From Myxococcales bacterium (GTDB lineage Bacteria; Myxococcota_A; UBA9042): DNA of 64,000 nucleotides. Numbering within the stretch: the stretch's first letter is position 1; each line of letters begins with the position of its first letter. The DNA lies in contig JBBISH010000014.1 in NCBI GenBank assembly GCA_037441385.1, positions 410 through 64,409 of the forward strand, written 5' to 3'. The translations under genes and the position numbers were made by a program. Positions 1 through 64,000 of this stretch are shown piece after piece. A model generated the notes under the pieces. That model searched no databases. It saw nothing but the letters and a program-made list of their open reading frames with translations, and had not been told where the DNA came from.

Positions 1-2431
1 TTCAGGGCGCACGCCGCTGTTCGTCCTGGCCGTCCTGGTGCTGTGGACCGCGAGCTGCGGCGAGGACACCGCCGCGGTGAACGGCCCGCCGCGCGACGCG
101 GACGGGATCCTGCTGACGCCAGTGCCGCAGAAGTTCAGGTACCAATTCCGCGCATCCGCCAAGGGGTTCGAGGTCAAGCGCAACGCCGAGGACTGGCAGC
201 CGGTCTGGCCCATCGGTATCAACTTTGGCCTCGCCCTCCCCGGTCGTTCGCCCGGAGATTTCACCGCGACCCGCGAGGAGATCGGCCGCTGGCTCAGGGC
301 CGCCGCGGACATGGGCGCCAACACGGTCCGCATCTACACCGTGCAGTCGCCGGAGTTCTATCGGGAATTCCGCCGCTACAACCTCCTGCATCAAGACAAA
401 CCGCTGTTTCTGCTGCAGGGCGCGTGGCTCAAGGAGCCCGAGGAGGATCCGGCGACGGAAAAGGACCCCGACTACCTGAGCAGCCCGATCCGCACCTGGT
501 TCGAAGACGAGATCGACAAAGTCGTCGACGCCGTCCACGGCAACCGCACCATCCCCCGCGCCTCCGCCGCCAACCCGCTGAATTACGGGCGTGCTTGGGG
601 CACCTTTGACGCGGACTGCTCGCCGTGGCTCCTCGGCTACCTGGTCGGCCGCGAGATGGAGCCGTACACCATCGAGAACACGCTCGCCAAGCACGTGGAC
701 CCCGCGCTGAAAAGCTACGACAGCGGCAAGTACTTCCGCATCCAAGACGGCACTCCGGTCGAGGCGTTCCTGGTCGAGCACCTGGACCGCCTCATGACCC
801 TGCAGGTACAGCGCTACGGGGCCCAGCACCCGATCGGCTTCTCGAACTGGCCAACCCTGGACCCCCTACTGCACTACACCGAGCCCAAAATCCCCGTGTC
901 CACCGAGGATACCTACAGCGTGGACATGACCAAGATGCAGATCCAGCCGGTCTTTACCGCCGGCACCTTCATGAGCTTCCACGCCTACCCGTACTACCCC
1001 GACTTCATCCTGTACCAGCCCGAATACGCGGCGGTTTCTGACCAGGACGGGCCCAACTCGTACCTGGGCTACCTGCAGGATCTGCGCAAGTTCTATAAGG
1101 ATTACGCGGTCATCATCTCCGAGACGGGGCACCCGTCGTCGCAGGGCTCGGCGCACTTCGCCCCCTCTGGGCTAAACCACGGCGGTTACAACGAAAACGA
1201 GCAAGGTTGGGCCAACTTGCGGACCCTGCGCACGGTGGCGGCGTCGGGACTGGACGGGGCTTGCCTGTTCTCGATGGTTGACGAGTGGTTCAAGCGCGCA
1301 TGGATCACCGACCGGGTTTCGCTCCCCGCCGACCGGCGGCGGTTCTGGCACAACACCATGAGCCCCGAGCAGAACTTTGGCGTCATCGCCCTGAAGCCCG
1401 GCGCCGAGGGCAGCTACCACTTGGTTGACGGCGACGACAGCACGGACTGGAAAGGCAAGACGCCGCAAGCCGTGGCGGCCGGGGCCGTCGCGCACCCGCT
1501 GAACGACGGCTACGACCCCATGCGCGACCTCCGCGACGTGACCGTGGACCACGACGCTGGGTTCTTGCATCTCCGCCTGCGCGTTGCGAATTTGGACCCG
1601 GACGGCAACGGCAAGGTCGACTGGGCCAAGGTGGACTACCGCATCGCCATCGACGTCCTGGACGCCAAACGGGGTGACAGCCGGCTGCTGCCGTCGGGCC
1701 TGGTGCAGTTGGGCCGCCGCGCCGAGTTCCAAGTGGTCATTCACAGCCAAGACGACGTGCAGCTGCTGGTCGACCAGCCCTACGACCTCTTTGGCGTATG
1801 GCACAAAGTCAAGGAAACGTGGCAGTTGTACCATACCTCCGTCAACGACGACGGCCTGTACAACCTCGTGCACGCGCTCACCAACGACTTCTATGTGTGG
1901 ACACGCCAGGTTCCGGGCACGTCGACGCCCAGCGAGGTGGTGCTGGGGCCGCGCATCGAGCAAGAGACCGGTCGCTTCCGCTCCGGCCGCGAGCAAGACA
2001 ACTCGAGCAGCAATTTCTGGTTCGACCTCAAGAGCGGCGTCCTTGAACTCCGCATCCCGTTGAACTTGCTGAATATTACCGACCCGAGCCAGCGGCTCGT
2101 GGTGGACGACGACGGCACCGGCGGCAGCAAGCAGCACGAGCTGCACGTGGTCGAAACGCCCAGCCTCGGCATCGCTGTAGTGGCCATGGGCGGCGCAACC
2201 GACGAAAAAGGCGAGGGAACACTGGTGAGCGCCCTGCCGGCGCCGCAAGCGGTGACCGGCGGTGACTGGCTACTGCCAGCCGATAAATTCATCGACTATA
2301 CTTGGGCCAAGTGGGACACCGCGCCGCCGTACCACGAGTACCGCAAGAAGTCGTACTTCATCCTGCAGCAGAACCTGCCCAAAGTCCTGCCCAAAACCAT
2401 TGCGCTGACGCCGCCCAAAGAGGTGCCGTGA
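1..2431 (+). CDS. Secreted glycoside-hydrolase-like TIM-barrel lipoprotein (clan GH-A-like), 5' end outside window
   Basis: The frame is open from base 2 and encodes an N-terminal lipobox-like signal, ...LAVLVLWTASCGE. TIM-barrel hydrolase-like stretches follow: ANTVRIYTVQ and the candidate nucleophile motif ISETGHPS. The stop TGA (2429-2431) overlaps the next ATG by 1 nt. Confidence 0.55.
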   Translation, partial: SGRTPLFVLAVLVLWTASCGEDTAAVNGPPRDADGILLTPVPQKFRYQFRASAKGFEVKRNAEDWQPVWPIGINFGLALPGRSPGDFTATREEIGRWLRAAADMGANTVRIYTVQSPEFYREFRRYNLLHQDKPLFLLQGAWLKEPEEDPATEKDPDYLSSPIRTWFEDEIDKVVDAVHGNRTIPRASAANPLNYGRAWGTFDADCSPWLLGYLVGREMEPYTIENTLAKHVDPALKSYDSGKYFRIQDGTPVEAFLVEHLDRLMTLQVQRYGAQHPIGFSNWPTLDPLLHYTEPKIPVSTEDTYSVDMTKMQIQPVFTAGTFMSFHAYPYYPDFILYQPEYAAVSDQDGPNSYLGYLQDLRKFYKDYAVIISETGHPSSQGSAHFAPSGLNHGGYNENEQGWANLRTLRTVAASGLDGACLFSMVDEWFKRAWITDRVSLPADRRRFWHNTMSPEQNFGVIALKPGAEGSYHLVDGDDSTDWKGKTPQAVAAGAVAHPLNDGYDPMRDLRDVTVDHDAGFLHLRLRVANLDPDGNGKVDWAKVDYRIAIDVLDAKRGDSRLLPSGLVQLGRRAEFQVVIHSQDDVQLLVDQPYDLFGVWHKVKETWQLYHTSVNDDGLYNLVHALTNDFYVWTRQVPGTSTPSEVVLGPRIEQETGRFRSGREQDNSSSNFWFDLKSGVLELRIPLNLLNITDPSQRLVVDDDGTGGSKQHELHVVETPSLGIAVVAMGGATDEKGEGTLVSALPAPQAVTGGDWLLPADKFIDYTWAKWDTAPPYHEYRKKSYFILQQNLPKVLPKTIALTPPKEVP

Positions 2432-5400
2432 TGGCGAACGCGCGCACGACTCATTGGATAGGAATATCGACCATCGCACTCATGCTCGCCGCCTGCGATG
2501 TGAGCACCGGCCCCGTGCTGGAAGTCGCCGCCGATCCTGGCGAAGACGGCCGCACGTACCCCAGCGTCGATGTCGCGGTCGGTCCCCAGGTCGACTTTGA
2601 CAGCATCAACGCCCGCGACCGCGGCAAGGTCCGGACCTGGGTCCCCGACCCCAGCGCTCCAGCGGCCGCCGTGGCAATGGCCTGCGACGGCGCGACCGGC
2701 AAACCCGGCGGTGGCTGCTGCGATCCCGGCCAAGCTTGGTCCGCGGCCAGCCAGATCTGCGCGCCGGTCAGCGGCGGCGCGTGCAAGTCGGCCACGGACT
2801 GCGCCCTGCCCTGGTGCTTCGACCGGCTGGACGCGGCGGGCTTGCCGTGCAGCGGCGACGCGCCGGATTGCCGAGTGGTGCCAAGGGATTGCAAGGCCAC
2901 GGACCTGGGCCCCGACCACCGCTGCTTGGTGGGTCAGGCGCCGCAGGGCAGCAGCTGTGCGGGGGTGGCAAGCGCGGTGCAACAGCCCTTTGGCGGCACG
3001 GCGGCGGCAACGGATCCGCTACCCAGCAAACCGCCCGAATTGATTGAGCCTATCCTTGCGCTCAAGGATGTTCTGCCCGACCTGCCGACCGCGAGCCTGC
3101 CGACGTGGTGCGCCAACGCCGTGGGCGACGTGGTGCCCTGCCCAAGCGGGGCAACGGGCTGCGCCGTAGGCCAAATCAAAGGCGCCAGCGGCAGTTGTGT
3201 GCCCCTGGCCGAGACCCTGCCGGCGTGGTGTCCGCCCGGTTTCGTCGGCAACGGCGAGCCGGCCCTCTGCACTGCCGACCTGGCCGACTGCGGCAGCGGC
3301 CCCTGGGGCAACTCCGTGCCCAGCAACGCGATCTACGTCGACGGCGGCGCGGCAGCGGGCGGCAATGGCAGCAGCGGCGCGCCCCTGAACGACCTGGCCA
3401 AAGCGCTCGCGGCGGCGGTGACCGATACCACGGTGGTGGTGGCGGCGGGCACGTATTCGTTGCCTGTCCAAGGTCTTACGATCCCTGCCTCGGTCACGCT
3501 GCGCGGCCGCTGCGCGCAACTCGTCAAGCTGCAAGCGGACGCCAACAGCAACCTCGCAGTCAAGGTGTCGGGCAAAGTCGAACGACTCGCCGTCGCGGGC
3601 GGCAACATCCCCCTGCAGGTCAACCCCGGCGGCGTGGCCGAGCGGCTGCTGGTCAGTGGCAGCAAGGTCGCGGCGGTGAACTTGGCCGGCACACTGCGCG
3701 ACAGCCTGATTCTGCCGGCCAGCAAGGGCATCGAAATTGCCAGCGAGAACGTGGTCGTCCAGCGGGTGCGCGTGGATCAGGCCGTGGGCCGGGCGTTTGC
3801 GGCCTACAGCGCGGCCAAGGTGCAAGTCACGGATCTCGTGGTCACGGCTACGCAACCCAGTGGCGGCAGCCAGGGCCGGGGGGTCGTGGTGGCCGAGGGC
3901 GCCCAGGTGGCCATCGACGGCCTGCGCACCCAAGACAACAGCGACGTGGCCGTGGTGAGCACCGACCCCGGCTCGCAGGTGACGCTGCAGCGTTTCGCGC
4001 TGGTCGCCACCAAGCCGCAACCCGTGGACGGCACAGGCGGTCAGGGCGTGGCGGTCACCGGCGGAGCGCTGGCAGCGCTGCGTCATGGGCGAATTCTGCA
4101 GTCCACCTCGTCGGGTGTGCTCGTCAGCGGCGCGGGCAGCACCGCGACCCTGGGCAACGTGACGGTGGAGCAAACCCAAGCCGGCAAGGACGGTTACGGC
4201 GGCGAGGGCCTGCGCGCGCAGTCCGGCGGCCAGCTGACGGCGCAGGCGGTGGTGGTGAGCAGCGCCCACGCCCACGGCGTGCTGGGCACGGGCGCGCAGT
4301 GCAAGCTGAGCCTGGCCAACCTGCTGGTCAGCGGCACAGAAGTGCGCATCGCGGATGGCAAAGCCGGCCACGGCGCCTGGTTCGAGGGCGGCACCAGCGC
4401 GGACCTGCAGCAGGTCCGCCTGACCGCCAACCGCGCCGCGGGCCTGGGCATTGCCGGCTCCAACACCACCGCGACGGGCGACGGCGTGATCATCGACGGC
4501 ACGCAGGCACAAAGCGTAGACGGCAAGCAGGGTTTTGGCCTGATGGTCGTCGAGGGCGCCAGCGCGACCCTGGGGAACGTGCGCGCGTCGAAGAACCGCA
4601 GCGTGGGAGTCCTGGTGGCCGATCCGGGCAGCAAGCTCCAAGTGAACAAGCTGATTGTGGACGAGACCTTGCCGCGGCAGAACGACGGCTCGGGCGGCAT
4701 CGGCGTCAGCGTAGAGGGCGGCGCCAGCCTGCTCGCCACCTCGCTCCGCTCGTTCAAAAATCGCACCTTTGGCGTGCAGATCGACGGCGACGGCAGCAGC
4801 GCGATGCTTGGCAACGGCGGCGGCGTGGTGGTCGACAGCACGCAACCCGGCTCCGCCTCTCAGAAAGGCGGCTGGGGCATCTCGGTAGCGGGCGGCGGCA
4901 AGCTGAGCTTGAGCTTCGCCTTGGTCGACAGTGCCCGCGAAGTGGCGCTGGCGGCCAGCGGCACCGGCACCCAGCTCGACGCCGTTGAAGTGACGCTGGA
5001 AAACACCATGGCCGGCCCCAAGGGCGAAATGGGCCGCGGTCTGATAGTCGAGGCGGGCGCAGTAGCCAACGTCAAGGGTTTGGCCGCCGTCTTCAATCGC
5101 CAGGCCGGGGTGTCGGTGCACTCGGCCAAGCTGGACTTGAGCGACGCCTGGATCGGCGGCACCTTGCCCGACGAGTCCACCGCCTCGCCCGCCGGCAAAG
5201 GCCAGTACGGGCGCGGACTTACTGCTGCTGGCAACGCCAAGGTCAACCTGCTGCGCGTGCGCCTGAGCGACAACCGCGAGGCGGCCCTGTCGGCCTACAA
5301 CCAAAGCAGCGTGCGCGCCGACCACCTGAGCATTGACGCCACCTTGCCGCAGCCACAGGGCAAGGAAGGCGGCCGCGCCATCGACGTGGCCCACCAGGCG

Positions 5401-6150
5401 ACGGTGGACGTGCAGCACGCCGTCCTGCGCGGGCACGTGGAGGTGGCGGCGGCGGTGAGCGGCCAGGGCGCGACCCTGCGGCTCGCCGACGTGGCGGTGC
5501 AGAAGGTGGTGGCCGACGCCGACGGGCAGGCGGGCATGGCGCTGGCGGCCCAGAGCGGCGGTCTGCTGCAGGTGGCCGGCGTGACGACCAGTGACACACA
5601 AAACGCCGGCGTGGCGGTGCGGGCGGCTCAGGCCAGCCTGTACGGGCTCTCGGTTGGCGGCGTGCAGAGCAACGCCGCGGGCCAGAAGGGGTTTGGCGTG
5701 CAGGGCTACCTCAATGCGGTGGCCACGTTGCGCGGAGTGCGCGTCGCGGGCGCCCACGGCAGCGGCCTGCTTTGGCGCGAAGGCAGCCTAAACGCGGACA
5801 ATGTGGGCATTTTCTCCACCGCCACCGCCGACTTCGCCTGGGGCAAGTACACGGTGGCCGCCGGCGACGGCGCGACCCTGGTCGACAGCCAGGTCACTTT
5901 GAAGCACGCGTACTTGCTAGGCAACGCCCGCGCCGGGGCCGTGTTCAGCGGCGGCAGCGTCACGCTGAGCGAAGTGCTGAGCCAGGGCAACGGCATCGGC
6001 TGGTGCTTGCAGGGCGCAGCGGTCCTGTTGGGCGACCTGTTCGCCGCCGTGGACAACACGGTGCAAGTGTGGTTGGGCTCGTCGCTACCCGTGCCGCCGC
6101 CCCTGCAGCCCGTGGCGCCGCGTTGGGCCCTGTATCCGCTGACGATTTGA
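2431..6150 (+). CDS. Giant Cys-rich N-terminal module + right-handed parallel beta-helix repeat lipoprotein
   Basis: The start MANARTTHWIGISTIALMLAAC is a lipoprotein signal. About 250 aa of Cys-rich sequence (>25 Cys) follows. The remaining ~900 aa are Gly/Ala/Val-rich with periodic VxVxGGxxxL-type beta-helix repeats. It is translationally coupled to the upstream gene through a TGATG overlap. Confidence 0.6.
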   Translation: MANARTTHWIGISTIALMLAACDVSTGPVLEVAADPGEDGRTYPSVDVAVGPQVDFDSINARDRGKVRTWVPDPSAPAAAVAMACDGATGKPGGGCCDPGQAWSAASQICAPVSGGACKSATDCALPWCFDRLDAAGLPCSGDAPDCRVVPRDCKATDLGPDHRCLVGQAPQGSSCAGVASAVQQPFGGTAAATDPLPSKPPELIEPILALKDVLPDLPTASLPTWCANAVGDVVPCPSGATGCAVGQIKGASGSCVPLAETLPAWCPPGFVGNGEPALCTADLADCGSGPWGNSVPSNAIYVDGGAAAGGNGSSGAPLNDLAKALAAAVTDTTVVVAAGTYSLPVQGLTIPASVTLRGRCAQLVKLQADANSNLAVKVSGKVERLAVAGGNIPLQVNPGGVAERLLVSGSKVAAVNLAGTLRDSLILPASKGIEIASENVVVQRVRVDQAVGRAFAAYSAAKVQVTDLVVTATQPSGGSQGRGVVVAEGAQVAIDGLRTQDNSDVAVVSTDPGSQVTLQRFALVATKPQPVDGTGGQGVAVTGGALAALRHGRILQSTSSGVLVSGAGSTATLGNVTVEQTQAGKDGYGGEGLRAQSGGQLTAQAVVVSSAHAHGVLGTGAQCKLSLANLLVSGTEVRIADGKAGHGAWFEGGTSADLQQVRLTANRAAGLGIAGSNTTATGDGVIIDGTQAQSVDGKQGFGLMVVEGASATLGNVRASKNRSVGVLVADPGSKLQVNKLIVDETLPRQNDGSGGIGVSVEGGASLLATSLRSFKNRTFGVQIDGDGSSAMLGNGGGVVVDSTQPGSASQKGGWGISVAGGGKLSLSFALVDSAREVALAASGTGTQLDAVEVTLENTMAGPKGEMGRGLIVEAGAVANVKGLAAVFNRQAGVSVHSAKLDLSDAWIGGTLPDESTASPAGKGQYGRGLTAAGNAKVNLLRVRLSDNREAALSAYNQSSVRADHLSIDATLPQPQGKEGGRAIDVAHQATVDVQHAVLRGHVEVAAAVSGQGATLRLADVAVQKVVADADGQAGMALAAQSGGLLQVAGVTTSDTQNAGVAVRAAQASLYGLSVGGVQSNAAGQKGFGVQGYLNAVATLRGVRVAGAHGSGLLWREGSLNADNVGIFSTATADFAWGKYTVAAGDGATLVDSQVTLKHAYLLGNARAGAVFSGGSVTLSEVLSQGNGIGWCLQGAAVLLGDLFAAVDNTVQVWLGSSLPVPPPLQPVAPRWALYPLTI

Positions 6151-6229
6151 CGTGGCCGACTTGCGCCGGCCGCCCGCGGCACCTGGGCAAACGTGCTATC
6201 CTGATGAGGACCACTTGGCGAGGCTGACC

Positions 6230-7708
6230 ATGCCGACCGTGGCCCAGATTCGCGCCATTGCCCCCCTCGTTGCGGCGGTGACCCTGCTGGCGTCTCCGGC
6301 GAGCGCCGCGCCGCGCGAGAACAAGGCGACCGCCAGCCCTGTCCCCAGTCCGCGGCCAGTGGTCTATGCCGACGACTTTGCGGTGCTCAGCCCGGCCGCG
6401 CGCGACCTGCAGAGGTCGCCGGCGGGTCGCTTCTCGTATTGCCTGCGGAGTACGGCGGTGTACGACTGCCTGGCGTACGGCCAAGACGGCAGCGTCCGCC
6501 ACAAACGCCACGAAAAGACGGCCCACGGCACGGCGTTTGCCTACCGGCGCAGCGGCGGCGACACCTTCTTGGTCACCAACGAGCACGTGGTCACCTGGCC
6601 GCTGGTCACCAGCGACGACACCCCAGTGGACGATGTGCCGATGGGCTGCAAACGGGTGGACAGCGGTCTGCGCATCGTGGCGGGCGAGGGCGACCGCGAC
6701 GACCGCGACGACGTGCCGCTGACACTGGTCCTGGCGGACTCGCTGCTGGACGTGGCCGTGCTGCGGACGCGCGCCGCTCTGACCGTGATGCCCTACCCCA
6801 TTGGCCGCAGCGCCAACCTCAAGGTCGGCAACGTAGTGACCATCCAGGGCTATCCGCTGGGCGTGATGGAAACGACCAACACGGGCAAGGTGATCAACAC
6901 GGCGGATCACGACACAGCCAACGATCGCGATCACTTGGACTTTGTGGTGGACGCGCCGCTATCGCCGGGCAACTCGGGCTCGCCGGTCCTGGCCGTGAGC
7001 AAGACCACCGGACAATTGGAATTGGTTGGTATATTCCATGCTGGATATGCTCGCGGCGAAGGTCTGAACGTGGTGGTGGCCATCGACCAGGTGCTGGATT
7101 TGATGATGTGGCTGCGCCGCTCGACCCGGCCCGAGGCCGAGTTCGACCGATTGGGACCCAGCGAGCGGCGCGACCTGAGCCTGTACTTGCGGCAGACGGG
7201 CGGGCGAATGCTGTTTGGTTTGGCGGGTCTGACGGCCTGCGTCCACGTGTTGGCCAATGGCGAGCTCGCGTTCGAGCTGTTCGACAAAGCCTTGCCCCTG
7301 ACCGAGGATCGGCTGCTGCTGCTGGTCGACGCACCCGAGGCGCAAGCTTTTGGCCGGCTTGAGGCGACCTACTTTGGCGTGCGCGGGTTGCTCTACGCCA
7401 CCGACGACCACAGCCAGGGGCCCGATGTTCGCTCGCAGCTGCAGCGAATCCACCAGCGGTTGCGCGTTGATGCCGTGTGGACGATGCGTTGGCGCGCGGC
7501 CCGCTTTACCGCCGGCCAAGATCGCGACCAGCGCGCCCTAGAGCGTTGGCGCCACAAGAATGCGGGGCTGGCCGCCGAGGCGGCTGCAGCAACGGCCGAA
7601 TTGCTAGGCAAGCTGCAGGCGCAGCCAGGTCAAGTTGGGCGGACGCCAGTGGCGCTTCTGGCCGAACTGTATGGTTTGCCCCAGGCGCCCACGCCGGCCA
7701 GCCAATAG
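6230..7708 (+). CDS. Secreted trypsin-like (S1/chymotrypsin-fold) serine protease
   Basis: The signal peptide is MPTVAQIRAIAPLVAAVTLLASPASA. The sequence carries GTAFAY...TNEHVV (His region) and GNSGSPVL (catalytic Ser motif). A ~230-aa C-terminal extension follows. Confidence 0.65.
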   Translation: MPTVAQIRAIAPLVAAVTLLASPASAAPRENKATASPVPSPRPVVYADDFAVLSPAARDLQRSPAGRFSYCLRSTAVYDCLAYGQDGSVRHKRHEKTAHGTAFAYRRSGGDTFLVTNEHVVTWPLVTSDDTPVDDVPMGCKRVDSGLRIVAGEGDRDDRDDVPLTLVLADSLLDVAVLRTRAALTVMPYPIGRSANLKVGNVVTIQGYPLGVMETTNTGKVINTADHDTANDRDHLDFVVDAPLSPGNSGSPVLAVSKTTGQLELVGIFHAGYARGEGLNVVVAIDQVLDLMMWLRRSTRPEAEFDRLGPSERRDLSLYLRQTGGRMLFGLAGLTACVHVLANGELAFELFDKALPLTEDRLLLLVDAPEAQAFGRLEATYFGVRGLLYATDDHSQGPDVRSQLQRIHQRLRVDAVWTMRWRAARFTAGQDRDQRALERWRHKNAGLAAEAAAATAELLGKLQAQPGQVGRTPVALLAELYGLPQAPTPASQ

Positions 7709-7720
7709 ATGCGGCGGGCC

Positions 7721-10700
7721 CTACGCGACCATGCGCACGCGGCTACCCTTGCCGTCGCTGCGGACCTCGACTTCGATGCCCTTGGCCAAACGCGCTTTCA
7801 TCTCGGGCACATGCGAGATGACCCCCACGAGCCGACCGGCAGCGTCGCGCCCCGAGGTCAGGTCGACCAAGGCCTGGATGGCCAGCTCCAGCGCCTCGGG
7901 GTCCAGGCTGCCAAAGCCCTCGTCGATGAACAGCGCGTCCAGACGAATGCCGCCGCTGTAACCCTGCACCACATCGGACAGTCCCAGGGCCAGAGCGAGC
8001 GACGCCAAGAAGCCCTCGCCGCCAGAAAGCGTTGTCGCCGGCCGCTGTTGCCCCGTATAGGCGTCCAGCACCTCCAGGTCCAGGCCAAAGGTCCGGCGGC
8101 GGTCTGTGATTTCCTCTTTACGCAAGAGTGCATAGCGACCCCGCGTCATGTCGTGCAGGCGCACGTTGGCTGCGCGCAGCACGTCGTCGAGCAGGCCAGC
8201 CAGGACGAACCGTTGCAAAGGCAGGCCCTTGGGGTTGTCGCCATTGCACGCGCTGGCCAGCTGTTTGACAACGGCGTAGTGCGCTTCCAGGTCTCCGGAT
8301 TGGCTGGCCAGGTCGGCCAGCAGTTTCTGGGTCCCGTGCAGTTGCTGCAGGGCGCCGTCCCAGGTCGCCAGTTCGCGCTGCGCGGCGACGTCGGCCAATT
8401 GCGCTGCCTCGGCCGCGGCTTGCAGGCCCTCCAGGTCTGGCTCGACGATCTCGACGGCCAAGCTGGCGGCCTGCTCGGCCAGTCCGCGCAACTCGTGCAG
8501 TCTGGTGCGCCACGCCTCGATGTTGGCCTGCAGATCGGCCAACTCGGCTGGGGCCCGCCGCGCCCCTTGCCAATCCTCCAGAGTCGCAAAACCTTGGGCG
8601 CGCAGGGCAGCGTCGCGCTGGCTCGCCGCGGTGCTGGCGCCCGTCTGCGCCTCGGCTTGAGCCGCCACCTGCGCATCCAGGTTGCCCATAGCCGCAGCAA
8701 GCTGGGCCCGCAACTGCGCCGCCTGCTGTTCCGCAGCCTCCACCGCCTCTTGAATGGCCTTGGCGCCCCGTTGGCACTCGGCGTGGGCGGCCTGAAGCTG
8801 CGCTGGAGTCCGCAGTTCCTCGGGCAGGTCCGCTTCCAAGGCGACCACGGCCTGCTGGGCTGCAGCGGCGTGGGTGGCCAAATCCGCAGCGGCTGTCTCA
8901 AGTTCCGCGGCATGGTTCCGGGCTAGGTCTAGCTCGGCTTGCAGGGCTTCGGCGCGGCTTTGGACCGCCGGCAAGTGCTTGTCCGCCGCCACGGCCTGGG
9001 CGACCGCGGTTTGCGCTTGGCGAAGCGCCTCGTCCGTCGCCTGGTCGGGGGGCAAGGCTTCGTCGGCCAACGTCGCTTGGGCCCGGAGCAGCACCTCCTG
9101 GGCGGCCGCCTGGCGCGCTTGAACCTCCACCACTTCGCGTGCCAGTTGCTCCACAGCGGTCCGCGCTTGTTCATAGCGACGCTTGGTTTGGTCCAGGTCT
9201 TGGTCGGTCGGCAGCGGTCCGCTGGAATGCGCAGGGGCTGGATGCTCGCGGCTGCCACACACGGGACAGGCCTGGCCGTGCTTCAATTCCAGCGCCAGCC
9301 GGGCCGCCTGCCCCTGCAGCCAGGCACGGTGGCACGCTTCATAGGCGTCCAGCGCCGCTTGCGCGCCCCCAGCCGCGGCATCCCGGCGCGCCGTGCTGGC
9401 CTGCGTCAGCTCTTGTTGCTTGCGGACGACCTCGCCTGCCGCTTGGACCTCGCCGCGCAACTTCTTGACCCGGTTCAGCTTCTCGACGACCGCCTGTTGG
9501 CCGGCAAGGCCAGCCGCTTGGGTCCGCAGGCGCAGGTACTCGGCTTGCGCCTTGGGCAATTCCTCGCCGAGCTGCTTGGCGTGGGCCTGACCGCTCCGAG
9601 CCGCCGCCTTGGCCACCTCGTGCTCGCGCTGCAGTTGGTTCGCCCGCCCGCGCGCCGCCGCCAGTCCGTCGACTTTGCCAGCCAACTTCTCGAGTTGCGC
9701 GACCCGACCCAGCAGCCGTTCGCGTTCCCCCGTGCGCTCGCGTTGCGCCAGCAAAGTCTGTTCCGCCGATTCGAGGAGCGGCTGAAGGCGATGGCAGGCC
9801 GCGCGCGCCGCGTCGACTTGCTTGCTGGCCCGATTCAGCTGCTCGGCGGCGGCCACCGCCAATTGCACCGGGGGCTCGGCCGCCTGGGCCTTTTGAGCGG
9901 CCGCCACCCGGTCCTCGCGCTGGCGTTGCTGGGTCGCCAGGGCCTGATGATCCGCCAGTTTTTGCGCGGATACGGCGCGTTCGTGCAGACGTTGCGCCGC
10001 TTGTTGCCCGGCCCGCAACGCTTGGTCGGCGGCTTGGCGGTTCTGGCTGGCCGTGCCAGTTTGAGCGCGGGCCGCGGCGGCATGCTCCGTCGCCTGGGCC
10101 AGCTTCTGGGTCAATTCGGCCAGAGTTTCAACACCCTGCGCACTCAGTAGGCCCTGGCGCTTGGCCGCGAGCAGCTTGAACTGGCTGTCCAGTTGGTCGG
10201 CCTGTTCATTCAGACCTTTTTGGATCCGCTCGTACAGGTGTGTGCCGAACAGCTGCTTGAGAATCGCCTCGCGCTGCGTGCTGTTGGCGGTCAGCAGCTG
10301 CCGGAAAGCGCCCTGCGGCAGCACCACAACTTGGCGAAACTGCTTGACGTCGAACCCCAGCAAATCGCGAATTTTTTCGTTCGCCTCTGTGATTCGTTGC
10401 GTGTGGCGTTGCCATTGGTCGGCGCCAACCTGGCGTTCGAGCAAGACCGACTGCCCCTCGCCACCCTCGCCGCGCCGCGCGGGACGCCGAGTCACACGCC
10501 AAGTGTCCGCGCCCAGGGCAAAAACCAGACGAACTTCGGTGGGCACGTCGCGCTCGGCGTGCTGGCTGCGGGTGTCGGCGGCGTCGCGCTCGCCGCCCGA
10601 AGTCTCGCCAAACAGCGCCAGGCACAGCGCGTCCAGGATGGTGGTCTTGCCGGCACCCGTCGGCCCGCTGATGGTGAACGGCGCTCGCTCTGGAAAGCAC

Positions 10701-10747
10701 GAAAAATCGATCGACTCGCGCCCGGCAAAGGGCCCAAAGGCCTGCAT
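7721..10747 (-). CDS. sbcC: SbcC/Rad50-family double-strand-break repair ATPase
   Basis: The start is MQAFGPFAG. It has a Walker A motif (GPTGAGKTT), a long coiled coil with a CPVCG zinc hook, and C-terminal SGGEGFLASLALALG and FIDEGFGSLD signature and D-loop motifs. Confidence 0.85.
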   Translation of the reverse strand: MQAFGPFAGRESIDFSCFPERAPFTISGPTGAGKTTILDALCLALFGETSGGERDAADTRSQHAERDVPTEVRLVFALGADTWRVTRRPARRGEGGEGQSVLLERQVGADQWQRHTQRITEANEKIRDLLGFDVKQFRQVVVLPQGAFRQLLTANSTQREAILKQLFGTHLYERIQKGLNEQADQLDSQFKLLAAKRQGLLSAQGVETLAELTQKLAQATEHAAAARAQTGTASQNRQAADQALRAGQQAAQRLHERAVSAQKLADHQALATQQRQREDRVAAAQKAQAAEPPVQLAVAAAEQLNRASKQVDAARAACHRLQPLLESAEQTLLAQRERTGERERLLGRVAQLEKLAGKVDGLAAARGRANQLQREHEVAKAAARSGQAHAKQLGEELPKAQAEYLRLRTQAAGLAGQQAVVEKLNRVKKLRGEVQAAGEVVRKQQELTQASTARRDAAAGGAQAALDAYEACHRAWLQGQAARLALELKHGQACPVCGSREHPAPAHSSGPLPTDQDLDQTKRRYEQARTAVEQLAREVVEVQARQAAAQEVLLRAQATLADEALPPDQATDEALRQAQTAVAQAVAADKHLPAVQSRAEALQAELDLARNHAAELETAAADLATHAAAAQQAVVALEADLPEELRTPAQLQAAHAECQRGAKAIQEAVEAAEQQAAQLRAQLAAAMGNLDAQVAAQAEAQTGASTAASQRDAALRAQGFATLEDWQGARRAPAELADLQANIEAWRTRLHELRGLAEQAASLAVEIVEPDLEGLQAAAEAAQLADVAAQRELATWDGALQQLHGTQKLLADLASQSGDLEAHYAVVKQLASACNGDNPKGLPLQRFVLAGLLDDVLRAANVRLHDMTRGRYALLRKEEITDRRRTFGLDLEVLDAYTGQQRPATTLSGGEGFLASLALALGLSDVVQGYSGGIRLDALFIDEGFGSLDPEALELAIQALVDLTSGRDAAGRLVGVISHVPEMKARLAKGIEVEVRSDGKGSRVRMVA

Positions 10748-10764
10748 GCTCAGCTGAATCGGCC

Positions 10765-11967
10765 TCACGCGGCACCTCCATCGCGGCGAGTCTGCTGGTC
10801 GACCAGCGGCGCCAGCACCGCCCGAGCCGGCGCAGGCAAAGAAACGCCGCACACCGACATCCAAAAATCATCCACGATATCCATAGGCTGACGCTGACGG
10901 TGGTCGCCGCGCAGCAGTTCGCCAGCCCCTTGCTGGAGTTGCGGGCGCTCGATGTGCAGCACGTTCGGGTAGCCTTCGCGCAGCCGGCCCAGCGGATCCA
11001 GCAACACACCGGGGTCGGTCAGGGTGGCTGCAATGAAATCGTTACGGTTTTCGTCCACCAAACCTCGTTGTACCAGATCAGCCAGGGTGCCCTGGACCTT
11101 GCGCAACGGCCGCAACGGCCGCAACGGCAGTTCGCGGACGTGAACGTCGCCCGCGTGGCCCACCTCGACCAGCGCGACGGAACGGGTCTGATCCGCCTCG
11201 GCAAAGGAATACTGCAGCAGCGAACCGCCGTAGCGCACCGTGGGCTGCCCCGTTTCGCCCGCCCTCACCTGCTGCGGCCGGTGCAGGTGCCCCAAGGCCA
11301 CATAGGCAAAATCGGCAAAAATACTGGGGTTCACCACCGCAGTTCCACCTACGGCCAGTTGGCGCTCGGTCTCGCTGTATTCTTGGTCACTTTGGTCCAC
11401 CACGCGGCCACCCTGCACAAAGGCGTGCGCCACGGCCACCGCCACGTCGCCGGGCTGCAATTGCTGACGCATACCTGCAATTTGGGCCTCGAGCGCGCCT
11501 TGATGATCCGTCGCCGCGCCGCGCTCGCCCAGCAACGCGCGCACGGTTCCCGGCTCGGCATAGGGCAGCGGGCACAGAGCCACCGGGAAGCCGGCACCAT
11601 CGAAGCGGATTGGCGCCGCCGCCAGGTCCACCGGCCCGCGCACCGTCAGCCCGGCCGGTTGCAGCAGGTGAGCGCCAAAGCCCAGTCGTTCGGGCCCGTC
11701 GTGGTTGCCGGCGATGGCCACCACGGGCGTGTTCAAGTCCCGGACGATTTCGGTCAGGGTCGCGTCCAACAGCGCCACCGCGTCGGCCGGCGGCACCGAG
11801 CGGTCGTAGATATCGCCTGCGATCACCAGCGCATCGGGCCGATAGTCGCGCACGTGCTGGATCAACTGCGCCAGCGCGTGTCGCTGGTCGTCCAAAAGCG
11901 ACAGGCCAAACAAGGTCTTGCCAATGTGCCAGTCAGCGGTGTGCAAAAGGCGAAACGGGCGCAGCAT
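10765..11967 (-). CDS. sbcD: SbcD/Mre11-family nuclease
   Basis: The start is MLRPFRLLHTADWHIGK and the metallophosphoesterase motifs GDIYDR and GNHD are present. It lies 17 nt upstream of sbcC. Confidence 0.85.
   Translation of the reverse strand: MLRPFRLLHTADWHIGKTLFGLSLLDDQRHALAQLIQHVRDYRPDALVIAGDIYDRSVPPADAVALLDATLTEIVRDLNTPVVAIAGNHDGPERLGFGAHLLQPAGLTVRGPVDLAAAPIRFDGAGFPVALCPLPYAEPGTVRALLGERGAATDHQGALEAQIAGMRQQLQPGDVAVAVAHAFVQGGRVVDQSDQEYSETERQLAVGGTAVVNPSIFADFAYVALGHLHRPQQVRAGETGQPTVRYGGSLLQYSFAEADQTRSVALVEVGHAGDVHVRELPLRPLRPLRKVQGTLADLVQRGLVDENRNDFIAATLTDPGVLLDPLGRLREGYPNVLHIERPQLQQGAGELLRGDHRQRQPMDIVDDFWMSVCGVSLPAPARAVLAPLVDQQTRRDGGAA
11103..11129. repeat. 9-bp x3 tandem repeat (GCAACGGCC) inside sbcD, coding LRPLRPLRK
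   Basis: Direct reading of gcaacggcc gcaacggcc gcaacggca. Confidence 0.6.
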
Positions 11968-12119
11968 AGGGAGCCTCGGCAGGTGGCGGCGGGTGCGAGG
12001 CTAGCAGCGGTGTCGGCAGGCGCAAGGGGGCGCGACTCGGGGTAGGTCAGCAGGCGACACAGGCTGTCGCATTGCGAATCGAGCCTATTTCCATACTATC
12101 TACGCAGGCATGACACAGG

Positions 12120-12144
12120 CATGACACAAGCGTGCCTTTTGTCC
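12120..12144 (+). promoter_or_regulatory. Instance 1 of 23-bp motif CATGACACAAGcGTGCcttt-TGTCc (with upstream partial duplicate CATGACACAGG at 12109-12119)
   Basis: It sits in an AT-rich patch ~55-75 nt upstream of the lipoprotein gene start. It matches the consensus TGACA-N13-TGTC. Confidence 0.5.
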
Positions 12145-12218
12145 GGGCGCCGACGAATTGACGCGCAGGGCCCGCGCACCTAAGGTGGGGATCGGGGTTG
12201 GCCATAGGACGGATTACG

Positions 12219-12914
12219 ATGCGCAACTGTCTATTTGCGTTCCTTTGTGGCGTGCTGTTCGCCCTGGCGGCTTGCGAGGCGGCCCCCGCCGCAAACGTGA
12301 ACCCAGACATTTCGGCGAGCGACACGGCGGGCGAGCTGGGTGCGGCCGATTCGGCGGCGGATGCGGCCGTAGATAGCGGAGCCGAGACCGGAACCGGTGC
12401 CGATGCCATCGCCGACACAGCGGCCGACAGCCTTTCCGACGCTGTTGCCGACACCGTTGCCGATGTGGTGGATGCGGCAGACACCGCCGCGCCCGATGCG
12501 CCCAGCGACACTGGCTCCTGCAAGTGGGATCTGACGGACTCGTCGCCCGCCACCATGCCGTGGACCACCTTCACCGTCAGCAAGGGCGCCGGTCCCTGCC
12601 CGCCCGACATGGTGTGCAGCTGGTCGTGGACGTTGGACGCCAGCGGCAACATCGCCAAGTCGATGGCAGGCGTGGCCTCGCAAGCCAAGATGGATGCGGG
12701 GGAATTCGGCGGGCTTGGCAACTTCCTCGGCAACTTCATCTTCCTGGGCCAGATGAACAGCGGCTTTGTCTGCCCGCCGCCGCCGACCGACATCGGCATC
12801 AGCTTCACCTTGAAAACCGCGGACAAGGACTACAGTCAGAACGTGACCGGCTGCATTTTTGGTAGCGGCTGCAACGACGCCAAGTCGGTGTACGAACTGG
12901 TGACCAAGTACTAG
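12219..12914 (+). CDS. Hypothetical lipoprotein with Ala/Asp-rich low-complexity linker and Cys-containing C-terminal domain
   Basis: The signal is MRNCLFAFLCGVLFALAAC; an alternative start at 12198 is possible. The linker is of the (A/D/T/S) ADSAADAAVDSG type. The C-terminal domain carries several conserved Cys. Confidence 0.5.
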   Translation: MRNCLFAFLCGVLFALAACEAAPAANVNPDISASDTAGELGAADSAADAAVDSGAETGTGADAIADTAADSLSDAVADTVADVVDAADTAAPDAPSDTGSCKWDLTDSSPATMPWTTFTVSKGAGPCPPDMVCSWSWTLDASGNIAKSMAGVASQAKMDAGEFGGLGNFLGNFIFLGQMNSGFVCPPPPTDIGISFTLKTADKDYSQNVTGCIFGSGCNDAKSVYELVTKY

Positions 12915-13149
12915 CGACGCGATCAATCATGCCGGTTCCGTAGTCATCTCATCCGGCCACGTCTCTAGACCCCGGTGGGACGCACGCACGCGCCGATGCC
13001 GATCCTGCTGCATTCTCAAGACATTCACCCTGATCCAAGCGCCTGGCGCCGTCGGCTTGACCCTATATGCGCCCAGGGGCACGATCCGGGCCAACTAGGC
13101 TGGTGGCAGCGCCCGGACGCGCCTGCGCAAATCCAGCGTGGAGGCAACC

Positions 13150-13635
13150 ATGCGCTCGCTCCTTGTCGTCGTGTCGATCTTCCTGGTCCTGGCCCTTGGC
13201 GCCTGTGGCAGCAGCAGCGGAAGCACCGCCAACGGCGCTGGATCCACTGCCGACGCGGGGACCTTGAGCGACGCCAAGGCCGGCCTGGGCGACACGGCCT
13301 CCAGTCAAGTCGACACTTTGGCCAGCGGCAGCGAAACGGCGAGCTCCGATTGGGCCTACGCCAGCGTAGTCGGCAAGAAGGTCACGCTCAGCGAAAACCC
13401 GCCGGGACCCAGCAACGTTTGGCAGTTCACGGACGCCAGCAAAGCCAAGGGCATCACCCTGGGCATGGACGCGTCGTACACTTGGGAAAAGAAAAGCGGG
13501 ACCACCGCCACCCTGGTCTTTGACGTGCAGGGCAAAGACCGCTACGACTTGGTGTTCACCGCCGCCGGCAAAGGCACGCTGCAAGAGTCGTTCGACGGCC
13601 AACCCGGCAACGCCGGGACCTTCGTCTTTGAATAA
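13150..13635 (+). CDS. Hypothetical small lipoprotein
   Basis: The signal is MRSLLVVVSIFLVLALGAC. The protein is Ser/Gly-rich. Confidence 0.45.
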   Translation: MRSLLVVVSIFLVLALGACGSSSGSTANGAGSTADAGTLSDAKAGLGDTASSQVDTLASGSETASSDWAYASVVGKKVTLSENPPGPSNVWQFTDASKAKGITLGMDASYTWEKKSGTTATLVFDVQGKDRYDLVFTAAGKGTLQESFDGQPGNAGTFVFE

Positions 13636-13910
13636 GTGCGGTTGCGAGCTACCAACCGACCGGAGAGTACGGCCGCGAGGCCCCCGCAACACGTGCCCAG
13701 CCAGGCGATCTGGCCGCAGCTTGCCACAGCCGCGCAGCGCTGATCGCCAGGCTTCCACAGTGATTTTGGACGGCGGTTTGTCGGCCGCGCCAAGTCGCCG
13801 GGCAGTCCATGGCGCCCGGCGCGCGGCACCCTGCCTCTGGACTCTGCGCGCCAGTAGCAGCACCATGGCTCCAAGCAGGTCGTGGCGACGGCGCGGCCGT
13901 AGGAGGCACG

Positions 13911-16127
13911 ATGGTTTCGCTTGGGTCGGCTCGCTCCAAAGTTGCGATATTGGCAGGATCTTTGGCGGCGTTGGTGTTGGGTGCACCCGCACAGGCCGCG
14001 GTCCCCGCCACAGTGAACCTGGAAGGCGTGGTCACCTCGGCCGGGGGCGGCGCGGCGGCCGACGGCACCTACGGGGCCGCGTTCGCGTTGTACAGCCAAG
14101 CGACGGGCGGCACCGCCGTTTGGAGCGAGGCGAACGTACAGATCACGGTGAAGTCGGGCGCGTTCAGCTACGTGCTGGGCAGCAAGACGCCGCTGGCCCC
14201 CGCCACCTTGGCCACCGCGGGCGATCTGTACCTGGGCATGGCCGTGGGCACCGACCCCGAGCTGCCGCGCATGCCGCTGCGTTCGGTAGCCTATGCGCTG
14301 GTGGCCGACACGGCCCTAAAGGCCACCGGTCTGGAGTGCTCGGGCTGCATCAAGGCGGCGGCGCTGGACAGCGCGGTGCTGCAACCCTATGCCAAGTCGT
14401 CGGATCTTGGGGTCTACGCCAAGGCGGCCGACCTCGGCGCCTATGCCAAATCCACGGATCTGAGCGCCTATGCCAAGTCGACGGACCTGGCCGCCTACGC
14501 CAAGGCGGCGGATTTGGTGGGGCTGGCCAGCAAGACCGACCTGGCCGACTACGCCAAGGCAGCTTCGCTGGCCACGGTCGCGGGCACCGGCAAGTACACA
14601 GACTTGGTGGGTCTGCCCGCCCTGGCCAAGCTCGGCACCAGCTGCGGCACCGGCCTGGTGGTCAAGGGGCTGAAGGCCGACGGCTCGCTGGACTGCGCCA
14701 GCCCGTTCGACGCGGCCGCGGCTGACACCTTGGCCAAGCTGAGCCAGGGCCTGCTCACCAACAATTTCACAGAGGTCGTGCCCAGCGCCGCGCCATTCGA
14801 TGTCAAGGACAACGATCCCACCGGCTCGTCCAACGGCCTGATCAACGTGCCCGACCTGGGCCTGGCCACCAGCCTGACCATCACCGTCAACCTGACCAGC
14901 AAGGACGCGTCGGGCCTGATCGTGCGGCTTTACGACCCCGCCAACACCGAGTACGTCCTCTACGACAAGTCGGCGACGGGCACCACCCTGAAGCTGGTGT
15001 CGCCCAGCCCCAACAAGCCGGTGACGGGCGACCTGACCACTTGGATCGGCAAGAACCCCAAGGGCAACTGGCAGTTGGCAGTGGCCGACACCAAGGCCAA
15101 CGGCGGCGGGATCGACGGCCAGGTCACCAACTGGTCGATCAGCATGGGCGTATGGTCTGACAAGAAGGTGGCGGTGAACGGCAACTTGGTGCTGACGGCG
15201 AACACGCAAGTCTGCAATACCTGGCAGAAAGGCGCGATGCGCTGGAACGCCGGCGTGGGCCGGCCCGAATTCTGCGACGGCACCGTGTGGAACGTGTTCG
15301 CACCCGCGCCGCTGGGCTCGCCCACCCGCCCGGCCGCCAGCTGCAAGGCCATTTTGGACGGCGGCGACAGCCGCGGCGACGGCAAGTACTGGGTGCAACC
15401 GGACGCCGCGGCACCGTCGTTCGAGACGTATTGCGACATGACCACCGACGGCGGCGGCTGGACCATGGTCATGAGTCTGGTCCAAGGCGAATACAAGCTG
15501 GGCGGCGACGACTGGAACCAGAAGTGGCAGCAAAGCGGCTACAACCGCTGGGCCGACAAGTCGACCTTTGGCGACCTGGACAACGCCAGCCGCTACAGCA
15601 TCGGCGACTACAAGAACGCGGCCTACGCCAGCCTGAAGGGCAGCGACATGCTCTTCTACCACGTGCCCGACGGGACCGGCATCGACCAATGGCGAGCCAG
15701 CTCGGTCTACACCTACCACACGAACACGGGATTCCTCACCAGCAAGGGCCCGACTGTTCAAGGGATCTTTGCCACCAGCTGCCCGCTGAACAACGGCGGC
15801 GGCAACCACCAGTGCTTGGTGGTCCCCATTGTCTACGACGTGGGCAACGCGACCAACTACGGCAACGAGCAATGCCCCAACAACCGCGGCGAAAGCGAGC
15901 GCGGCTACGTGACCTTTGGCGCCTGGAACGGCGAGAGCTACGCCTTTGCCTTCTGCCCCGTCAAGCAAAACGGCGCCAACTGCGAGCACAGTTGCGTGGG
16001 CGGCAACGGCACCACCGGCGGCAACGGCGCGGGCGGTTGGGGCAACATGCGCGAGTGGTACTACGACGGCAACTGGTGCATGTCGACCAAGATGCGCACG
16101 GCTGCCCTCATGATGCTGGTTCGGTAG
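13911..16127 (+). CDS. Modular secreted tail-fibre-like protein: conserved N-terminal domain, 9-aa YAKxxDLxx repeat stalk, proprotein-convertase P-domain-like module, C-terminal fibrinogen-related domain (FReD)
   Basis: There is a strong Shine-Dalgarno sequence (AGGAGG) before the ATG, and a signal peptide MVSLGSARSKVAILAGSLAALVLGAPAQA. The P-domain pattern is VNLTSKDASGLIVRLYDPANTEYVL...GNWQLAVADTKANGGGIDGQVTNWSI. The FReD hallmark SCKAIL...GKYWVQPD...FETYCDMTTDGGGWTMV is present. Confidence 0.7.
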   Translation: MVSLGSARSKVAILAGSLAALVLGAPAQAAVPATVNLEGVVTSAGGGAAADGTYGAAFALYSQATGGTAVWSEANVQITVKSGAFSYVLGSKTPLAPATLATAGDLYLGMAVGTDPELPRMPLRSVAYALVADTALKATGLECSGCIKAAALDSAVLQPYAKSSDLGVYAKAADLGAYAKSTDLSAYAKSTDLAAYAKAADLVGLASKTDLADYAKAASLATVAGTGKYTDLVGLPALAKLGTSCGTGLVVKGLKADGSLDCASPFDAAAADTLAKLSQGLLTNNFTEVVPSAAPFDVKDNDPTGSSNGLINVPDLGLATSLTITVNLTSKDASGLIVRLYDPANTEYVLYDKSATGTTLKLVSPSPNKPVTGDLTTWIGKNPKGNWQLAVADTKANGGGIDGQVTNWSISMGVWSDKKVAVNGNLVLTANTQVCNTWQKGAMRWNAGVGRPEFCDGTVWNVFAPAPLGSPTRPAASCKAILDGGDSRGDGKYWVQPDAAAPSFETYCDMTTDGGGWTMVMSLVQGEYKLGGDDWNQKWQQSGYNRWADKSTFGDLDNASRYSIGDYKNAAYASLKGSDMLFYHVPDGTGIDQWRASSVYTYHTNTGFLTSKGPTVQGIFATSCPLNNGGGNHQCLVVPIVYDVGNATNYGNEQCPNNRGESERGYVTFGAWNGESYAFAFCPVKQNGANCEHSCVGGNGTTGGNGAGGWGNMREWYYDGNWCMSTKMRTAALMMLVR
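14388..14595 (+). repeat. 27-bp coding tandem repeats (5 YAK(S/A)xDLxx units plus degenerate units)
   Basis: The encoded stretch is YAKSSDLGV YAKAADLGA YAKSTDLSA YAKSTDLAA YAKAADLVG LASKTDLAD YAKAASLAT. Confidence 0.7.
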
Positions 16128-16716
16128 TTGGCTCTGGCAAACCGCCGGCCTGACGCAGCCGCCGCAGCACCGCCATCGCCAGCGGCGCGCCGTGCAGATA
16201 GACGCCCGGCAGCCACAGCGGCACAGTCCACAAGTCGGGGTGGTTGTAGTGGAACACCCCAGTCGCCGCGAGCAGCGCCTCGCTGGTCGTGCCGCCAATC
16301 GCCAGGCCCACGCCGTTGGCCACCTGCCACACCGCGTCGCGACGGCCGAGTAACCGCCGCAAAAACAGCAGCAAGTATACCAGGGCCAGCAGCTTGGGCT
16401 GACCCTGCAGCAGAGCCGAAGCCAGGTAGGCCGCCACGAACCATAGGCTATGCAAGGCCAGTTGGCGGTGGGTGATTGGCCCCGGCTGGGCTCGTTCGCT
16501 GCAGCTGACCCACACCCAAGTCGCCACGTACATGATGAGCGTAGCGATGCCAAACAGCGGCGCCACCCACCAGGACTGGCCAAACAACACGGGTTGCGCA
16601 TAGGCCAACACGCCGCCCTGCACGTGGATCTGGTCGCACAGCGCGCCACCCAGGCCACCCAGGACGAACAGCGCGGCCAGACGGGGCCAGGTCAACTGCA
16701 GCGGGAGCGGAATCAT
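16108..16716 (-). CDS. Polytopic inner-membrane protein of unknown function
   Basis: The start is MIPLPLQLTW and there are about six hydrophobic segments. The 3' end overlaps the FReD gene end convergently by 20 nt. Confidence 0.5.
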   Translation of the reverse strand: MIPLPLQLTWPRLAALFVLGGLGGALCDQIHVQGGVLAYAQPVLFGQSWWVAPLFGIATLIMYVATWVWVSCSERAQPGPITHRQLALHSLWFVAAYLASALLQGQPKLLALVYLLLFLRRLLGRRDAVWQVANGVGLAIGGTTSEALLAATGVFHYNHPDLWTVPLWLPGVYLHGAPLAMAVLRRLRQAGGLPEPTTEPAS

Positions 16717-16718
16717 AC

Positions 16719-16775
16719 GGTTCCCGTCCAAATCGGCTCGAAAACTTCGGCAATTCTTCGGGCCCGAACCGGGGT
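16719..16775 (+). repeat. Dispersed ~55-bp element, copy 1 (contains palindrome TTCGGGCCCGAA), immediately 5' of the minus-strand membrane-protein ATG
   Basis: It is about 90% identical to the reverse complement of 56119-56177, with a partial copy at 38850-38898. Confidence 0.6.
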
Positions 16776-16914
16776 CCCCGCCTGATTCTCGCCGGTTGCA
16801 GACCGGGTCAGAGGAACCGTACAGGCGTGAATCAGACGGGGTTCGTGGCATACGGGCCTCCAGACATCGCAGGGACCGCCGGGCTGGCCACACCGGGCCC
16901 ACCCCAACGCGCCG

Positions 16915-17484
16915 TCAACGCACGCAGCGCACTCGGAACAGGCTGCTGGCCGCATAATGCCAACGATCGCCGCTGGCACAGTTCACCGCCCAGGCGTGCT
17001 CATTTTCGGAGCCTTGTGGGGTTCCGCTCCACAGCATCTCGACTCCGGCCGGGAAACCCGGCGGACAGCGGCGGCCTTCGCTGCGCCATGGGTTGATGAG
17101 CGACTCGAGCTCGTGGCGCTGGGGCGGCCGCCAATCGCGAAATCCGCCCAGGTCCAGTTGTGCGCAATAGCGAACCGCGTCTTGAAAGATCAGGCCTTGC
17201 GCCGAATTGGCTTGCTGCCACATCCGCCCGGTGAACAGGTCGGTGATGGTGCCGTTACCGTTGTCTTGCCAGGCCCAATCGGTGCCATGGGCGGCCTGGT
17301 GCAGCGCGCGCACGACCCCCACAGCGGCCACGACCACGGCGATCAGCACAGCCAACCAGCGCAACCGATGCCACCCCGTTGGCCCCAGCCATGGGCGCGC
17401 CGCCCGCGCTCTTCCGGCGCGACGTACAGGCTGGTCCCGCTGAGACACGGGCCGGATCGCCTTGGGGGATCCGCGTTTGCGCAT
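16915..17484 (-). CDS. DUF1566 (Lcl C-terminal-like) domain protein with N-terminal TM anchor
   Basis: The start is MRKRGSPK and the TM segment is LRWLAVLIAVVVAAVGVV. The DUF1566 hallmarks are DLFTGRMWQQ, RYCAQLDLGGFRDWRPPQRHELESL and WSGT...AWAVNCASG. Confidence 0.55.
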   Translation of the reverse strand: MRKRGSPKAIRPVSQRDQPVRRAGRARAARPWLGPTGWHRLRWLAVLIAVVVAAVGVVRALHQAAHGTDWAWQDNGNGTITDLFTGRMWQQANSAQGLIFQDAVRYCAQLDLGGFRDWRPPQRHELESLINPWRSEGRRCPPGFPAGVEMLWSGTPQGSENEHAWAVNCASGDRWHYAASSLFRVRCVR

Positions 17485-17760
17485 GTTCACCTCTGCCCGT
17501 GGCCTATGGGCCGATCTGCGGTCCACCGCGGCCACCTCGCCCATCAGGACCTGCAGGTTGCGGTCCCGCCGCAGAACACTGCGAATCGGCGCGGCAATGT
17601 CGGCCGGCGACAGACCTGCCAGGGCCACCTGGTACAGCAGCGGCTGGAACAAGTGGAGATCGCACCGGTCGACGAATGTCACTGCCACCGGCTGATTGGC
17701 CAGCGCTTTGGCGACACCCGGCCTGCCGAAACCGCCGCCGACGATGACCACTCGCCGCAT
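17485..17760 (-). pseudogene. ndh: Type II NADH dehydrogenase (NDH-2) N-terminal remnant (~92 aa) fused in frame to the DUF1566 gene
   Basis: The sequence MRRVVIVGGGFGRPGVAKALAN...LHLFQPLLYQVALAGLSPADIAAPIRSVL is the Rossmann start of NDH-2. The match ends after ~90 aa and reads straight into MRKRG with no stop codon. Confidence 0.45.
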
Positions 17761-17879
17761 GGCGCCCCCTGCCAGCCAGAGTAACCGCGGTAGGATGGCG
17801 GGGACAAGTTCCAAATGCGTCGACTCGGCTTGCGTGCCGGGGTGGCTGGGGGTAGTTTGGCTAGAACGGAGAACGGACC

Positions 17880-19406
17880 ATGACTGTGCAACCTGTTGCG
17901 TATTTCTTCCTCGCGGCCAGCCTTGTGCTGGGTGCGGCGTGCAGCGCACCGGCGGGCCTGCCTGCCCCCAAAGCCGACGGGACCAGTAGCAGCCTGGACA
18001 CCAACACTGCGGCGGACGCGGCCAGCGACGCTGCGGCCCCGGCCAAAGACGCCACCAGCACCGGCGATGCAGGCGGCAATGGGTGCCTGCAAGTCAAGCC
18101 CAAGCCGTTGGTTTTTGGCGCGATTGGCCCTGGGGCGGCGCAGTGGATGGGCGCGCAGGTCTGCAGTTGCGGCAGCGGCGAGCTGGTGATCACGGACGTG
18201 GCGCTGGCGGGAGACGTCAGCGAATTCAGCGTGAATCTGACCGATCTCTACACGCAGGGTGTGTTGGCAAGCCCTCCCCCCGTCAGCGCGAGCAATCCAC
18301 TGAAGCTGGCCCCGGGCCAATGTGTCCAGTTCAAGGTCGGCTACACGGTGTCGGATTCTCCAATCCCTGGGATACCCGACGCCGCGACCTTGACGTTCGC
18401 CGCGCAAGGTACCGGCCCGACAAGCGTGCAGTTGCAGAGCACCCCGATGTCGGCGAAATGCCCGGACAACCTGGTCTGGGTGAGCGAGGGTGACACCGTG
18501 ATTCCGCAGACCCTGCTGCACCTGCACTGCGACGCCAAGCTGCTGCCGGGCGGCAAAGTGCCCTGCAACTGGAAGATCGAGCAGCCGGCGGGGAGCTACC
18601 AGCCGCTGCAACCGGGGCCCAACTTCCTCAACCCCACACTGCTGGCCAACGCCGCGGGCGAGTACAAGATCTGCGCCGAGGTCGGCGTGCCAGGTCTGCC
18701 TGACCCCTGCACCGCCTGTACCACCGTGCAGGTCGTGCCCGTCAATTCGCTGCACATCGAGCTGCTGTGGGACACGCCCGCCGACCCGGACCAGACCGAC
18801 ACGGGCCCGGCGGCGGGCGCGGATCTGGACCTGCATTTTGCCCACCCGCTGGCGACCGGCCCGGACCTGGACTGCGACGCCAAGGGCGATCCGTGGTACA
18901 ACAATCCCCTGGACGTGTTCTGGTTCAACTCGGCCCCGGATTGGGGTCAAGCCAGCTTCAAACCCGACAATCCAAGCCTGGATCTGGACGACACCGACGG
19001 CGCCGGACCCGAGAACCTGAACCTGGAGGCGCCGGAAGGCACGCTGGCCGATCCGGTCGCCTACAGCGTGGGCGTGCACTACTGGAACGACCATGGCTAC
19101 GGGCCGTCGTTCGCCACCGTGGCGGTGTATGTCCTGGGTTCGAAGGTTGCCCAGGCCAACAAAGTCAAGCTCGATCCGCTGGATATGTGGACGGTGGGCA
19201 AGGTGTGGTGGCCCAACACGGCCTCGGGCGGCAGCAAGCCGGTGTTCCAGGAGTGCCTGCAGTCGGGCGACTCGTGCGCGGCCAAGCAGAACCTCATGTG
19301 GCAGCCCACGGGCGACTGGTGCATCGCCAAGTGCTACATCAACGCGGGCTTTGTGGGGGCCATTGGCGGTGGGGCGAGCGCTTCGGCCTGCAAGGGCGTG
19401 CCGTAG
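17880..19406 (+). CDS. Hypothetical secreted lipoprotein (Cys-containing Ig/beta-sandwich-like N-domain + C-terminal domain)
   Basis: The signal is MTVQPVAYFFLAASLVLGAAC. The antisense frame is Arg/Gly junk. Confidence 0.55.
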   Translation: MTVQPVAYFFLAASLVLGAACSAPAGLPAPKADGTSSSLDTNTAADAASDAAAPAKDATSTGDAGGNGCLQVKPKPLVFGAIGPGAAQWMGAQVCSCGSGELVITDVALAGDVSEFSVNLTDLYTQGVLASPPPVSASNPLKLAPGQCVQFKVGYTVSDSPIPGIPDAATLTFAAQGTGPTSVQLQSTPMSAKCPDNLVWVSEGDTVIPQTLLHLHCDAKLLPGGKVPCNWKIEQPAGSYQPLQPGPNFLNPTLLANAAGEYKICAEVGVPGLPDPCTACTTVQVVPVNSLHIELLWDTPADPDQTDTGPAAGADLDLHFAHPLATGPDLDCDAKGDPWYNNPLDVFWFNSAPDWGQASFKPDNPSLDLDDTDGAGPENLNLEAPEGTLADPVAYSVGVHYWNDHGYGPSFATVAVYVLGSKVAQANKVKLDPLDMWTVGKVWWPNTASGGSKPVFQECLQSGDSCAAKQNLMWQPTGDWCIAKCYINAGFVGAIGGGASASACKGVP

Positions 19407-19417
19407 CCGCTCAGTAG

Positions 19418-19439
19418 AATGGGGGGCATTTTCTACTCC
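19418..19439 (+). repeat. GGGGGGCATTTTCTACTCC motif, 14 nt after the lipoprotein stop codon
   Basis: The same 19-mer recurs at 21077-21095. Confidence 0.6.
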
Positions 19440-19465
19440 TTGAAAGGATTGCAGATCCGCGACCG

Positions 19466-21058
19466 ATGTTGGCCACGAGACGGCCAGCGCTGCCAAGGCT
19501 GGAATTCTGCCGCCGCTTGGCTATAGTCGGCGTGCGTCACTTGGCGCACCGCCGAGGCACCGTGGTTCAGCGCCGCAACTACGCCGAAGAGCGTCTGGCC
19601 GAGGAGCGGGCCCGCGTGGCCCTGCAAGCTGCGCGCGCCCGGCGGCTGTGGTGGACCGTGGCGACCGCGGGTCTGGTCATCGTGGCGGGCGTCGGCGCGG
19701 TGATGCTGCACTCCGTGGACCTGGGTCTGGGCAACGCGCTGAGAACGGCGCTGGCTGGCGTCGGCAACGGTAGCCTGCAAGACCGCCTGCCGCTGCAGGA
19801 TTTACCGCCCCTGCCGCCACGGCCGCCGCGCGCCACGAGCGGGCCCGAGGCCTATCGCACCGGCCAACCGGACCCCAAGGTCAATCAAATCCCGCCCGAT
19901 GTTCAGAAGTTGGCGACGGGTCCGGCCCTGCCCTACTTGCAGGCGGTGGCGCACTTCCTGTGCGACGGCGAGACAGACGAGTTCGCCAAGGTCAAACGCC
20001 TGCATGACTGGGTCGCCGCGAATATCGACTACGATGTGGAGGGGTTTCGCGGGCGAGCGCCCCGCCAGGCCACCATCGAAGACGTGATGCGCAGTCACCG
20101 CGCCGTGTGCCAGGGGTATGCTGCGGTTTTTGATGCGCTTTGTCAGGCGGTCGGCGTCGAAGAGCGCGTTGTGAGCGGGAGCGCGCGCTCGATGCCCGGC
20201 GACGTGTGGTTGGACAAACTGGGCCCCGATCAGCGTCACGCCTGGAATGCCGTGCGGATTCAAGGGACATGGCACCTGCTGGACGTGACGTGGGATGCCG
20301 GTGCGCTCCACGACGACGCGTACAAACGCAAATACGCTACCGACTACTTGTTCTTGCCGCCCGAGGCATTCCTGTACAGCCACCTCCCCACCGTCCCCGC
20401 CGACCAACTGGTGGCCGAGCCGATCACCCTCGCTCAGTTCTTGGCGCGGCCGTTGCTGCGGGGTGAGTTCTTCACGGCCGGCCTAACCCTGGCCACGCCA
20501 GCGGAGCAGCTGACCGGCGAGAGTCGCTTGGAACTTCGGCACTTCGACGATGTGCGCGTACGCGCCGATCTCGCCGACACGGCCGGCAAGCGCGCCTACG
20601 ACGGCCAAAGCCTGGTCACGCTGGCGGCAAACGGCGTAGTGGTCCACGTGCGACCGGTACAAGCCGCGGCGACGCTGGTCGTCTATGCCGGACCGAGTGC
20701 AGAGAGTTCTGCCTCTGAAGTAGCCGAGTTCCGTGTCGCTGCTGGCACGGCGCCGCCGCGACCGCTGGTCGAGATGTCGACGACCTTGGCCAAGTTGCGC
20801 GGCCAGTTGGCCGAACCGCTGGAAGGCCGCCTGCCGACTGGTAAACCCGTGCCTTTCCGCCTCCGCGTGCCGGGAGTAGCAGCGGTGTCGGTCGAGTGTG
20901 GCGGCAAGTGGACCCCGCTCGCGCGCGAGGGGCAAAGCCAGGACTTTGCTGGCGAAGTCGAACTCGCGGCCGGGCCCGTCCGCGTGTATGCCCACGAAAA
21001 GGAAGGCGACCCCAACTGGACCGTGCTGGCCGAGTATGCGGCGGTGGCCGGTCTGTAG
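19466..21058 (+). CDS. Membrane-anchored transglutaminase-like cysteine-protease-fold protein
   Basis: It has an N-terminal TM segment and a transglutaminase-core Cys/His/Asp: AVCQGYAAVF, HAWNAVRIQGTWHLLDVTWD. Confidence 0.7.
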   Translation: MLATRRPALPRLEFCRRLAIVGVRHLAHRRGTVVQRRNYAEERLAEERARVALQAARARRLWWTVATAGLVIVAGVGAVMLHSVDLGLGNALRTALAGVGNGSLQDRLPLQDLPPLPPRPPRATSGPEAYRTGQPDPKVNQIPPDVQKLATGPALPYLQAVAHFLCDGETDEFAKVKRLHDWVAANIDYDVEGFRGRAPRQATIEDVMRSHRAVCQGYAAVFDALCQAVGVEERVVSGSARSMPGDVWLDKLGPDQRHAWNAVRIQGTWHLLDVTWDAGALHDDAYKRKYATDYLFLPPEAFLYSHLPTVPADQLVAEPITLAQFLARPLLRGEFFTAGLTLATPAEQLTGESRLELRHFDDVRVRADLADTAGKRAYDGQSLVTLAANGVVVHVRPVQAAATLVVYAGPSAESSASEVAEFRVAAGTAPPRPLVEMSTTLAKLRGQLAEPLEGRLPTGKPVPFRLRVPGVAAVSVECGGKWTPLAREGQSQDFAGEVELAAGPVRVYAHEKEGDPNWTVLAEYAAVAGL

Positions 21059-21073
21059 GGGCCACCTGGATCG

Positions 21074-21359
21074 ATTGGGGGGCATTTTCTACTCCCCAAA
21101 ATCATTGAAGAACGGTCGCCCCGCGTCAGCGATGCTGGCCCCGCCAGGGGTGGCGGCGCCGACGAGGCGACGCCACCGCCGGGAGCAGGAGCTCGGGGTT
21201 TGGCGGGTCACCCCGTCGACCGGCGGCCGCAGCGCGACGGCCCGGCGCGGGTGCAGAAAATGCCGCCCAGCTTTCAGAAATTGCCCCCCAACCGGACTCG
21301 CGCCGGGCCGGGACGCCCAATTGCCTTTGAAAATGCAGGGTAGAAATTGCCCCCCAACG
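21074..21359. repeat. ~285-bp intergenic element bounded by inverted repeats TTGGGGGGCA(T/A)TTTCTAC, with two internal copies (MITE-like candidate)
   Basis: The forward copy is at 21074-21095, and reverse-orientation copies lie at 21253-21271, 21275-21293 and 21340-21359. The element fills the convergent gap between the transglutaminase-like gene and fpg. Confidence 0.35.
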
Positions 21360-21377
21360 TGACCGCCATGACCGTGG

Positions 21378-22250
21378 TCAGTCGAGGGTCTTCGGCCAGC
21401 TGTCCTTCAGCAGTTGCGCCAGCGCCCGGTCCGACAGCAGCCGCCCGCCAGTCTGGCAGCGCGCGCAGTAGTTGCACTCGTTGTCCGCGTACACGATGCG
21501 CTGCACCGGCGCCCCGCACACCGGGCAGGGCTGACCGAACTTGCCGTGCACCGCCATCTCGGGCCGGAAGGCCGTGACGTGCTCGGGAAATCCGCCCGCC
21601 GCCTCGGCCGCCAGCCGGTCGCGCCACCGCAACAAGACCTCGCGCGCCTTTTGCCACAACCGCAGCAGCTCGGCGTCGCTCAGGTTGGCGGTGCGCTGCA
21701 GCGGCGACAGCTGGGCCGCGTGCAAGATCTCGTCGCTATAGGCGTTGCCGATCGCCGCGACCACCGCCGGATCGCACAGGGCCCGCTTGACGGTGCGCGG
21801 CGCCGCGCGAAGAACGCGGGCAAATTCCGCCGCATCCGTAGCAAACACGTCGATGCCGCCGCGGTCGTGGGCCAGCAGCGCCGCCCTGCCCGTCAGCACA
21901 TGCAGCGACGCCTTGCGCTTCTTGCCCGATTCCGTCAGCCACAAGCGGCCTTGCGCCACGTCCAGGTGCCACAGCGCGGTCTTGGCCAGCTTGCCCACGG
22001 GCGCCTGCCAGTGCAGTCGGCCCAGCACCATCAAGTGCAGCACCGCATACAGGTCGCCATCCAAGCCGAACACCAGGCGCTTGCCCAGCAACTCCACGCT
22101 CCGCACGGTCTTGCCCACCAGCTCGCTCAGCGGCGGCGCCACGGTGCGCAGCAAGAACAGGTCCGGCGCCGCACATGCCACCACCCTCTGCCCCCCCAGC
22201 CGCTGCTGTAGCTGCTGGCGGTAAACGTCCAGGTCGGGCCACTCAGGCAC
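21378..22250 (-). CDS. Fpg/Nei-family DNA glycosylase (formamidopyrimidine/endonuclease VIII type), GTG start
   Basis: The start is (M)PEWPDL with catalytic Pro2/Glu3, and there is a C-terminal zinc finger CPVCGAPV...CNYCARCQ. It begins 3 nt after the activase stop. Confidence 0.85.
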   Translation of the reverse strand: MPEWPDLDVYRQQLQQRLGGQRVVACAAPDLFLLRTVAPPLSELVGKTVRSVELLGKRLVFGLDGDLYAVLHLMVLGRLHWQAPVGKLAKTALWHLDVAQGRLWLTESGKKRKASLHVLTGRAALLAHDRGGIDVFATDAAEFARVLRAAPRTVKRALCDPAVVAAIGNAYSDEILHAAQLSPLQRTANLSDAELLRLWQKAREVLLRWRDRLAAEAAGGFPEHVTAFRPEMAVHGKFGQPCPVCGAPVQRIVYADNECNYCARCQTGGRLLSDRALAQLLKDSWPKTLD

Positions 22251-22253
22251 AGC

Positions 22254-25200
22254 TTAGGCCTGCGGGCCGGGCGATTCCGGCTTCTTCTGCCGCCAAGCCA
22301 AGCCCAGCGACGTCGTCTCCAGCACCTTGGCCAGCGGGCTCTGGCCCAGCGGGTCGGCCAGGTGGTGCAGCAGCGCCGCAAAACTGCGCTTGGCCGCGTC
22401 GCGCTTGCGCGGGCGCTGGTGCAAGTCGGCCGGCAGCGGCGTACCCTGGGCGGCTTTGAGCGACTCCTCGGCCCCGCGCACCAAGAAGTGCAGGCGGTTG
22501 AACAGGTTGGCCTCACTCACGTTGTGGTCCATGTCGATGAACAGCACGTTGATGGTGGGGTGCAACTCGCGCAGGCGCTTTTCGACCCCCTTGGCCACCA
22601 CCTGGTTGGCGATGCAGCCAAACGGCTGAACACACAGGATGTTGTCCGCGCCGCGCTGCGCCAGCTCCACCATCTCGCCGGTCAGCAGCCAGCCCTCGCC
22701 GTACTGGTTGCTCAGCGCCACGATGGGCCGCGCCGCCTCGGCCAGCTCGCGCGGACGCGACAGCGGCACGGCGTAGGGGTAGACCTCGAGCACCTTGTTG
22801 ATCCGCTTGATCAAGCGGTCGGTCTGGTCGTCGAGCAGGTGCGAGGCCAGCCACTTGACGTCCAGCGGCGCCAGACCCAGCTCGGCGTCGGCCTGCAAGT
22901 TGATGACACTTTGGATAAAGAAGGTGGTCACGTTGGGTACCACCGTTTCCACCCCGCGGTCGGCCAGCCACTTGACCACGCCGCCGTTGCCGTAGTCGCA
23001 GTATTTCACATAGATCTCGCCGACCATGCCGATCTTCGGGATCGGCTCAGCGCGCGCCGGAATCGCCGCAAACGCCCGCGCCGCCTCGCCCAGCAGCGCC
23101 AGGGCCCGCCGATGCGAGCGCTCGCTCGTCTCCAGCCACTTGTCCACGTACTGCTTGGCCAGCCGACTCGCGGTGCCCTTCTCCAGCTCGCGGGGCAGCA
23201 TGGTTCGCTCGAGCATGGCCAGCACGTCCGCGACCAGAATCGAAAAAATTCCCCGCCCGGCAAAGCGCAGCCGATCCAGGACAAACCCGGGCTGGTGGTG
23301 CAGGTCCGAGTCGTCCATGTGCAGCGTCACCACCGGCACGTCGGTGTAGCCCGCAGAAATCAGGGCTTTCCCCAACAAGCTCGCGTAGCAACTGGCGCGG
23401 CACTGCCCGCCGGTCTGCGAGATAGCCACGCCCACGCGGTCGCCGTACTGGCCCGACTGCAGCGCCAGCAGCATGTCGCCCGCCACCAGGATCGCCGGAT
23501 AGCAGACCTCGTTGTTCACGTACTTCAGCCCCAGCGCACGGCTTTCTTCGCTGGGCGGCGGCAGGATCTTCAACCGGTAGCCCTGATCGGCAAAGGCGTC
23601 TTCGGTGAACTTGTCCAGCATCGGGAACCAGCTGGGCCCCAGCAGCAGGCGGTCGCGGTCCGCATCCGTAAAAGGCGGAGGCGCCAGACGCACTTGCGGC
23701 TTGGGCGCGCGCAGGCCGCGGATCGCCAGCGTCTCGATCAGGGTCCGCAGGCGCAAGCGGATCGAGCCCGGACTCGCCGTCTCGTCCACGCGCACCACCG
23801 TCAGCTTCTTGCCGGCCTGCTTGAGGATCGCGCCCATCTCGTCGCTGGCCATCGCGTCCGGTCCGCAGCCAAACGAGTTGATTTGCACCACCTCGATGTG
23901 CTCGTGCTGCGCCGCGTAGCGCACCGCGTGGTACAGCCGGTTGGGAAACGCCCACTGCGTCAGCACTTGCAGGCCATCCAGCGGGCCGTCCGTCGGCACC
24001 ATCTCGGTCGTGATGACGTCGACGCCCAGCTCGCTCAGCATCTCGGGGATACCGTGGTTGATGTAGCGATCCAGGTGATACGGCCGCCCCGCCAGCAAAA
24101 TCACCTGCCGCCCCGCCGCCTTGGCCGCCCGCACCAGCATCTCGCCTTCGGCCTGTTGGGCCTTGCGCACCCACGCCAGTTCGTCCAGCCCCGCGTCCAG
24201 CGCGCGGGCAAACTGCGCCTTGTTCAGCTTGGGACCATCCAGCGCTTGCAGCGCACCCCACACGCCCTTGGCCAGCAACTCCTTGTTCGCAAAGGTCAGC
24301 ACCGGCGCGTGCAGGTCGATGCCGTAGGTGCGCTTGGGATCCATCGACGAGCGAATCACCTCGGGATACCCCGTGACGATCGGGCAGTTGAAGCTGGAAA
24401 GCGCTTGCCCTTCAGGCAGTTCGTACACCACCTGCGGGTAGAAGATCGCGTCGACCTTGCGCTCGACCAGGTCCAGCACGTGGCCGTGGACCATCTTGGC
24501 GGGCAGGCACAGGCTGTCGCTCATGATGGTGCCGATGCCCTTGTTGTACAGGCGCACCGTCGACGGCGCCGACACCTCGACCTGAAAGCCCAGCTCGGCC
24601 AGCAGCACCCGCCAAAATGGCAGACTTTCAAACAGGTTCAGCGCCCGCGGCAGCCCGATGGTCCGCACGCTGCCTTCGGCTTTGGGCGCGGGAGCGGGCG
24701 CCAGCACCAGCTCTTCGCGGCGCTTGGCCAGATTCACGCCGTGCGGCACCTGCTTGCCGCGGTTGCTCTGGATGCGCTCGCAGCGGTTGCCGCTGAAGTA
24801 AGTCCGCTTGCCGCCAAAGCGCAACCTTGTGATGTGGCACAGGTTTTCGCAGCCCTGGCAGACAAAGTCGTTCTTGGTGCACAGGCCCACTTCGGCGCTG
24901 GCGCGCAGGTCCAAACCGGCGGAGTCGGCCGTGCGCTGCAACTGCCCCAACGCAAAGTGATCCATCGCCACCAGCGCCGCGCCCCAGGCGCCGATGACGC
25001 CCGCGATGTCCGGGCACACCACCTTCTTGCCGCTCAGTAGCTCGAAAGCGCGCTGAATCGCCGGGTTCAGGAACGTGCCGCCCTGGACCACGATGGTCGG
25101 GCCCATCACGTCCATGTCGTGAATCCGCAGCACCTTTTCCAGGCAGTTGCGGATGACCGAATAAGCCAGCCCGGCGGCGATGTCGCCCACCGGCGCTCCC

Positions 25201-26783
25201 TCGCGCAGGAACTGCTTCACCCGCGAATTCATAAAGACCGTGCAGCGCGAGCCCAACTTGCACGGCGCCCGCGAGTCGCAGGCCTGCGCCGCGAATTCGG
25301 CCACGTTCATGCCCAGGACTTCGGCAAAGGTCTGCAAGAAGCTGCCGCAGCCCGACGAGCAGGCCTCGTTGATCTCGATCGACGCGATCTCGCCCTGATC
25401 GATGTACATCGCCTTCATGTCCTGGCCGCCGATGTCCAGGACGAAGCTGACGTCGGGCGCCACTTCGCGGGCGGCGCGCAGGTGGGCGATGGTCTCGACC
25501 AGCCCAAGATCCAAGCCAAAAACGTTGCGGACCAGGTCCTCGCCGTAGCCGGTGGCGGCGCTGCCGACGATACGCGGCACGCTGCCGGCGTCTTCGAGTT
25601 GCTGGGCAAGCTGCCGCAGACCGCGCTGCACGGCGCCCACCGGGTCACCGTGGTTGAAGGCGTAATTCTCAAGCGCAATACGACCTTGCTGATCGATCAG
25701 CACCATCTTGGTGGTCGTCGAGCCCGAGTCGATGCCCAAGAAGCACGGCTGACCGTGCAGGCTCTCCAGGCTGGCACGGTCGATCGTCTTGAAACGGCTC
25801 GCCTGCCACTGCTCTAGATGCGCGGCGCTTCGGAACAGCGGCGCTTCGCGGTTGCTGGCCAAGGCCAGGTCGACGACATCCGTGCTGAGCCGCTCGACCA
25901 ACCCGCCCAACAGCACGCAGTGGCCGTCGCCTTCGGGCGAAAGGGCCGCGCCCAGCGCCGAAAACAGCTCGGCATGGTCCGAAACGACCACGTCGTCCGC
26001 GGTGAAGCCAAACCGCTCGACCGCTGCCTGCCGCAAGCTGGGCAGGAACGTCAACGGCCCGCCGCTCATCAGCAATTTCGCCCGCGGCGTGGTGGCGCGC
26101 GCCAACGCGTTCACCGTCTGCAGCGCCACCGCCTGCAGCACCGAGGCCGCAATGTCGGCCTTGGGCACCGAGCGCGACAGCAGGTTCTGCACGTCGGTCT
26201 TGGCAAACACCCCGCAACGGCTGGCGATCGGCACGATGCGCTGGTGCTGGCGAGCCAGTTCTTCGATCTCGCTCACGCCCACGCCCAGCAACACCGCCAT
26301 CTGGTCGATGAAGGCGCCGGTGCCGCCCGCGCAGCTGCCGTTCATGCGCATGTCGACGCGCCCGCGATCATCGAACAAAATCAGCTTGCTGTCTTCGCCG
26401 CCGATGTCGAGCAGCGTCTTGACCTGCGGGTACTGGGTGCGCACCACCTCCGCCGCCGCCACCACCTCTTGCACAAAGGGCAGGTCCAGCCGCTCGCACA
26501 GGCCCATGCCGGCCGAGCCGGTGACACAAACGGTCACGTTGGCGTTGCCCACCTGCTGCAGGGCCTCGCGCAAAATGGCCTGCAGCGTCTCGCGAATGCG
26601 GGCGTCGTGGCGGCGGTAGGCCGAAAACAGCGTAGTTGCGGGCGTTCCCGGCCCGTCCGGCTGGGCCACGACGACGACTTTGGCCGTAGTGGAGCCAAGG
26701 TCGATGCCGCAGCGCAGCAGCCCGGCGTCCGGCTGGGCGAACCGCTCCGTGTCGGGCTCGAACAGCCCAGTGTCTTTCTTCAT
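22254..26783 (-). CDS. Large CoA-substrate-specific enzyme activase family protein (two BadF/BadG/BcrA/BcrD-type ATPase domains + HgdB-like dehydratase-component domains)
   Basis: The two ATPase phosphate-1 motifs are GIDLGSTTAKVVV and LGIDSGSTTTKMVLID. The protein is ~1500 aa with several Cys clusters. Confidence 0.8.
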   Translation of the reverse strand: MKKDTGLFEPDTERFAQPDAGLLRCGIDLGSTTAKVVVVAQPDGPGTPATTLFSAYRRHDARIRETLQAILREALQQVGNANVTVCVTGSAGMGLCERLDLPFVQEVVAAAEVVRTQYPQVKTLLDIGGEDSKLILFDDRGRVDMRMNGSCAGGTGAFIDQMAVLLGVGVSEIEELARQHQRIVPIASRCGVFAKTDVQNLLSRSVPKADIAASVLQAVALQTVNALARATTPRAKLLMSGGPLTFLPSLRQAAVERFGFTADDVVVSDHAELFSALGAALSPEGDGHCVLLGGLVERLSTDVVDLALASNREAPLFRSAAHLEQWQASRFKTIDRASLESLHGQPCFLGIDSGSTTTKMVLIDQQGRIALENYAFNHGDPVGAVQRGLRQLAQQLEDAGSVPRIVGSAATGYGEDLVRNVFGLDLGLVETIAHLRAAREVAPDVSFVLDIGGQDMKAMYIDQGEIASIEINEACSSGCGSFLQTFAEVLGMNVAEFAAQACDSRAPCKLGSRCTVFMNSRVKQFLREGAPVGDIAAGLAYSVIRNCLEKVLRIHDMDVMGPTIVVQGGTFLNPAIQRAFELLSGKKVVCPDIAGVIGAWGAALVAMDHFALGQLQRTADSAGLDLRASAEVGLCTKNDFVCQGCENLCHITRLRFGGKRTYFSGNRCERIQSNRGKQVPHGVNLAKRREELVLAPAPAPKAEGSVRTIGLPRALNLFESLPFWRVLLAELGFQVEVSAPSTVRLYNKGIGTIMSDSLCLPAKMVHGHVLDLVERKVDAIFYPQVVYELPEGQALSSFNCPIVTGYPEVIRSSMDPKRTYGIDLHAPVLTFANKELLAKGVWGALQALDGPKLNKAQFARALDAGLDELAWVRKAQQAEGEMLVRAAKAAGRQVILLAGRPYHLDRYINHGIPEMLSELGVDVITTEMVPTDGPLDGLQVLTQWAFPNRLYHAVRYAAQHEHIEVVQINSFGCGPDAMASDEMGAILKQAGKKLTVVRVDETASPGSIRLRLRTLIETLAIRGLRAPKPQVRLAPPPFTDADRDRLLLGPSWFPMLDKFTEDAFADQGYRLKILPPPSEESRALGLKYVNNEVCYPAILVAGDMLLALQSGQYGDRVGVAISQTGGQCRASCYASLLGKALISAGYTDVPVVTLHMDDSDLHHQPGFVLDRLRFAGRGIFSILVADVLAMLERTMLPRELEKGTASRLAKQYVDKWLETSERSHRRALALLGEAARAFAAIPARAEPIPKIGMVGEIYVKYCDYGNGGVVKWLADRGVETVVPNVTTFFIQSVINLQADAELGLAPLDVKWLASHLLDDQTDRLIKRINKVLEVYPYAVPLSRPRELAEAARPIVALSNQYGEGWLLTGEMVELAQRGADNILCVQPFGCIANQVVAKGVEKRLRELHPTINVLFIDMDHNVSEANLFNRLHFLVRGAEESLKAAQGTPLPADLHQRPRKRDAAKRSFAALLHHLADPLGQSPLAKVLETTSLGLAWRQKKPESPGPQA

Positions 26784-26883
26784 GTGCTCGCTCGATTCCC
26801 AAGTCAGGCCAAAGCCCGTATCCCGCAGCGCATATTGAACCGCGAAACGGTCTTCGAACGGTCACGAGATTGTCGTTGTTCTG

Positions 26884-28035
26884 TCACACAGCCGCATGGG
26901 ACGAGCGCTGCCACAGCACCAGCCACGCACTTGCCAGCGCCGCCACCGCCGCGCCCAGCCCAAGTGCCGCCGGGGCGCCGTACTGCTGCCACAGCCAGCC
27001 GGCCAGCAGCCCCGCCGGCAAGGCCGCGATCCCAGTGGCAAAATGGTAGGCGCCATAGGCTTGGCCGCGCAGCTCGGCGGGCGCCAGCTCCTTGACCAGC
27101 GCCTTCTCGGCCGGCTCGCACAGCCCGTGGTACAGGCCATACACGGCAAAGATGCCAACGACGACCAGCAGGTCCGATGCCGCGGCAAACGCCAGATAGC
27201 ACACGGCGTACACCAGCCAACCGGCCAAGACCATGCGCGTTTTGGGCACACGATCCGCCCAGGCGCCGCCCCAACGTGCCGACTGCACCTTGACCACGTG
27301 CAGGCCCGCCCACAGCACGGGCAGCCCCGCCGCCGGCGCCCCCAGCTCCTTGGCGCGCAAAAGCAGCAGGGCATCCGGGGAGTTACCCAGGGCGAACAGG
27401 CCAATGATCCACACGAAGCTGCGCAAGCGGCCCGGCAGCGGCTGATCGGGCACCGCTTGCACCGCCCTTGGCGTGGCCTCGGGTTCGTCGATGCGCATGG
27501 CCTCGATCACCGCGAAAGCGCTGGGGATGATCGTCAACGCAAAGATCGCCGGCAGCGACCAGCCCAACTGCAGCAGGCTGGCCGCCAGGAGCGGTCCGGC
27601 CACTGCGCCGGCGTGATCCATCGATCGCTGAAAGCCAAAAACCCGACCTTCTTGTCCTTTGTGTGCGCAATCAGCCAGCAATGCGTCGCGCGGCGCGGTG
27701 CGAATGCCTTTGCCCACGCGGTCGGTCAGCCGAATCGCCAAGACGTGCCAAGGGGCTGACACCAAAGTCATCAGCGGCCGCACCAAGCTGGCCAGACCGT
27801 AGCCCGCCACCACCAACGGCTTGCGGCGCGGCAGCCGGTCCGACAGCCGACCCGAATAGCGCTTGAGCAAGCTGGCCAGGCCATCGGCGCCGCCTTCGAT
27901 GAGCCCGATCCAGGTGGCGCCCGAGGTGCCCATGCTCGCCAGCAGGATCGGCAGCAGCGGGGCCATCATCTCGGCGCCCAGGTCGGTCCACAGCGACACC
28001 CAGCCCAGCCGCACCGCGTTCTTGGGCAGTTCCAT
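26884..28035 (-). CDS. MFS transporter
   Basis: The start is MELPKN and there are 12 predicted TM segments. The MFS motif GRLSDRLPRRKPLV is present. Confidence 0.7.
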   Translation of the reverse strand: MELPKNAVRLGWVSLWTDLGAEMMAPLLPILLASMGTSGATWIGLIEGGADGLASLLKRYSGRLSDRLPRRKPLVVAGYGLASLVRPLMTLVSAPWHVLAIRLTDRVGKGIRTAPRDALLADCAHKGQEGRVFGFQRSMDHAGAVAGPLLAASLLQLGWSLPAIFALTIIPSAFAVIEAMRIDEPEATPRAVQAVPDQPLPGRLRSFVWIIGLFALGNSPDALLLLRAKELGAPAAGLPVLWAGLHVVKVQSARWGGAWADRVPKTRMVLAGWLVYAVCYLAFAAASDLLVVVGIFAVYGLYHGLCEPAEKALVKELAPAELRGQAYGAYHFATGIAALPAGLLAGWLWQQYGAPAALGLGAAVAALASAWLVLWQRSSHAAV

Positions 28036-28203
28036 TGGTTTTTCTGACTGCTCCACGCTGCTCGCCCTTGGTCGCACCGGCGCTCCCAGCGATGCTACGC
28101 CCAGACATGGGCGCCGACAAACCCAGCGCCCGGGACTCGGCCCCCGTATTGCGGTTTGCCCAGTGGCCCCTTACAGTGGCCGCGGTCGCAGCGCGAGGCG
28201 GAC

Positions 28204-30264
28204 ATGAGCAGAGCGGAGCCCATCGCCACCCACAAACTGCAGGCGATACGCAATATTGGCGTCATCGCCCACATCGACGCCGGCAAGACCACCGTGACCG
28301 AGCGCCTGCTGTTCTGCGCCGGCCGCAGCTTCAAGATGGGCGAGGTGCACGACGGTCAGGCGGTGATGGACTGGATGCCGCAAGAGCGCGAACGCGGCAT
28401 CACCATCACGGCGGCCGCGACCAGTTTTGCCTGGCGCGACTGCGAGTTCCATCTCATCGACACGCCGGGACACGTCGACTTCACCATCGAGGTCGAGCGC
28501 TCGCTGCGGGTGCTGGATGGCGCGGTGGCGGTCTTCGACGCCGTCGCCGGGGTAGAGCCGCAGAGCGAGACGGTGTGGCGGCAGGCGGATCGCTATGCGG
28601 TGCCGCGACTTGCCTACGTGAACAAAATGGACCGAGTCGGCGCCGATTTTGCCGCGGTGCTGGCCAGCCTGCGCGGCCACTTTGCCGCCCAGCAGTTCGC
28701 CCCGCTGCAGTGGCCGATCGGCGAAGGCGAGGAGTTTCAAGGGGTCTACGACTTGCTGCGCCGTCAAGCGCTGCGCTGGCCAGACCCCGAAGACCCGCGG
28801 CAGGTCGACATCACGCCGGGATTGCCGCCCGACGCCGAAACTCGCCGCGCCGAGTTGATCGAGCAATTGGCCAACGGCGACGACGCGCTGGCCGACGTGT
28901 GGCTTCAGGGGCGCGAACCTGAGCTCCCGCAGCTGCTTGCGGCGTTGCGCCGCGGGACGCTGACCGGGCAGCTGGTGCCGGTGCTGGCCGGCGCGGCCCT
29001 GCGCAACCAGGGCATCCCGCCGCTGCTGGACGCGGTGGTCGATTTTCTGCCGTCGCCGCTGGATGTTCCGCCGGTGCAGGGCCACCACCCGCGCAGCCAG
29101 GCGGCCGAGGAGCGCCACCCCGACAGCGAAGGTCCGCTGTGTGCGCTGGCGTTCAAGGTCTCGGCCTTGGACGAGGGGCGACGCTTTGTATTCCTGCGTA
29201 TTTACTCGGGAACGTTGAGCGAGGGCGACGAGGTCTGGAACGCCAGCCGCCAGGTGCACGAGCGCATCACGCGGCTGGTGCTACTCCACGCGGCGCAGAA
29301 AAATCGCGTGCAATCGCTGGGCGCCGGGCACATCTGCGCGGTGGCGGGCCTAAAGAAGACGATGACCGGCGATACCTTGGCCGATGTGCGCCACCCGATC
29401 GTGCTGGAGTCGCTGACCGCCTACGAGGCGGTGATCAGCCAGGCCTTTGAACCGCAGCGCCACGCCGACCGCGACGCTCTGCTCGAGGCCTTGGCACGGA
29501 TGGCCGACGAAGATCCCACGCTGCGGGTCCGCGAAGACCCGCAAACCGGCGAAATCCTGGTCAGCGGCATGGGGGAACTGCACCTAGAGGTGGCGGCCGA
29601 CCGGTTGCAGCGCGAAAACAACTTGGCGGTGCGCATCGGCAGGCCGCAAGTGCTGCTGCGCGAGGCAATTACCGGGCCGGCGCGCGCCCAGGGTGTGTTC
29701 GAGCGATCCAGCGAGCAGGGCGACCTGTTCGGCGCTGTAGAGGTGCGGGTCGAGCCGCTGCCGCGCGGGCAAGGCAATGAATTCCAGATCGATCCCGGCG
29801 TGACCGACAAGCGGTTCAACCAGGGTGAGATCGCCGCGCTGTGCCGGCAAGGGGCGCTGAGTGCCCTGAACGGCGGGGCGCTGCAGGGTTATCCGCTGGG
29901 CGACGTGCGGGTGACGCTGCTGGGCGCGACCTGGAAGGACGGGCTGTCCAAGCCGGCGGCCTACGAGGTGGCGGCCGGGCGGGCGGTGCGGGCGGCCTGC
30001 GAGCAGGCCGGGCCGATCCTGCTGGAACCGATCATGGCCATCGAAGTCGTGGTGCCGGTGGACTTTTTGGGCGAGGCGCTGGCCACCTTGTCGGCCCGTC
30101 GCGGTCAGGTGCGCGATGTGCTGGACGCCCACGGCCATGCGCGGGTGGTGCAGGCCGAGGCGCCGCTGCGGCAGATGTTCGGCTATGCCACCGAGCTGCG
30201 GTCGGCCACCCAAGGTCGCGCCACCTTCACGATGCGCTTCGATCGCTACGACCAGGCGGGCTGA
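28204..30264 (+). CDS. Elongation factor G paralog (EF-G2-like translational GTPase)
   Basis: The sequence reads IRNIGVIAHIDAGKTT, DTPGHVDF, NKMD and GITITAAATSF. The 687-aa length is consistent with full EF-G domains. Confidence 0.85.
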   Translation: MSRAEPIATHKLQAIRNIGVIAHIDAGKTTVTERLLFCAGRSFKMGEVHDGQAVMDWMPQERERGITITAAATSFAWRDCEFHLIDTPGHVDFTIEVERSLRVLDGAVAVFDAVAGVEPQSETVWRQADRYAVPRLAYVNKMDRVGADFAAVLASLRGHFAAQQFAPLQWPIGEGEEFQGVYDLLRRQALRWPDPEDPRQVDITPGLPPDAETRRAELIEQLANGDDALADVWLQGREPELPQLLAALRRGTLTGQLVPVLAGAALRNQGIPPLLDAVVDFLPSPLDVPPVQGHHPRSQAAEERHPDSEGPLCALAFKVSALDEGRRFVFLRIYSGTLSEGDEVWNASRQVHERITRLVLLHAAQKNRVQSLGAGHICAVAGLKKTMTGDTLADVRHPIVLESLTAYEAVISQAFEPQRHADRDALLEALARMADEDPTLRVREDPQTGEILVSGMGELHLEVAADRLQRENNLAVRIGRPQVLLREAITGPARAQGVFERSSEQGDLFGAVEVRVEPLPRGQGNEFQIDPGVTDKRFNQGEIAALCRQGALSALNGGALQGYPLGDVRVTLLGATWKDGLSKPAAYEVAAGRAVRAACEQAGPILLEPIMAIEVVVPVDFLGEALATLSARRGQVRDVLDAHGHARVVQAEAPLRQMFGYATELRSATQGRATFTMRFDRYDQAG

Positions 30265-30267
30265 GCG

Positions 30268-31611
30268 ATGGCCCTGTCGCTGCAGACGCGCCGCGGCCGC
30301 CTGGCTACGCTGTTCTTCCTGTACGTGACCGAGGGCATTCCCTTGGGTTTTACGGCGGTGACGCTGGCGACCGAGATGCGCCGCCGCGGCCTGGGCGTGA
30401 AGCAAATTGGCACGTTCGTGGCGTCGCTGTACCTGCCGTGGGCGTGGAAGTGGGCGCTGGGACCGGTGATCGACGTGGTGGCGTCGGACCGCTGGGGGCG
30501 GCGGCGCGGCTGGATCTTGGGCGCGCAAGTCATGATGGTGCTGACGCTGGCGGCAGCGCTGAACCTGGACTTGGTGGGCCAGATTGGCGCGCTGACCGCG
30601 TTGGTGATTGTGCACAACGTGTTTGGCGCCAGCCAAGACGTGGCCATCGACGCCCTGGCCTGCCAAGTGCTGCCCGAAGACGAGCGTGGCCTGGCCAATG
30701 GCTTGATGTTCGCTGGCGCGTACGTGGGTCAGGCCGTGGGTGGCTCGGGGGTGCTGTACCTGCGCGAACCGCTGGAGCAGGCCCTGGGCAAAGACGGAGC
30801 GCTCAAGGCCAGTTTCGCGCTGGTCGCCGCGGCGATCCTGGCAGTGACGCTGGGAGTGGTGCGGCCGCTGCGCGAGCCACCAGGGCCGGCGCGCCCCCAA
30901 GCGGACGGGCCGCCGCTGCAGGCGATCCTTGGTCAACTCAAGGACTTTGTGCTCGCTACCTGGCGCTCGTTCACCAGCTCGCGGCCGGCGCGGGTCGCCG
31001 TGCTGTTCGCGCTGTTACCCGCCGGGGCGATGGCGCTGTCGCTGTCGCTCCAGAGCAGCTTGTCGGTTGAACTGGGCCTTAGCGACCCCGAGATCGCGAC
31101 CCTGAGCCTGTGGTGCACGATCCTGTCGGCGCTGTTTTGTGTGGTGGGTGGCAAGATCTCGGACCGCCTGGGCCGGCGGCGCATGTTGGCGATCTATTTG
31201 ACGTTGACTGCATTGCCCACGGCTTGGCTGGCCTGGCAGATGCACCGCTATGGCTGGATCCTGCCCTCCGCTCCCGGCGTACCCAATCGCCCGGCGGTGG
31301 CGGCTGAGCTGCCGCGCGCGTTGTGGATCGCCAGCTTGGCCTACACGGTGCCGCAGGGCCTGATGTACGGCACGCGGGTCGCGCTGTTCATGGACGTGAC
31401 CAATCCGGCGGTGGCGGCGACCCAGTTCACCGGATATATGGCTCTGCTGAACGTGGCGATCGCGATCTCGGCGCGTTGGCAGGGCTGGTCGGCCGAGCAC
31501 TGGGGCTACCCGGTCACGCTCGCCCTCGACGCCGGGCTGGCGCTGACTAGCGTGCCGCTGCTGCTGTGGATGGGCAAACCGGCAACGGCGAGCGCCCGGC
31601 CGCCGGAATAG
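30268..31611 (+). CDS. MFS permease (AmpG/BT1-like)
   Basis: It starts 4 nt after the EF-G paralog. The sequence FLYVTEGIPLGF is AmpG-like and there are 12 TM segments. Confidence 0.65.
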   Translation: MALSLQTRRGRLATLFFLYVTEGIPLGFTAVTLATEMRRRGLGVKQIGTFVASLYLPWAWKWALGPVIDVVASDRWGRRRGWILGAQVMMVLTLAAALNLDLVGQIGALTALVIVHNVFGASQDVAIDALACQVLPEDERGLANGLMFAGAYVGQAVGGSGVLYLREPLEQALGKDGALKASFALVAAAILAVTLGVVRPLREPPGPARPQADGPPLQAILGQLKDFVLATWRSFTSSRPARVAVLFALLPAGAMALSLSLQSSLSVELGLSDPEIATLSLWCTILSALFCVVGGKISDRLGRRRMLAIYLTLTALPTAWLAWQMHRYGWILPSAPGVPNRPAVAAELPRALWIASLAYTVPQGLMYGTRVALFMDVTNPAVAATQFTGYMALLNVAIAISARWQGWSAEHWGYPVTLALDAGLALTSVPLLLWMGKPATASARPPE

Positions 31612-31686
31612 TTTGCCCCCTGCCTGGGGTTACGGCAGGATACGCCAGCTTGGCCCGCTCCCAGGCTACTTTGTAGAGGCCCCCGC

Positions 31687-33720
31687 TTGCCGCCTTCCCC
31701 GCAGCCCGCACCCGCTACCCTGCCGCCCACGGTGTCGCTTGCCGCAGGGGCGGAGCCGCGGGACAAGTCCGGCAAGCGCTTCAGCGATCTGTGGACGGTG
31801 CACCAACTGAACGAGCGGACCCGCGACTTGGGCGCGACGGCGACGCTGCTGCCACCGGTCGAGCCGTCTGTGGTCGCCCCGAATCTGCACGCGCTACCTC
31901 ATTTGGGCCAGGCCGGCGCCGGGGACCGCCCGCCCGACTTGGCGATCGGCAAGACCATCGGCGAAGGCGGCATGGGCGTGGTGCGGGCCGCCAAGCAGCT
32001 GTCGCTGGGACGCGAGGTGGCGGTCAAGACGCTGCGGCGCGAGCAAGCTACGCCGGCCTCGATCCACAAGCTGCTGCAAGAGGCGCTGATCACCGGTACG
32101 CTCGAACATCCTGACATCATTCCCGTGTATGCGCTGGGCCAAGACGAACACGGCCTGCCGATGCTGGTGATGAAGCGCGTGGAAGGGACGAACTGGAGCG
32201 ACCTGCTGCACCAGCCCGATCACCCGCTGGTCACGAACGACCCACGGGAACCGCTGGTCTTCCATCTGGAAGTGCTGATGCGCGTCTGCCATGCGGTCGC
32301 GTTCGCCCACGGCAAGGGCATCTTGCACCGCGACCTGAAGACGGCCAACGTGATGATCGGCCGCTTTGGCGAAGTCTACGTGCTGGATTGGGGCATCGCC
32401 GTGGCCCTGCACGATGACGGCACCGGTTGTCTGCCGCTGGCGCGCGACGCCCTGGCGGTGGCGGGGACGCCGAGCGCCATGGCCCCCGAAATGGTGCACG
32501 GCGACGGCATGTTGCTGGGCGAACATACCGACGTGTTCTTGCTGGGCGCGATTTTGCACGAGATTCTGACGGGTGAAATGCGCTTTGCGGGGACGGACTT
32601 GTATCAGGTCATGTTCGCTGCGTACGAGTGCAGTCCGTACGCCTATCCAGACGATTTGCCGGCCGAGTTGGTGGCCATCTGCCGCCGCGCTACGGCCCGC
32701 GAACCGACCGAGCGCTACCCCAGCGCCGCCGACTTGCGTACCGCGCTGAGCGTGTTCTTGCAGCACCGGACGTCGCTGGCCCTGCACCAAACGGCGCGCG
32801 CGGCGATGACGCAGTTCCAGTCGGCGGTGGCCGAGCCCGCCAGCGAGGCGACCAGTATCGAAGTACGGCGGTGGCTGACCGAGGCGCGGCTGGCGTTGCG
32901 CGAAGCCCTGCGCGCCTGGCCCGAAAACCAAGGTGCTCAGGCAGACTTGCGAGCCATGTTGCTGTACGGCGCCAACTGGCACCTGCAGACCGGCGATGTC
33001 GAGGGCGCCGCGGCGCTGGCCGAGGAGCTGGGCGCCGAGCCCGCCGAGCTGCACTTGCGCGTCGAGGCCGCCCGCCAAGAGGCCGCCCGGACTGCGGCCG
33101 AAGTGGCCAAGCTGCAGCGCGACTTTGACCCGCGCATCGGCGCGCGCACGCGGAGCTTCTTGGCGTTGGTGCTGGCGGTGGGCTGGTCCGTGTTGCCGAT
33201 GGCGCTGCGCTTCTTTGGCGACCGAGTGGGCTACCGCCTGTCCTTGGGGCAACTGCTGGCCGCGACCGGGCTCTTCGCCGGCTTCATCGCCTTTGCCGCG
33301 ATTTGGGCGCGCGAGTCGATGTTCCGGAGCCACCTCAATCGCAGTCTGCTCGCCAGCGGCGCGGCGATGACTGTGGCCGTTTTTGCCGTGCGCGCGCTGT
33401 GTTGGCACTTCGACCTCCCCTTCGAAGTGGCGATGACCTTTGACCTGGTGGTGTTTGGCCTGGTGCTGGCGATGCTGACCGCGACCCAGTGGCGGCGGTT
33501 AGGGGTGCCGGCGGCGGTGTTCTTTACCGGCGCGGCGTTCGCGGCGACGCACCAGCAGTGGGTGCTCGAGACCACGGCGTTGTCGAACCTGGTGGCGATG
33601 TCGCTGGTGGCGTTCGCCTGGCGCCCGGCCGACTACGACGACTGCGCGATCGTGGCGGTGGCGGCGACGCCGGTGAAGGCACGGCTGATCGACGTGACGA
33701 ACCATTCTCGCTCGACTTGA
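31687..33720 (+). CDS. Hanks-type Ser/Thr protein kinase with C-terminal multi-TM region
   Basis: The kinase motifs are IGEGGMGVV, AVK, HRDLKTANVM, DWGIA and GTPSAMAPE. Four hydrophobic helices lie at the C-terminus. Confidence 0.8.
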   Translation: MPPSPQPAPATLPPTVSLAAGAEPRDKSGKRFSDLWTVHQLNERTRDLGATATLLPPVEPSVVAPNLHALPHLGQAGAGDRPPDLAIGKTIGEGGMGVVRAAKQLSLGREVAVKTLRREQATPASIHKLLQEALITGTLEHPDIIPVYALGQDEHGLPMLVMKRVEGTNWSDLLHQPDHPLVTNDPREPLVFHLEVLMRVCHAVAFAHGKGILHRDLKTANVMIGRFGEVYVLDWGIAVALHDDGTGCLPLARDALAVAGTPSAMAPEMVHGDGMLLGEHTDVFLLGAILHEILTGEMRFAGTDLYQVMFAAYECSPYAYPDDLPAELVAICRRATAREPTERYPSAADLRTALSVFLQHRTSLALHQTARAAMTQFQSAVAEPASEATSIEVRRWLTEARLALREALRAWPENQGAQADLRAMLLYGANWHLQTGDVEGAAALAEELGAEPAELHLRVEAARQEAARTAAEVAKLQRDFDPRIGARTRSFLALVLAVGWSVLPMALRFFGDRVGYRLSLGQLLAATGLFAGFIAFAAIWARESMFRSHLNRSLLASGAAMTVAVFAVRALCWHFDLPFEVAMTFDLVVFGLVLAMLTATQWRRLGVPAAVFFTGAAFAATHQQWVLETTALSNLVAMSLVAFAWRPADYDDCAIVAVAATPVKARLIDVTNHSRST

Positions 33721-33782
33721 CGCAACCAGGGGCGACCGCGCGGACCGGCGAAGAAAAATCGGAAATAGCGTAATATATTCGA

Positions 33783-33810
33783 TGACATAACACAAGGTTG
33801 ACGCTTGTCG
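33783..33810 (+). promoter_or_regulatory. Instance 2 (degenerate) of the 23-bp motif: TGACAtaACACAAGGtTGaCgCT-TGTCG, in a very AT-rich patch (TAATATATTC) ending 24 nt before the CHAT-gene ATG
   Basis: The spacing CACAAGG-N8-TGTC is shared with the other instances. Confidence 0.4.
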
Positions 33811-33833
33811 CGCGCCGGCGCACGCTTGGCGAC

Positions 33834-36800
33834 ATGAGCGCGCGCCTGGGGCTGATTTGGGCTGGTATCGCGGTCGCGCTGGCCGAGCCAGCCGTCGCGG
33901 CGCCGATGCGCGGCATGGTCACCTGCAATGGCCAGCCGGCCTACCACGCGATGGTGCAAGGTTTTGCCGATGCCGACGCGACGGCGCCGCTGGGCGAGGC
34001 CTTCACGGACGCCAAAGGGCAGTTCAGCCTGACGCTCAAGCCGGGTGCAACCGTGTTGCGTGCGCGCCGCAGTGTGCGCGACGACACCGGTGAGCCGCGC
34101 CGCCTGCAGAGCCTGGCCGTGCCCATCGGCAGCAAGACGCCGGTGGTGGCGCTGGTCGAGCGCGAGGTGCGCAACCGCGACGTGCCGGCGACTCCAGGCG
34201 ATCTGCAATGGTGCACGCGGGCGCGGCCGGTCGCGGAGCAGAGTCAAATCGAAGGCGTGGTGGCCAGGCTCGCTGGCATGGCGAGCGACGGCTGGGCTGG
34301 CGAAGTCGAAGGCAACGCCGCGATGCTGAAGCGCTACGATGCGGAGCCGGTGGGCCACGTCTTGGACGAGCGGCTCAAGGCGGCCGAACTGCGCCACGAT
34401 CTGGACGAACTGACGCGCATGGCGGCGCTCACGACGGTGGTGGGGCTGGTCATCGACGAACCAGAGCTGCAGGCGGCTGGCCAGGCTTGGCAGGCCATCG
34501 TCGACTTGTACCGCGGCAAACAGGCAGACGCGCTGCAGAAATTCTGGACGGTGCTGGTGCTGCAGCAAAAGGCAGTCGATCGCGAGACCCGGCCGGGCTG
34601 GCGCAAGGGTCGGCTGGCAACCTTGGCCCTGTTCTACGAATTCGCCGGGAACCTCGCGGGCGCAATCCACGATGGGGCCACGGTGGGGCTCTTCGGCGAG
34701 GCCGCCAAGTTCTACGAAGAGGTGGATCAGCCGCGGGACGCCGCGAAATTGCACCAACAATTGGGCTTCACTGCCAGCTTGGCGGGGGACGCGGCCAAAG
34801 CGGTCCAGTCCTACGCCGCGGCGCTGCGGGTCCTGGGCGACCTGCCCGAGCCTCTTCTGCGGGCGCGAATCCAAGGCCGCTGGGCGCAATTGGCAAAAGG
34901 CGACGAGCAGTTGCGCTTGCTGCGCGCGGCCGAGATCGAGCTGGCCAAGGCCCGACCGGGGCTGGAGTCGGCGGGAATTCAAATCGACCTGGGCAAAGCG
35001 TGGAGCGGGCGCGACGACTACCAAACGGCGCTGGTCTTGCTCGACGCAGCTGTCAAGACTTTAGACGGGCTGCCGGCAAGTCCGCTGCGGCGCGTGCAGC
35101 AGTGGTCGGCGCTGGGCGCCAGCGGCCGCGGCTACGTGCATTTCAACTTGCGGCATTTGCCCCAAGCGGCGGCGGATTTGCGGCGGGCCATCCCGTTGCA
35201 GCCCGACTCGCTGCCGCCCCAGGATTGCGCCGCCGAGCAGCAGATGTTGGGCTACGTGCTCGCCGAGCAGGGCCAGCAGCCTGATGCGCGCGCCGCCTTT
35301 GAACTGGGCATCACGCTGGCGCAAAAGGGGACCGCCGAGCGCGATCGCGACCGCGAGCTGCTCTTGCGCGAACAGGTGGCCTGGACGTGGCTGGACAGCG
35401 AGCCGCCAGAACCGGCCAAGGCCCTGCAAGTACTGGACGAGGCGATTCAAAAGGCCAACCGCCAGGGACTGACCGCCCGCGAGGGGCGCTTGTGCGAGAC
35501 GGCCGCCCACGCCGCCAGCCCCGAGGCAACCGCGCCCGCCGCGCAGCGCAAGCGCACGCTGACCTACCTGGAGCGCGCCGAGTCCTGCTACGACCAGACC
35601 AAGGACGCCGAGGGGTTGGCGCGGGTGCGCCGCCACTTGGCACAAGAGCGCCGCCTGATGGCCTTTGCCGAGCAGCAGAGCGGCAGGCGCGCCGATGCCG
35701 AGACCTCGCTGCGTGCGGCCCTGGCTGAGTTCGAGCGCAGCGGTGCCCGCGCGGATGCACAAGAAGCGGCGGACCAACTGGCGCTTTTGCTCTACGAACA
35801 GCGGCGGTGGCTGGAGGCGGCCGCCCTGTGGCAAAAGCACGCGGACTGGCTGGCGACCCCGGAGGCCGAGCAAGCGGCAGCCGATACCGTGGCGAACCTG
35901 CCGCGGCCATCGGCCGAGACCAAGCGCAACCTGACCCCCGGTGCCCGCCGCGCAGTGACGCTGAGCCTGCTGGCCAGTTGCTACACGGCGGCCGGCGAAG
36001 CCGACCAAGCGCTGGCCGTACGCCAGCAAGAGGCCGGGCTACGCAGCCAACAGGGTGACGTGCCCGGCGCGAGCGGTGCTTGGCAGCAGCTGGCGCTGGA
36101 TGCGGCCGTGGCGGGTCGTCGGCCGCTGTTCGACAAGGCGCTGCGTTTCCTGGTGGATCACGCCAGCGACGCCTCGAGCAAAGCGATGGTGGCGGCGCTC
36201 CGCATCCTGCCCGACGTTCTGGGCAGCGACCTGGAGGCAGCGCGCCGGGCCAAGGACGAACTGGCCAACGAACTGGCGGCCTTGTCGGTGGGCGCGGCGG
36301 ATCTGCCCGAGCGCCAAGGTCTGGTGCAAGGTTGGGCCATGCTGGGTTCGCTGCAGGCGCGCCTGGGCGAGCCGGGGCCGGGGCTGGCGTCGCTGCAGAA
36401 GGCGGCCGACTGGTCCGACGCGGCCGGCAAGGCGGCCATGCTCAGCAAGATCGGCCACCTGTGTCGCATGCTGGGGCGCTTGCAGGAAGCCCTGGACGCC
36501 CAGCAAAAGGTGCTGGAGCTGGCCGACCAAGCCGCGATGTATGTCAAGCCTTCGTACTTGCTGACCACGCTGGCCGACGTGTTCGAGGTGTACCAGGCCC
36601 TCGGCAACCGCGACGGTGCCCAGACCGTGCTCAGGCGCGCCCTAGCGGTGGCGCAAGAGGTCGAGGCGCAACCGCGCCAGCAGGCCGACGATCGGAAGAT
36701 TCTTGCCGACTTCCAGGCGATGCTCGCGCTGCGGTCAGTCGTGGCTGGTCACCCCGAGCAGGGGCTGGAGCTGGCCGACCGCGCGCTCGCCGTGTACCCG

Positions 36801-38825
36801 CGGCAGTTCCACGACGAAAACACGGCGACCGCGGCGATGGCGCGAGCGTTGGCCCGCAACCTGGCTTTCTTGAAGGCGTCGACCGCCGCGCTGCGCCAAG
36901 CTACGGCCAACCCGAAGTCGCCTGAATTCGCCAAGGTCGTGGCCGACGTGGAGCGCGGGCAGCGCGAGCACGCCGCGGAATTGCAGTCGGCCATGGAGGC
37001 GGCGCTGGCAGAGCTCGCGGTCACTCCTCTGGCCTTGGGTGCGAGCGCCCTGCAGGGCGTAGCGGGCAGCGACAAGGCCAAGCACAGCGAGGTGCAAAAG
37101 ATTCTTGATCTCGCCCACCAGCGGGCCCTGGCCGGCGGCCGGGTCAGCGACCTGTCGACCCTGTCGTGGCTCGCTGGGCGCAGCGCGGAGGCCATCGGCG
37201 ACCGCCAGGGCGCCATCGTCGCCTACCGGCGCGCCATCGAAGAAGAAGAAGTGGTGCGGACTTCGTTGGCGTCCGACATCCACAAGGCCGCGCTGGGCGA
37301 GAGCCGTGACCAGGTCTACGCCAGCTTGGAGCGCCTGTACGCCCAAGAGGGCCAGGCAGCGGAGGCGCTGGAGGTGAGCGAGCAGCGGCGGGCACGGGCC
37401 CTGCTCGACGTGTTGGCGACCGGACAATTGCGGGGCAAATTGCGCAACAACGCGCCGTCGCGCGAGCTGCAGCAATTGGCCGAGCGGATGCAGGCGCTGG
37501 CGGCCCAGGACCAAGCCTTGGATCTGCAGCTGGGCAGCGGCCCGGTCGCGCGGCTGGACGCCGCCTCGGGCAAGCGCCAGTTGGTCGATACGGCCCGGCC
37601 GCAGCTGCGTGTGCGCGTGGCGGGGCGCGAGGCGGCCGCCGAGGCCCTGTGGCGGCAACTGGCCGAAGCGCGCCGACGCGCCGCGGGTTCATCGGCCGAG
37701 CTGACCTCGCTGGTGACGGCGCCCGCGGTCCAGGTCGACGAACTGCGCAGCATGGCCCGGCAGCGCGGCGCGCATCTGCTCGAGTGGTCCGTGCACGACG
37801 ACACGCTGTGGATCTACGTGGTCAGCCCGGCTGGTCGGGTCGACGGGCGACAAGTCTCGGTCACTGCAAAGGATCTTGAGACCAAGGTGCGGGCGCTCCG
37901 CGGTGCACTGGGCGCAGGCGTGGATCGCGACCTGGGGCGCGGCGGCGAGGCCTTGGGGGCTCCTGAGCCGTCTGGCGGCGACGCGACGGCACTGCTGGCC
38001 GACCTGCACCGCACGCTGATCGCGCCCGTCGCAGACCTGCTCCCCCTGGATGGCAAGACGCCGGTGATCGTGGCGCCCCACCGCTCGCTGCTGCTGCTGC
38101 CGCTGGTCGCGTTGACCGACGCCAAGGGCCAGCCCTGGGGTGCCAGCACGTCGCTAGCGGTGGTGCCGTCGCTGGGTGTGTTGCGCTACACGCAGGCCAA
38201 GCACACCGGGGCGGCCAAGGGCGGCGCGCTGGTCGTTGGCAACCCGCAAATGCCCGTGTGGCAAGGCCAGCCCCTGCCGCCCCTGGCGGGCGCAGAGCGC
38301 GAAGCGGCCGAGGTGGCGCGCACACTGGCTGGCCCAGGAATCGAGTTGCTGACTGGCGCCAAGGCGACCGAGACCAAGGTGCGCAAGTCCATGCAGGGCA
38401 AGCGCTTCCTGCACCTGGCCACCCACGGTGTGGCGCGCGATGACCAGCCGGGCGAGAGCTTTGTGGCCCTGGCCAAAGACGCTGGCGCCGACGGGCTCTT
38501 GACGGTGGGCGAAGTGCTGGATCTGCAATTGCAGGCCGACTTGGTCGTGCTGTCGGCCTGCCAGACCGGGCTGGGTAAAGTGAGTGGCGACGGCGTATTG
38601 GGCCTGGGGCGCGCCTTCCTCTACGCCGGCACGCCGCGCGTGGTCGTGAGCCTGTGGTCCGTGCCCGACGAGCCCACCGCGCTGCTGATGGCCACCTTCT
38701 ACGCCGGGCTCCGTGCCGGTCAGGCCCCGGCCGATGCCCTGCGCGCCGCCCAGTCCACCACGCGCGCCAAGTTCCCAGACCCGCGCGCCTGGGCCGCCTT
38801 CGCGATGGTCGGCGAGCCCCGCTGA
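33834..38825 (+). CDS. Secreted carboxypeptidase-regulatory-like domain + TPR repeats + C-terminal CHAT (caspase-like) protease domain protein
   Basis: The signal is MSARLGLIWAGIAVALAEPAVAA. A CarbopepD_reg-like segment reads GMVTCNGQPA...FSLTLKPG. The long TPR region is followed by the CHAT His/Cys dyad HLATHG...LSACQTG. Confidence 0.75.
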   Translation: MSARLGLIWAGIAVALAEPAVAAPMRGMVTCNGQPAYHAMVQGFADADATAPLGEAFTDAKGQFSLTLKPGATVLRARRSVRDDTGEPRRLQSLAVPIGSKTPVVALVEREVRNRDVPATPGDLQWCTRARPVAEQSQIEGVVARLAGMASDGWAGEVEGNAAMLKRYDAEPVGHVLDERLKAAELRHDLDELTRMAALTTVVGLVIDEPELQAAGQAWQAIVDLYRGKQADALQKFWTVLVLQQKAVDRETRPGWRKGRLATLALFYEFAGNLAGAIHDGATVGLFGEAAKFYEEVDQPRDAAKLHQQLGFTASLAGDAAKAVQSYAAALRVLGDLPEPLLRARIQGRWAQLAKGDEQLRLLRAAEIELAKARPGLESAGIQIDLGKAWSGRDDYQTALVLLDAAVKTLDGLPASPLRRVQQWSALGASGRGYVHFNLRHLPQAAADLRRAIPLQPDSLPPQDCAAEQQMLGYVLAEQGQQPDARAAFELGITLAQKGTAERDRDRELLLREQVAWTWLDSEPPEPAKALQVLDEAIQKANRQGLTAREGRLCETAAHAASPEATAPAAQRKRTLTYLERAESCYDQTKDAEGLARVRRHLAQERRLMAFAEQQSGRRADAETSLRAALAEFERSGARADAQEAADQLALLLYEQRRWLEAAALWQKHADWLATPEAEQAAADTVANLPRPSAETKRNLTPGARRAVTLSLLASCYTAAGEADQALAVRQQEAGLRSQQGDVPGASGAWQQLALDAAVAGRRPLFDKALRFLVDHASDASSKAMVAALRILPDVLGSDLEAARRAKDELANELAALSVGAADLPERQGLVQGWAMLGSLQARLGEPGPGLASLQKAADWSDAAGKAAMLSKIGHLCRMLGRLQEALDAQQKVLELADQAAMYVKPSYLLTTLADVFEVYQALGNRDGAQTVLRRALAVAQEVEAQPRQQADDRKILADFQAMLALRSVVAGHPEQGLELADRALAVYPRQFHDENTATAAMARALARNLAFLKASTAALRQATANPKSPEFAKVVADVERGQREHAAELQSAMEAALAELAVTPLALGASALQGVAGSDKAKHSEVQKILDLAHQRALAGGRVSDLSTLSWLAGRSAEAIGDRQGAIVAYRRAIEEEEVVRTSLASDIHKAALGESRDQVYASLERLYAQEGQAAEALEVSEQRRARALLDVLATGQLRGKLRNNAPSRELQQLAERMQALAAQDQALDLQLGSGPVARLDAASGKRQLVDTARPQLRVRVAGREAAAEALWRQLAEARRRAAGSSAELTSLVTAPAVQVDELRSMARQRGAHLLEWSVHDDTLWIYVVSPAGRVDGRQVSVTAKDLETKVRALRGALGAGVDRDLGRGGEALGAPEPSGGDATALLADLHRTLIAPVADLLPLDGKTPVIVAPHRSLLLLPLVALTDAKGQPWGASTSLAVVPSLGVLRYTQAKHTGAAKGGALVVGNPQMPVWQGQPLPPLAGAEREAAEVARTLAGPGIELLTGAKATETKVRKSMQGKRFLHLATHGVARDDQPGESFVALAKDAGADGLLTVGEVLDLQLQADLVVLSACQTGLGKVSGDGVLGLGRAFLYAGTPRVVVSLWSVPDEPTALLMATFYAGLRAGQAPADALRAAQSTTRAKFPDPRAWAAFAMVGEPR

Positions 38826-38849
38826 GGCCTTCGCGACACAAGGCACCCT

Positions 38850-38898
38850 TGTGCGATACCGAATCCGTCTGGATCGGCTCAAAAGTCTTCGGCAATTC
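38850..38898 (+). repeat. Partial/diverged third copy of the ~55-bp dispersed element, adjacent to palindromised motif GACACAAGGcacCCTTGTG (38837-38855)
   Basis: Compare CGGCTCAAAAGTCTTCGGCAATTCCCCGG with copy 1, GGCTCGAAAACTTCGGCAATTCTTCGGG. It sits between convergent gene ends. Confidence 0.4.
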
Positions 38899-38917
38899 CC
38901 CGGTCCAGACCAAACTA

Positions 38918-40768
38918 CTACGGGGCTTCTTCCACCCACAGCGTGGCGTGTGCGGTCTGGCGGCCGTCCGAGGCGTACTGGCCCACGTCTTCCAGGATCA
39001 GGTGGTTCCACCACACCGTGAAGGTGTGCGCTCCGGCCGGGACGTTGGTGGCGATGCACGAGATGGTGTCCGCGCGCACCTCGTCGGTGTTGCCGTAGTA
39101 CTCCGAGCCGCAGCCCCAGGGCGTGGGGATGACCTTGTCGTCCATGCGGACTTCGATGCCGCCCCAACCCCAGCTGCTGTGGGTCTCTAGCGCGCCGGTC
39201 ATGACCTGAATCTTTAGCACCGAGGCGGCCTGCTGCTTGGTCAGGGTCGCCTTCAAGTTGGTGTCCAACTGAGCCCAACCGCCGCCGGCGTTGCCGGTGT
39301 GGGGGCCGGTCACGGTGGCCGTGGCATAGTTGAGCTTCTGCGGGATGGAAACGCCATTTACGGTGCCGTCGACGAGGAGGTCGCCCTTGACCTGCACCTT
39401 CTTGTTCGACAGGGTCTGGATGTTGATCGACCAGTTGAATTTGCCGTCGAACCCGCCCGAGCCGCCGCCGGCAAGCAGGTCCTTGACCGTCACCGACCAC
39501 GCACCGGCGATGTTCTTGCCCACCCAATCCTTGTTGATATCGCCCGAGACGATCGCCATGTCGCTGTTGAAGTTCGCCGTCAGCACCGTGCCGGTCTTGG
39601 AGCCGTCGTACAGCACGTAGGGCGACGGCATGCCGGGACCGTACAGTTCGATGCGCACCTTGGCGACGTTGCTGTTGTTTACCGTCATCGAGATCCAAAC
39701 CTTCTGCGCCAGGCCGATGTCCGGGAAGGACAGGGTGTCGGTCACGCCGGCGGTCAGGCCGTCTTTGATCGCGACATCGGTCGTGCCCGCCTTGCTATCG
39801 ACAAACTGGTTGAAGATCAGGCCATTACTGACCTCGTCGATGCCATCAGCCGGCATATCTTTCTCGCTGAGAATGCCGCACACCAGGCTGCCATCCGCCG
39901 CCAGCCCCTTGACGACCAGCCCGGTGCCGCAGCTTTTGCCCACCTGAGCCAGCACGGGCGCGTCCACCAAGTCGGCGTATTTCCCGGTCGATGCCACCTT
40001 GGCCAACTGCGGCTTGTCGGCCAGATCGTTGTAGCTGCCGGTACCGGCCACCGGCGCCAGCGACGCGGCCTTGACGTAGTCCGACAGGTCACTCTTGGAC
40101 GCCAACCCAACCAAATCCGCGGCTTTCGCATAGGCGGCCAGGTCGGCACTCTTGGCATAGGCGCCCAGGTCCGCCGCCTTGGCATACACACCCAAATCCG
40201 CGGACTTGGCATAGACGCTCAGGTCCGCCGATTTGGCATAGGGGCTCAGGTCTGCGGTCTTGGCATAGGCCGCCAGGTCGGCAGACTTGGCATAGGCCGC
40301 CAGATCCGAAGTCTTGGCAAAGGGTTGCAGCACGCCACCTTCGAGCATCGCCGCGGTGATGCAGCCCGAGCACTCCAGCCCTTCGGCCACCACGGCGCGC
40401 TGCGCGTACAACACCGACGCCAACGGCTGCCGCGGCAGCTCGGGATCCGAACCAATCTGCACGCCGATCCAGGCCTTGCTCAAGCTCAGGCTCGCGGGTA
40501 CGAGTGGAGTCTTCGTGCCCAAGTTCCAAAGGAACAAGCCGCCTTGCACGTCGACGCTGACGGGCCCTTCGCTCCAGACCGCCGAACCACCGGCCTCCGC
40601 CGCATAGATGGCAAAGGTCACGTTGTAGCTGCCGTCCGAGACGGTCCCCCCGGCCTGCGACGTCAACCGGCCCTGGGTGATGGTGGTGGGCGGCACAGCG
40701 GCCTGGGCGGTCGCCGCGCCACACAGGGCGAGCAGACTGAACAGCAAAGTCGATAGGCGCAGATTCAT
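38918..40768 (-). CDS. Paralog of the 13911-16127 modular tail-fibre-like secreted protein: same N-domain, 8 YAKxxDLxx repeats, P-domain-like module, different (non-FReD) beta-rich C-terminal domain
   Basis: The signal is MNLRLSTLLFSLLALCGAATAQA. The N-domain is about 60% identical to the paralog, including the shared LECSGCI motif. The C-terminal ~200 aa are unrelated to FReD. Confidence 0.7.
   Translation of the reverse strand: MNLRLSTLLFSLLALCGAATAQAAVPPTTITQGRLTSQAGGTVSDGSYNVTFAIYAAEAGGSAVWSEGPVSVDVQGGLFLWNLGTKTPLVPASLSLSKAWIGVQIGSDPELPRQPLASVLYAQRAVVAEGLECSGCITAAMLEGGVLQPFAKTSDLAAYAKSADLAAYAKTADLSPYAKSADLSVYAKSADLGVYAKAADLGAYAKSADLAAYAKAADLVGLASKSDLSDYVKAASLAPVAGTGSYNDLADKPQLAKVASTGKYADLVDAPVLAQVGKSCGTGLVVKGLAADGSLVCGILSEKDMPADGIDEVSNGLIFNQFVDSKAGTTDVAIKDGLTAGVTDTLSFPDIGLAQKVWISMTVNNSNVAKVRIELYGPGMPSPYVLYDGSKTGTVLTANFNSDMAIVSGDINKDWVGKNIAGAWSVTVKDLLAGGGSGGFDGKFNWSINIQTLSNKKVQVKGDLLVDGTVNGVSIPQKLNYATATVTGPHTGNAGGGWAQLDTNLKATLTKQQAASVLKIQVMTGALETHSSWGWGGIEVRMDDKVIPTPWGCGSEYYGNTDEVRADTISCIATNVPAGAHTFTVWWNHLILEDVGQYASDGRQTAHATLWVEEAP
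40033..40321 (-). repeat. 27-bp coding tandem repeats (8 YAKxADLxx units plus degenerate units)
   Basis: The encoded stretch runs FAKTSDLAA YAKSADLAA YAKTADLSP YAKSADLSV YAKSADLGV YAKAADLGA YAKSADLAA YAKAADLVG and onward. Confidence 0.7.
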
Positions 40769-40994
40769 GGTGGGCTCCCGGCGGGGACGAAAGGGCACGC
40801 ACATCCAAAGGACGATGCAGGCTGCGGAACGGTTGGACAGACCCGTCGCGGGCCGCCCCGCCGACCCCGCGCCGCACGCAAATAGGGTACGTCTGGCGCC
40901 AGAGGTGGTCAAACCCCATGAAACCACAACATTACGTTTACCTGACAAGTTTGCCACAGCTCTGTAGCTACGCGAGACGCCGCGAGGGCGATGA

Positions 40995-41040
40995 AGCGCA
41001 AAAAACGGCGACGCCGGCAGAGGTTTTGCCCCCTGCCGGC
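40995..41040 (-). terminator. Candidate Rho-independent terminator for the tail-tube gene (minus-strand hairpin GGCGCCGGCAG-N12-CTGCCGGCG, 7-nt spacer, TTTTTT)
   Basis: The inverted repeat spans 41011-41040 on the plus strand and is followed on the minus strand by the A6 run at 41000-41005. Confidence 0.45.
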
Positions 41041-41047
41041 GCCGACT

Positions 41048-41140
41048 CGTACTTTTTGCTGTGCGAGCTCTTTTTGGCTGTGCGAGCTCTTCTTGGCTGT
41101 GCGAGCTCTTCTTGGCTGTGCGAGCTCTTTTTGGCTGTGC
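41048..41140. repeat. 19-bp tandem repeat GGCTGTGCGAGCTCTTYTT x ~4.5 (each unit has a GAGCTC palindrome) in the 3' UTR of the tail-tube gene, ~280-370 bp upstream of the paralog gene
   Basis: Direct reading gives four near-identical units followed by a degenerate unit. Confidence 0.7.
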
Positions 41141-41231
41141 GTGCTTGTCAGCTTGTGGCTGTTGCCTCTTGAGCTACGGCGAGCCTTCGACCCGCGCGTC
41201 GTGCCCCGTCTGGATCACAGCCGCGTCAAGA

Positions 41232-41663
41232 TCAACCGCGCTCCAGCTTCTCAACGGCCAGCTCGAGCTCTTCGACGTTGACGTCGGTGCCCTTGCCGTC
41301 CAGGGTGAAGCCCTTCCACTTGGTCGGCCAGCCCTCGAAGAAGTTGTAGCGCATGATCTCCGAGCCGTCGTCGGCGCAGAGGATGACCGAGCCCGACTTG
41401 CGCTGCACCTTGCCCTCGACGACGGCCTTGCGCCATTCCCAGAGCTCAGTGTTGTTGATGTAGCCGCGCTTGAAGGTGATGTTGCTGTACTTGGTGCGGC
41501 CCGGGCGCTTACGCAGCACCATATCGTCGCCGTCCTGGTACTCGATGATCTCGGTCTCGCTGTCCAGGCCTTCCACGTTGCGGAAAGCACCCTGGGTGAC
41601 GCCTTCGATCTCGATCTTGAAGTTGAAGTTACCGATGTGGTCGAATGCACGACGGTTAGGCAT
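41232..41663 (-). CDS. Phage tail tube protein of the T4 gp19 / eCIS Afp1-Pvc1 type (PF06841-like), stand-alone
   Basis: The sequence FNFKIEIEGV...FRNVEGLDSETEIIEYQDGDD...KRPGRTKYSNITFKRGY...ELWEW matches the conserved phage-tail-region-protein signature. No sheath or baseplate genes lie nearby. Confidence 0.7.
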   Translation of the reverse strand: MPNRRAFDHIGNFNFKIEIEGVTQGAFRNVEGLDSETEIIEYQDGDDMVLRKRPGRTKYSNITFKRGYINNTELWEWRKAVVEGKVQRKSGSVILCADDGSEIMRYNFFEGWPTKWKGFTLDGKGTDVNVEELELAVEKLERG

Positions 41664-42061
41664 GTCACTTCTCCGGCCCCCTTCGAGGGCCTGGGCGGTT
41701 GCGCCAGCTCAGAACGGCTTCTGGTCCGGCATCTTGTGTTTCCACCCTAGTTCGCCGCGCGGCGCGTGCCAAACTCCACAAGACGCTTTGGAAGGTAGCC
41801 CCTCCGCCGGGCCCCCGCAAGTGTCAATTGCGGCAGCCCCGCGAAATCGGCCACAGGGTGGGACATGCAGACCCCGATGAGGTCAAATCCTCCGGGGGTA
41901 CGGGGGTCTACAGGGTCGGTTCGCGCGCGAGGCTGGCCCAATTCACGCCTGATCGGCCGCGATCGCGCCGACGAAGAATCGCGGCCTGGGCCGCATAATC
42001 CGTTGACCTGCTTACGCAAATAAGCGAAGCCGGTGAACGAAGCCGGTGAGCGAATCCGCCT

Positions 42062-43018
42062 TCAGAATCCTTCGGGCAGTCCGCCTGGCGCGGCCGGGTC
42101 GCTTGGTTCGGCGGTCGACGTGCCGGTCGCAGGCCGTTCAGCGGGCGCGGCAGGCCGCAATTCGGGCTGATCTTGCAGGGGATCGCGCCAGCGCGGCCGT
42201 TCGGTGGCATAGAACGCCGCGCCCTTGCTGCGCCCCAGCGACCGCACGTAGTGCACCAAAGCCCAACGATCCGCAACCAACGGAATGGACTGATCATACG
42301 ACGGCATGGGCGAGCCATCCAGGCCGGTGACGAAGGTGCGGTAGACGTCGAGCGGGCGCATGCCGCCCTTGTAGACGCCGTAGGTAAAGTCAAAGACGTG
42401 ACTGGGGGTGCCGTCGCTGTTTTTCGCGGTCGTTGCCGCCAGACCGTCGCCGCGCCCGTCAGCGCCGTGGCACTCGCCGCACTTGAGCTGGGTGTAGAGC
42501 TGGCGACCGCGCTCGATACTAGCTGGCGTTTCAGCGACTTCGGTAACATCAGCTGGCACGAGCAGGTCGTCGACCTGGCGCGGCTCGGCGGCAAAACGCG
42601 GCGACAGCGTCTCTAGGAACAGGACTAGCGAAAGGAGCTGCCGGTCGGTCAGCTGCTCTTGCCAGCCCGGCATCGCGCTGCCCGGCAGGCCCAGGGCCAG
42701 GCTGCGGAGCAAATCGGCGCGCAGCGGGAGGGCGCCGCTGGTGGTGGAGCGAAAGCGGTACTCGCCGCGGGTGAGGTCGCGCGGCCGCGGGAAAAGGTGC
42801 TCTGCCACTGGGGATTTGCCGTCTCCCCTGGGCCCGTGGCAGCCGCTGCACAGGGCGCTGAACAATTGCCGGCCCTCTGCCGGGGTGGCCGGCGGTTCGG
42901 CAGCGCTTTCTGCTGGCGCAGGGCTGGGTTGCACGCCCGCGCCGCCACAGGCCCCCAGCGCGATGGCGAGCAGGGCGGAGGCGGTGCAGGCCGCGCGAAG
43001 TTGGCTAAAGGAAGCCAT
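42062..43018 (-). CDS. Dihaem c-type cytochrome lipoprotein (cytochrome c4/Cyc1-like)
   Basis: The signal is MASFSQLRAACTASALLAIALGAC. It has two CXXCH motifs, CSGCHGPRG and CGECHGADG. Its start overlaps the upstream gene end by 14 nt. Confidence 0.7.
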   Translation of the reverse strand: MASFSQLRAACTASALLAIALGACGGAGVQPSPAPAESAAEPPATPAEGRQLFSALCSGCHGPRGDGKSPVAEHLFPRPRDLTRGEYRFRSTTSGALPLRADLLRSLALGLPGSAMPGWQEQLTDRQLLSLVLFLETLSPRFAAEPRQVDDLLVPADVTEVAETPASIERGRQLYTQLKCGECHGADGRGDGLAATTAKNSDGTPSHVFDFTYGVYKGGMRPLDVYRTFVTGLDGSPMPSYDQSIPLVADRWALVHYVRSLGRSKGAAFYATERPRWRDPLQDQPELRPAAPAERPATGTSTAEPSDPAAPGGLPEGF

Positions 43019-44126
43019 GGAGTTGCACCAGCAGTTCGTCGGCGTTGCCCGCCGGCCGTTGGGGGATGTCGCGGTTCTTCCGGTACTCCAAGCGAATTTC
43101 GGAGAACTGCAGCGGGAACCAGCCCAGACCGACCACAAAGCGGTCGCGCTCGTTGTTGGCGATCTGCCGCGAAGGGTCAAAGGCTTCGAACCGGCCACGC
43201 AAGTGCAGGCCGCGCCAGAGCTCGAAATCGCCTTCGGTAAAGAGCGAATACTGGTCGTAGATCTCGGGATTGCCGATGCCGCGAATCCAGTCGATCGAGC
43301 CGAGCAGCGTAAGCCGCGCCAGCCGCATCCCACCGTGAAGACCGGCGGTCACGGTTTGGAAGGGGAAGTCGCGGACCGATGTGTCATTCCACGCGGCCGA
43401 GGCGTAGAGGCGCCACCACGAGTCGAATACCCCAACCGTGGCAGTGAGTTGCTTGGCCAAGTTGCCGTCCGCGCCGCCCAAGCTGCCGTTGCTCAGCGAC
43501 AGCGCTGCCGACCAGTGCTTGCCGGTGGCGCCGACCTCGATGCCCAGGTCTTGGTTGGCGTAGTTGAAGCCGGTCTGCTGGCGCATGAACGCGGTGTCGT
43601 CCCAAATCCGCAGGCCGTACGGCAACATGAAGCGCCCGGCCTTGAGGTAGAGCCCGCCCGGCAGCGCGCCGTACAGCAAGAAGGCCTCGCGGGCCGAGGC
43701 GCCTTCGGGGGCGACGACCTCGTCGACGTACACCGAGAGCGCGTCGGGCACGACGTCGGCGCGGAGGTAGAGGTTGCCCTCGCTGATGTCGAAGGAATTC
43801 GAGGCTGGGGTGGAGTACTGCTTGCCCTGGATGGCCGTATGCGCGGGCAGGATGGTTCGGTGATCCAGGCGGAGATTGGCGCCAAAGTGAACCGTTGAGC
43901 CGAGTTGCGGGTCAGCGGCACCGACACTGCGCCAAGTGGGCAAGTGGGTCTGGGCCCAGGCGACGCCAAAGGCCGTGCGCATGCCGCCGCCGGTGCGGTT
44001 GACGTGGCAGTCGCTGCACGGCAGCCCTTCGCGCAAGGCAAAGCGCGGCTCGGCCTGCGCGCCAGTAGACCACAGGGTCACCGCGGCACATACGCACAGG
44101 GCGAGAGCGGCGAGGGCGCGAGCCAT
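43005..44126 (-). CDS. Cyc2-like fused monohaem cytochrome / predicted outer-membrane beta-barrel protein
   Basis: A signal peptide is followed by a single CXXCH (PCSDCH) about 12 residues into the mature protein. Some 320 aa follow with the alternating aromatic/polar pattern typical of a porin. It is TGATG-coupled to the upstream PSCyt gene. Confidence 0.5.
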   Translation of the reverse strand: MARALAALALCVCAAVTLWSTGAQAEPRFALREGLPCSDCHVNRTGGGMRTAFGVAWAQTHLPTWRSVGAADPQLGSTVHFGANLRLDHRTILPAHTAIQGKQYSTPASNSFDISEGNLYLRADVVPDALSVYVDEVVAPEGASAREAFLLYGALPGGLYLKAGRFMLPYGLRIWDDTAFMRQQTGFNYANQDLGIEVGATGKHWSAALSLSNGSLGGADGNLAKQLTATVGVFDSWWRLYASAAWNDTSVRDFPFQTVTAGLHGGMRLARLTLLGSIDWIRGIGNPEIYDQYSLFTEGDFELWRGLHLRGRFEAFDPSRQIANNERDRFVVGLGWFPLQFSEIRLEYRKNRDIPQRPAGNADELLVQLHGFL

Positions 44127-44755
44127 CAGTTTTCGCCTCCAAGATCCGTCGGTTGCAGCATGTCGCCTCCGCCATCCTGCGTGTCCGGGCCGGGTTCGCT
44201 TGGGCCGGGTTCGCTTGGGCCGGGTTCGCTGGGCTCGCCGCCCGCATCGGGCAGGGGCACCGTGAGCACCTCGGCGTCGGCGGGCTCGTCCTTCCAGTCC
44301 GTGGTGGCGCCAGCCGAAATCCAGTGCCGCAGGGATGTGATCTGCGCGCTACTCAAGAAGGGCGGCCCAGTCCTGGGCATCCGCGAACCCACGCGCCGCG
44401 GATCGCTGCCGATCACCTTGGCCATCAGGTAGCTGTCCTCGGGCTTGCCTGGGGCCACCCGCAGCATCGCCGGCACCTCCGACGACGCCACACCGACCAG
44501 CATCTTGTACGCCGAAGCCGTGTCCAGCGCCAACCCCTTGGGCGCCGCGCCGCCGTGATGGCACGGCTGGGCGCAGGTGGGCTCCAGAATCTGCGATTGG
44601 ATCTCGGGCCACGTCTTGGGCCCGGTCGCGCCAGGCTCGGGCGGCGCCGGCACCCCCACGCCGTTGCCCACGCAGCCGGCCATCGCCCAGCCGAGCAGCC
44701 CTTGCATCGCCCAGCGCGAGCGCGACAATACAAGGAGCACCGAGGCCGCCGACAT
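44126..44755 (-). CDS. PSCyt1-type (planctomycete cytochrome c domain) lipoprotein with one CXXCH and C-terminal PSEPG repeats
   Basis: The PSCyt1 pattern is ...ILEPTCAQPCHHGG...GLALD...PGKPEDSYLMAKV...MP...ITSLRHWISAGA. The signal is MSAASVLL...WAMAGC; an alternative start at M17 (44707) is possible. Confidence 0.6.
   Translation of the reverse strand: MSAASVLLVLSRSRWAMQGLLGWAMAGCVGNGVGVPAPPEPGATGPKTWPEIQSQILEPTCAQPCHHGGAAPKGLALDTASAYKMLVGVASSEVPAMLRVAPGKPEDSYLMAKVIGSDPRRVGSRMPRTGPPFLSSAQITSLRHWISAGATTDWKDEPADAEVLTVPLPDAGGEPSEPGPSEPGPSEPGPDTQDGGGDMLQPTDLGGEN
44187..44240 (-). repeat. 18-bp x3 tandem repeat coding (PSEPG)3
   Basis: The plus-strand unit is gggccgggttcgcttg. Confidence 0.6.
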
Positions 44756-44772
44756 GAAGCACCCTTGTGTCA
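44751..44772 (-). promoter_or_regulatory. Instance 3 of the 23-bp motif (minus strand): TGACACAAGGGTGCTTCATGTC, overlapping both divergent start codons
   Basis: This is the reverse complement of gacatgaagcacccttgtgtca. The CATG at 44753-44756 supplies an ATG on each strand. Confidence 0.5.
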
Positions 44773-44966
44773 TCTTACTGATCTTAATGGCGATTGTGGC
44801 AACCAGCTGCGTTACCGTGCAGCCGTGGCAGCGGGGCACGCTGAGCGAGCCGGCGATGGAATTGAAGCCGCGGCTGGGTAGCGAATTCCACAACCACGTG
44901 CGGCAGGTGCGCGAAGCGGCCATCGGCGGCGAGGGCGGCGCGGGCGGCGGCTGCGGCTGCAACTGA
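44754..44966 (+). CDS. DUF4266-family small lipoprotein (71 aa, C-terminal GGCGCN)
   Basis: The sequence is MKHPCVILLILMAIVATSC...VQPWQRGTLSEPAMELKP...GGEGGAGGGCGCN. The 5' codons are AT-rich. It is convergent on the DUF3570 gene. Confidence 0.6.
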   Translation: MKHPCVILLILMAIVATSCVTVQPWQRGTLSEPAMELKPRLGSEFHNHVRQVREAAIGGEGGAGGGCGCN

Positions 44967-44998
44967 TCGACGCGCGGCGGCATCCGGCTCCTGAGGGT

Positions 44999-46108
44999 CT
45001 AAAGATCAACGGACAAGGCAGCTTGGAGGATGCCGGTCCAGGTGTCGGCCATGGGCACAAAGGCGCCGTTGACCAGCGTGCGGAAGTCGTCGTAGCGTTC
45101 CCAGCCCGCCATGGCCTGCAGCACCGCCTCCCAGTTTTGCCAGCGAGTGCGCAAGGTTAGCTGAGTGCTGTCGGCAATCTGACCAACCAGGCGGCGGTCG
45201 CGCGTCATGTACTCGCGCTCTACGGAATACATCGCCCGCTCGAAGCTGGCCCGCGACTGCCAGTAGAAGCGATTGCTCAGCTCGACTTCGACCGCATAGT
45301 GGAACTTGAAGGTGGCGCCCAGCTCGGCCGTGTTGGCGCGGACGCCCCAGGTGTCGACGTAGCCGCGGTAGAAAGCGCGCAAGAACCAACGGTTGCTCAA
45401 GGCCTGGCGGCCCTCGATCGTGACGCCGTGGCGGGTGCGCTGATCGGGATGCTGCTCGGCGACCCACTGCGCGTGGTCTTTGGTCCACAGGTCGACCGTC
45501 TTGGGCACGAGGGGCACCATCCGATAGGGACTGGACTGAAAGCCGTTGATTTGCTGCAGAGTATACGCCAGCGACAGGACCGCAGTGCGGCTGATCAGCT
45601 GGGTGAGGGTGGCGTCGAGCCGGTGACTGGTGCGGTCGTGCCACAGCGCTTCGGGCTCGCGGACGCTGCCCAGCCGGTCCAGGCCCACACCATAGGTCAA
45701 TGATGTAGCCAGGTTGCGCGACAGCCACTCGCGAGTGGCGCCCAGGCTGACGGTGTGACTGCGGGTGTCGTTTTCGGTGCTGTAGGTATAGCCCGCGTGG
45801 CCTGCGAGCCCTTGCTCGTCGTAGACGGCCTGCAACCCCGCTTCTTTGCGGACGTCGTGAAAGCGCGCGCTGGCCCCCGAGATCATGTCCACCGAAGCGG
45901 CCGAAATGAAATCCGTTTTCAGATCGGCTTGGAGCGAGGCGCCGCTCTTGACGCGCTGCCGGGCTTGGACCCACGGCGAGATCACCTGCAGGCCATCGTT
46001 GTTGCGATACACGGCCGTGCCGGTCGCTGCGTGCGCCCCCAGTTCGTCGGCCCGGACCGGCGCCGCCAGGCCAAACAGCGCGCACAGCACGGCCCAATGC
46101 CACGCCAC
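44999..46108 (-). CDS. DUF3570-like predicted outer-membrane beta-barrel protein (GTG start)
   Basis: The signal is (M)AWHWAVLCALFGLAAPVRA. The sequence has alternating Y/W/F beta-strand periodicity. The other minus frame is Arg/Pro junk. Confidence 0.55.
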   Translation of the reverse strand: MAWHWAVLCALFGLAAPVRADELGAHAATGTAVYRNNDGLQVISPWVQARQRVKSGASLQADLKTDFISAASVDMISGASARFHDVRKEAGLQAVYDEQGLAGHAGYTYSTENDTRSHTVSLGATREWLSRNLATSLTYGVGLDRLGSVREPEALWHDRTSHRLDATLTQLISRTAVLSLAYTLQQINGFQSSPYRMVPLVPKTVDLWTKDHAQWVAEQHPDQRTRHGVTIEGRQALSNRWFLRAFYRGYVDTWGVRANTAELGATFKFHYAVEVELSNRFYWQSRASFERAMYSVEREYMTRDRRLVGQIADSTQLTLRTRWQNWEAVLQAMAGWERYDDFRTLVNGAFVPMADTWTGILQAALSVDL

Positions 46109-46140
46109 GCTGGCCCAATGGAGCCCCAGGCGCGGCGCGA

Positions 46141-46670
46141 TCACGGCAGCACCCAGTCGACCCAGTCGGCGAGGAGCTTGTAGTCGGGGTCGTCGCGGCT
46201 GGCGAAGATCTCGAAGCCGCTGCCGTGACGGATGCCACCTTGGTCCAGGGGCAGGCACTTGAGCAAGAGTTTGCAGTTATTCAACGAGGTTACGCCGCGC
46301 AAGCGGTTGCGGATGGCGTCGTAGTTCCACGTGAGCTCGGCCTCGGTCAGGCGCGTCTCGTCCAACGGCGTCTCCGCAAACTCGGGAGGCGCGCGAAGGA
46401 AATCCACGGCGTACAGCTTGAGGCTGCGATGCGGGTCGCCGTGGCAGGCCGACGAAGCACAGCGCCGCCCCAAGACCGGTTGCACGAAGGTGACAAACTG
46501 GCCGTAGTTGGGTTTGGGCGGTACGTAGCGCGGATTGTCTATGGACTCGCACCCGGCGACGGCGAGCAAAACAACACTGATTACAAGAACTTTGGCCAAA
46601 GTGCGCCGCAGGAGCCGCCATGGTCTGGTCCGCCGCGGGGGGCTTGAAAGGGGTTGCAGGTGGCCATTCA
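46141..46670 (-). CDS. PSCyt1-like lipoprotein with degenerate haem motif (CX4CH)
   Basis: The signal is MNGHL...VLLAVAGC. The pattern FVQPVLGRRCASSACHGDP...LLLKCL...DDPDYKLLADW parallels the 44126-44755 protein. Confidence 0.5.
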
Positions 46671-46838
46671 TCTCGGCACGACGCGGCTCTCTTGCGGTTG
46701 CGCGCCCCCCATGCCGTCTGGACACCGACCAGGGCCGCGGGAGGTGGCGATTTGGCGTTTGCGCGACCCCTGCGGGCGGTGGTATCAAGCAAGTGGAGAT
46801 CGGAAGAGCACGCACACCGCCTGATTCGATGCTATGCA

Positions 46839-49139
46839 ATGCAGCCGAGCCGCGCAATCAACCGTGTCTGTTCCGTCGCATGGCTGCTGTTGGCGGCCGT
46901 GTGCGGTAGCGGGTGCGCCGAGCCCGAGGCGACGATCGCCGCCCCCAAGGTAGAGAGCTGCAGCGCGGCGGCCTGCCACGCCGATGTGGAGCAAATCCAC
47001 TACGGTGGCCAGATGTTGCGCTGCGTCGATTGCCACGGCGGCAACCCCGAGGCGCCGACCAAGGCGGGGGCGCACGTGACGGTGGACTACTCGTTCAACC
47101 CGACCACGCCGGGCAAGCACTTCTTGGACGACCCGCCGCTGGTGGACCTTGCCGCGGTCCCGACCGCAGTGATGCAGTTCTTGAATCCGGCCGATTACCG
47201 CGTAATTCGCAATACTTGCGGAAGCTCGACCTTGGCCGGCGGCAACTGTCACAGCATCATCACCAGCAACAGCTTGCTGCTGAATCGGGCGACGTTGGCG
47301 GGCCAGCTTGCCGGGGGTGGCTTCATCGCTGGCGTCCAGGGCAAGGCGGCCCACTACGGGGTGGTGCCAACCCGCGACACGCTGACACCCACCAAACTGC
47401 CGCCGCTCACTGCGGCTGACTTCCCGGCGCTTCCCGCGGACGTGCCGGCGAGCGTGACGCCGACGACGGCCCAGGCGTTCTATCCTGTTTACGAGCAGTT
47501 GTGCACCGAGTGCCACCTCAGCCGCGAGGGCGCCAAGATGCCGGGGCGCTACTACTCAGCGGGGTGCAACGGCTGTCACATGACCACCGCGGACGATGGC
47601 CGCACCGTGAGCAGCGATCCCACGCAAAATCGCGAGGAGATCGGTCACCCCATGCGGCACCGGTTCACGAATCTGGTGCCGGACCGGCAATGCGCGCACT
47701 GCCATATTTCGCACCTGGGTCGGGCGCTGTTGGCCCAAGGTGTCCGCGAGCGGAGCGAACCAGACGGCGACAAGCTGGCCGGCGGCCCCAACCGTGGCGC
47801 GGCGGACCCGCCCAACGCGGTGCCGTGGGCCAAAGAAAACTACATAAAATACAAGGGGATGTATTGGCAGTACGGCAAACCGTACCCGTATTTCATCGCG
47901 GACGAGAACGGCACCAACGACACGGACGAGACGCCGCCCGACATCCACACCGCCAAGGGCCTGGCCTGCATCGACTGCCACAACATCGTGGAGGAGCACG
48001 GCACGGGCAAGATGGCCTACCGGATGGACCAAGAGCTGGACGTGCGCTGCCAGAGCTGCCACGGGCGGCCGGGCGAAAAGGCGAAGCTGATGTCGGATTC
48101 GGCTGTCACGTTTGACAAGGCGGGGACCGCGGCGGGCGGCTTTGGCGGAAACCCGCTGATGATTCATACGCTTGCCGATGGAACTGTGTACGAAACGGGC
48201 AAGATCGACGGCAAAGACCACCCCGTGACGCAGATCAACGCGCGCATCGATCCGGCTGGCAAGATCTACAACCCACGGACACGAATGGGTTGTCAGCTGC
48301 ACGCCGGCTCGGCGGAGGCGCGGGCAGCGGTGCGCAAGGCGGTGAACGACCTTTCGGCCAAGGACCCCGCGGCGGTGGCAAAGGAGTTCCCAGGGCTACC
48401 GGAGGGATTCAAGTTCAAGGAGTTGGGCGGTGAAGAGGACGGCCGGGTTGAGTGCTTTACCTGCCACAACAGCTGGACCTTGAACTGCTACGGCTGCCAC
48501 ATGGTCCGCGACGACCGCAAGAGCTACGTCAGCCGCATCGACGGCAAGAAGAAGCTAGGCGCGGTCGAGAGCTTTGGCCTCTCCGTCCTGCCCGACGCGC
48601 TGGCGATGGGCTTCAACGCGCGGGGGCGCATCTCGCCGCTGGTGGGGACGTCGATCTTCTTTACGCACATCGACAAGGGCGGCAACAAGGTCATCGACGC
48701 CCAGGCGCTGACGACCGGCGAGGGGCTGACCGGCGAGGGCAACGTCCACAACCCCGTGCACCACCACACGATTCAAAAGCTGCCGCGCGACTGCACCGGC
48801 TGTCACCCGGCCGCGACGGGCGACACGAGCCCGCAAAGTGCCAACGCCAAGGCGGTGTTGCGCGCCGTCGGCCTGGGCACAGGCGAGGCAACCTTTGTCG
48901 ACGGCAACGGCAAGACCCACTGGCTGGACCGGCTGCTTTGGGCCGACTACGACGGCGACGGCAAATGGGACGACCCCAAGACGCTGGGGCTGCCGCAGGC
49001 GCTGGCCGCGGTCGAGCGGGCGGTGGGCACGACGCACCTGCAGCTGCCCTCGTTCGTCGGCCTGCCCGACCCGGGGCCGCTGGACCTGGCGACGGTGCGG
49101 CGGGTCATCGACAACCGCGTGGTCAATCAGCGACCATAG
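46839..49139 (+). CDS. Multihaem c-type cytochrome lipoprotein (9 canonical CXXCH plus 2 non-canonical)
   Basis: The signal is MQPSRAINRVCSVAWLLLAAVCGSGC. The canonical motifs are CVDCH, CTECH, CNGCH, CAHCH, CIDCH, CQSCH, CFTCH, CYGCH and CTGCH. The two non-canonical sites are CSAAACH and C-X9-CH. Confidence 0.8.
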   Translation: MQPSRAINRVCSVAWLLLAAVCGSGCAEPEATIAAPKVESCSAAACHADVEQIHYGGQMLRCVDCHGGNPEAPTKAGAHVTVDYSFNPTTPGKHFLDDPPLVDLAAVPTAVMQFLNPADYRVIRNTCGSSTLAGGNCHSIITSNSLLLNRATLAGQLAGGGFIAGVQGKAAHYGVVPTRDTLTPTKLPPLTAADFPALPADVPASVTPTTAQAFYPVYEQLCTECHLSREGAKMPGRYYSAGCNGCHMTTADDGRTVSSDPTQNREEIGHPMRHRFTNLVPDRQCAHCHISHLGRALLAQGVRERSEPDGDKLAGGPNRGAADPPNAVPWAKENYIKYKGMYWQYGKPYPYFIADENGTNDTDETPPDIHTAKGLACIDCHNIVEEHGTGKMAYRMDQELDVRCQSCHGRPGEKAKLMSDSAVTFDKAGTAAGGFGGNPLMIHTLADGTVYETGKIDGKDHPVTQINARIDPAGKIYNPRTRMGCQLHAGSAEARAAVRKAVNDLSAKDPAAVAKEFPGLPEGFKFKELGGEEDGRVECFTCHNSWTLNCYGCHMVRDDRKSYVSRIDGKKKLGAVESFGLSVLPDALAMGFNARGRISPLVGTSIFFTHIDKGGNKVIDAQALTTGEGLTGEGNVHNPVHHHTIQKLPRDCTGCHPAATGDTSPQSANAKAVLRAVGLGTGEATFVDGNGKTHWLDRLLWADYDGDGKWDDPKTLGLPQALAAVERAVGTTHLQLPSFVGLPDPGPLDLATVRRVIDNRVVNQRP

Positions 49140-49164
49140 GACGATATGCTCATGTATTTCATAC

Positions 49165-49190
49165 ACATGACACAAGGGTGCATTGTTGCG
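49165..49190 (+). promoter_or_regulatory. Instance 4 of the 23-bp motif: CATGACACAAGGGTGCATTGtTGcG, whose ATG is the predicted lipoprotein start
   Basis: Direct reading. The right arm is weak. The patch (49141-49185) is AT-rich. Confidence 0.4.
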
Positions 49191-50006
49191 GTTGGCCTTG
49201 CGGCAACGTTGCTCGCGGGGTGTGAGTCCGAAACGGCGACCCCGAGCGCGACGCCAGCGGTCGAGACCATGGCGGAGTTCACTGGGGCGCCCACGGCGGT
49301 GGTCGGCGGAGCGTGGGCGTGTGCGGGCAAGGCGCAAGGGACCGTCACCGGCGGGGCCGTGGAACTGAACGGCTACGTGCGGTTGCTGAGCGACCCGGAG
49401 GCCAAACAGCCCGTGCCGGCGGCCAAGATCGAGGCATTCAGCGCAGCTGGCGTGTCGCTGTCGGAGCCGAGCTATGCGGACCCGAGCAAGGCCGGCCGCG
49501 TGGCGCTGTCGGTGCCCGTCAAGTCCACGGGCTTTGATGGGTACGCCGTCATTTCGCAAGCCGGATTCTTGGATTTTCGCCTGCAGTCAAGCCGCAAGGT
49601 GGTGTCGACCGATCTGGCCGGCTGGGCGTGGCTGGCGACGCAGGCGGAAGTGGACAGCCGGGCCCAGGCCATAGGGATTCCGCTTGAGGCGGGCAAAGGG
49701 ATTCTGGTCGGTTCGGTCCACGACTGCGACGGTTTTGGCGCGGCCAACGCGGTAGTCGAGGTGGGCGGCTCGCTGAGCACGACGGTGCTGTACGCCGAGG
49801 GGTTTGACTTGGTCGCCAAGCGTGTCTTTACGGCGGATTCCGGGCGCTTTGCGGTGGCGAACCTGCCGGCGGGTCCGGTGACCATCAAGGCGTTCGGCCG
49901 CGCCAAGGCGGGTGGGAAGCTGCAACTGCTCTCCAAAATCGAAACGACCATCGTCGCCGGCAAGATGACGGCCGTGGACCTGGCCCCGCGCGCGGCCGGG
50001 CAGTAG
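49167..50006 (+). CDS. Hypothetical lipoprotein with carboxypeptidase-regulatory-like beta-sandwich C-terminal domain
   Basis: The signal is MTQGCIVAVGLAATLLAGC; an alternative start at 49146 is possible. The C-terminal sequence SGRFAVANLPAGPVTIKAF is CarbopepD_reg-like. Confidence 0.5.
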   Translation: MTQGCIVAVGLAATLLAGCESETATPSATPAVETMAEFTGAPTAVVGGAWACAGKAQGTVTGGAVELNGYVRLLSDPEAKQPVPAAKIEAFSAAGVSLSEPSYADPSKAGRVALSVPVKSTGFDGYAVISQAGFLDFRLQSSRKVVSTDLAGWAWLATQAEVDSRAQAIGIPLEAGKGILVGSVHDCDGFGAANAVVEVGGSLSTTVLYAEGFDLVAKRVFTADSGRFAVANLPAGPVTIKAFGRAKAGGKLQLLSKIETTIVAGKMTAVDLAPRAAGQ

Positions 50007-50016
50007 TCAACGCACT

Positions 50017-51273
50017 GTGCCTGTGATTCTGCTGGGTATGCTGATGCTCGCGGCCGTGGCGGCGGCGGCACTGCGTCCGGCGGCCTGGTCGGGGACGCTG
50101 ACGCTGGGCGCGACGATGCTGGCGCTCGCGCCGCTGTGGCTGGGGGCGGCGGCGTGGCTGTGGCGGCGGCCGGGGCGCATCGCGCTGCGGTGGGTTCTCC
50201 TATTTTCCTTGCTCTTTCGCCTGGGTGCGGCGCTGGAGCCGCCGGCGCTGTCGTCCGACGCCTACCGCTACCTGTGGGACGGCCGGGTCCAGCGAAGCGG
50301 GCTGAGTCCCTACGCTTTTGCCCCAGGCGACCCGCACCTGCAGCATTTGCGCGACGACCTGGTATTTACGCGCGTAAATCGGCCCGCGGCGCGGACCATC
50401 TACCCGCCGGGAGCCCAGCTGCTCTTTGTGGCGCTGCCGTACGACATGGCGGCGGTGCGTTTCTTGTTCATCGCGCTGGACTTGCTGACGGTCTGGCTGG
50501 TCGCGCGGATGCTTTCTCGCATTGGCCAGGACCCGGCGCGGGCGCTGCTGTATGGCTGGAGTCCGCTCGCCATCTGCGAGGTGGGCAACGCGAGCCACCT
50601 GGACGCGGCGATGCTGCCCCTGCTCGTGGCCGGTGCGTGGGCGCTGATTGCCGGACGGACGCGGCTCGCGGGCTGGCTCTGGGGCGGCGCGGCGAGCCTC
50701 AAGCTGTATCCGGTGCTTGTCGCGTTTTCGCCAATTCGTAAGCATCGAAGCGCGGTTGGCACAAGGGTGCTACTTGTCGGGGCGGGGCTGTACGGGGTCT
50801 ATGGGCTGGTCAGCGGCACGCGGGTGCTCGGGTTCTTGCCGGACTACGTGCGGGCCGCAGAGGACCACAACATCGGGCTGCGGGCGGTGTTCGAAGGTCT
50901 GGCCGCGCCCCTGGGGCCGGCGGCGGCGCGCATCGCGGGGTTTGGGGCGTGCGGGGTGGCGATGGCGGCGGGGGTGTGGCTCGTGCTGCGGCAAAGCGAA
51001 GACCCGCTGCGACGACTGCGCGACCTGATAGCCGTCTACTTGCTGACGGTGCCTACCGCGCTCCACCCGTGGTACGCCCTGTGGCTCTTGCCGTTTCTGT
51101 GCGCGGGCCCAACGGCGCCGGGGCTGTGGCTGCTGGCGACGCTGCCGCTGTCGTACCTGAAATACTCGGCGCCAGGTGGCGTTCTGCCGCCGTGGGTGCC
51201 CGTGGTCGAGTTCCTGCCCGCTACGGTCCTGCAAGTGCGGCTGCTCTTGCGCACGCCGCAGGTGGCAGCATGA
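50017..51273 (+). CDS. Polytopic membrane glycosyltransferase-like protein (DUF2029/GT87-like)
   Basis: It has about 11 TM segments and the conserved SSDAYRYLWDG motif. A copy of the 23-bp motif sits internally at 50757-50779. Confidence 0.55.
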   Translation: MPVILLGMLMLAAVAAAALRPAAWSGTLTLGATMLALAPLWLGAAAWLWRRPGRIALRWVLLFSLLFRLGAALEPPALSSDAYRYLWDGRVQRSGLSPYAFAPGDPHLQHLRDDLVFTRVNRPAARTIYPPGAQLLFVALPYDMAAVRFLFIALDLLTVWLVARMLSRIGQDPARALLYGWSPLAICEVGNASHLDAAMLPLLVAGAWALIAGRTRLAGWLWGGAASLKLYPVLVAFSPIRKHRSAVGTRVLLVGAGLYGVYGLVSGTRVLGFLPDYVRAAEDHNIGLRAVFEGLAAPLGPAAARIAGFGACGVAMAAGVWLVLRQSEDPLRRLRDLIAVYLLTVPTALHPWYALWLLPFLCAGPTAPGLWLLATLPLSYLKYSAPGGVLPPWVPVVEFLPATVLQVRLLLRTPQVAA

Positions 51274-52706
51274 GCCCGGCCCGGTTGGCCCTGGTGCCGT
51301 ACCTGCTGCTGCTGGCGTGGATGCTTTTGTACAGCGCCCACGCGGTCGTGCTCGTGATCTTGCACCGGCGCACGCCGCCGCCGGCCAAACCGCCGCAGTG
51401 GCCGGGCGAACTGCCGCTCGTTGCCGTGCAACTTCCTGTCTACAACGAAGAACTTGTCGTAGAGCGGCTGATCGCAGCGGTGGGCCGGCTGGACTGGCCG
51501 CGCGACCGGTTGCTTGTGCAAGTTCTGGATGACTCTACGGATCGCACGACACAGCTCGCCGAGAGAGCCCTCGCGCACCTGGCGGAAGCCGGCCTCCAGA
51601 CCCAGTTGCTGCGGCGCGGCGAGCGGTCGGGCTTCAAGGCCGGCGCGCTGGCCCACGGCATGGCGCACACTCCTGCGGAATTCTTCGCCATCTTTGACGC
51701 CGATTTCGTACCCCCGCCCGAATTCCTGCGCCGCGCGCTGCCGCACCTGGTCCCGGCCGACGTGGCCGCGGTGCAGGGCCGCTGGACGCACCTGAACCGC
51801 GACGCCTCGGCGCTGACCCGCGCTCAAGCCGTGGCGATTGACGGACATTTCGCGATGGAGCAAGAGGCGCGCTTCCGGGCTGGCTGGCTGCTCAACTTCA
51901 ACGGCAGCGCCGGAGTGTGGCGGCGCGCGGCGATCGCGGCGGCCGGAGGTTGGCGGGGCGACACGCTGACCGAGGACCTGGACCTGTCCTACCGCGCCCA
52001 GTTGGCCGGCTGGCGCCTGGTGTACGACCGCGACCTGGTTTGTCCGGCGGAACTCCCAAGTACTTTGGCGGACTTCAAGGCTCAGCAGCGCCGCTGGGCC
52101 ACGGGCTCCATCCAGGTGGCGCGGTCGCTCTTGCCGGCCATCTGGCAGAGTCCGCGCTCGCTTGCGACCAAGCTAGCCGCGACCCTGCACCTGACCCACT
52201 ACGCCGTGCACCCACTGGTGGCGCTGACGGCTCTGATGTCGGTACCTTGCGTGCTGTTGCCGGGTCTGCAGCATCCGCAGGGCGCGCTGTGGCAGGTGAT
52301 GGCGCCCTTCGCCCTGGCGATGGTGGGGCCAACGCTCTTGTATACTTACGCGCGCATGGAGCTTGGACTGCCGCTGCGGCCGCTGCTGGCCGACCTGGGC
52401 CCGCTGACGCTTTTGGGGATCGGGGTCGCGATCTCGAACGGCAAGGCGGTGCTGCAAGGGCTGCGGCCGGTCGTGCGCGAGTTCGAGCGGACCCGAAAGC
52501 TGGGCCAGGATGCGGGGTTGCCGGGCGTGTATGCCCAGCCCCGCGACCGGCTGCAGCCGTGGGAGTGGGCCCTGGCGGCCTATTGCCTGACTGCCGCCGC
52601 CGGGCTGGTTTGGAGCGGCGTCTACGCGGTCGCACCCTTTTTAGCCTTGGACGCCGCGGGGTTCGCGTATGTGGCCTGGGGCGGTCGGCCGGAGCGCAGG
52701 CCATGA
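51270..52706 (+). CDS. Family 2 glycosyltransferase (cellulose-synthase-like, processive type)
   Basis: It is ATGA-coupled to the upstream gene. The motifs are DDSTD, FDADF and the Q(Q/R)xRW motif QQRRWATG. TM segments lie at the N- and C-termini. Confidence 0.75.
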   Translation: MSPARLALVPYLLLLAWMLLYSAHAVVLVILHRRTPPPAKPPQWPGELPLVAVQLPVYNEELVVERLIAAVGRLDWPRDRLLVQVLDDSTDRTTQLAERALAHLAEAGLQTQLLRRGERSGFKAGALAHGMAHTPAEFFAIFDADFVPPPEFLRRALPHLVPADVAAVQGRWTHLNRDASALTRAQAVAIDGHFAMEQEARFRAGWLLNFNGSAGVWRRAAIAAAGGWRGDTLTEDLDLSYRAQLAGWRLVYDRDLVCPAELPSTLADFKAQQRRWATGSIQVARSLLPAIWQSPRSLATKLAATLHLTHYAVHPLVALTALMSVPCVLLPGLQHPQGALWQVMAPFALAMVGPTLLYTYARMELGLPLRPLLADLGPLTLLGIGVAISNGKAVLQGLRPVVREFERTRKLGQDAGLPGVYAQPRDRLQPWEWALAAYCLTAAAGLVWSGVYAVAPFLALDAAGFAYVAWGGRPERRP

Positions 52707-53413
52707 GGGTCGCGGTCATCATCCCGGCCTGGAACGAGGCAGCGAGCATCGCGGCCGTGGTCCGAGCGGTCCCGGTCGAACTGGGCGCCGTGGTGATCGT
52801 AGTGGATGGGGGAAGTCGCGACAGCACCGTCGAAATCGCGCGCGCGGTGGGGGCGGAGGTCGTGGTGGAGCGGCGCCCGGGCTACGGTCGCGCCTGTTTG
52901 ACCGGAGTGGACAAGGCCGAAGCACTGGGTGCGGAGGTCGTGGCCTTCTGCGATGGCTCCGACGCCGCCAACCCAGCGGACTTGTTGCCGATCGTCCAGC
53001 CTGTTTTGGCCGGTACCGCGGACTTCGTGGTCGGGTCGCGGACGCTGGGGCTGGCGGAACCGGGCGCCCTGCGGCCCCTGCAGCGCGCGGGGAATTGGGC
53101 GGCCACCTGGCTGATTGTCCGGCGTTTTGGCGTGCGGTATACGGACCTGGGCTCGATGCGGGCGCTGCGGCTGGCGGACCTGCGCCGGCTGGACCTGCAG
53201 GAAATGGCCCACGGCTGGCCGACAGAGATGCAGGTCCTTGCTGCCCAACATCATTTGCGAATCCTTGAAGTTCCCATGCACTATCGGCGACGCCGCGCCG
53301 GGGCGTCGAAGGTCTCTGGGCATCCCCTGGGCGCACTCCGGGCCGGTTTGGCGATCTTGCGCGTGGCGAGCGGTATGGGTCGTCAGCAAGGTCGCCGGGG
53401 GCCGACTGGATAG
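52703..53413 (+). CDS. Family 2 glycosyltransferase (polyprenyl-phosphate sugar synthase/DPM1-like)
   Basis: It is ATGA-coupled. The motifs are VIIPAWNEAASI and DGGSRDST...CDGSD. Confidence 0.75.
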   Translation: MRVAVIIPAWNEAASIAAVVRAVPVELGAVVIVVDGGSRDSTVEIARAVGAEVVVERRPGYGRACLTGVDKAEALGAEVVAFCDGSDAANPADLLPIVQPVLAGTADFVVGSRTLGLAEPGALRPLQRAGNWAATWLIVRRFGVRYTDLGSMRALRLADLRRLDLQEMAHGWPTEMQVLAAQHHLRILEVPMHYRRRRAGASKVSGHPLGALRAGLAILRVASGMGRQQGRRGPTG

Positions 53414-53494
53414 GTTGGCGGGTTGTCCATCGCGCGGCCAAAGTCGATCATGCTCGGGTTGGCAGGGGCAAAGCGTAGGTGGCAAGGGGTGGCG

Positions 53495-55138
53495 ATGCAG
53501 ACGAGTTCCCCGGTGGCGGTCGCGGTCATCAGCAAGCTGCCGCGGCTTGGACGCAGCAAGACCCGGTTGGCGCGGACGGTGGGCGCCGAGGCTGCGCTCG
53601 CGCTGCACCGCGCGTTTCTGGCGGACGAGTTGGAGCAACTGCACCGGCCCAGCGAGTGGGACCTGTACCTGATTCACGACCCTGCGGTGGACTTGGCCGA
53701 AGCGGGCGACCTGGCCAGCCTGCTCGGCGGCCACGCCCAAGGGCTGGTGCCCGGCCAGACGGGTCTGAGTCAAGAGTTGTTGCGGAGTTTTGAGCTGTTG
53801 CTCGGGTCGCACGGCAAGGTGGTGATCGTGAGCGGCGACGTGCCGCAACTCGATGCAGACTTGGTGGCGCAGGCGGTGGGCGCGCTGGACGCGGCGGACG
53901 TGGTCTTGGGCCCCGGACCGGACGGCGGCTACTACCTGGTGGGCCTGACGCGGCCGCACGACATCTTCACGACGATTCCGATGGGGACGGCGGCGGTGGA
54001 GCGCGCGACCGTGGCGCAGGCCCAGCGTTTGGGGCTCCGAGTGGCGCACGTCGCGGTGCTGACCGACGTGGACGAGGCGCAAGACCTGCTCGCCCTGGAG
54101 CGCGCTCCCCACGGCGTGGCGGCGCGGACGCGGTCTGTGATCGAGCAACTGGAGCGCGACGAGGTCGCCGCGCAGCTGCCCAGCGAGTTGCAGGTCGAGG
54201 TGACGAGTCGGTGCAATCTGCGGTGCTCGGCGTGCCTGATCAGCTACCAAGACCTGGACGAGGCTGCGGATCTGAGCTTGGACCAGTGGCAGCGCATCGT
54301 GAGCGACCTGCCGCGGCTGCAGCGGGTGGCGTTCCAGCTCAACGGCGAGCCCCTGGTCAATCCCCATGTTTTCGGGATGATCGCTGACGCCCGGCGGCGC
54401 GGGGCCCACACCGTCATGAACAGCAACGGCACGCTGCTGGACCGGCAGCGGAGCGAGCAGGTGGTGGCGAGCGGCCTGCACGAACTGCGGATCTCGCTGG
54501 ACGGCGCGCGGGCCGAGACTGTGGCCAAGATGGCGTGCGCGGACATCCTGGCCAAGGTCGAGCGGGGCGTGGCCGAGGCGGTGCGGGCACGCGGTTCGGG
54601 TCCGGGGCCGCGGCTGAGCCTATGGATGGTCGCGACGCGCTTGAACATTCACGAGCTGCCCCAACTGGTGCAGCTGGCGGCAGACTGGGGCATCGACGAG
54701 GTGTACGCGCAGCGGCTGGTCTTGACGGGGCACGGGACGGCGCGGCGAGAATACTCTGTCCACGGGCGGGATTCCGCGCTGCTCCACGACGCGGTGGCGA
54801 AGGCCGAGGCGGTGGCGGCGCAGACGGGGGTCGCGCTGCGGGCCTCTGGGCGTGTGCCGGTGCTACAGAGCTTTGCCGCGTCGAGCGACCCGCATCCGCA
54901 GCGCGCCTGCTACCGGCCGTGGCGGAGTGCGGTGGTCACGGCGACGATGCGGGTACTTCCCTGCTGCATCGGTAGTTTCACGGCGAACTACGACGACCTG
55001 GAGCTGGGCAACCTGGCGACGCAGACGTGGCACGAAATCTACAATGGCGAGCGGTATCGCGCCCTGCGGCGTGGTATCCTCCAGCGTGGACCGCTGCGAC
55101 CCGAGTGCCGCGATTGCGGTCACCTCTGGAGCCTGTGA
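53495..55138 (+). CDS. Fusion protein: DUF2064 (TIGR04282-like nucleotidyltransferase-fold) N-domain + radical SAM (CX3CX2C) domain with SPASM-like Cys-rich C-terminus
   Basis: The DUF2064 hallmark is AVISKLPRLGRSKTRLA. The radical SAM cluster is VEVTSRCNLRCSACL. The C-terminal sequence CYRPW...LPCCIG is SPASM-like. An upstream alternative start lies at 53423. Confidence 0.65.
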   Translation: MQTSSPVAVAVISKLPRLGRSKTRLARTVGAEAALALHRAFLADELEQLHRPSEWDLYLIHDPAVDLAEAGDLASLLGGHAQGLVPGQTGLSQELLRSFELLLGSHGKVVIVSGDVPQLDADLVAQAVGALDAADVVLGPGPDGGYYLVGLTRPHDIFTTIPMGTAAVERATVAQAQRLGLRVAHVAVLTDVDEAQDLLALERAPHGVAARTRSVIEQLERDEVAAQLPSELQVEVTSRCNLRCSACLISYQDLDEAADLSLDQWQRIVSDLPRLQRVAFQLNGEPLVNPHVFGMIADARRRGAHTVMNSNGTLLDRQRSEQVVASGLHELRISLDGARAETVAKMACADILAKVERGVAEAVRARGSGPGPRLSLWMVATRLNIHELPQLVQLAADWGIDEVYAQRLVLTGHGTARREYSVHGRDSALLHDAVAKAEAVAAQTGVALRASGRVPVLQSFAASSDPHPQRACYRPWRSAVVTATMRVLPCCIGSFTANYDDLELGNLATQTWHEIYNGERYRALRRGILQRGPLRPECRDCGHLWSL

Positions 55139-55881
55139 TGAGGAACCTCCTGTTTCTGCACGGCATACTCATCATGATGGCGAGCGCGTGCGTGGGGAAC
55201 GGCGAGCTGGAAGCCCAGCTGACCGGCCAGGTGGTGGGCGACGACGACCGACCGCTGGGGCCCGGACTGGTGATGGTCGAGCGGGGCAAGGTCCACGCTG
55301 GCGCTTACGAGGGCGGCGCGCTGATTGCGCCAAACGGCAAGTTCTCGGTGCCGCTTCCCGGCGGCGGTACGTGGGGCGTGCACCTCTTCAACGACAACTA
55401 CTCGTACCTGCCCGTTGAGGTGACGATCGACCCGCATCAGCAGGTCGCGCTGACGAACATGATGGTGAACTGGGGCGTCTGGATGGACCTGACCGGGCAG
55501 CCGAGTTGGCCCGACCAGCCCGATGACGCGCGCCTGATTCGCCTGCCGACCGACGACAACAAGGCCGACAACCCCGTCATCCAGAACATCCAGATGAAGT
55601 ACTTGCCCGGCGACCTGTTCCAGATCTCGGCCGATGTCAGCGACCCGACCCACGACCTGTCGCGGATGATCCTCGCCTTCGACGAGGCGACCGGCGCCGG
55701 CTACGCGATGAACCCGCCGGGTCCGCCCGACGCCAAGGGCTACTACCCGGAAGGCACCTACACTCTCAAGGTCTTCCTCAGCGACAAGCACGTCCGCGGC
55801 AAGTCGATGTGGCACTTCGTCGTCTCGGACGCGATGTGCAACAACACCCCGATTCAGCACTTGCCCATGCCGGCCAACTAG
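55138..55881 (+). CDS. Hypothetical lipoprotein
   Basis: It is TGATG-coupled. The signal is MRNLLFLHGILIMMASAC. Confidence 0.5.
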   Translation: MRNLLFLHGILIMMASACVGNGELEAQLTGQVVGDDDRPLGPGLVMVERGKVHAGAYEGGALIAPNGKFSVPLPGGGTWGVHLFNDNYSYLPVEVTIDPHQQVALTNMMVNWGVWMDLTGQPSWPDQPDDARLIRLPTDDNKADNPVIQNIQMKYLPGDLFQISADVSDPTHDLSRMILAFDEATGAGYAMNPPGPPDAKGYYPEGTYTLKVFLSDKHVRGKSMWHFVVSDAMCNNTPIQHLPMPAN

Positions 55882-56118
55882 CCCGACCACACCACATGGC
55901 CAGCCACAGATGGCAGACCAGGGACGGCGGCAGATGGGCTGGCGCGGGCAAGGCGACGATCAGGGGCGCCAGGCGCGTGCGATCAGGCCTCCGACGGATG
56001 GGACGACAGTTTGCCACCGACCAGGCTTGGTGCGGTTTCCGGAGCATGCCCCGATTGGCGGCGGGGTTCCCGGAAGTGGAGGCACGTGACCCGGCGCGCG
56101 GTCGCCGCTTGATACGAA

Positions 56119-56177
56119 CCCCGGTTCGGGCCCGAAGAATTGCCCGAGTTTTCGATCCGATTCGGACGGAACTGGTA
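56119..56177 (-). repeat. Dispersed ~55-bp element, copy 2 (reverse orientation; same orientation relative to its downstream gene as copy 1), followed by a 16-codon uORF (56177-56227) and then the 56246 gene
   Basis: The reverse complement aligns to 16719-16775 at ~90% identity and includes TTCGGGCCCGAA. Confidence 0.6.
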
Positions 56178-56245
56178 TGAGTGGTGAAAACTCAGAGGCT
56201 CTGCTAGCCTGGACTCGCCCCGGCTAGGCGCCCCGAGAACACCCC

Positions 56246-57052
56246 ATGTCAGCCCATCCGCCTGGAATTCCTCCGCTTCTCTCGGCAATCGCAGCCGCGA
56301 CAGGCGCCGCGCCGCACCCACAGCGCACGTGCACGGCCCCCTTCGGCGCATTGCCCAAAGTGTCCGAGGCGACCAAGGCGGCACTCGCAAAGGCTGCCCT
56401 GTCCGCCAATGACCGATATTTGTATGAGTTTATTGAGGAATACTCCTTCTGCCCCTTTGCCCGAGCCGGCCGAGAGGCCGGGCAGACGGTCCGATTCGTG
56501 CACTACGCCGAGTCCCTGGACCTTGAGCCCCTGCTGGCTATCATGGAGAACGTGGCGCGCGACAAGCAGATTGTCGTCGCACAGCTCATCCTCCCGCTCG
56601 TAGAGGCGACGCCAGAGCAGTGGCAACAGTTCTGCGACGACCTGACGGCCGTCGGACACGCCCGCCTCGGTGGACCGCCTGTGCTGGCCTTCGCGGCGCT
56701 TCATCCGCAACTCAGCTATACCACGGCAAATCCTTGGTCGATGATCCCCCTGTTCCGGCGGGCCCCAGACCCGACCCTGCAATGGGCGCGGCTGGAAAGC
56801 CTGGAGGAGCTCTACGCCGGCCGCGACACGCAGACCAGAGTTGTCGACCCCGCAGACGTGCTGGAGTATGTGCGCACGGCGCCCAAGCCAAGGCCGCCGC
56901 TCTACTACCGTGTGACGGAAACCAACGCCAAGATGGCGCAGTTCCTCGGCCTGGAGTCCATCGAGTCCCGGCTCGCGTCGATGGCCACCGAGGCGCAGTC
57001 CGCGTACCACCGTTTGCTCATGGCGGATGACACGGAGGTCGACCATGGCTAA
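56246..57052 (+). CDS. Conserved hypothetical protein (DUF1415-like; CPFA motif)
   Basis: The motif is YEFIEEYSFCPFARAG. Coding potential is good. Confidence 0.4.
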   Translation: MSAHPPGIPPLLSAIAAATGAAPHPQRTCTAPFGALPKVSEATKAALAKAALSANDRYLYEFIEEYSFCPFARAGREAGQTVRFVHYAESLDLEPLLAIMENVARDKQIVVAQLILPLVEATPEQWQQFCDDLTAVGHARLGGPPVLAFAALHPQLSYTTANPWSMIPLFRRAPDPTLQWARLESLEELYAGRDTQTRVVDPADVLEYVRTAPKPRPPLYYRVTETNAKMAQFLGLESIESRLASMATEAQSAYHRLLMADDTEVDHG

Positions 57053-57422
57053 CGGCGATTGGATTGTAGTCACGAACCTCGCACAACTACATGACGATGA
57101 ACCCATTTCGGCAACCGCCTTGGACATCGACCTGGTCGTCGTCCAGTCTGGCGGCCAGGTATACGCACTGTACGGCCGCTGCCCACACCGCGGCGGGCTC
57201 ATGTCCGCCGGTTGCATCGAGGGGGGCAGCCTAGTCTGTACCCTGCACGGCTGGGATTTCGACCTGGAGACCGGCGCCAGCGGCCGGGTCCCCGGCGAGA
57301 CGCTCACGCGGTTCGGCGCAAGGATTGACCAAACCACGGGCGACGTCCTCGTCAGCCGCGACGAGCTCGAGGCGTGGCGTGTGGACAACCCTCAGGCGTT
57401 CCTGCCTGGTGAATTCTTCTAG
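57045..57422 (+). CDS. Rieske [2Fe-2S] domain protein
   Basis: The Rieske CXH...CXXH box is CPHRGG...CTLHGW. It overlaps the upstream gene end by 8 nt. Confidence 0.7.
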   Translation: MANGDWIVVTNLAQLHDDEPISATALDIDLVVVQSGGQVYALYGRCPHRGGLMSAGCIEGGSLVCTLHGWDFDLETGASGRVPGETLTRFGARIDQTTGDVLVSRDELEAWRVDNPQAFLPGEFF

Positions 57423-57463
57423 CAATTTCAGCAGTATGCCACAAGGATGCCTTGCGGTTGGCG

Positions 57464-59173
57464 CTATTCGTAGGTGATGAGCCAGACGGCGCCCTCGATG
57501 TCGCCGCCACCATCCGCCGGTGGCGCCCCGTTGAACTCGCCCTGGTAGCCCAGCACTGCGGTCGTGCCAGGCGGGGCCGCGGCCGTGACATCGGCGACCC
57601 AGGGCTCGACCTGCATCCCTGGGCACCAGCCGCCGCGACCGAACCACCAAGTTCCTGCCTGGTTCGGCGTCATCCCGGTCGTCATGTTCGGCATGCACTG
57701 GTTGTTGGTGCCGGCCATCGGGTGGACCTTGGTGAACTTGGCAGTCCCCACAGTGAAGACGTGCTGGTGGTTGCAGAATTCGGCGCAGCTCGTCTTTGGA
57801 TCCTGGCCGTGACCCGTAATCAGCGCCCACAGCTCGACACGCTTCGCCGCGGGCGGAATCGCGACCTGCCGGCTGGGATGGGCCGCGCCGTAACCGCTCC
57901 CCCAGGCGCCACCCGACCAGAGATACTCGGCCAGCTTTGGGCGCAACGGCTTGCCGCGGTCCAGAAAACGTAGCTTGATCCAGGTCTTGGTCGGCTGCGG
58001 GTTCCAGCTGGGCGCGAAATCCCAGCGAAACACCCGCTTGCCACCACCCGCCAACAGCGGCGCCAGCGCAGACGCATCGACCCGCCAGTGCGTTTCGCGG
58101 TGGTAGCTCGTGATGAAACGCGCGAACTCAATGTTCTTCTGCTGCTTCTCGTCCCAAACGCCCAAGTGGGCCAAGTAGTCCCACGCGCCGCAGTTGCCCA
58201 GCTCGGGCGCCGCATCGTTCGGGCAGCGCTGCTCCACCTCGACCTGCAGCGTGTCGTACTTGGCCAGCTCCGCGGCGGTGCCCAGATCGACCTCGACCGT
58301 CGCGTACTCGGCCAGCGTTTCGCCCTTCCAAAGCTCAACGTCGTGCCCGACTTCGGCCTCGGCCTGCAGTTCGCGGTCGGCTTCCGCGTTCAGCGCTAGG
58401 GCCTCGTTCGCGGCATAGGCCAGGTTCCCCTCCCACGGCCACTTGCCGGCGGCCTGCAGGTTCGCCTTCTGCCGCGTCACGTCAGAGAGGTTCCCGAACC
58501 CGCGCACGCGCTGAAACCGGTCAATCACAAAGCCAATCTGACCATGACCAACGGCCGCTTTGCCAATCCATGAATCCAGATCCTGGCCGCGCGTCGCGAC
58601 GACGTGCAGGTGGGCCGCCCAGTGGACCTGGGCATCGCCCTCCAACTTGGCGAGCGCCCCAGCGACCCTGGCCTGCATCGCCTGGATGTGGTCCGTCGCC
58701 GCCGCGGCCGATCGCAGCGACAAGAAGAAATAGTGCACATTGTCAGGCGATTTCTTGACAAGGGCGTCCAGGTCCTTGGCGCTGTCCCAGAGCGACGCGG
58801 AATTCAACTCGGACACAGGGACCAAGTCGGTCACGAAGACATAGACTTCGCAACCCTGGAAGGACTCTTTGAAATTCCAGGTTGTCTCGTCTGCCAATGG
58901 CACCGCAAAGTCGGCGGCTCGCTCGTGCCGAAGGAATCCGTACGGGCCTGCCGCAAAGGGGAGCAACTTCAATCCCCGGTCGGCACAAAACGTGGAGGCC
59001 ACCGCGTCTGGCCCCAGGTCAGCAAACTCGTCGCCAGGCACAGCAACATCCGCCACGGCCACGGCGTCGACCGGCGCCGCGTCTTGCACATCCGCGGAGG
59101 TGGCCGAGACCGCCGCCCCACCGCCGCACCCGGCAAGCACGGCCGCGATCAACACCAGACAGCGGACCACCAT
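57464..59173 (-). CDS. Hypothetical secreted lipoprotein (~570 aa)
   Basis: The signal is MVVRCLVLIAAVLAGC, followed by a Pro/Ala/Asp-rich linker. Coding periodicity is good throughout. Confidence 0.55.
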   Translation of the reverse strand: MVVRCLVLIAAVLAGCGGGAAVSATSADVQDAAPVDAVAVADVAVPGDEFADLGPDAVASTFCADRGLKLLPFAAGPYGFLRHERAADFAVPLADETTWNFKESFQGCEVYVFVTDLVPVSELNSASLWDSAKDLDALVKKSPDNVHYFFLSLRSAAAATDHIQAMQARVAGALAKLEGDAQVHWAAHLHVVATRGQDLDSWIGKAAVGHGQIGFVIDRFQRVRGFGNLSDVTRQKANLQAAGKWPWEGNLAYAANEALALNAEADRELQAEAEVGHDVELWKGETLAEYATVEVDLGTAAELAKYDTLQVEVEQRCPNDAAPELGNCGAWDYLAHLGVWDEKQQKNIEFARFITSYHRETHWRVDASALAPLLAGGGKRVFRWDFAPSWNPQPTKTWIKLRFLDRGKPLRPKLAEYLWSGGAWGSGYGAAHPSRQVAIPPAAKRVELWALITGHGQDPKTSCAEFCNHQHVFTVGTAKFTKVHPMAGTNNQCMPNMTTGMTPNQAGTWWFGRGGWCPGMQVEPWVADVTAAAPPGTTAVLGYQGEFNGAPPADGGGDIEGAVWLITYE

Positions 59174-59375
59174 GCAGCACCTCGACTCGTGCGGACGGAG
59201 CCGCCGCCCCCGACGCCCGCTCCCGCCTGCCACCATAGCGGAAGCGGCGCCCCGCGCAAGCCATTCCAGGTGCGCGCTACCCTAGATTCCAGCGACGGGC
59301 TAGACTCGCGGCCTGCGCCTCAAGCCCCGACTTGCGGCCGCAACGCCAGCATTCTGCCGGTACCCCAAAGGCCCC

Positions 59376-59828
59376 ATGACAACTAGCACCCTTGTGTCAG
59401 GTCAAGATATTTCTTACGGTTTTTCGCAGCTGGCAGTAGGTCAGCAGGCAGAGCGCACCTTCGAAGTCAGCGACGCCACCCTGGCGGCCTTCGCGGAGGT
59501 CAGCGGCGACCACAACCGCGTGCACTTGGACCAGGAGTACGCAGAGCACACGCCGTTCCGCGGGCGCATCGCCCACGGCATGCTCACGGCGGGCTACATC
59601 TCGGCCGTCCTGGCGAACCAGCTGCCGGGCAACGGGACGGTGTACCTCAGCCAAGAGTTGAAGTTCCGCGCGCCGGTCCGACCGGGCGACCGTGTCACGG
59701 TCCAGGTCACCGTGCGCGAGCTCCACGCCGACAAACAGCGCGTCGTCCTGCAGACCCAGGCATTCGTGGGCGACAAGATGGTCGTAGACGGCACCGCCAC
59801 CGTCTTGCCGCCCGGGGCGCTCAAGTAG
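59376..59828 (+). CDS. MaoC-like (R)-specific enoyl-CoA hydratase / hotdog-fold dehydratase
   Basis: The hotdog-fold sequences are DHNRVHLD...FRGRIAHGML. Confidence 0.8.
   Translation: MTTSTLVSGQDISYGFSQLAVGQQAERTFEVSDATLAAFAEVSGDHNRVHLDQEYAEHTPFRGRIAHGMLTAGYISAVLANQLPGNGTVYLSQELKFRAPVRPGDRVTVQVTVRELHADKQRVVLQTQAFVGDKMVVDGTATVLPPGALK
59377..59401 (-). promoter_or_regulatory. Instance 5 of the 23-bp motif (minus strand): TGACACAAGGGTGCTAGTTGTCA, ~200 nt upstream of the minus-strand lipoprotein gene and overlapping the MaoC start
   Basis: This is the reverse complement of tgacaactagcacccttgtgtca. It is a perfect TGACA-N13-TGTCA inverted repeat. Confidence 0.5.
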
Positions 59829-59842
59829 CGACGGCCGCTAGC

Positions 59843-59872
59843 GAACTTGCGCAGTGCGAACTTGCGCAGTGC
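59843..59872. repeat. 15-bp x2 tandem duplication GAACTTGCGCAGTGC
   Basis: Direct reading, between the MaoC and GST genes. Confidence 0.5.
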
Positions 59873-59979
59873 GACCTTGACAGCGCTCCAGCCGCGGTGT
59901 GGGATGCGCCCAGCCCCACTCACGCGGGCTCAGGTCCACCATGCCCAGTTCCGCCTTGGCGCGCCCTAGCGCCCTCTTG

Positions 59980-60576
59980 ATGACCCTCACCAGCCCGTAC
60001 GCGCGCAAATGCCGCATGGTCGCTCTTGAAAAAGGCGTCGACCTGCCGTGCACCGTCGAGCCGCCGCACGCCCAAGGCAGCCGCGTCGGCACGCTCAACC
60101 CGCTGGTCAAAGTCCCCACGCTGCTCCTGGAAGATGGCTCGTCCGTCTACGACTCGCGGGTCATCATCGAGTACCTGGAGCTTCTTTGGCCCGAGCCCGC
60201 CATCGTGCCCCGCGAGCCAGGCGACCGCATCGACGCCCTGCGCTGGCAGGCCCTGGGCGACGGGCTCGCCGACGCTATGGTCCTCCTTTTCAGCGAAGGA
60301 CTCCGGCCCGCCGAGCGCCGCGACCCCGACTGGGAGAGCCGCCAGCGCCACAAAGTTCGAGCGACCCTGGCGCTACTGGACACGATCGCCCGGCCCGAGC
60401 AGTACCTGGTCGGAAATCGCCTGACTCTCGCAGACTTGGCCGCTGTCGCCGGTGTGGGCTACGTTGGGCTCCGCGGGGCCGACCTCCTGGCCGAAGGCTA
60501 CCCCAACCTCCACGCATGGCTCCGGTGGCTCCACGAGCGCCCGTCCGTCCGCGACACGGCGCCGCCGCGCAGCTAG
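59980..60576 (+). CDS. Glutathione S-transferase family protein
   Basis: The GST N-terminal thioredoxin-like start is MTLTSPYARKCRMVALEKGV. Upstream alternative starts lie at 59941 and 59899. Confidence 0.7.
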   Translation: MTLTSPYARKCRMVALEKGVDLPCTVEPPHAQGSRVGTLNPLVKVPTLLLEDGSSVYDSRVIIEYLELLWPEPAIVPREPGDRIDALRWQALGDGLADAMVLLFSEGLRPAERRDPDWESRQRHKVRATLALLDTIARPEQYLVGNRLTLADLAAVAGVGYVGLRGADLLAEGYPNLHAWLRWLHERPSVRDTAPPRS

Positions 60577-60637
60577 GCCTGCCTTACCGCTTGCCTACTC
60601 TGGCGCAGCGCCGAAAGCCCTCACCCCCGGCCTGCGG

Positions 60638-60699
60638 CCGACCCCTCTCCCACTGAAGTGGGCGAGGGGTAAAGGGAAATTGCATTGCCCCTCGCCCAA
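60638..60699 (+). promoter_or_regulatory. Two mutually exclusive strong hairpins sharing the segment GTGGGCGAGGGG (12-bp stem/TGAA loop versus 10-bp stem/22-nt loop) in a 470-bp AT-rich non-coding gap
   Basis: Hairpin A pairs CCCCTCTCCCAC with GTGGGCGAGGGG. Hairpin B pairs GGGCGAGGGG with CCCCTCGCCC. Confidence 0.4.
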
Positions 60700-61047
60700 A
60701 GCGGAGACTGTTGCAAAGGTATGTTCGCAGAATTCTGATGCCAATACATTCAATCGGTTGCACGGCGAAAGCACCCGAATTCGACCCTTATGCAACAACC
60801 TCAAAGCGTTGGGAGGGGCAGACGCCGAAGGCGGCGGGGTGAGGGCCAAGTGCCAAGGATCGCACAGGTTTCCACCGCATTTACGGCACTAGTAGCCATC
60901 CGGTAAGGCAGGCAGCTAGGCAGGTAGGGCCAAGGCGGCGGTCAGACCGCGACGATTTCGCCCCGACGAACGGCTGCCGGCGCTCGCTTGGCGCCCACCA
61001 GAAATCAGGCTAAGGTCCAGCCGTTCCGTCCGTCCACCGGAGGCGCC

Positions 61048-64000
61048 ATGTCCCGCTCCCCGCTTTGGCTCGTGCTTGTGGCCACTTGCATCGCGGTCAC
61101 GGCCACCGCAGAGCCCGCGGAAAACCAGGCGCAGGCAGCCAGGCAGCCCCAAGACCCCCGCCTGGCCGAGGCCGCAGCCCTCATGCAGCAGGCGAGCCAG
61201 CTCATTGCCGGCGGGCGGTATGCCGACGCCAAGATCGCGGCCCAGCAAGCGATCGACCGCATCCAAGCCGCCCTGGGCCGAAATGCCCCGCAACTCGCCG
61301 AACCGATGAGTCTCTTGGGCGACGCGATCCGCATGACCGGCGACGTCGCCAAGGGAGAGGAACTGCAGCGGCAGGCCCTGGCGCTGTACGACAAGGCCGG
61401 CGCGCAAGACACGCCCTACTACGGCAGCGTCCTGTACCGCCTTGCCGACGTGCTCCGGATGCGCGGCAAGTTCGCCGAGGCGCTCAAAGTCCAGGAACAG
61501 CTGGGAGCGCTGTACCAAAGGCTCTACGGCGCCCAGGATTCGGCCGGCCTCGCCGTCTGCCTGAGCGCACAGGCCGAGTTGCAGCGCCTCTTGGGCCACA
61601 CGGACAAGGCCCTGGAGCTTCACAAGCGCGCGATCGCCATGTCCAAGGCGACCCACGGCCCACGCCACGCCTACACTGCCAGCCTGATGCAGGCCGAGGC
61701 GACCACCTACGCGACCCGCGGCGAATACCCCAAAGCGGTCAAGGGCTTCGAGGAGGCCTTGCAGATCCTAGAGGAAGCGCTGGGCCCGGACCACATGTGG
61801 GTCGCGCAAGTGGCGCAGAACCTTGGTCTTGAGCTCGTCCATACCGGCGACCTGAAGCGCGCTGACCTGCTCTTTGAACGCGCCCTGAAGATCGACCAAG
61901 CTACCCTGGGCGCCGAACACCCGTTCGTCGCGGCTGTCCTAGCCAATCAAGGCGAGGTCGCCCTGCTCCGCCACCGCCTGGACCTCGCCGAAAGCAAGCT
62001 CCGCCAAGCGTTCACCATCGCTGAAGCTGCCTATGGCGAGGAGCATCCCGAGGTCATCGCGGTGGCGGAGCACTACGCGCGCATCCTCCGCGAGACGGGG
62101 CGCCACGGCCGGGCCAAGTCGCTGCTGCTGCACACTCTTGCGCTCCACGAGAAGCTGCAAGGCTCCGACCACCCCGACCTTGCCAACTCGCTCATCCCAC
62201 TCGCCGAACTCGCCATGGATCAGGGAGAAATCAGCCTGGGCGAGACCTACGCGGCCCGCGCGCAGCGATTGGTCGAGCAAGCCCACGGCCACCGCCATCC
62301 TTTGCTCGTGCCGGTCCTGGACCTGCTGGCCCGCATCGACACCGCCGTCGACGACCGCGAACAACTCATCGCCCGCCGGCAAGCGGCCCTGGTCATTCAC
62401 CTGGCAAGCAACGGGCCGCACCACCCCAACACCGCCAGCGCGCAGACCAATCTGGCCGACGCACTCCTCCCGTCTGACGCGACCCAAGCGGTGGCGCTCA
62501 TGCAGCAGGCCCTGACCACCACCCGCGATATCTTTGGCGAAGAGCACCTGAACACCGCGACCGCCCGCGGCAACCTGGGAGCGGCGCTGGCCGTTCAAGG
62601 CGACCTGCCCCAAGCCGAACGCGAGCTCAAGGCGGCCCTGGCCCTGGATCAACGCCTGCTGGGTCCCCGCAACGTGCAGGTCGGCGCCGACCTCTACAAC
62701 CTCGCGATGGCCGACGCCAAGCTCGGTCACCTGACCGCGGCAGAGAGCCAACTTCGCACCGCCCTGGCCATGGAGGAAGAAGCCATCGGACGCGACAGTC
62801 CGGGCCTCCTCGCGAGCCTGTGGCGGCTCGCCGACCTCGTGGACGCACGCAAGCAATACGCCGAGGGACTGGTTCTCCGCGCGCGCGCCTCGGCCCTGCG
62901 CGACCGCGGTCTGGCCGAGCTGCTGTGGACCGGCGACGAGCAGCGCAAGGTCAGTCTGCTCACCCACGCCGCAGAGGACACGGCCGCCCTGCTCCGCTAT
63001 GCGGTGATGCTGACTCCGAATGAGCCGCGCGCCAGCGAGTTGGCCCTCCAAGCGGTGCTGCGCAGGCACGGGCGCACGGTCGATGCTCTGGCCAACACCC
63101 TGGCAACGCTGCGGCAACGGCTTGGCAGCGACGACCGGAAAATCTTGGATACCCTGGCCGAAACGCGGTCACGGCTCTCTGCCTATGCCCTCAAAGGGCC
63201 CGGCGACGGCGACGAGAGCGCGTGGCACGCCACGGTGGACGCGCTGAAGGGCGAGATCACCAAGACCGAGATGACCTTGGCACAGCACAGCGACGCCTAC
63301 CGCCGGGGCACGGAGGCCGAGGCGACAGTCGCAGCAGTCCAGGCGGCTCTGGCTGCCGACGCTGCACTTGTTGAATACGCTGTTTGGACACCCACTTCCG
63401 AGGTGGAGCATGGCCGCTGGGAAGAGCAGAAGCTCGCGCCGCGGCTGGCCGCCTGCGTCCTCCGCGCAACCGGCAAGCCGCGCTGGTTTGATCTGGGCGA
63501 ACTCGCGGCCGTGGAGAAGGCCACTGGCAACGCGCGCCGAGCCGTCAACAAGGCCGGAACCGACCCGGCACCGACCCTCAAAGCCCTGTCCGAACAGGTG
63601 CTTGCGCCGCTATGGCCTGCTCTAACCGGCGCCAAGAAGCTCCACATCGCCGGCGACGGTCCGCTGTTGGTGGTGCCCTTCGCGGCGCTGCCAACCCCCG
63701 ACGGGCGCCCACTCCTCGACGCGGTTCAGGTCGGCTACCTTGGCTCGGGCCGCGAGCTGCTGCGCCACGAAGCGCCGCCGGCTCCCCGCCAACCGCCGCT
63801 GGTCATCGCCAACCCCGACTTTGGACCCAAGCCCCCCGGCGGCGACGACGAGTCTACGGACTTGCGTTCTCTCGCCGTGGCTGCCCTGCCCGGCACCGCC
63901 AACGAGGCCCAGATTGTCGCGAAGTTGTACCCCAAGGCCAGCGTCCTCACCGGCAGCAGGGCGCGCGAGTCGGCACTCAAAGCCAGCCACGGTCCGCAGT
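61048..64000 (+). CDS. Secreted TPR-repeat (KLC-like TPR_12) + CHAT domain protein, 3' end outside window
   Basis: The signal is MSRSPLWLVLVATCIAVTATA. More than 15 TPR-like 42-aa repeats follow. The CHAT-domain start KKLHIAGDGPLLVVPFAALP sits just before the window end. Confidence 0.7.
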   Translation, partial: MSRSPLWLVLVATCIAVTATAEPAENQAQAARQPQDPRLAEAAALMQQASQLIAGGRYADAKIAAQQAIDRIQAALGRNAPQLAEPMSLLGDAIRMTGDVAKGEELQRQALALYDKAGAQDTPYYGSVLYRLADVLRMRGKFAEALKVQEQLGALYQRLYGAQDSAGLAVCLSAQAELQRLLGHTDKALELHKRAIAMSKATHGPRHAYTASLMQAEATTYATRGEYPKAVKGFEEALQILEEALGPDHMWVAQVAQNLGLELVHTGDLKRADLLFERALKIDQATLGAEHPFVAAVLANQGEVALLRHRLDLAESKLRQAFTIAEAAYGEEHPEVIAVAEHYARILRETGRHGRAKSLLLHTLALHEKLQGSDHPDLANSLIPLAELAMDQGEISLGETYAARAQRLVEQAHGHRHPLLVPVLDLLARIDTAVDDREQLIARRQAALVIHLASNGPHHPNTASAQTNLADALLPSDATQAVALMQQALTTTRDIFGEEHLNTATARGNLGAALAVQGDLPQAERELKAALALDQRLLGPRNVQVGADLYNLAMADAKLGHLTAAESQLRTALAMEEEAIGRDSPGLLASLWRLADLVDARKQYAEGLVLRARASALRDRGLAELLWTGDEQRKVSLLTHAAEDTAALLRYAVMLTPNEPRASELALQAVLRRHGRTVDALANTLATLRQRLGSDDRKILDTLAETRSRLSAYALKGPGDGDESAWHATVDALKGEITKTEMTLAQHSDAYRRGTEAEATVAAVQAALAADAALVEYAVWTPTSEVEHGRWEEQKLAPRLAACVLRATGKPRWFDLGELAAVEKATGNARRAVNKAGTDPAPTLKALSEQVLAPLWPALTGAKKLHIAGDGPLLVVPFAALPTPDGRPLLDAVQVGYLGSGRELLRHEAPPAPRQPPLVIANPDFGPKPPGGDDESTDLRSLAVAALPGTANEAQIVAKLYPKASVLTGSRARESALKASHGPQ

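Follow-up and report, generated by a model that had tools for sequence, protein, structure and literature searches.

Introduction

How contact-dependent predators, and other bacteria that interact with surfaces, recognise many targets is a largely open question, to which the mosaic adhesive trimer (MAT) fibres of Bdellovibrio bacteriovorus, described in 2024, provided the first molecular answer (Caulton et al., 2024, PMC10769870; NCBIfam NF053851, Bdello_MAT_N). MAT proteins combine a signal peptide, a conserved β-rich N-terminal domain of ~130 residues, a fibre and a set of swapped tips that includes TNF-like and C-type lectin domains (PMC10769870). The concept of a fibre with exchangeable tips has thus already been published for Bdellovibrio, in a study that documented a repertoire of 21 MATs in HD100 and also gave a Myxococcales example (PMC10769870). 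Beyond the MAT papers, we found no literature on the protein family described here in Myxococcota.

Here, we analyse two genes from a 64,000-nucleotide stretch of contig JBBISH010000014.1 from Myxococcales bacterium (assembly GCA_037441385.1), hereafter the window. One of these (the target) and its counterpart 22.8 kb away on the opposite strand (the paralog) are intact paralogs that share one scaffold and end in unrelated tips, and they belong to a large family in which tips vary widely.

Results

An intact pair of paralogs with unrelated tips

The features of the target, together with its paralog and its upstream neighbour, are collected in Table 1. The target product is identical to predicted protein P0001 in a public collection and its start codon is preceded by a Shine-Dalgarno-like GGGAG at 40775–40779. 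Both products carry a signal peptide, a β-sandwich N-domain with a terminal CxxC, 9-aa YAKxxDLxx repeats, an SGSYxDLxxKP motif, a Cys loop and a P-domain. In BLASTP this shared part aligned at E = 2e-104, with 45% of 481 columns identical, and the alignment stops at target residue 478 and paralog residue 440, just past the junction TLSxKK..KGDLxVDG; between the tails there was no significant alignment and no meaningful identity. By region, identity between target and paralog reaches 52% in the N-domain (61/117), 78% in the repeat stalk, 72% across the fibre motif and Cys loop and 35% in the P-domain.

The initial annotation, made from the sequence alone, had described paralogous modular proteins with a common style of signal peptide and a swapped C-terminal domain, placed 23 kb apart on opposite strands, and our alignment bears this out: similarity over ~480 residues ends abruptly in unrelated tails, and the signal peptide falls within the shared part of both products. 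Two of its figures need revision. The N-domains are similar, but less so than the ~60% identity suggested, and the distal segment is indeed unrelated to the fibrinogen-related domain (FReD) of the paralog, but spans 146 residues (471–616) rather than ~200.

Table 1: Coordinates of the target gene, its predicted modules and associated genes in the window.
Feature	Position	Strand	Description
Target gene	38918..40768	(-)	616 aa, intact; ATG start at 40768, stop codon 38918–38920 (ORF list)
Sec-type signal peptide	40700..40768	(-)	aa 1–23, MNLRLSTLLFSLLALCGAATAQA then AVPP; read from sequence
N-terminal β-sandwich domain	40349..40699	(-)	aa 24–140, conserved; ends in invariant CxxC
CxxC (C133, C136)	40361–40372	(-)	end of N-domain
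9-aa repeat stalk	40052..40321	(-)	aa 150–239; 8 F/YAKxxDLxx units + 2 degenerate; 27-bp DNA period
Fibre motifs and Cys loop	39869..40051	(-)	aa 240–300; two phage-tail-fibre-like (S/T)GxYxDLxxxP motifs, then Cys loop C280...C297
Putative P-domain-like β-sandwich module	39404..39868	(-)	aa 301–455; proprotein-convertase P-domain type; aligned to P_proprotein of paralog
Junction	39359..39403	(-)	aa 456–470, SNKKVQVKGDLLVDG; family motif TLSxKK..G.L starts upstream, at ~aa 451–453
C-terminal tip	38921..39358	(-)	aa 471–616; modelled TNF/C1q-like jelly roll; conserved Cys pair C553, C571; proposed ligand-binding head
Paralog	13911..16127	(+)	738 aa, intact; same signal peptide/N-domain/stalk/P-domain scaffold; 5 + 2 repeats; FReD/COLFI-like GGGWT tip
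T4 gp19/CIS-type inner-tube gene	41232–41663	(-)	upstream neighbour; Pfam E 1e-38, TIGR02241 E 4e-33

Signal peptide and N-terminal domain

The structure model of the target starts with a helix at residues 3–15, and the −3/−1 rule would place signal peptide cleavage in an AxA|AVP context that is conserved in the family; an AxA|xVP-like motif lies within the first 70 residues of 99 of the 121 family members. The N-domain that follows is conserved in 117 sequences and is modelled as a β-sandwich (residues ~28–110, pLDDT >90), which we propose acts as a cell-proximal anchor or as a trimer staple.

The Bdellovibrio model NF053851 matched target (16.5 bits, E = 0.0056) and paralog (19.7 bits, E = 5.7e-4) at the same position, both scores being below its 60-bit cut-off. 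When N-domains free of signal peptides were searched, 14 of 38 matched NF053851 (best E = 1e-4), the sole recurring NCBIfam family, as did none of the 38 reversed-sequence controls. A distant family member matched the C-terminal part of the same model. However, NEAT domains were marginally matched by an N-domain profile too (E = 9e-4), so the similarity to MATs could stem from a generic sandwich pattern. A regular-expression search for the capping loop of MATs (V-G-G/N-pi-x-x-P-x-x-x-L) found it in none of the 121 family proteins, and when the N-domain of P0125, the distant member, served as query in a word-indexed search, two fragments came back, with no bridge to named MAT proteins. Together, these results hint weakly at a possible homology between this N-domain and that of MATs.

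An old repeat stalk with phage-tail-fibre-like motifs

The target/paralog alignment contains a gap of 27 residues, or three units, at the stalk, and across the family the number of repeat units ranges from 0 to 16. The counts of eight and five units given in the initial annotation are correct, but its ‘perfect’ YAKxADLxx units are so at the level of the motif only: TRF reported 27-bp arrays at 40128–40323 in the target (7.3 copies, 77% matches) and at 14386–14512 in the paralog (4.7 copies, 74% matches), and the 27-bp units have a mean identity of 63%, a best pair at 89% and no identical pairs. The longest exact word common to the two genes is 22 nt. A comparison of the 27-bp units for traces of recent recombination, as the initial annotation had suggested, was thus negative, and the divergence of the repeat DNA leads us to reject both recent slippage of the repeats and recent conversion between the two genes. 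The description of the pair as ‘cassette-like’ should not be taken to mean an active switching system, as repeats and paralogs are old at the DNA level.

The PHROG family phrog_30808 matched target residues 148–257 (E = 4.5e-15), and residues 229–279 showed 55–59% identity in tblastn to a ‘tail fiber protein’ of Ralstonia phage phiRSL1 and a structural protein of Synechococcus phage S-SZBM1. Alignment columns in the (S/T)GxYxDLxxxP and Cys-loop region are almost invariant across the family. The monomer model of the stalk is of low confidence (pLDDT 53–62).

P-domain module and junction

Pfam P_proprotein (PF01483) matched paralog residues 321–411 (E = 6.7e-7, 29.8 bits against a cut-off of 21) and is precomputed for several homologs; the target itself has zero Pfam matches at E ≤ 1. 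The P-domain-like module reported by the initial annotation is accordingly detected by Pfam in the paralog but not in the target, which aligns there with the paralog and with homologs and so probably has an equivalent module. We know of no precedent for a P-domain within a trimeric fibre.

Beyond it lies the junction, whose motif occurs in 94 of 121 members and in which the target and family member P0008 share 87% identity, despite a core identity of only 46%. As the last shared element ahead of the variable tip, it marks by sequence the module boundary.

Tips of target and paralog

A structure prediction for the distinct C-terminal domain, which the initial annotation had recommended in search of a jelly roll, returned a ten-strand jelly roll that superposes on TNF/C1q heads (model built on 11 sequences, pLDDT 73.5). 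Pfam searches at E ≤ 0.1 and a PDB sequence search gave no match for this tip, which by sequence thus falls outside the Pfam C1q and TNF families; its likeness to C1q/TNF is at the fold level only, as modelled. The tip of the paralog is recognised by sequence, matching NCBIfam NF040941 (GGGWT_bact; E = 2e-16, 59.6 bits against 30), Pfam Fibrinogen_C (32 bits against 22, over the N-terminal quarter of the model only) and COLFI, and it clusters with the tails of 28 other family members. With the target tip alone as query, a word-indexed search returned one fragment and an exhaustive HMMER search only four cluster representatives, so the target-type tip is rare; in the 50% clustering, the target itself evidently falls under a representative that has a different tail.

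A family with many tips on one scaffold

The family comprises at least 389 protein matches and at least 300 loci in species-representative genomes. The best 80 of these loci all fall in 15 uncultured metagenome-assembled genomes (MAGs) labelled Myxococcota, Myxococcales or Deltaproteobacteria, apart from one labelled Proteobacteria and two mislabelled ‘Enterobacteriaceae’; the family is confined to uncultured Myxococcota MAGs, of a freshwater/groundwater lineage. Copies occur in tandem arrays of two to five, and single MAGs hold at least 9–12 copies with six or seven tip types.

Past the conserved core, the tails of 119 homologs form at least 19–21 unrelated clusters. Pfam identified COLFI/Fibrinogen_C, TLDc, phage Collar, ALK_LTK_GRD and DUF4215 tips, with weak matches to Lectin_C and CTHRC1_C. 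The survey of related genomes advised in the initial annotation thus did reveal members with other C-terminal domains (~21 tail clusters, six or seven of the tips within single MAGs).

Similarity of tips and similarity of scaffolds are incongruent. Proteins P0008 and P0011 carry a target-type tip at 68.5% identity on cores that are only 46% identical to that of the target and rank 110–113 of 121, whereas more than 100 proteins with cores nearer to the target bear other tips. The target tip type also occurs in P0122 and P0125, which have the same N-domain, a different stalk and no P-domain. This incongruence indicates that tips have been exchanged, and a tip at 68.5% identity on a 46% core points to module exchange beyond divergence alone. 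The design originally proposed for the pair, a conserved anchor with a variable-length stalk and a swapped distal binding domain, therefore extends to the family, as seen in the span of repeat numbers, the variety of tail clusters and the presence of the target tip on a distant scaffold.

Genomic context

A strong intrinsic terminator separates the upstream tube gene from the target, which has its own transcription unit. The tube gene is missing from the locus of the syntenic ortholog and from all 80 family loci examined, and the target has no further CIS or phage genes as neighbours. With a terminator in between and synteny not kept, a functional link between the target and the CIS tube gene was rejected. 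Among 2.9 million viral contigs in IMG/VR there were no family relatives, and phage genomes yielded short motif matches only.

The 3′ UTR of the tube gene, upstream of the target, contains a 19-nt sequence repeated five times; it recurs neither elsewhere in the window nor at the 80 loci and matches no Rfam family.

Discussion

We consider it reasonably likely that the target is a Sec-exported modular fibre, a MAT-like chimeric surface adhesin that is probably trimeric and has exchangeable heads. In such a fibre, the β-sandwich N-domain that follows the signal peptide would probably sit at the surface of the producer, and the stalk would project outwards through the CxxC, the variable number of 9-aa repeats, the SGSYxDL motifs and the Cys loop. 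A P-domain knob would lie beyond the stalk, followed by the junction and an exchangeable binding head, predicted to be a TNF/C1q-like jelly roll in the target and a fibrinogen-related domain in the paralog. The signal peptide and conserved Cys pairs fit an extracellular setting. Heads of the TNF/C1q-like fold class act as trimers and, in bacteria, as glycan-binding lectins; as such tips are trimeric as a class, the fibre would form trimers too. We likewise infer surface anchoring, glycan binding by the tip and a role in recognition of prey or surfaces. The freshwater/groundwater Myxococcota lineage would keep about ten or more of these genes, bearing many different heads, a repertoire that may have arisen through duplication, often in tandem, plus exchange of head modules at the junction. 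One display scaffold could thereby provide many binding specificities, most plausibly for the surfaces of other cells (prey) or particles.

Several other readings of the target can be weighed against this one. As the stalk is repetitive and Ala-rich, the similarity to the paralog could be a low-complexity artefact, or the target a decaying pseudocopy. However, the globular N-domain and P-domain also align, the reading frame is intact, has no frameshifts and shows coding composition (GC3 = 0.81), and a syntenic ortholog is 75–82% identical across each mature region, from N-domain through tip, which makes either version of this explanation practically negligible. A complete or fragmentary subtilisin-like proprotein convertase is another option, given that a P-domain is present and that several homologs appear at JGI as ‘subtilisin-like proprotein convertase family protein’. 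Yet neither peptidase S8 nor any other catalytic domain was found by Pfam in target or paralog at E ≤ 1, and the database name arises from the P-domain alone; we regard this reading as extremely improbable, and our analysis corrects such misleading names.

The initial annotation had likened the design to phage tail fibres and polymorphic adhesins. As a logic of construction this holds, but the literal phage assignment, in which the target would serve as structural tail fibre in a phage-like particle (a prophage or an extracellular contractile injection system), fails on most counts. The tube protein encoded upstream, the stalk matches to phage tail fibre proteins and phrog_30808 and the phage Collar domain that serves as tip in some members all speak for it. 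Phage and CIS fibres are assembled in the cytoplasm, whereas the target bears a Sec signal peptide; a strong terminator parts it from a tube gene that is missing at the ortholog and the 80 loci, and neither flanking CIS or phage genes nor relatives on viral contigs were found. This assignment is accordingly very unlikely. A real, if unlikely, contender retains the architecture and changes the biology: self or kin recognition, cohesion, attachment to particles or algae, a hair-like nap on cells or spores such as BclA forms on the Bacillus exosporium, or release as soluble lectins of the collectin or ficolin type, prey recognition playing no part. The target shows none of the collagen-like GXY repeats that are the hallmark of BclA-type naps, six or seven unrelated heads per genome fit many foreign targets better than one self-ligand, and the sole weak family signal points to the N-domain of a predator’s MAT.

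If the target is indeed an exported, MAT-like fibre, we would tentatively place the family as a previously undescribed, highly expanded MAT-type branch in freshwater/groundwater Myxococcota, with a stalk of its own (CxxC staple, 9-aa repeats, P-domain knob) and heads that may be the bacterial counterparts of pattern-recognition and matrix heads found in animals (FReD, C1q/TNF-like, COLFI, CTHRC1-like, TLDc, ALK glycine-rich). A MAT-like design with a different stalk, a wider set of heads and a massive expansion in Myxococcota suggests that the principle is widespread. Should these fibres prove to be a repertoire for recognition of prey or other targets, chimeric fibre repertoires would represent a general solution for contact-dependent predators, and the family would offer many new lectin specificities as well as insight into how these head domains originated. 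Dozens of naturally swapped heads on one scaffold are candidates for lectin discovery and for the engineering of retargetable fibres.

Among known systems, phage receptor-binding tail fibres differ in that the target is Sec-exported and its family is scattered on cellular chromosomes, outside phage clusters and on no viral contigs. The nearest known heads to the target tip are bacterial TNF-like lectins and TNF/C1q heads (the Photorhabdus lectin 9ib6, the C-domain of Chlamydia Pgp3 and the C-domains of BclA and F-BclA), although these are only 9–16% identical to it and the stalk here is not collagen-like. With BclA-like exosporium nap glycoproteins, the likeness is confined to the head fold, as the target has no GXY repeats and its stalk has a period of 9 aa. 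Animal ficolins, collectins and C1q likewise place FReD heads (as in the paralog) or C1q/TNF-like heads (as in the target) on an extended oligomeric stalk, and COLFI and CTHRC1-like heads occur in the family; this is a domain-level likeness only, as the family is bacterial and its stalk is unrelated and devoid of collagen repeats.

MAT fibres resemble the family in more respects: a signal peptide followed by a conserved β-rich N-domain without a PDB homolog, a fibre-like middle with phage-tail-fibre-like sequence, a multi-gene repertoire per genome (21 in HD100 against at least 9–12 per MAG here), C-terminal tips swapped on a conserved scaffold, with overlapping tip types (TNF-like, C-type-lectin-like and novel sandwiches), and an N-domain sequence match that is weak yet order-dependent. 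They differ in that the family scores ~17–20 bits against the NF053851 cut-off of 60, builds its stalk from 9-aa YAKxxDLxx repeats, a Cys loop and a P-domain where MATs have β-helix prisms, has an invariant CxxC after the N-domain and neither S74 chaperone/protease nor capping-loop motif, extends its set of tips to FReD/COLFI, TLDc and ALK glycine-rich domains, and resides in Myxococcota rather than Bdellovibrionota.

Architecture of the fibre-like protein and its paralogue

The target product (616 aa) is sequence-identical to a public predicted protein, P0001, and only two copies of its family occur in the window, the other being a paralogue with a FReD/COLFI-like tip. BLASTP aligned the pair at 45% identity over 481 columns (E 2e-104), stopping at target aa 478, beyond which there was no significant alignment. 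As two globular domains, the N-domain and the P-domain, lie among the similar regions (Table), the similarity is not a low-complexity artefact, and the intact target ORF is not a degraded pseudocopy. The initial annotation, which proposed a shared anchor, a variable stalk and a swapped distal domain, is confirmed in its observation and supported in substance in its interpretation: the C-terminal domains are unrelated and its F/YAKxxDLxx counts hold (eight against five, with two further degenerate units per gene), while the N-domains are similar at 52% rather than ~60% identity.

The N-domain was modelled with pLDDT >90 for aa 30–110; its CxxC is invariant in 121/121 relatives. The repeats match phrog_30808, and the SGxYxDL segment shares 55–59% identity with an annotated phage tail fibre protein. 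Pfam gives significant P-domain matches for the paralogue and homologues, and alignment assigns the domain to the target; a protease domain is absent from the target. Judged by their DNA, the repeat units are old: matches within the 27-bp arrays amount to 74–77%, the best pair of units is 89% identical, no two are identical and the longest exact word common to target and paralogue is 22 nt, so the recent recombination considered for them, whether slippage, expansion or gene conversion, did not occur.

Table. Features of the window and of the target protein, with target/paralogue identity by region
Feature	Position	Strand	Identity	Remarks
Paralogue gene	13911-16127	+		738 aa
TPR-CHAT gene	33798-38825	+		1675 aa; between fibre gene and Ser/Thr kinase
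Target gene	38918-40768	-		GGGAG precedes ATG start
Terminator	41044-41009			strong; 15-bp stem and T-run, between tube gene and target
Five tandem 19-nt repeats	41051-41145			AGCTCGCACAGCCAAAAAG; 3′ UTR of tube gene, before terminator
Tube gene	41232-41663	-		upstream; T4 gp19/CIS inner-tube protein (TIGR02241, E 4e-33)
Cytochrome c, multihaem-like and DUF3570 genes	42062-49139			adjoin fibre gene; synteny kept with ortholog locus
GT87-like, GT2 and DUF2064-radical SAM/SPASM fusion genes	50017-55138	+		possibly a cluster for surface glycans or for peptide modification
Sec signal peptide	aa 1-23			AxA|AVP context conserved
Beta-sandwich N-domain	aa 24-140		52%	C-terminal end is CxxC
Stalk, ten 9-aa units	aa 150-239		78%
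Two (S/T)GxYxDLxxxP motifs and Cys loop	aa 240-300		72%
P-domain-like sandwich	aa 301-455		35%
Conserved junction	aa 456-470
Tip	aa 471-616		none

Tip fold and exchange between scaffolds

The tip matched no Pfam family or PDB chain at sequence level. Its structural model shows a jelly-roll head, the fold that had been suggested, here TNF/C1q-like, with the Photorhabdus TNF-like lectin (9ib6; score 11.5) and the Chlamydia Pgp3 TNF-like C-domain (10.9) as nearest neighbours, followed by BclA, F-BclA and ExsFA (about 10), EDA, LIGHT, BAFF, C1q and cerebellin (8–9), cyanophage tail-fibre heads (8.2–8.7) and the Bdellovibrio tip Bd2734 (7.9), from the MAT fibres compared below. Its conserved cysteines, C553 and C571, fit an extracellular protein. 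This exact tip is rare. Five close relatives carry it, as does one fragment, and when 1.84 billion representatives were searched exhaustively, four proteins came back. A tip profile connects it to other family tails (P0004, P0086, P0102, P0013 and P0061), and single-sequence phmmer links it weakly to P0073 and P0070, members of the triple-copy tail cluster typified by P0014.

The syntenic ortholog P0002 is evenly 75–82% identical to the target in every mature region, from N-domain to tip. P0008 and P0011 are 68.5% identical to it in the target-type tip and 87% in the junction but just 46% in the core; their cores rank 110–113 of 121 by similarity to the target core, and more than 100 proteins whose cores are closer bear different tips. 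The target tip type also occurs on P0122 and P0125, which have a homologous N-domain (43–78 bits against an HMM of the family N-domain), a different stalk and no P-domain, so the N-domain superfamily is wider than the P-domain family. Judged from these comparisons, heads move between scaffolds, having been exchanged rather than merely diverged, and the module boundary falls at the conserved junction. P0122 also has a CxGC, the stalks of both proteins are entirely different from the family stalk, and both end in the target-type TNF-like head, present once or three times.

Family size, tip diversity and hosts

A full-length search found at least 389 relatives, most aligning over just the first 72–77% of the query and carrying other C-terminal Pfam domains. 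The proposed survey for such variants was borne out: 119 tails, cut where the conserved core ends, formed 19 BLASTP clusters, or 21 after adding genome loci. These include a FReD/COLFI-like cluster (29 members, among them the window paralogue), three large clusters (two without a credible Pfam match, one with only a weak C-type-lectin-like match) and triple TNF-like, TLDc, phage Collar, ALK/LTK glycine-rich, DUF4215 and weakly CTHRC1-like clusters. Besides FReD/COLFI, several tips (P0080, P0007, P0013 and P0015 types) match domains mostly familiar from animals: ALK/LTK glycine-rich (E 1e-5), TLDc (E 4e-21) and, both weakly, the CTHRC1 C-domain and C-type lectin. Family members have between 0 and 16 repeats.

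Scanning one genome per species gave 300 family loci, of which the best 80 come from 15 uncultured MAGs of lake and groundwater origin; these bear Myxococcota, Myxococcales or Deltaproteobacteria labels, apart from two labelled Enterobacteriaceae. From these 80 alone, single MAGs hold 9–12 copies with 6–7 different tip clusters. Tandem arrays of 2–5 family genes are common. Head-to-tail arrays of 3–5 genes in 8–13 kb (L008 and L077 on JBIKTV010000043.1, L042, L053, L055, L070) show that tandem duplication feeds the repertoire. The two 'uncultured Enterobacteriaceae' MAGs, CAYURO01 and CAYHHL01, hold nine and four loci, respectively (L037, L048, L051, L052, L055, L057, L059, L068, L069, L074, L076, L078, L080); their label looks wrong, since their loci are arranged almost exactly as in the Myxococcales MAG CAJBNH01.

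Genomic context and proposed role

The adjoining tube gene suggested a literal phage-type tail fibre, a reading contradicted by the intervening terminator, the target's signal peptide, synteny and a viral search. The ortholog locus reads DUF3570-x-x-cytochrome c-[fibre]-kinase and lacks the tube gene, which occurs in 0/80 family loci; the remaining genes around the target encode cytochromes, transporters and a kinase, and no relatives were found among 2.9 million viral contigs. The context is non-viral. The fibre would trimerise, because TNF/C1q, FReD/COLFI-type and collar heads belong to an obligate-trimer fold class and the CxxC is a possible inter-chain staple; the N-domain would anchor it, the head would bind glycan, and the protein would have a part in recognising foreign cell surfaces. 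The analyses establish an export signal, modular architecture, the TNF/C1q-like head, repertoire and module exchange; the main rival keeps that architecture and assigns it to self-adhesion, matrix or nap.

The tube gene is an orphan. Its product is found identically on two contigs, and its 90%-identity cluster has 100 members, including Myxococcota MAG sequences; the 19-nt repeat is found nowhere else in the window, nor in the 80 loci, and matches no Rfam family. The TPR-CHAT gene is missing at the same position of the ortholog locus (L001), indicating lineage-specific insertion or loss.

Comparison with Bdellovibrio fibres

The closest described system is Bdellovibrio's superfamily of mosaic adhesive trimers (MAT): 21 genes encoding a signal peptide, a beta-rich N-domain of ~130 aa that is conserved and has no PDB homologue, a trimeric fibre and swapped tips, including TNF-like, C-type-lectin and novel sandwiches (PMC10769870). 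MAT proteins are displayed on the surface, one binds prey glycans, and examples are given for other predators, among them a Myxococcales MAG (PMC10769870). The NCBIfam MAT N-domain model NF053851 was the sole recurring match of mature family N-domains (14/38, best E 1e-4; 0/38 reversed controls), hitting both window paralogues at the equivalent position with about 17–20 bits, far under its 60-bit cut-off. The motif is in part generic, as a marginal NEAT-domain match shows; neither the MAT capping-loop motif (0/121) nor an S74 domain is present here. On this evidence, membership is not demonstrated, and the target is probably a distant MAT relative, described by analogy as working like a MAT fibre. 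The system here is a lineage-specific version of this recently described kind.

Follow-up and report, generated by a model that had tools for sequence, protein, structure and literature searches.

The window, by which we mean the whole 64,000-nt stretch of Myxococcales DNA analysed here, carries a gene for an inner-tube protein of the eCIS type, which stands between a cytochrome c gene and a gene for a secreted fibre-like protein. The tube gene is preceded by a ribosome-binding site with an abutting stem-loop and is followed by a tandem array and a terminator hairpin (Table 1).

Table 1 Features of the tube locus and its neighbour, given as positions of the window.
Feature	Position	Strand	Remarks
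Secreted fibre-like mosaic protein gene	38918..40768	(-)	Neighbour, not part of the tube unit
Promoter-like TTGACC-17-TACCCT	40884-40912	(-)	Ahead of the fibre-like gene; hexamers conserved in locus L008, spacer not
Intrinsic terminator of the tube transcript	41000..41044	(-)	15-bp stem (12 G-C), 6-nt loop, T6
19-bp x 5.0 tandem array	41052..41145	(-)	3' UTR, stop codon to terminator; coding-strand unit ACAGCCAARAAGAGCTCGC
Stand-alone eCIS major inner-tube gene	41232..41663	(-)	143 aa; Afp1/Pvc1/Alg1 class; PF06841, TIGR02241
Shine-Dalgarno GGAGA	41670-41674	(-)	7-11 nt before ATG
7-bp stem-loop GGCCCTC-GAA-GGGGGCC	41675-41691	(-)	5' UTR, abuts Shine-Dalgarno
Rest of the 398-bp upstream intergenic region	41692..42061	(-)	Presumed promoter and leader
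13-bp x 2.6 repeat	42025-42058	(-)	Upstream intergenic region, just after the cytochrome c gene

The tube protein aligned to positions 2-134 of the 134 of PF06841 with 132.2 bits (cut-off 28.2) and covered the full TIGR02241 profile with 114 bits (cut-off 62.4). The PF06841-like tail tube proposed in the initial annotation is thus borne out by the family HMM search, and the peptides quoted there are present in the translation. PF06841 was the sole Pfam match, with no match to the Hcp family (PF05638), and no signal peptide was detected on the protein. Among solved structures, the best match was the AlgoCIS 7adz tube chain (Alg1; 54 chains) at 1.4e-19, followed by Anabaena All3324 (6e-18), Pvc1 (1.4e-13) and Afp1 (5e-10), and Pvc5 was matched weakly, at only 2e-3. 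For the second PF06841 gene of the related eCIS clusters (hereafter tube2), six-copy chains ranked first (7aeb_Y/Alg5, All3323, Pvc5, Afp5). Because the best matches of the unlinked gene are many-copy chains and those of tube2 are six-copy chains, we classify the window gene, on sequence grounds, as the bulk tube subunit (Afp1/Pvc1/Cis1 class) and not as the Afp5/Pvc5 adaptor. The protein fell below the equivalog cut-offs of both CIS5_fam (78 bits vs 260) and CIS1_fam (60 bits vs 220), models that are too narrow for this lineage and neither assign nor exclude the class. By homology to the solved tube chains, it would form stacked hexameric rings inside the sheath.

In the window, this tube gene has no companions. 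Searches by tblastn with components from relatives' clusters (cap, both sheaths, assembly protein, DUF6760, Afp5-like tube, tape-measure-like protein, tube initiator, spike, gp25 and the baseplate-J N-terminus) detected no other CIS gene in the 64 kb, leaving the tube gene without such neighbours for 41 kb on one side and 22 kb on the other. Pfam assigned ~30 window genes to ordinary chromosomal functions, including EF-G, Fpg, MFS transporters, cytochromes c, kinases and CHAT/TPR proteins, and both scans agree with the earlier observation that the tube gene is encoded alone, without sheath or baseplate genes. CHAT/TPR genes also occur near the clusters L005, L039 and L051; we considered a meaningful link with the tube gene and set it aside as probably due to chance, since the window by itself has two such genes. 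No transposase was found in the annotated flanks of stand-alone copies (the window and L001-L004). A common mobile-element signature around the stand-alone copies was likewise discarded, nucleotide homology between copies in different contexts being confined to the coding sequence and ~30 nt upstream of the ATG.

Homologues of the tube protein number in the hundreds at 80-94% identity, nearly all of them 143 aa long and from Myxococcota MAGs. A scan of species-representative genomes yielded 80 loci, 72-99% identical to the window tube, whose contexts were typed by tblastn with cluster proteins taken from two loci. The gene lies inside a canonical eCIS cluster in 37 genomes, between the sheath and assembly-protein genes, and alone in 37 other genomes, where flanks of up to 10 kb contain no CIS gene; none of the genomes on the list of 80 loci had both arrangements (counting copies at ≥72% identity). 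Three of the stand-alone loci (L007, L046 and L050) end at the tube gene, and for these a downstream cluster is possible. The canonical cluster starts with a Pvc16_N cap, a short sheath (~385 aa), the tube gene (hereafter tube1), a 123-aa 'tail assembly protein', DUF6760 and a long sheath (~570 aa), and continues with the Afp5-like tube2 (PF06841), a long tape-measure-like ORF, a CIS_tube/LysM initiator, a GPD spike, gp25 and baseplate J. The in-cluster orthologues of the window tube, directly after the short sheath gene, are 72-91% identical to it, and the one complete chromosome in the set (OW818691, 9.3 Mb) has an in-cluster copy only. We propose that the gene in the third position of the cluster represents the ancestral Myxococcota arrangement. 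All close relatives of the window tube are of the stand-alone type, and in a neighbour-joining tree the stand-alone copies form a derived group that includes all copies 85-99% identical to the window. The 42 stand-alone loci fall into ~22 unrelated flanking contexts, and seven stand-alone genomes have two tube copies, one of them as a tandem pair.

Sequence comparison indicates strong purifying selection on the gene, with a dN/dS of 0.01-0.15 for the stand-alone copies. The window tube is 98-99% identical to copies from other species, and its dN/dS is 0.015-0.27 (nearest relatives, 0.015-0.06; more distant relatives, 0.10-0.27). Where one MAG holds two paralogous copies, these are separated by a dS of 0.13-0.35 with a dN near 0, so that both have long been held under constraint. 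Stand-alone and in-cluster copies are 80-90% identical to one another, which gives no hint of a drift to another function. These values bear directly on a suggestion of the initial annotation, namely that the gene is an orphan remnant of a contractile injection system; in such a case an eCIS or prophage would have been lost, its cluster gone and the gene decaying or idle. The empty surroundings, with no CIS gene within 41 kb and 22 kb of the tube gene, would be expected of such a remnant. However, the ORF is intact, evolves at the low dN/dS just given for its nearest relatives and has kept its length of 143 aa in almost all listed homologues; its ribosome-binding site, 5' hairpin and terminator are conserved; and relatives retain the rest of the machine. 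We therefore regard a remnant as scarcely credible.

The eCIS clusters that co-occur with stand-alone copies provide the strongest clue to what the window gene does, as they lack tube1. In MAG JBEARB01, the stand-alone tube gene (L018, contig 166, RIT45_2148; 90% identical to the window) is accompanied by an eCIS cluster on contig 345 (L174, sheath RIT45_4087), which runs from the cap and sheath across a 173-bp hairpin-rich gap to the assembly protein, long sheath and tube2; tube1 was undetected in this cluster even at E = 10. In MAG VGRO01, which has a stand-alone tube 98% identical to the window (L013, MBM4342571.1), the cluster (L090, MBM4342491.1) begins at the assembly protein, and the genes upstream of it are unrelated. 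The two VGRO01 accessions are 80 numbers apart, and their contigs come from the same metagenome and sample and are of similar length, which makes them neighbours within a single submission. Neither the short sheath nor the cap gene was located for VGRO01. Locus L099 has a cap and a sheath and then no assembly protein within 245 bp; it might represent a cap-sheath module of its own, from the lake that also yielded VGRO01, but could not be tied to the VGRO01 MAG.

Both forms of tube1-less cluster recur in other assemblies. In L092, L096, L097 and L172-L181, all from independent assemblies, the assembly protein comes straight after the sheath, whereas in L087-L091 and one 68-kb contig the cluster starts at the assembly protein; this recurrence in independent assemblies rules out local mis-assembly. 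L176 and L180 contain the cap, two sheaths, tube2, initiator, GPD spike, gp25 and baseplate J. One metagenome assembly (ERZ27257200) contains a stand-alone tube gene (P0002, L003) together with a tube1-less cluster (L175). The same-MAG links in JBEARB01 and VGRO01 rest on bins, which can mix contigs and do not amount to proof of one genome, and a look-up by accession yielded no entry for L007, L009 and L014 and no tube-to-cluster link for L008 (MBI5609422.1) and P0256 (MDY0059781.1). Because deletion of Pvc1 abolishes PVC particles, a result that appears in PMC12210884 as a citation, a cluster without tube1 would need a tube supplier in trans.

The initial annotation had reasoned that a complete cluster elsewhere would reduce the window gene to a simple duplicate. 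Relatives do have an eCIS cluster elsewhere, but it comes without tube1, and since these clusters lack it, the stand-alone gene would be the missing part and not a spare copy. A milder form of the duplicate reading is that a complete cluster keeps its own tube1 and the window gene is an added or differently regulated supply. The in-cluster copy on the short contig L023, which nests among the stand-alone copies in the tree, speaks in its favour and suggests that some members of the clade, including the window's genome, may carry both kinds of copy. Several MAGs with two stand-alone copies, one of them with a tandem pair, point the same way, and many contigs break at the tube gene, as they do for repeated genes, so that in-cluster copies could be under-assembled. 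Nevertheless, an in-cluster copy at ≥72% identity was found in 0 of the 37 stand-alone genomes, and the clusters of two such MAGs and of >10 independent contigs run from sheath or unrelated genes into the assembly protein with no tube1 between. We consider such an extra dosage copy distinctly unlikely.

We therefore return to the reading that best accounts for the locus: in our judgement, the window gene quite likely encodes the major tube subunit (Afp1/Pvc1 class) of an eCIS that has been split, and is unlinked to the remaining genes and transcribed apart from them. What was observed here comprises the assignment to the family, the anatomy of the stand-alone unit, purifying selection on it and the tube1-less clusters that share MAGs with stand-alone copies. 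A tube1-less cluster in the window's own genome is presumed from its relatives, and the incorporation of the product into a particle, like the roles of the hairpin and of separate transcription, is likewise our presumption. Under the split arrangement, tube1 would have left the cluster in the window's clade and would persist as one to three stand-alone units, while the main cluster would supply the baseplate, the initiator and the Afp5-like ring that nucleate a tube polymerised from the product of the window gene. The tube1 product would be needed in ~100-fold excess over the single-ring components, and a monocistronic unit with a 5' stem-loop and a strong terminator would give a high and independently adjustable output.

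The 5' end of the unit has conserved features of this kind. A hairpin equivalent to the one abutting the Shine-Dalgarno sequence was present 9-18 nt before the ATG in 33/33 copies examined, including the in-cluster copy of L023. Hairpin and Shine-Dalgarno sequence both fall within the ~30 nt ahead of the coding sequence over which the copies are still similar. In the alignment of these hairpins, which was anchored on the hairpin itself so that its pairing figures lean toward structure, 89% of stem cells were paired, with 38 double-sided changes, and 0/500 shuffles were as good; slid registers of the same alignment gave 44-60% paired. The inner C-C-Y/G-G-G pairs are invariant, and covariation (GC, CG, AU, UA) is seen in the outer ones. 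This RBS-proximal stem-loop is probably an mRNA stabiliser. Further upstream, conservation with L008 extends over the entire intergenic region, and that with L014 reaches position -126. A scan for a sigma-70 consensus upstream of the tube gene gave no match and the promoter was not located; a sigma-54-like GG-N10-GC spacing picked out by eye in the window was dropped, as it is not conserved in L012 or L014. An Rfam scan of both tube UTRs returned no match.

At the 3' end, the stem-loop of the terminator (41044..41009, minus strand) is followed by CCGTTTTTTG. The hairpin and T6 run described in the initial annotation are thus present; the stem is G+C-rich and 15 bp long, with a predicted dG of ~ -36 kcal/mol and a 3' UTR folding z of -3.8, and the orthologous hairpin is kept in L008. 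In most stand-alone copies with enough 3' flank, a strong hairpin with a T-run occurs 45-230 nt past the stop codon; these hairpins have dG values of ~ -17 to -45 kcal/mol, mostly -25 or stronger, and unrelated sequences. The nearest in-cluster relatives have a terminator-like hairpin between tube1 and the assembly-protein gene. Given this hairpin, the front part of the cluster, from cap to tube1, probably formed a transcription unit of its own even before the split, and a pre-existing unit boundary would make a break of the cluster at that point nearly cost-free.

The 19-bp array is separated from the tube stop codon by ~85 nt of unique sequence. It is the top-scoring non-coding array of the window (TRF period 19, 5.0 copies, 94% matches, score 160), and within the window the unit occurs 4 times at ≤1 mismatch, all at the array site, against 0.02 expected by chance. 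The array and the GAGCTC palindrome in each unit had been recognised from the start, albeit with a copy number of 4.5 where TRF gives 5.0. The syntenic L008, whose intergenic region is 83% identical to that of the window over its full length, has neither array nor unit, with ~28 nt in place of the ~101 nt of the window. As L008 lacks the array and has a conserved terminator hairpin, the array appears from this comparison to have arisen in the window's own lineage. Other stand-alone 3' flanks have arrays of unrelated units and periods (L010, L027, L058, L014 and L017), among them 23 bp x 3.9 in L010, a perfect re-duplication of the last codons and the stop codon, 12 bp x 5.7 in L027 and 7 bp x 13.9 in L058; tandem arrays hardly occur after in-cluster tube copies.

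Taken from sequence comparison, the window array is probably a lineage-specific VNTR, a recent slippage product with no conserved role. Of the two possibilities raised initially, a VNTR fits its absence from the syntenic L008 locus, and a protein-binding array is made unlikely by the same absence. A functional 3'-UTR element, binding protein or RNA, would be in keeping with five near-perfect copies, each with its GAGCTC palindrome, between stop codon and terminator, and with the recurrence of arrays 3' of stand-alone copies and hardly after in-cluster ones. Yet the array is missing from L008, the units and periods at other copies are unrelated, and there is neither a second site in the window nor an Rfam match, which together make a functional array quite improbable.

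The fibre-like gene lies downstream of the tube gene on the same strand, in the order initially described, although the gap from the tube stop codon is 463 bp and not 464 bp. Its predicted product is composed of a Sec-type signal peptide, a conserved N-terminal domain, 9-aa [ST]DLxxYAK repeats, a P-domain-like region and a variable head. Both the signal peptide and the orthologue in L008, which begins at the same place and has a signal peptide as well, support the start at 40768. The protein is 45% identical to a paralogue at 13809..16127 with P_proprotein and Fibrinogen_C domains; the heads of the two differ, that of the paralogue being Fibrinogen_C. Its likeness to the Bdellovibrio mosaic adhesive trimer (MAT) is confined to the architecture, namely a signal peptide, a stalk of repeats and a swappable head; it scored 16.5 bits against the Bdello_MAT_N model (NF053851), below the cut-off of 60 (E = 0.0056).

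Adjacency of the tube and fibre-like genes is restricted to the window and L008 (JACRCU01) among the 42 stand-alone loci, that is, to 1 of ~22 contexts, and the series of cytochrome c, tube and fibre-like gene is common only to these two. Members of the fibre-like family lie near three other stand-alone tube loci, 2-8 kb away and on either strand. We rejected a role of the fibre-like gene as an eCIS tail fibre, as its linkage to the tube gene is not conserved and its product has a signal peptide, which does not fit an eCIS particle assembled in the cytoplasm. The co-option of the tube protein with a fibre-like adhesin, as had been suggested, fares no better: the adjacency is limited to the two loci, a terminator separates the genes, and the fibre-like gene has its own promoter-like site and a signal peptide on its product. 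In a broader version, the tube would serve independently of any eCIS, as a tube-only assembly or an Hcp-like carrier, possibly with the secreted fibre-like neighbour. Extreme conservation, multiple dispersed copies and the adjacency in the window and L008 could be read in this way. Against it stand the rarity of that adjacency, the terminator and separate promoter-like site between the genes, the signal peptide found on the fibre-like protein and absent from the tube protein, the 80-90% identity of stand-alone and in-cluster copies, and the tube1-less clusters, which require a tube supplier. We regard an eCIS-independent role as very improbable and, on the basis of these comparisons, treat the adjacency as incidental.

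The split reading can be extended, tentatively and with more doubt than confidence, to the clade as a whole. Its eCIS would consist of common parts at separate loci, with the genes for the bulk polymers (tube1, joined in some lineages by the cap and the short sheath) moved out and multiplied. One pool of tube protein, fed from several differently regulated promoters, might then serve one or more baseplate clusters, so that particle number or length would be set in trans by tube supply, and the 3'-UTR arrays and the RBS-proximal hairpin might act as tuning elements.

These findings matter for the way in which eCIS loci are recognised, since the usual view, like the software used for detection, takes such a locus to be a self-contained operon. 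The uncultured Myxococcota concerned here, a group widespread in fresh water and groundwater, have their most abundant structural gene outside the cluster, often in more than one copy. Cluster-based surveys will count such split systems as incomplete, and lone 'phage tail protein' genes will be mistaken for prophage debris. The arrangement is also a natural system in which to ask how the architecture of transcription units determines the stoichiometry of a contractile machine. It further suggests that, when PVC-like delivery particles are engineered, the supply of tube protein is separable from the remaining operon.

One of the closest described systems is the eCIS of marine Myxococcota (UBA796), which has the same kind of cluster and tube protein (PMC11937823). 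Metatranscriptomes ranked the PF06841 tube gene of those uncultured MAGs first in expression in situ, and the study calls it 'often linked' to a sheath gene of an eCIS cluster (PMC11937823); such top expression fits the need for high output proposed here. That study does not include an analysis of unlinked tube copies or tube1-less clusters (PMC11937823), and our literature search for unlinked eCIS tube genes found no explicit description.

With the Afp1, Pvc1, Alg1 and Cis1 proteins (Serratia Afp, Photorhabdus PVC, Algoriphagus AlgoCIS and Anabaena All3324), the window gene shares its Pfam family and size (~140-150 aa), and in related Myxococcota the tube gene adjoins a sheath gene in a cluster with the Afp/PVC part set. 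The Afp and PVC systems keep the tube gene in the cluster, whereas here and in 37 related genomes it is unlinked, monocistronic and sometimes present in two copies. In this respect, the window gene resembles the orphan hcp genes of T6SS, in which the tube subunit is encoded outside the main cluster, as hcp or hcp-vgrG islands; in both cases the off-cluster tube subunit forms a small unit, often in several copies, whose high expression is presumed for the window gene. Orphan hcp usually coexists with an in-cluster hcp and travels with vgrG and effectors, whereas no cargo or spike gene accompanies the window tube gene. The protein families differ as well (PF06841 in the window), and the machine in question here is of the eCIS type, with a Pvc16 cap and a tape-measure-like gene.

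A small stem-loop lies directly 5' of the Shine–Dalgarno (SD) sequence of the tube gene (see table), and is found in all stand-alone tube copies examined as well as in the in-cluster copy L023 (sites L007-L038 and L050). Its outer pairs show covariation around an invariant CCY/GGG core, and it may act as an mRNA-stabilising or processing element. At the distal end of the intergenic region 5' of the tube gene, a short tandem repeat follows the upstream di-haem cytochrome c gene.

On the 3' side, tandem arrays with mutually unrelated units are recurrent at stand-alone tube genes and rare at in-cluster copies. Stand-alone copies with such an array in the 3' flank are those of L010, L027, L058, L014, and L017; in L010 the repeated unit consists of the last codons of the tube gene plus its stop codon, re-duplicated exactly. 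L058 carries a tandem pair of tube genes that encode identical proteins (dS 0.13). In L021 the intact copy is followed, a few kb further 3', by two tube-like fragments that are degraded and show 60-65% identity. Many contigs were either very short (1.4-2 kb; L023, L041, L072) or broken off at the tube gene (L007, L046, L050, L075, L076, L079), which is the expected assembler behaviour at near-identical repeated genes; tube copy number and linkage may therefore be under-reported by MAGs.

Coordinates of features in the window and in its relatives
Feature	Locus	Position	Strand	Remark
13-bp x 2.6 tandem repeat (CGAAGCCGGTGAA)	window	42025-42058		directly after di-haem cytochrome c stop codon
Small stem-loop	window	41675-41691	-	5' of tube gene SD
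Promoter-like TTGACC-17-TACCCT	window	40884-40912	-	5' of fibre-like gene
Secreted fibre-like mosaic protein 1	window	13809-16127	+	C-terminal head Fibrinogen_C
Secreted fibre-like mosaic protein 2	window	38918-40768	-	different C-terminal head
Repeat stalks of the two fibre-like genes	window	14386-14560; 40111-40324		27-bp period
Large TPR-CHAT proteins	window	33798-38825; 60988-64000	+; +	near tube gene
Large TPR-CHAT protein	L005	4273-7050		near eCIS cluster
Large TPR-CHAT proteins	L039, L051	near 1000-1600		near eCIS clusters
Tandem array	L010	about 1680-1770		23 bp x 3.9
Tandem array	L027	3' flank of tube gene		12 bp x 5.7
Tandem array	L058	between tandem tube copies		7 bp x 13.9
Tandem tube pair	L058	1801-3047		
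Degraded tube-like fragments	L021	13846-14010; 15462-15749		
Assembly-protein-first cluster	L090	10001-20372		
Cap and sheath contig	L099	1549-3688		
Tube1-first cluster	L042	10001-20429		

The fibre-like gene downstream of the tube gene has a paralogue in the window, with which it shares an N-terminal domain, a repeat stalk, and a P-domain-like region, the C-terminal heads being different; fibre-like homologues with COLFI/Fibrinogen_C were present in L001, L002, and L020. Both hexamers of the promoter-like site preceding this gene are kept in L008, the syntenic relative, and the spacer is not. The site was absent from the consensus-scan output because of its weak -10 element. Large TPR-CHAT genes, located near the tube gene and near the eCIS clusters of three relatives, are probably there by chance in a TPR-CHAT-rich genome, given that the window alone contains two.

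One eCIS cluster form, seen in L087-L091, has the gene for the 123-aa assembly protein in first place, and cap, short sheath, and tube1 are all gone from the cluster; a Peptidase_M74/LysM gene lies immediately 5' of this cluster form in L090 and L091. In L042 tube1 is itself the first gene of the cluster, and neither cap nor short sheath precedes it; assembly protein, DUF6760, long sheath, and the further cluster genes come next. This may represent an intermediate arrangement. On some metagenome contigs no assembly-protein gene follows the front genes: L099 encodes cap and sheath, and L105, L112, and L115 encode a divergent tube in addition to these two. This pattern suggests repeated separation of the front and baseplate modules in this eCIS type.

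Follow-up and report, generated by a model that had tools for sequence, protein, structure and literature searches.

A stretch of 64,000 nucleotides from a Myxococcales bacterium (GCA_037441385.1 JBBISH010000014.1:410-64409; hereafter the window) carries on its minus strand a gene for a fused cytochrome-porin followed by one for a dihaem cytochrome c, which raises the question of whether this locus encodes the Cyc2-Cyc1 system of iron oxidation or a different system built on a similar plan. Cyc2 is the main genetic marker for iron-oxidising bacteria in genomes and metagenomes and, to our knowledge, the simplest means of electron passage across the outer membrane. An initial annotation had read positions 42062-44126 as a gene pair mirroring the cyc2-cyc1 order of the rus operon, and had suggested an undescribed conduit for Fe(II) oxidation or extracellular electron transfer.

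Gene Organization of the Locus

Three genes covering 44983-42062 of the minus strand form a translationally coupled operon: a small, apparently monohaem cytochrome lipoprotein gene (44126..44983), whose true start may be internal to this open reading frame (ORF), the fused monohaem cytochrome-porin gene (43005..44126, 373 aa) and the gene of a dihaem class-I cytochrome c lipoprotein (42062..43018, 318 aa). The stop codon of the small cytochrome gene overlaps the porin ATG by 1 nt (TGATG), a GGAGG lies 10 nt ahead of this ATG, and the porin and dihaem genes overlap by 14 nt, the start of the latter being the ATG at 43018 and not the GTG of the long ORF at 43333. Both members of the annotated pair are real genes, but the third cytochrome gene directly upstream had been missed. 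A sigma-70 promoter scan returned no promoter. One weak terminator-like site was seen past the dihaem gene (41980-41995), and the count of such sites was below chance expectation.

Upstream in the same operon lies a gene for a DUF3570 outer-membrane barrel (44999..46144, minus strand; Pfam DUF3570, 5.8e-25), and the minus-strand cluster begins with a lipoprotein gene (46141..46671, minus strand) whose sequence contains CASSACH (C-X4-CH). This lipoprotein was considered as a paralogue of the small cytochrome and rejected, as only a weak local match was obtained (21 columns, hhalign 63%). A divergent gene (46839..49139, plus strand) encodes a lipoprotein cytochrome with approximately 10-11 haems (nine CXXCH, one CX4CH and one long-spaced site) and a partial match to NCBIfam ExtM (6.7e-37) that is below the cut-off. 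Among the window ORFs scanned with Pfam, which were a part of the total, no genes for a terminal oxidase, bc1 complex or quinol dehydrogenase were found.

Haem Site and Barrel of the Porin

The porin begins with a Sec-type signal peptide of n-h-c layout (residues 1-25; 44052..44126, minus strand), its N-terminus reading MARALAALALCVCAAVTLWSTGAQA before and EPRFALREGLPCSDCH after the predicted cleavage point between AQA and EP. Cleavage after AQA is suggested by the sequence itself and by family conservation, the conserved family block opening right at this point (A25-E26-P27) in the homologue alignment. The N-terminal haem-attachment segment (AEPRFALREGLPCSDCHVNRTGGGMRTAFG; 43965..44054, minus strand) holds CSDCH at 44004-44018, which corresponds to residues 37-41 of the precursor and 12-16 of the mature protein and therefore lies outside the cleaved region. 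The annotated signal peptide and single CXXCH at the mature N-terminus are thus borne out, and the concern that the motif might be removed with the signal peptide falls away.

C37, C40, H41, N43, G46-48 and R50 were invariant in 40 aligned porin homologues, and exactly one CXXCH was present in 209 of the 211 family members whose N-terminus carries the family motif, the other 2 having two. This constancy across the family rules out a chance match, and the haem site, judged from its conservation, is under strong selection. One haem would be covalently attached to C37 and C40, with H41 as the proximal ligand. The candidate for the second axial ligand is His370 (43017..43019, minus strand), the fourth residue from the C-terminus, which is invariant in the 40-homologue alignment; a His stands here in 93% of the 211 family members but not in Cyc2, and it may possibly coordinate the haem.

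The AlphaFold2 model of the porin (pLDDT 83.8, pTM 0.80) shows a beta-barrel over residues ~79-372, and a barrel body of approximately 16 strands was assigned on it to residues 79-373 (43008..43892, minus strand). The C-terminus of the protein is an aromatic/hydrophobic barrel signal. The beta-rich porin body of about 320 aa that had been annotated is therefore present in the model, but it measures ~295 aa and follows a non-barrel N-terminal segment of ~50 aa. Model confidence is lowest in the haem segment, where pLDDT is below 50 for residues 22-33. This location would suit a reading in which CXXCH binds no haem, being a metal or disulphide motif or a chance occurrence in an ordinary porin. 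Such a reading is extremely improbable, as the motif and its flanking residues are invariant over hundreds of divergent sequences, the only two cysteines of the mature protein (C37 and C40) lie in it, the gene is linked to other cytochrome genes, and the frame around the motif is common to the proven haem site of Cyc2 (PMC8406198).

OprP was the best structural template of the barrel, and the nearest structures were solute-specific and general porins. Sequence identity to the phosphate-selective porins OprP/OprO is 13%, and these lack the haem segment. No Porin_O_P match was found in Pfam, the Pfam and NCBIfam scans returned nothing at E<=0.1, and a PDB sequence search with the porin gave no meaningful match. 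The most conserved internal segment (KAGRFMLPYGLRIWDDTAFMRQQTGFNYANQDLGIEVG, residues 162-199; 43530..43643, minus strand) joins two strands as a long loop containing a short helix, and in it K162, G164, P169, G171, R182, G186, D193, G195, E197 and G199 are invariant; the modelled loop plus helix at residues 168-191 has lower pLDDT. This conserved loop may fold into the pore. On the three points at which the initial annotation had held itself open to refutation (presence of a beta-barrel, family of the best matches and position of CXXCH), the findings were in its favor.

Comparison of the Porin Family With Cyc2

The porin belongs to a family that has no Pfam or NCBIfam model and no name, and for which we found no literature. 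At 50% identity the family comprises 2568 representatives when E<=1e-3 is required and 414 when the limit is E<=1e-30. It is spread over several phyla, in Myxococcota-type, Latescibacteria and Acidobacteriota genomes as well as metagenomes, and is not a peculiarity of myxobacteria. Its signature consists of CHVN.TGGG.R after the haem site (as a pattern, CH-[VI]-N-x-[TS]-G-G-G-x-R) and a C-terminal His at position -3, together with the pre-haem consensus A-E-P-x-[FLI]-A-[VLI]-R-[ET] and the internal loop signature KAGR..LPYGLR..DD.AF.R..TGF.

Both this family and Cyc2 carry the frame A-x-P-x-F-A-x-x-x-G-x-x-CxxCH right behind the signal peptide, with identical spacing of A(-12), P(-10), F/L(-8), A(-7), G(-3) and CxxCH in 210 family and 90 Cyc2 sequences. 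The pre-haem part of the window porin reads AEPRFALRE, in which A, P, F and A match Cyc2 and R-[QK]-[TY] is replaced by L-R-E; the post-haem part reads CH-VNRT-GGG-M and has no PXL, the motif thought to stabilize the Cyc2 haem. P(+9) and L(+11) were present in 100% of the 90 Cyc2 sequences, a set collected with a PXL-requiring pattern, and in 0% of the family, where G-G-G occupies the same positions in 98-100% of members. R[Q/K][T/Y] was likewise present in 100% of the 90, as demanded by the collection pattern, and the family has [VLI]-R-[ET] and N-x-T-G-G-G instead. This Cyc2 set was obtained by running a degenerate DNA pattern for FAR[QK][TY]...CxxCH....PxL on a genome collection, and is biased to canonical-motif sequences with a TTC Phe codon. 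Median lengths were 375 aa for the family and 425 aa for Cyc2, and the 373 aa of the window porin are above one published Cyc2 limit (365 aa; PMC8406198) and below another (375 aa; FeGenie, PMC7005843).

An HMM was built from the 90 Cyc2 sequences, which came from Gallionella, Sideroxydans, Mariprofundus, Chlorobium, Nitrospira, Bacteroidales and Rhodocyclaceae. The scores obtained with it did not favor membership of Cyc2: the window porin scored 19.4 bits, 15 of them from the signal peptide and haem motif, and mature family members scored 10-18 bits. Profile comparison by hhalign gave a probability of 88-97% between the family and Cyc2 (reversed control, 1-1.5%), which dropped to 1-22% when the first 17 residues were removed. 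As the similarity is confined to these 17 residues, the proteins as wholes need not share descent and may be convergent. Family members with T-G before the haem were considered as a bridge to Cyc2 and rejected; they reached 96-98% in hhalign, but their post-haem part gave 8-12%, and the rise is explained by the selection of this subset on its N-terminus.

The likeness to Cyc2 (A. ferrooxidans Cyc2, Mariprofundus Cyc2PV-1 and Leptospirillum Cyt572; clusters 1-3) extends to the Sec signal peptide, the single CXXCH that places its His at mature residue 16, as reported for the proximal His of A. ferrooxidans Cyc2 (bioRxiv 10.1101/2021.03.22.436458), the lack of any further Cys and the barrel of ~16 strands best matched by OprP, the reported structural template of Cyc2 being OprP/OprO (PMC8406198). 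The two presumably share a working principle. In contrast, the porin has its own post-haem pattern, conserved internal loop and C-terminal His, and shows no detectable sequence similarity to Cyc2 past the first 17 residues. By these sequence comparisons the porin is Cyc2-like and not a member of Cyc2, because R[QK][TY] and PXL are missing and the profile similarity rests on 17 residues alone. The annotated Cyc2-type architecture thus holds for the signal peptide, the N-terminal CXXCH and the 16-strand porin, and membership of Cyc2 as published does not.

The alternative that the locus holds a plain Cyc2 orthologue, a Fe(II) oxidase of clusters 1-3, and an orthologue of Cyc1, an ordinary rus-type pair in a myxobacterial genome, has in its favor this equality of architecture, of haem-site spacing from the mature N-terminus and of template (PMC8406198). 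We consider it improbable. The published Cyc2 pipeline discards sequences without R[Q/K][T/Y] and PXL (PMC8406198) and its criteria do not recover the porin, the Cyc2 HMM gave only 10-19 bits, and two Cyc2 subgroups matched each other at 98.7-99.4% (E 4e-16 to 6e-21), whereas the porin family matches Cyc2 via 17 residues only. The identity of the dihaem partner bears on the same alternative and is considered below.

Periplasmic Partner Proteins

The dihaem protein has the lipobox LGAC, the haem sites CSGCH (42836-42850) and CGECH (42467-42481, both minus strand), two Pfam Cytochrom_C domains (1.2e-19) and an MP motif after each haem site, and was correctly annotated as an overlapping downstream lipoprotein. 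In a PDB sequence search its best match was 6h5l_B (Kustc0457; E 4.7e-47, 163.8 bits, residues 41-260 against 5-219), followed by ACIII, bc1 and CcoP cytochromes, and the 18 sequences found at E<=0.01 included no A. ferrooxidans Cyc1 chain. The dihaem protein is, on this sequence match, a Kustc0457 homologue, the likeness covering the whole cytochrome part, both haem sites and both MP motifs. Kustc0457 of Kuenenia stuttgartiensis has two 6-coordinate haems and acts as the dedicated redox partner of the nitrite-reducing HAO-like enzyme Kustc0458 (PMC8042395). The window protein differs in being a lipoprotein with a long Pro/Ala-rich tail, and its gene is linked to an outer-membrane haem-porin and not to an octahaem enzyme, in a host that is not an anammox bacterium. 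No HAO-like gene was seen beside the dihaem gene here or in 8 related loci, where its neighbors were the haem-porin and a small carrier.

A relationship of the dihaem protein to Cyc1 (c4-type) was rejected because Kustc0457 was the best match and no Cyc1 chain was among the PDB matches at E<=0.01; past the class-I cytochrome fold, no kinship with Cyc1/CYC41 of the rus operon was detectable. This further argues against an ordinary rus-type pair, although the order of a cytochrome-porin followed by a dihaem cytochrome c is that of true cyc2 loci and is real both here and in loci L014, L034, L083 and L106, where a bona fide cyc2 precedes a dihaem cytochrome c gene. The annotated cyc2-cyc1 order therefore stands as an order of protein types and not as one of orthologues. 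From its position after the porin gene, as with Cyc1/CYC41, the dihaem protein probably has an equal role as the first periplasmic acceptor.

The small cytochrome lipoprotein has its lipobox Cys at 44672-44674 and CAQPCH (C-X3-CH) at 44558-44575 (minus strand). Its C-X(2-4)-CH and RMP are invariant, and it has a c-cytochrome fold. The match to Pfam PSCyt1 (PF07635) was below cut-off, and Foldseek matches to FoxE and PccH were not significant. The scores are thus weak for all three of PSCyt1, the Rhodobacter ferrooxidans SW2 iron oxidase FoxE (5MAB) and Geobacter PccH (4RLR), and FoxE has two haems, whereas the small cytochrome has one and the Cys spacing in its group varies (C-X2-4-CH).

Gene Neighborhoods of the Family

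The trio of small cytochrome, porin and dihaem genes was found in loci L122, L124 and L125 and on the P0061 contig. It was also present in 14 of the 29 fully assessable metagenome loci, with the order small-porin-dihaem in 6 and dihaem-small-porin in 8; small-porin only occurred in 2 and the porin alone in 13. Solitary porin genes amid housekeeping genes made up ~45% of the assessable loci (L121, L123 and L127 included), and therefore the partner genes are not obligatory neighbors. Dihaem orthologues adjoin the porin gene in L122, L124, L125, L126 and L129. The last two loci form a distant branch, in which a cupredoxin with C-x2-H-x3-M takes the place of the small cytochrome while an orthologue of the dihaem protein is retained (E 7e-66 and 2e-54), and Cyc2 loci are comparable in that a dihaem cytochrome c is often next and a blue-copper protein is present in some, as in the rus operon. 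The CASSACH lipoprotein has orthologues in L122 and L124, where the DUF3570 gene and the ~10-11-haem lipoprotein gene are also kept. Elsewhere, DUF3570 is outside the core trio, and most loci with the trio, namely L125, L126, L129 and those from metagenomes, lack the multihaem/DUF3570 genes.

These neighborhoods bear on the possibility that the protein is a solute porin whose N-terminal haem gates or plugs the pore in response to redox state or gases, or is a catalytic center for a small molecule in transit, such as peroxide or a nitrogen oxide. The barrel is nearest to solute-specific and general porins, redox partner genes are missing next to the porin in almost half of the loci, the porin haem could be 5-coordinate and reactive, an HZS_alpha-domain protein is encoded near the L124 locus, and the characterized relative of the dihaem partner serves a nitrite-reducing HAO-like enzyme (PMC8042395). 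Nevertheless, we give this possibility little credence, as recurrent linkage to two or three carriers, in shuffled orders and with a swap of cytochrome for cupredoxin, is the pattern of an electron-transfer chain, and no gene for an HAO-like or other catalytic N-oxide enzyme was found among the scanned window ORFs.

Proposed Electron Conduit

Considering these results, we find it fairly probable that the trio encodes an outer-membrane electron conduit on the Cyc2 principle, which best explains the conserved synteny and keeps, in this qualified form, the annotated idea of an undescribed conduit. In the model that we propose, the 373-aa protein would be exported by Sec and its signal peptide cleaved off; one haem c would then be joined to C37/C40, with H41 proximal, 12-16 residues from the new N-terminus. 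The remaining ~295 residues would form the OprP-like barrel of ~16 strands in the outer membrane, with the haem-bearing N-terminal segment in or at the pore mouth, so that electrons would cross the width of one haem-loaded pore only. On the periplasmic side, two lipoprotein cytochromes, the small FoxE/PSCyt1-like monohaem protein and the dihaem class-I Kustc0457 homologue, would exchange electrons with the porin and pass them to the respiratory chain. The MtrAB/MtoAB/PioAB systems and the Geobacter PCC/Ext clusters have the same purpose of electron transfer across the outer membrane and likewise cluster a barrel gene with cytochrome genes, but they use a separate large barrel enclosing a multihaem cytochrome, which the porin system does not have.

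Class-I His/Met cytochromes and cupredoxins work at high potential and are typical of chains in which a donor is oxidized to feed oxidases, not of metal reduction. The conduit probably draws on an external electron donor, for example Fe(II): the inward direction, with oxidation of an external or pore-diffusible donor, is the more likely because the partners are of this high-potential type, class-I cytochromes of the His/Met kind in the window and, in the distant branch, a blue-copper protein. Fe(II) is the leading candidate by analogy with Cyc2.

Large multihaem cytochromes are more typical of outward electron export, and such a gene lies next door in the window. A conduit running outward, delivering respiratory electrons to Fe(III)/Mn(IV) minerals, humics or surface oxidants, maybe together with the DUF3570 barrel and the ~11-haem lipoprotein, would agree with the large multihaem lipoprotein of partial ExtM similarity and the second barrel encoded in window-type loci. 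L126 additionally encodes a 5-haem membrane protein of the NapC/NirT type, a family that usually moves electrons from quinol to periplasmic acceptors, and A. ferrooxidans Cyc2 has been described as reversible (bioRxiv 10.1101/2021.03.22.436458). We regard the outward direction as unlikely, though worth keeping in mind, since the multihaem and DUF3570 genes are missing from most trio loci and what is conserved as partner is either a cupredoxin or cytochromes of the class-I His/Met type.

Significance

We tentatively suggest, with somewhat more doubt than conviction, that apart from Cyc2 there is a second and widespread family of fused cytochrome-porins, with this locus as its founding example. 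The family would have its own haem-pocket signature and its own portable three-gene module, in which the haem-porin is joined by a dihaem cytochrome resembling Kustc0457 and, as third member, by a cupredoxin or a monohaem lipoprotein of FoxE/PSCyt1-like type. Such a family would span at least ~400 to 2500 clusters at 50% identity.

A large family exists that combines the Cyc2 design with a different haem environment and has a conserved set of periplasmic carriers linked to it. If it is true that its members exchange electrons with extracellular iron, marker surveys based on Cyc2 motifs or HMMs would miss a large share of the capable organisms. If the family is redox-active, it would offer a natural comparison for the tuning of a single haem in a porin and a compact three-gene unit that is directly expressible and testable, and it would bring further organisms under suspicion of extracellular electron exchange, among them myxobacteria-like lineages of predatory or heterotrophic habit, Latescibacteria and Acidobacteriota.

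Architecture of the haem-porin

The haem-porin is encoded by a minus-strand ORF of 373 aa (43005-44126), with GGAGG 10 nt 5' of the ATG; this ATG and the upstream small-cytochrome gene's stop codon share bases (TGATG). Residues 1-25 (MARALAALALCVCAAVTLWSTGAQA) read as a Sec signal peptide with AQA at its end, and the CSDCH haem motif occupies residues 37-41, equivalent to mature positions 12-16, and therefore lies outside the cleaved part; the mature protein has no other cysteines. In the AlphaFold2 model (pLDDT 83.8, pTM 0.80), 17 DSSP strand segments were distributed across residues 79-372, with a long loop carrying a short helix at residues 168-191 and an N-terminal segment of low confidence, and the modeled fold is that of a porin. 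The initial annotation, which had described a signal peptide, a single N-terminal CXXCH and a porin-like body, was borne out on all three points, and its own counter-case, a CXXCH within the cleaved signal, is excluded. The myxobacterial-type genome that it assumed fits the GC-rich window with Ser/Thr kinase and CHAT-TPR genes, and also the closest haem-porin homologue (91% identity), which comes from a "Deltaproteobacteria bacterium" MAG.

No match to the haem-porin was found in Pfam or NCBIfam at E<=0.1, and a sequence search found no relative in the PDB. A word-indexed search recovered 244 homologues of 355-400 aa, each annotated "hypothetical," with organism labels, where a source gave one, of Deltaproteobacteria, Kofleriaceae, Myxococcales, Archangiaceae, Latescibacteria and Acidobacteriota MAGs. 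When 1.84 billion cluster representatives were searched exhaustively with a profile, 2568 matched at E<=1e-3, 1196 at E<=1e-10 and 414 at E<=1e-30. Invariant residues among 40 aligned members included C37, C40, H41, N43, G46-48, R50 and H370, with many more in the internal segment KAGRxLLPYGLRxxDDxAFxRxxTGFNYxNQDLGVE. Exactly one CXXCH was present in 209 of the 211 members with an intact N-terminus, and two in the other 2. Some distant members (P0244, P0256, P0259, P0252) have an extra element ahead of the usual CH-VNP-GGG site, namely a second haem motif, ECTACH (P0244), CADACH, a C-X3-CH (P0256), or the His-rich insert DDGGDHHHHDGGG (P0259), and these motifs suggest that some haem-porins carry two haems or bind metal.

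Relation to Cyc2

Keffer et al. described Cyc2 as having a signal peptide, one CXXCH, a 16-strand porin and a length of >=365 aa, with AXPXFAR[Q/K][T/Y] before the CXXCH and PXL 4 residues after it (PMC8406198). With a degenerate DNA pattern encoding these motifs, we retrieved from the genome collection 90 complete Cyc2 genes (Gallionella, Sideroxydans, Mariprofundus including M. micogutta ET2, Chlorobium sp. N1, Nitrospira, Bacteroidales, Rhodocyclaceae and others), which were compared with the haem-porin family position by position, the first Cys being 0. Both shared A(-12), P(-10), F or L(-8), A(-7), G(-3), C0, C3 and H4. Cyc2 alone had R(-6), [QK](-5), [TY](-4), P(+9) and L(+11), all at 100% as the retrieval pattern required them, whereas the haem-porin family alone had [VLI](-6), R(-5), [ET](-4), N(+6), GGG(+9 to +11) and R(+13), all at 98-100%, and, in 93% of members, a His fourth from the C-terminus that Cyc2 lacks. 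A(-12) is the last signal-peptide residue in both families and the first Cys follows the mature N-terminus by 11 residues in both, so the proximal His is mature residue 16 in each, the position reported for AfCyc2 (bioRxiv 10.1101/2021.03.22.436458). OprP/OprO was the best structural template for the haem-porin, exactly as reported for Cyc2 (PMC8406198; bioRxiv 10.1101/2021.03.22.436458).

A home-built HMM from the 90 Cyc2 sequences scored the window protein at just 19.4 bits, 15 of them from the signal peptide and haem segment, and family members without signal peptides at 10-18 bits. When the mature families were aligned by hhalign, probabilities were 87.9% (40 sequences) and 90.7% (208 sequences) in local mode and 96.0% and 97.4%, respectively, in global mode, compared with 0.7-1.5% against reversed Cyc2, 98.7-99.4% between two Cyc2 subgroups, and 1-22% once the first 17 residues were cut from both. 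Thus, the resemblance is real but does not extend beyond the haem-attachment segment and the general design, and the barrels have the fold alone in common. Of the Cyc2-type identity first proposed, the design of signal peptide, CXXCH and porin stands; the home-built Cyc2 HMM did not support it further, and the family lacks the two defining Cyc2 motifs and falls outside the ordinary sequence criteria. The family is therefore Cyc2-like in working principle and outside Cyc2 proper, and a common fused ancestor is plausible. The published Cyc2 pipeline discards sequences without PXFAR[Q/K][T/Y] (PMC8406198), and the FeGenie length threshold is >=375 aa (PMC7005843), which equals the family median and exceeds the window protein by 2 aa; some surveys may already have counted members as "Cyc2." In the literature on fused cytochrome-porins and on Cyc2 in Myxococcota, we found no description of this family.

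Cytochrome partners

The dihaem cytochrome gene (minus strand, ATG at 43018, end at 42062) starts 14 nt before the haem-porin stop codon, confirming the overlap noted initially. Its product has the lipobox LGAC, two Pfam Cytochrom_C domains, and CSGCH and CGECH, each with an MP motif further on. PDB 6h5l chain B matched the whole cytochrome part at E 4.7e-47. 6H5L is the HAO-like structure of Kuenenia stuttgartiensis (bioRxiv 10.64898/2026.07.28.741245), and the dihaem subunit of the HAO-like complex, Kustc0457, is a dedicated redox partner in which both haems are 6-coordinate (PMC8042395); from these sources and the depositors' chain name, we infer chain B to be Kustc0457. The PDB sequence matches (E<=0.01) included no Cyc1 chain of A. 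ferrooxidans, so the earlier term "cyc1-like" describes a likeness of role rather than homology.

Directly upstream of the haem-porin gene lies a lipoprotein gene (44126-44983, minus strand), whose product we take to be a putative small monohaem cytochrome from its motifs. C-X(2-4)-C-H, R-M-P and a C-terminal W..GA were invariant in 28 homologues; in the family alignment, 2 to 4 residues separate the two haem cysteines, the His and distal R-M-P are constant, and the window protein has CAQPCH, a C-X3-CH. Pfam PSCyt1 matched below cut-off, Foldseek gave no significant match, and a likeness to FoxE is a lead only. The ORF runs ~70 codons upstream of the lipoprotein signal peptide (44774-44983) and reaches an ATG that has a good AGGAG site; this extension is kept in locus L122 and missing from more distant homologues (170-199 aa), and the true start may be internal. 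A 15-bp unit repeated 3.3 times (44187-44234) encodes three SEPGP copies in the C-terminal tail, compared with a single copy in P0267, an 83%-identical homologue. In another family locus, two proteins of this type follow the haem-porin gene (L128:1306-2205 and 2368-2799), one with a repeated N-terminal domain.

Gene linkage across relatives

The small carrier, haem-porin and dihaem genes occur together in L122 (79% identity), L124 (55%), the P0061 contig (48%) and L125 (44%). In a distant branch (L126 and L129; haem-porin E 1e-37 to 7e-39), both loci still have the dihaem orthologue (E 7e-66 and 2e-54), and a cupredoxin with C-x2-H-x3-M takes the place of the small cytochrome; next in L126 comes a five-haem membrane protein of the NapC/NirT type. 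Among 80 metagenome loci, the small cytochrome was directly upstream of the haem-porin in 41 of the 60 with enough upstream sequence. Where both sides could be read (29 loci), the order was small carrier-porin-dihaem in 6, dihaem-small carrier-porin in 8, small carrier-porin only in 2, and porin alone in 13; solitary haem-porins in L121, L123 (P0110, labeled Latescibacteria) and L127 lie among housekeeping genes. The three families stay together through changes of gene order and a cytochrome-to-cupredoxin swap, the signature of an electron-transfer chain, and the haem-porin with its cytochrome partners is a real, non-chance feature. The resemblance to cyc2 gene order also held, as true cyc2 genes in L014, L034, L083 and L106 have a dihaem cytochrome c gene directly next.

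Beside the trio are genes for a C-X4-CH lipoprotein (CASSACH) and a 381-aa DUF3570 barrel (44999-46671, minus strand) and, divergently across a 168-bp gap, a 766-aa multihaem lipoprotein cytochrome (46839-49139, plus strand) with ~11 haems (9 CXXCH, 1 CX4CH and one long-spaced site) and a partial match to NCBIfam ExtM. This possible second barrel-plus-cytochrome set is kept in L122 and L124, the latter adding DUF4266, and is outside the conserved core; in window-type loci it could serve as another conduit or as a branch running outward.

Other genes were also recorded. The L126 NapC/NirT-family protein (L126:9163-11022, 619 aa, five CXXCH) has a very acidic Asp/Glu-rich tail, and in L124 the trio is followed by a protein of 1005 aa whose middle domain is hydrazine-synthase-alpha (PF18582; L124:10712-13729). 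A lone phage-tail-tube or contractile-injection-system tube gene (41232-41663, minus strand; Pfam Phage_T4_gp19, 1.4e-38), beside an intergenic 19-bp unit repeated five times (41052-41145, 94% matches), separates the cytochrome operon from a fibre-like gene (38918-40957, minus strand). The latter encodes a 679-aa secreted protein with 7.3 copies of a 27-bp (9-aa, AKSADLxxY) tandem repeat (40128-40323) and an N-terminus weakly matching Bdellovibrio mosaic adhesive trimer fibre proteins (E 0.007); the gene at this position in L122 (637 aa) has no Pfam match. Two very large TPR-CHAT proteins are encoded on the plus strand, of 1675 aa (33786-38825) and >1024 aa (60928-64000, running off the window), and by comparison with L122 the former gene appears to be an insertion that separates the cytochrome cluster from the Ser/Thr kinase gene. 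Two unusual fusions join a BadF/BcrA-type ATPase to a DUF2229 CoA-enzyme activase (22254-26861, minus strand, 1535 aa) and a DUF2064 domain to a radical SAM/SPASM protein (53414-55138, plus strand).

Proposed model

Reading function from design and gene linkage, we propose that the haem-porin would act as a one-haem pore wire across the outer membrane, with the two lipoprotein cytochromes collecting or handing over electrons on the periplasmic side. Lipoproteins without Lys or Asp at position +2 are sorted to the outer membrane; the small cytochrome and dihaem lipoproteins have neither residue there, and therefore both would go to that membrane. Class-I cytochromes of the His/Met type, like blue-copper proteins, typically belong to high-potential chains running from donor to oxidase, and the partner type suggests that electrons would flow from a donor toward an oxidase. 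The rus operon of Cyc2 follows the same donor-to-oxidase logic through Cyc2, rusticyanin, Cyc1 and aa3 oxidase (bioRxiv 10.1101/2021.03.22.436458). Purely by analogy, Fe(II) ranks first among candidate substrates of the haem-porin system.
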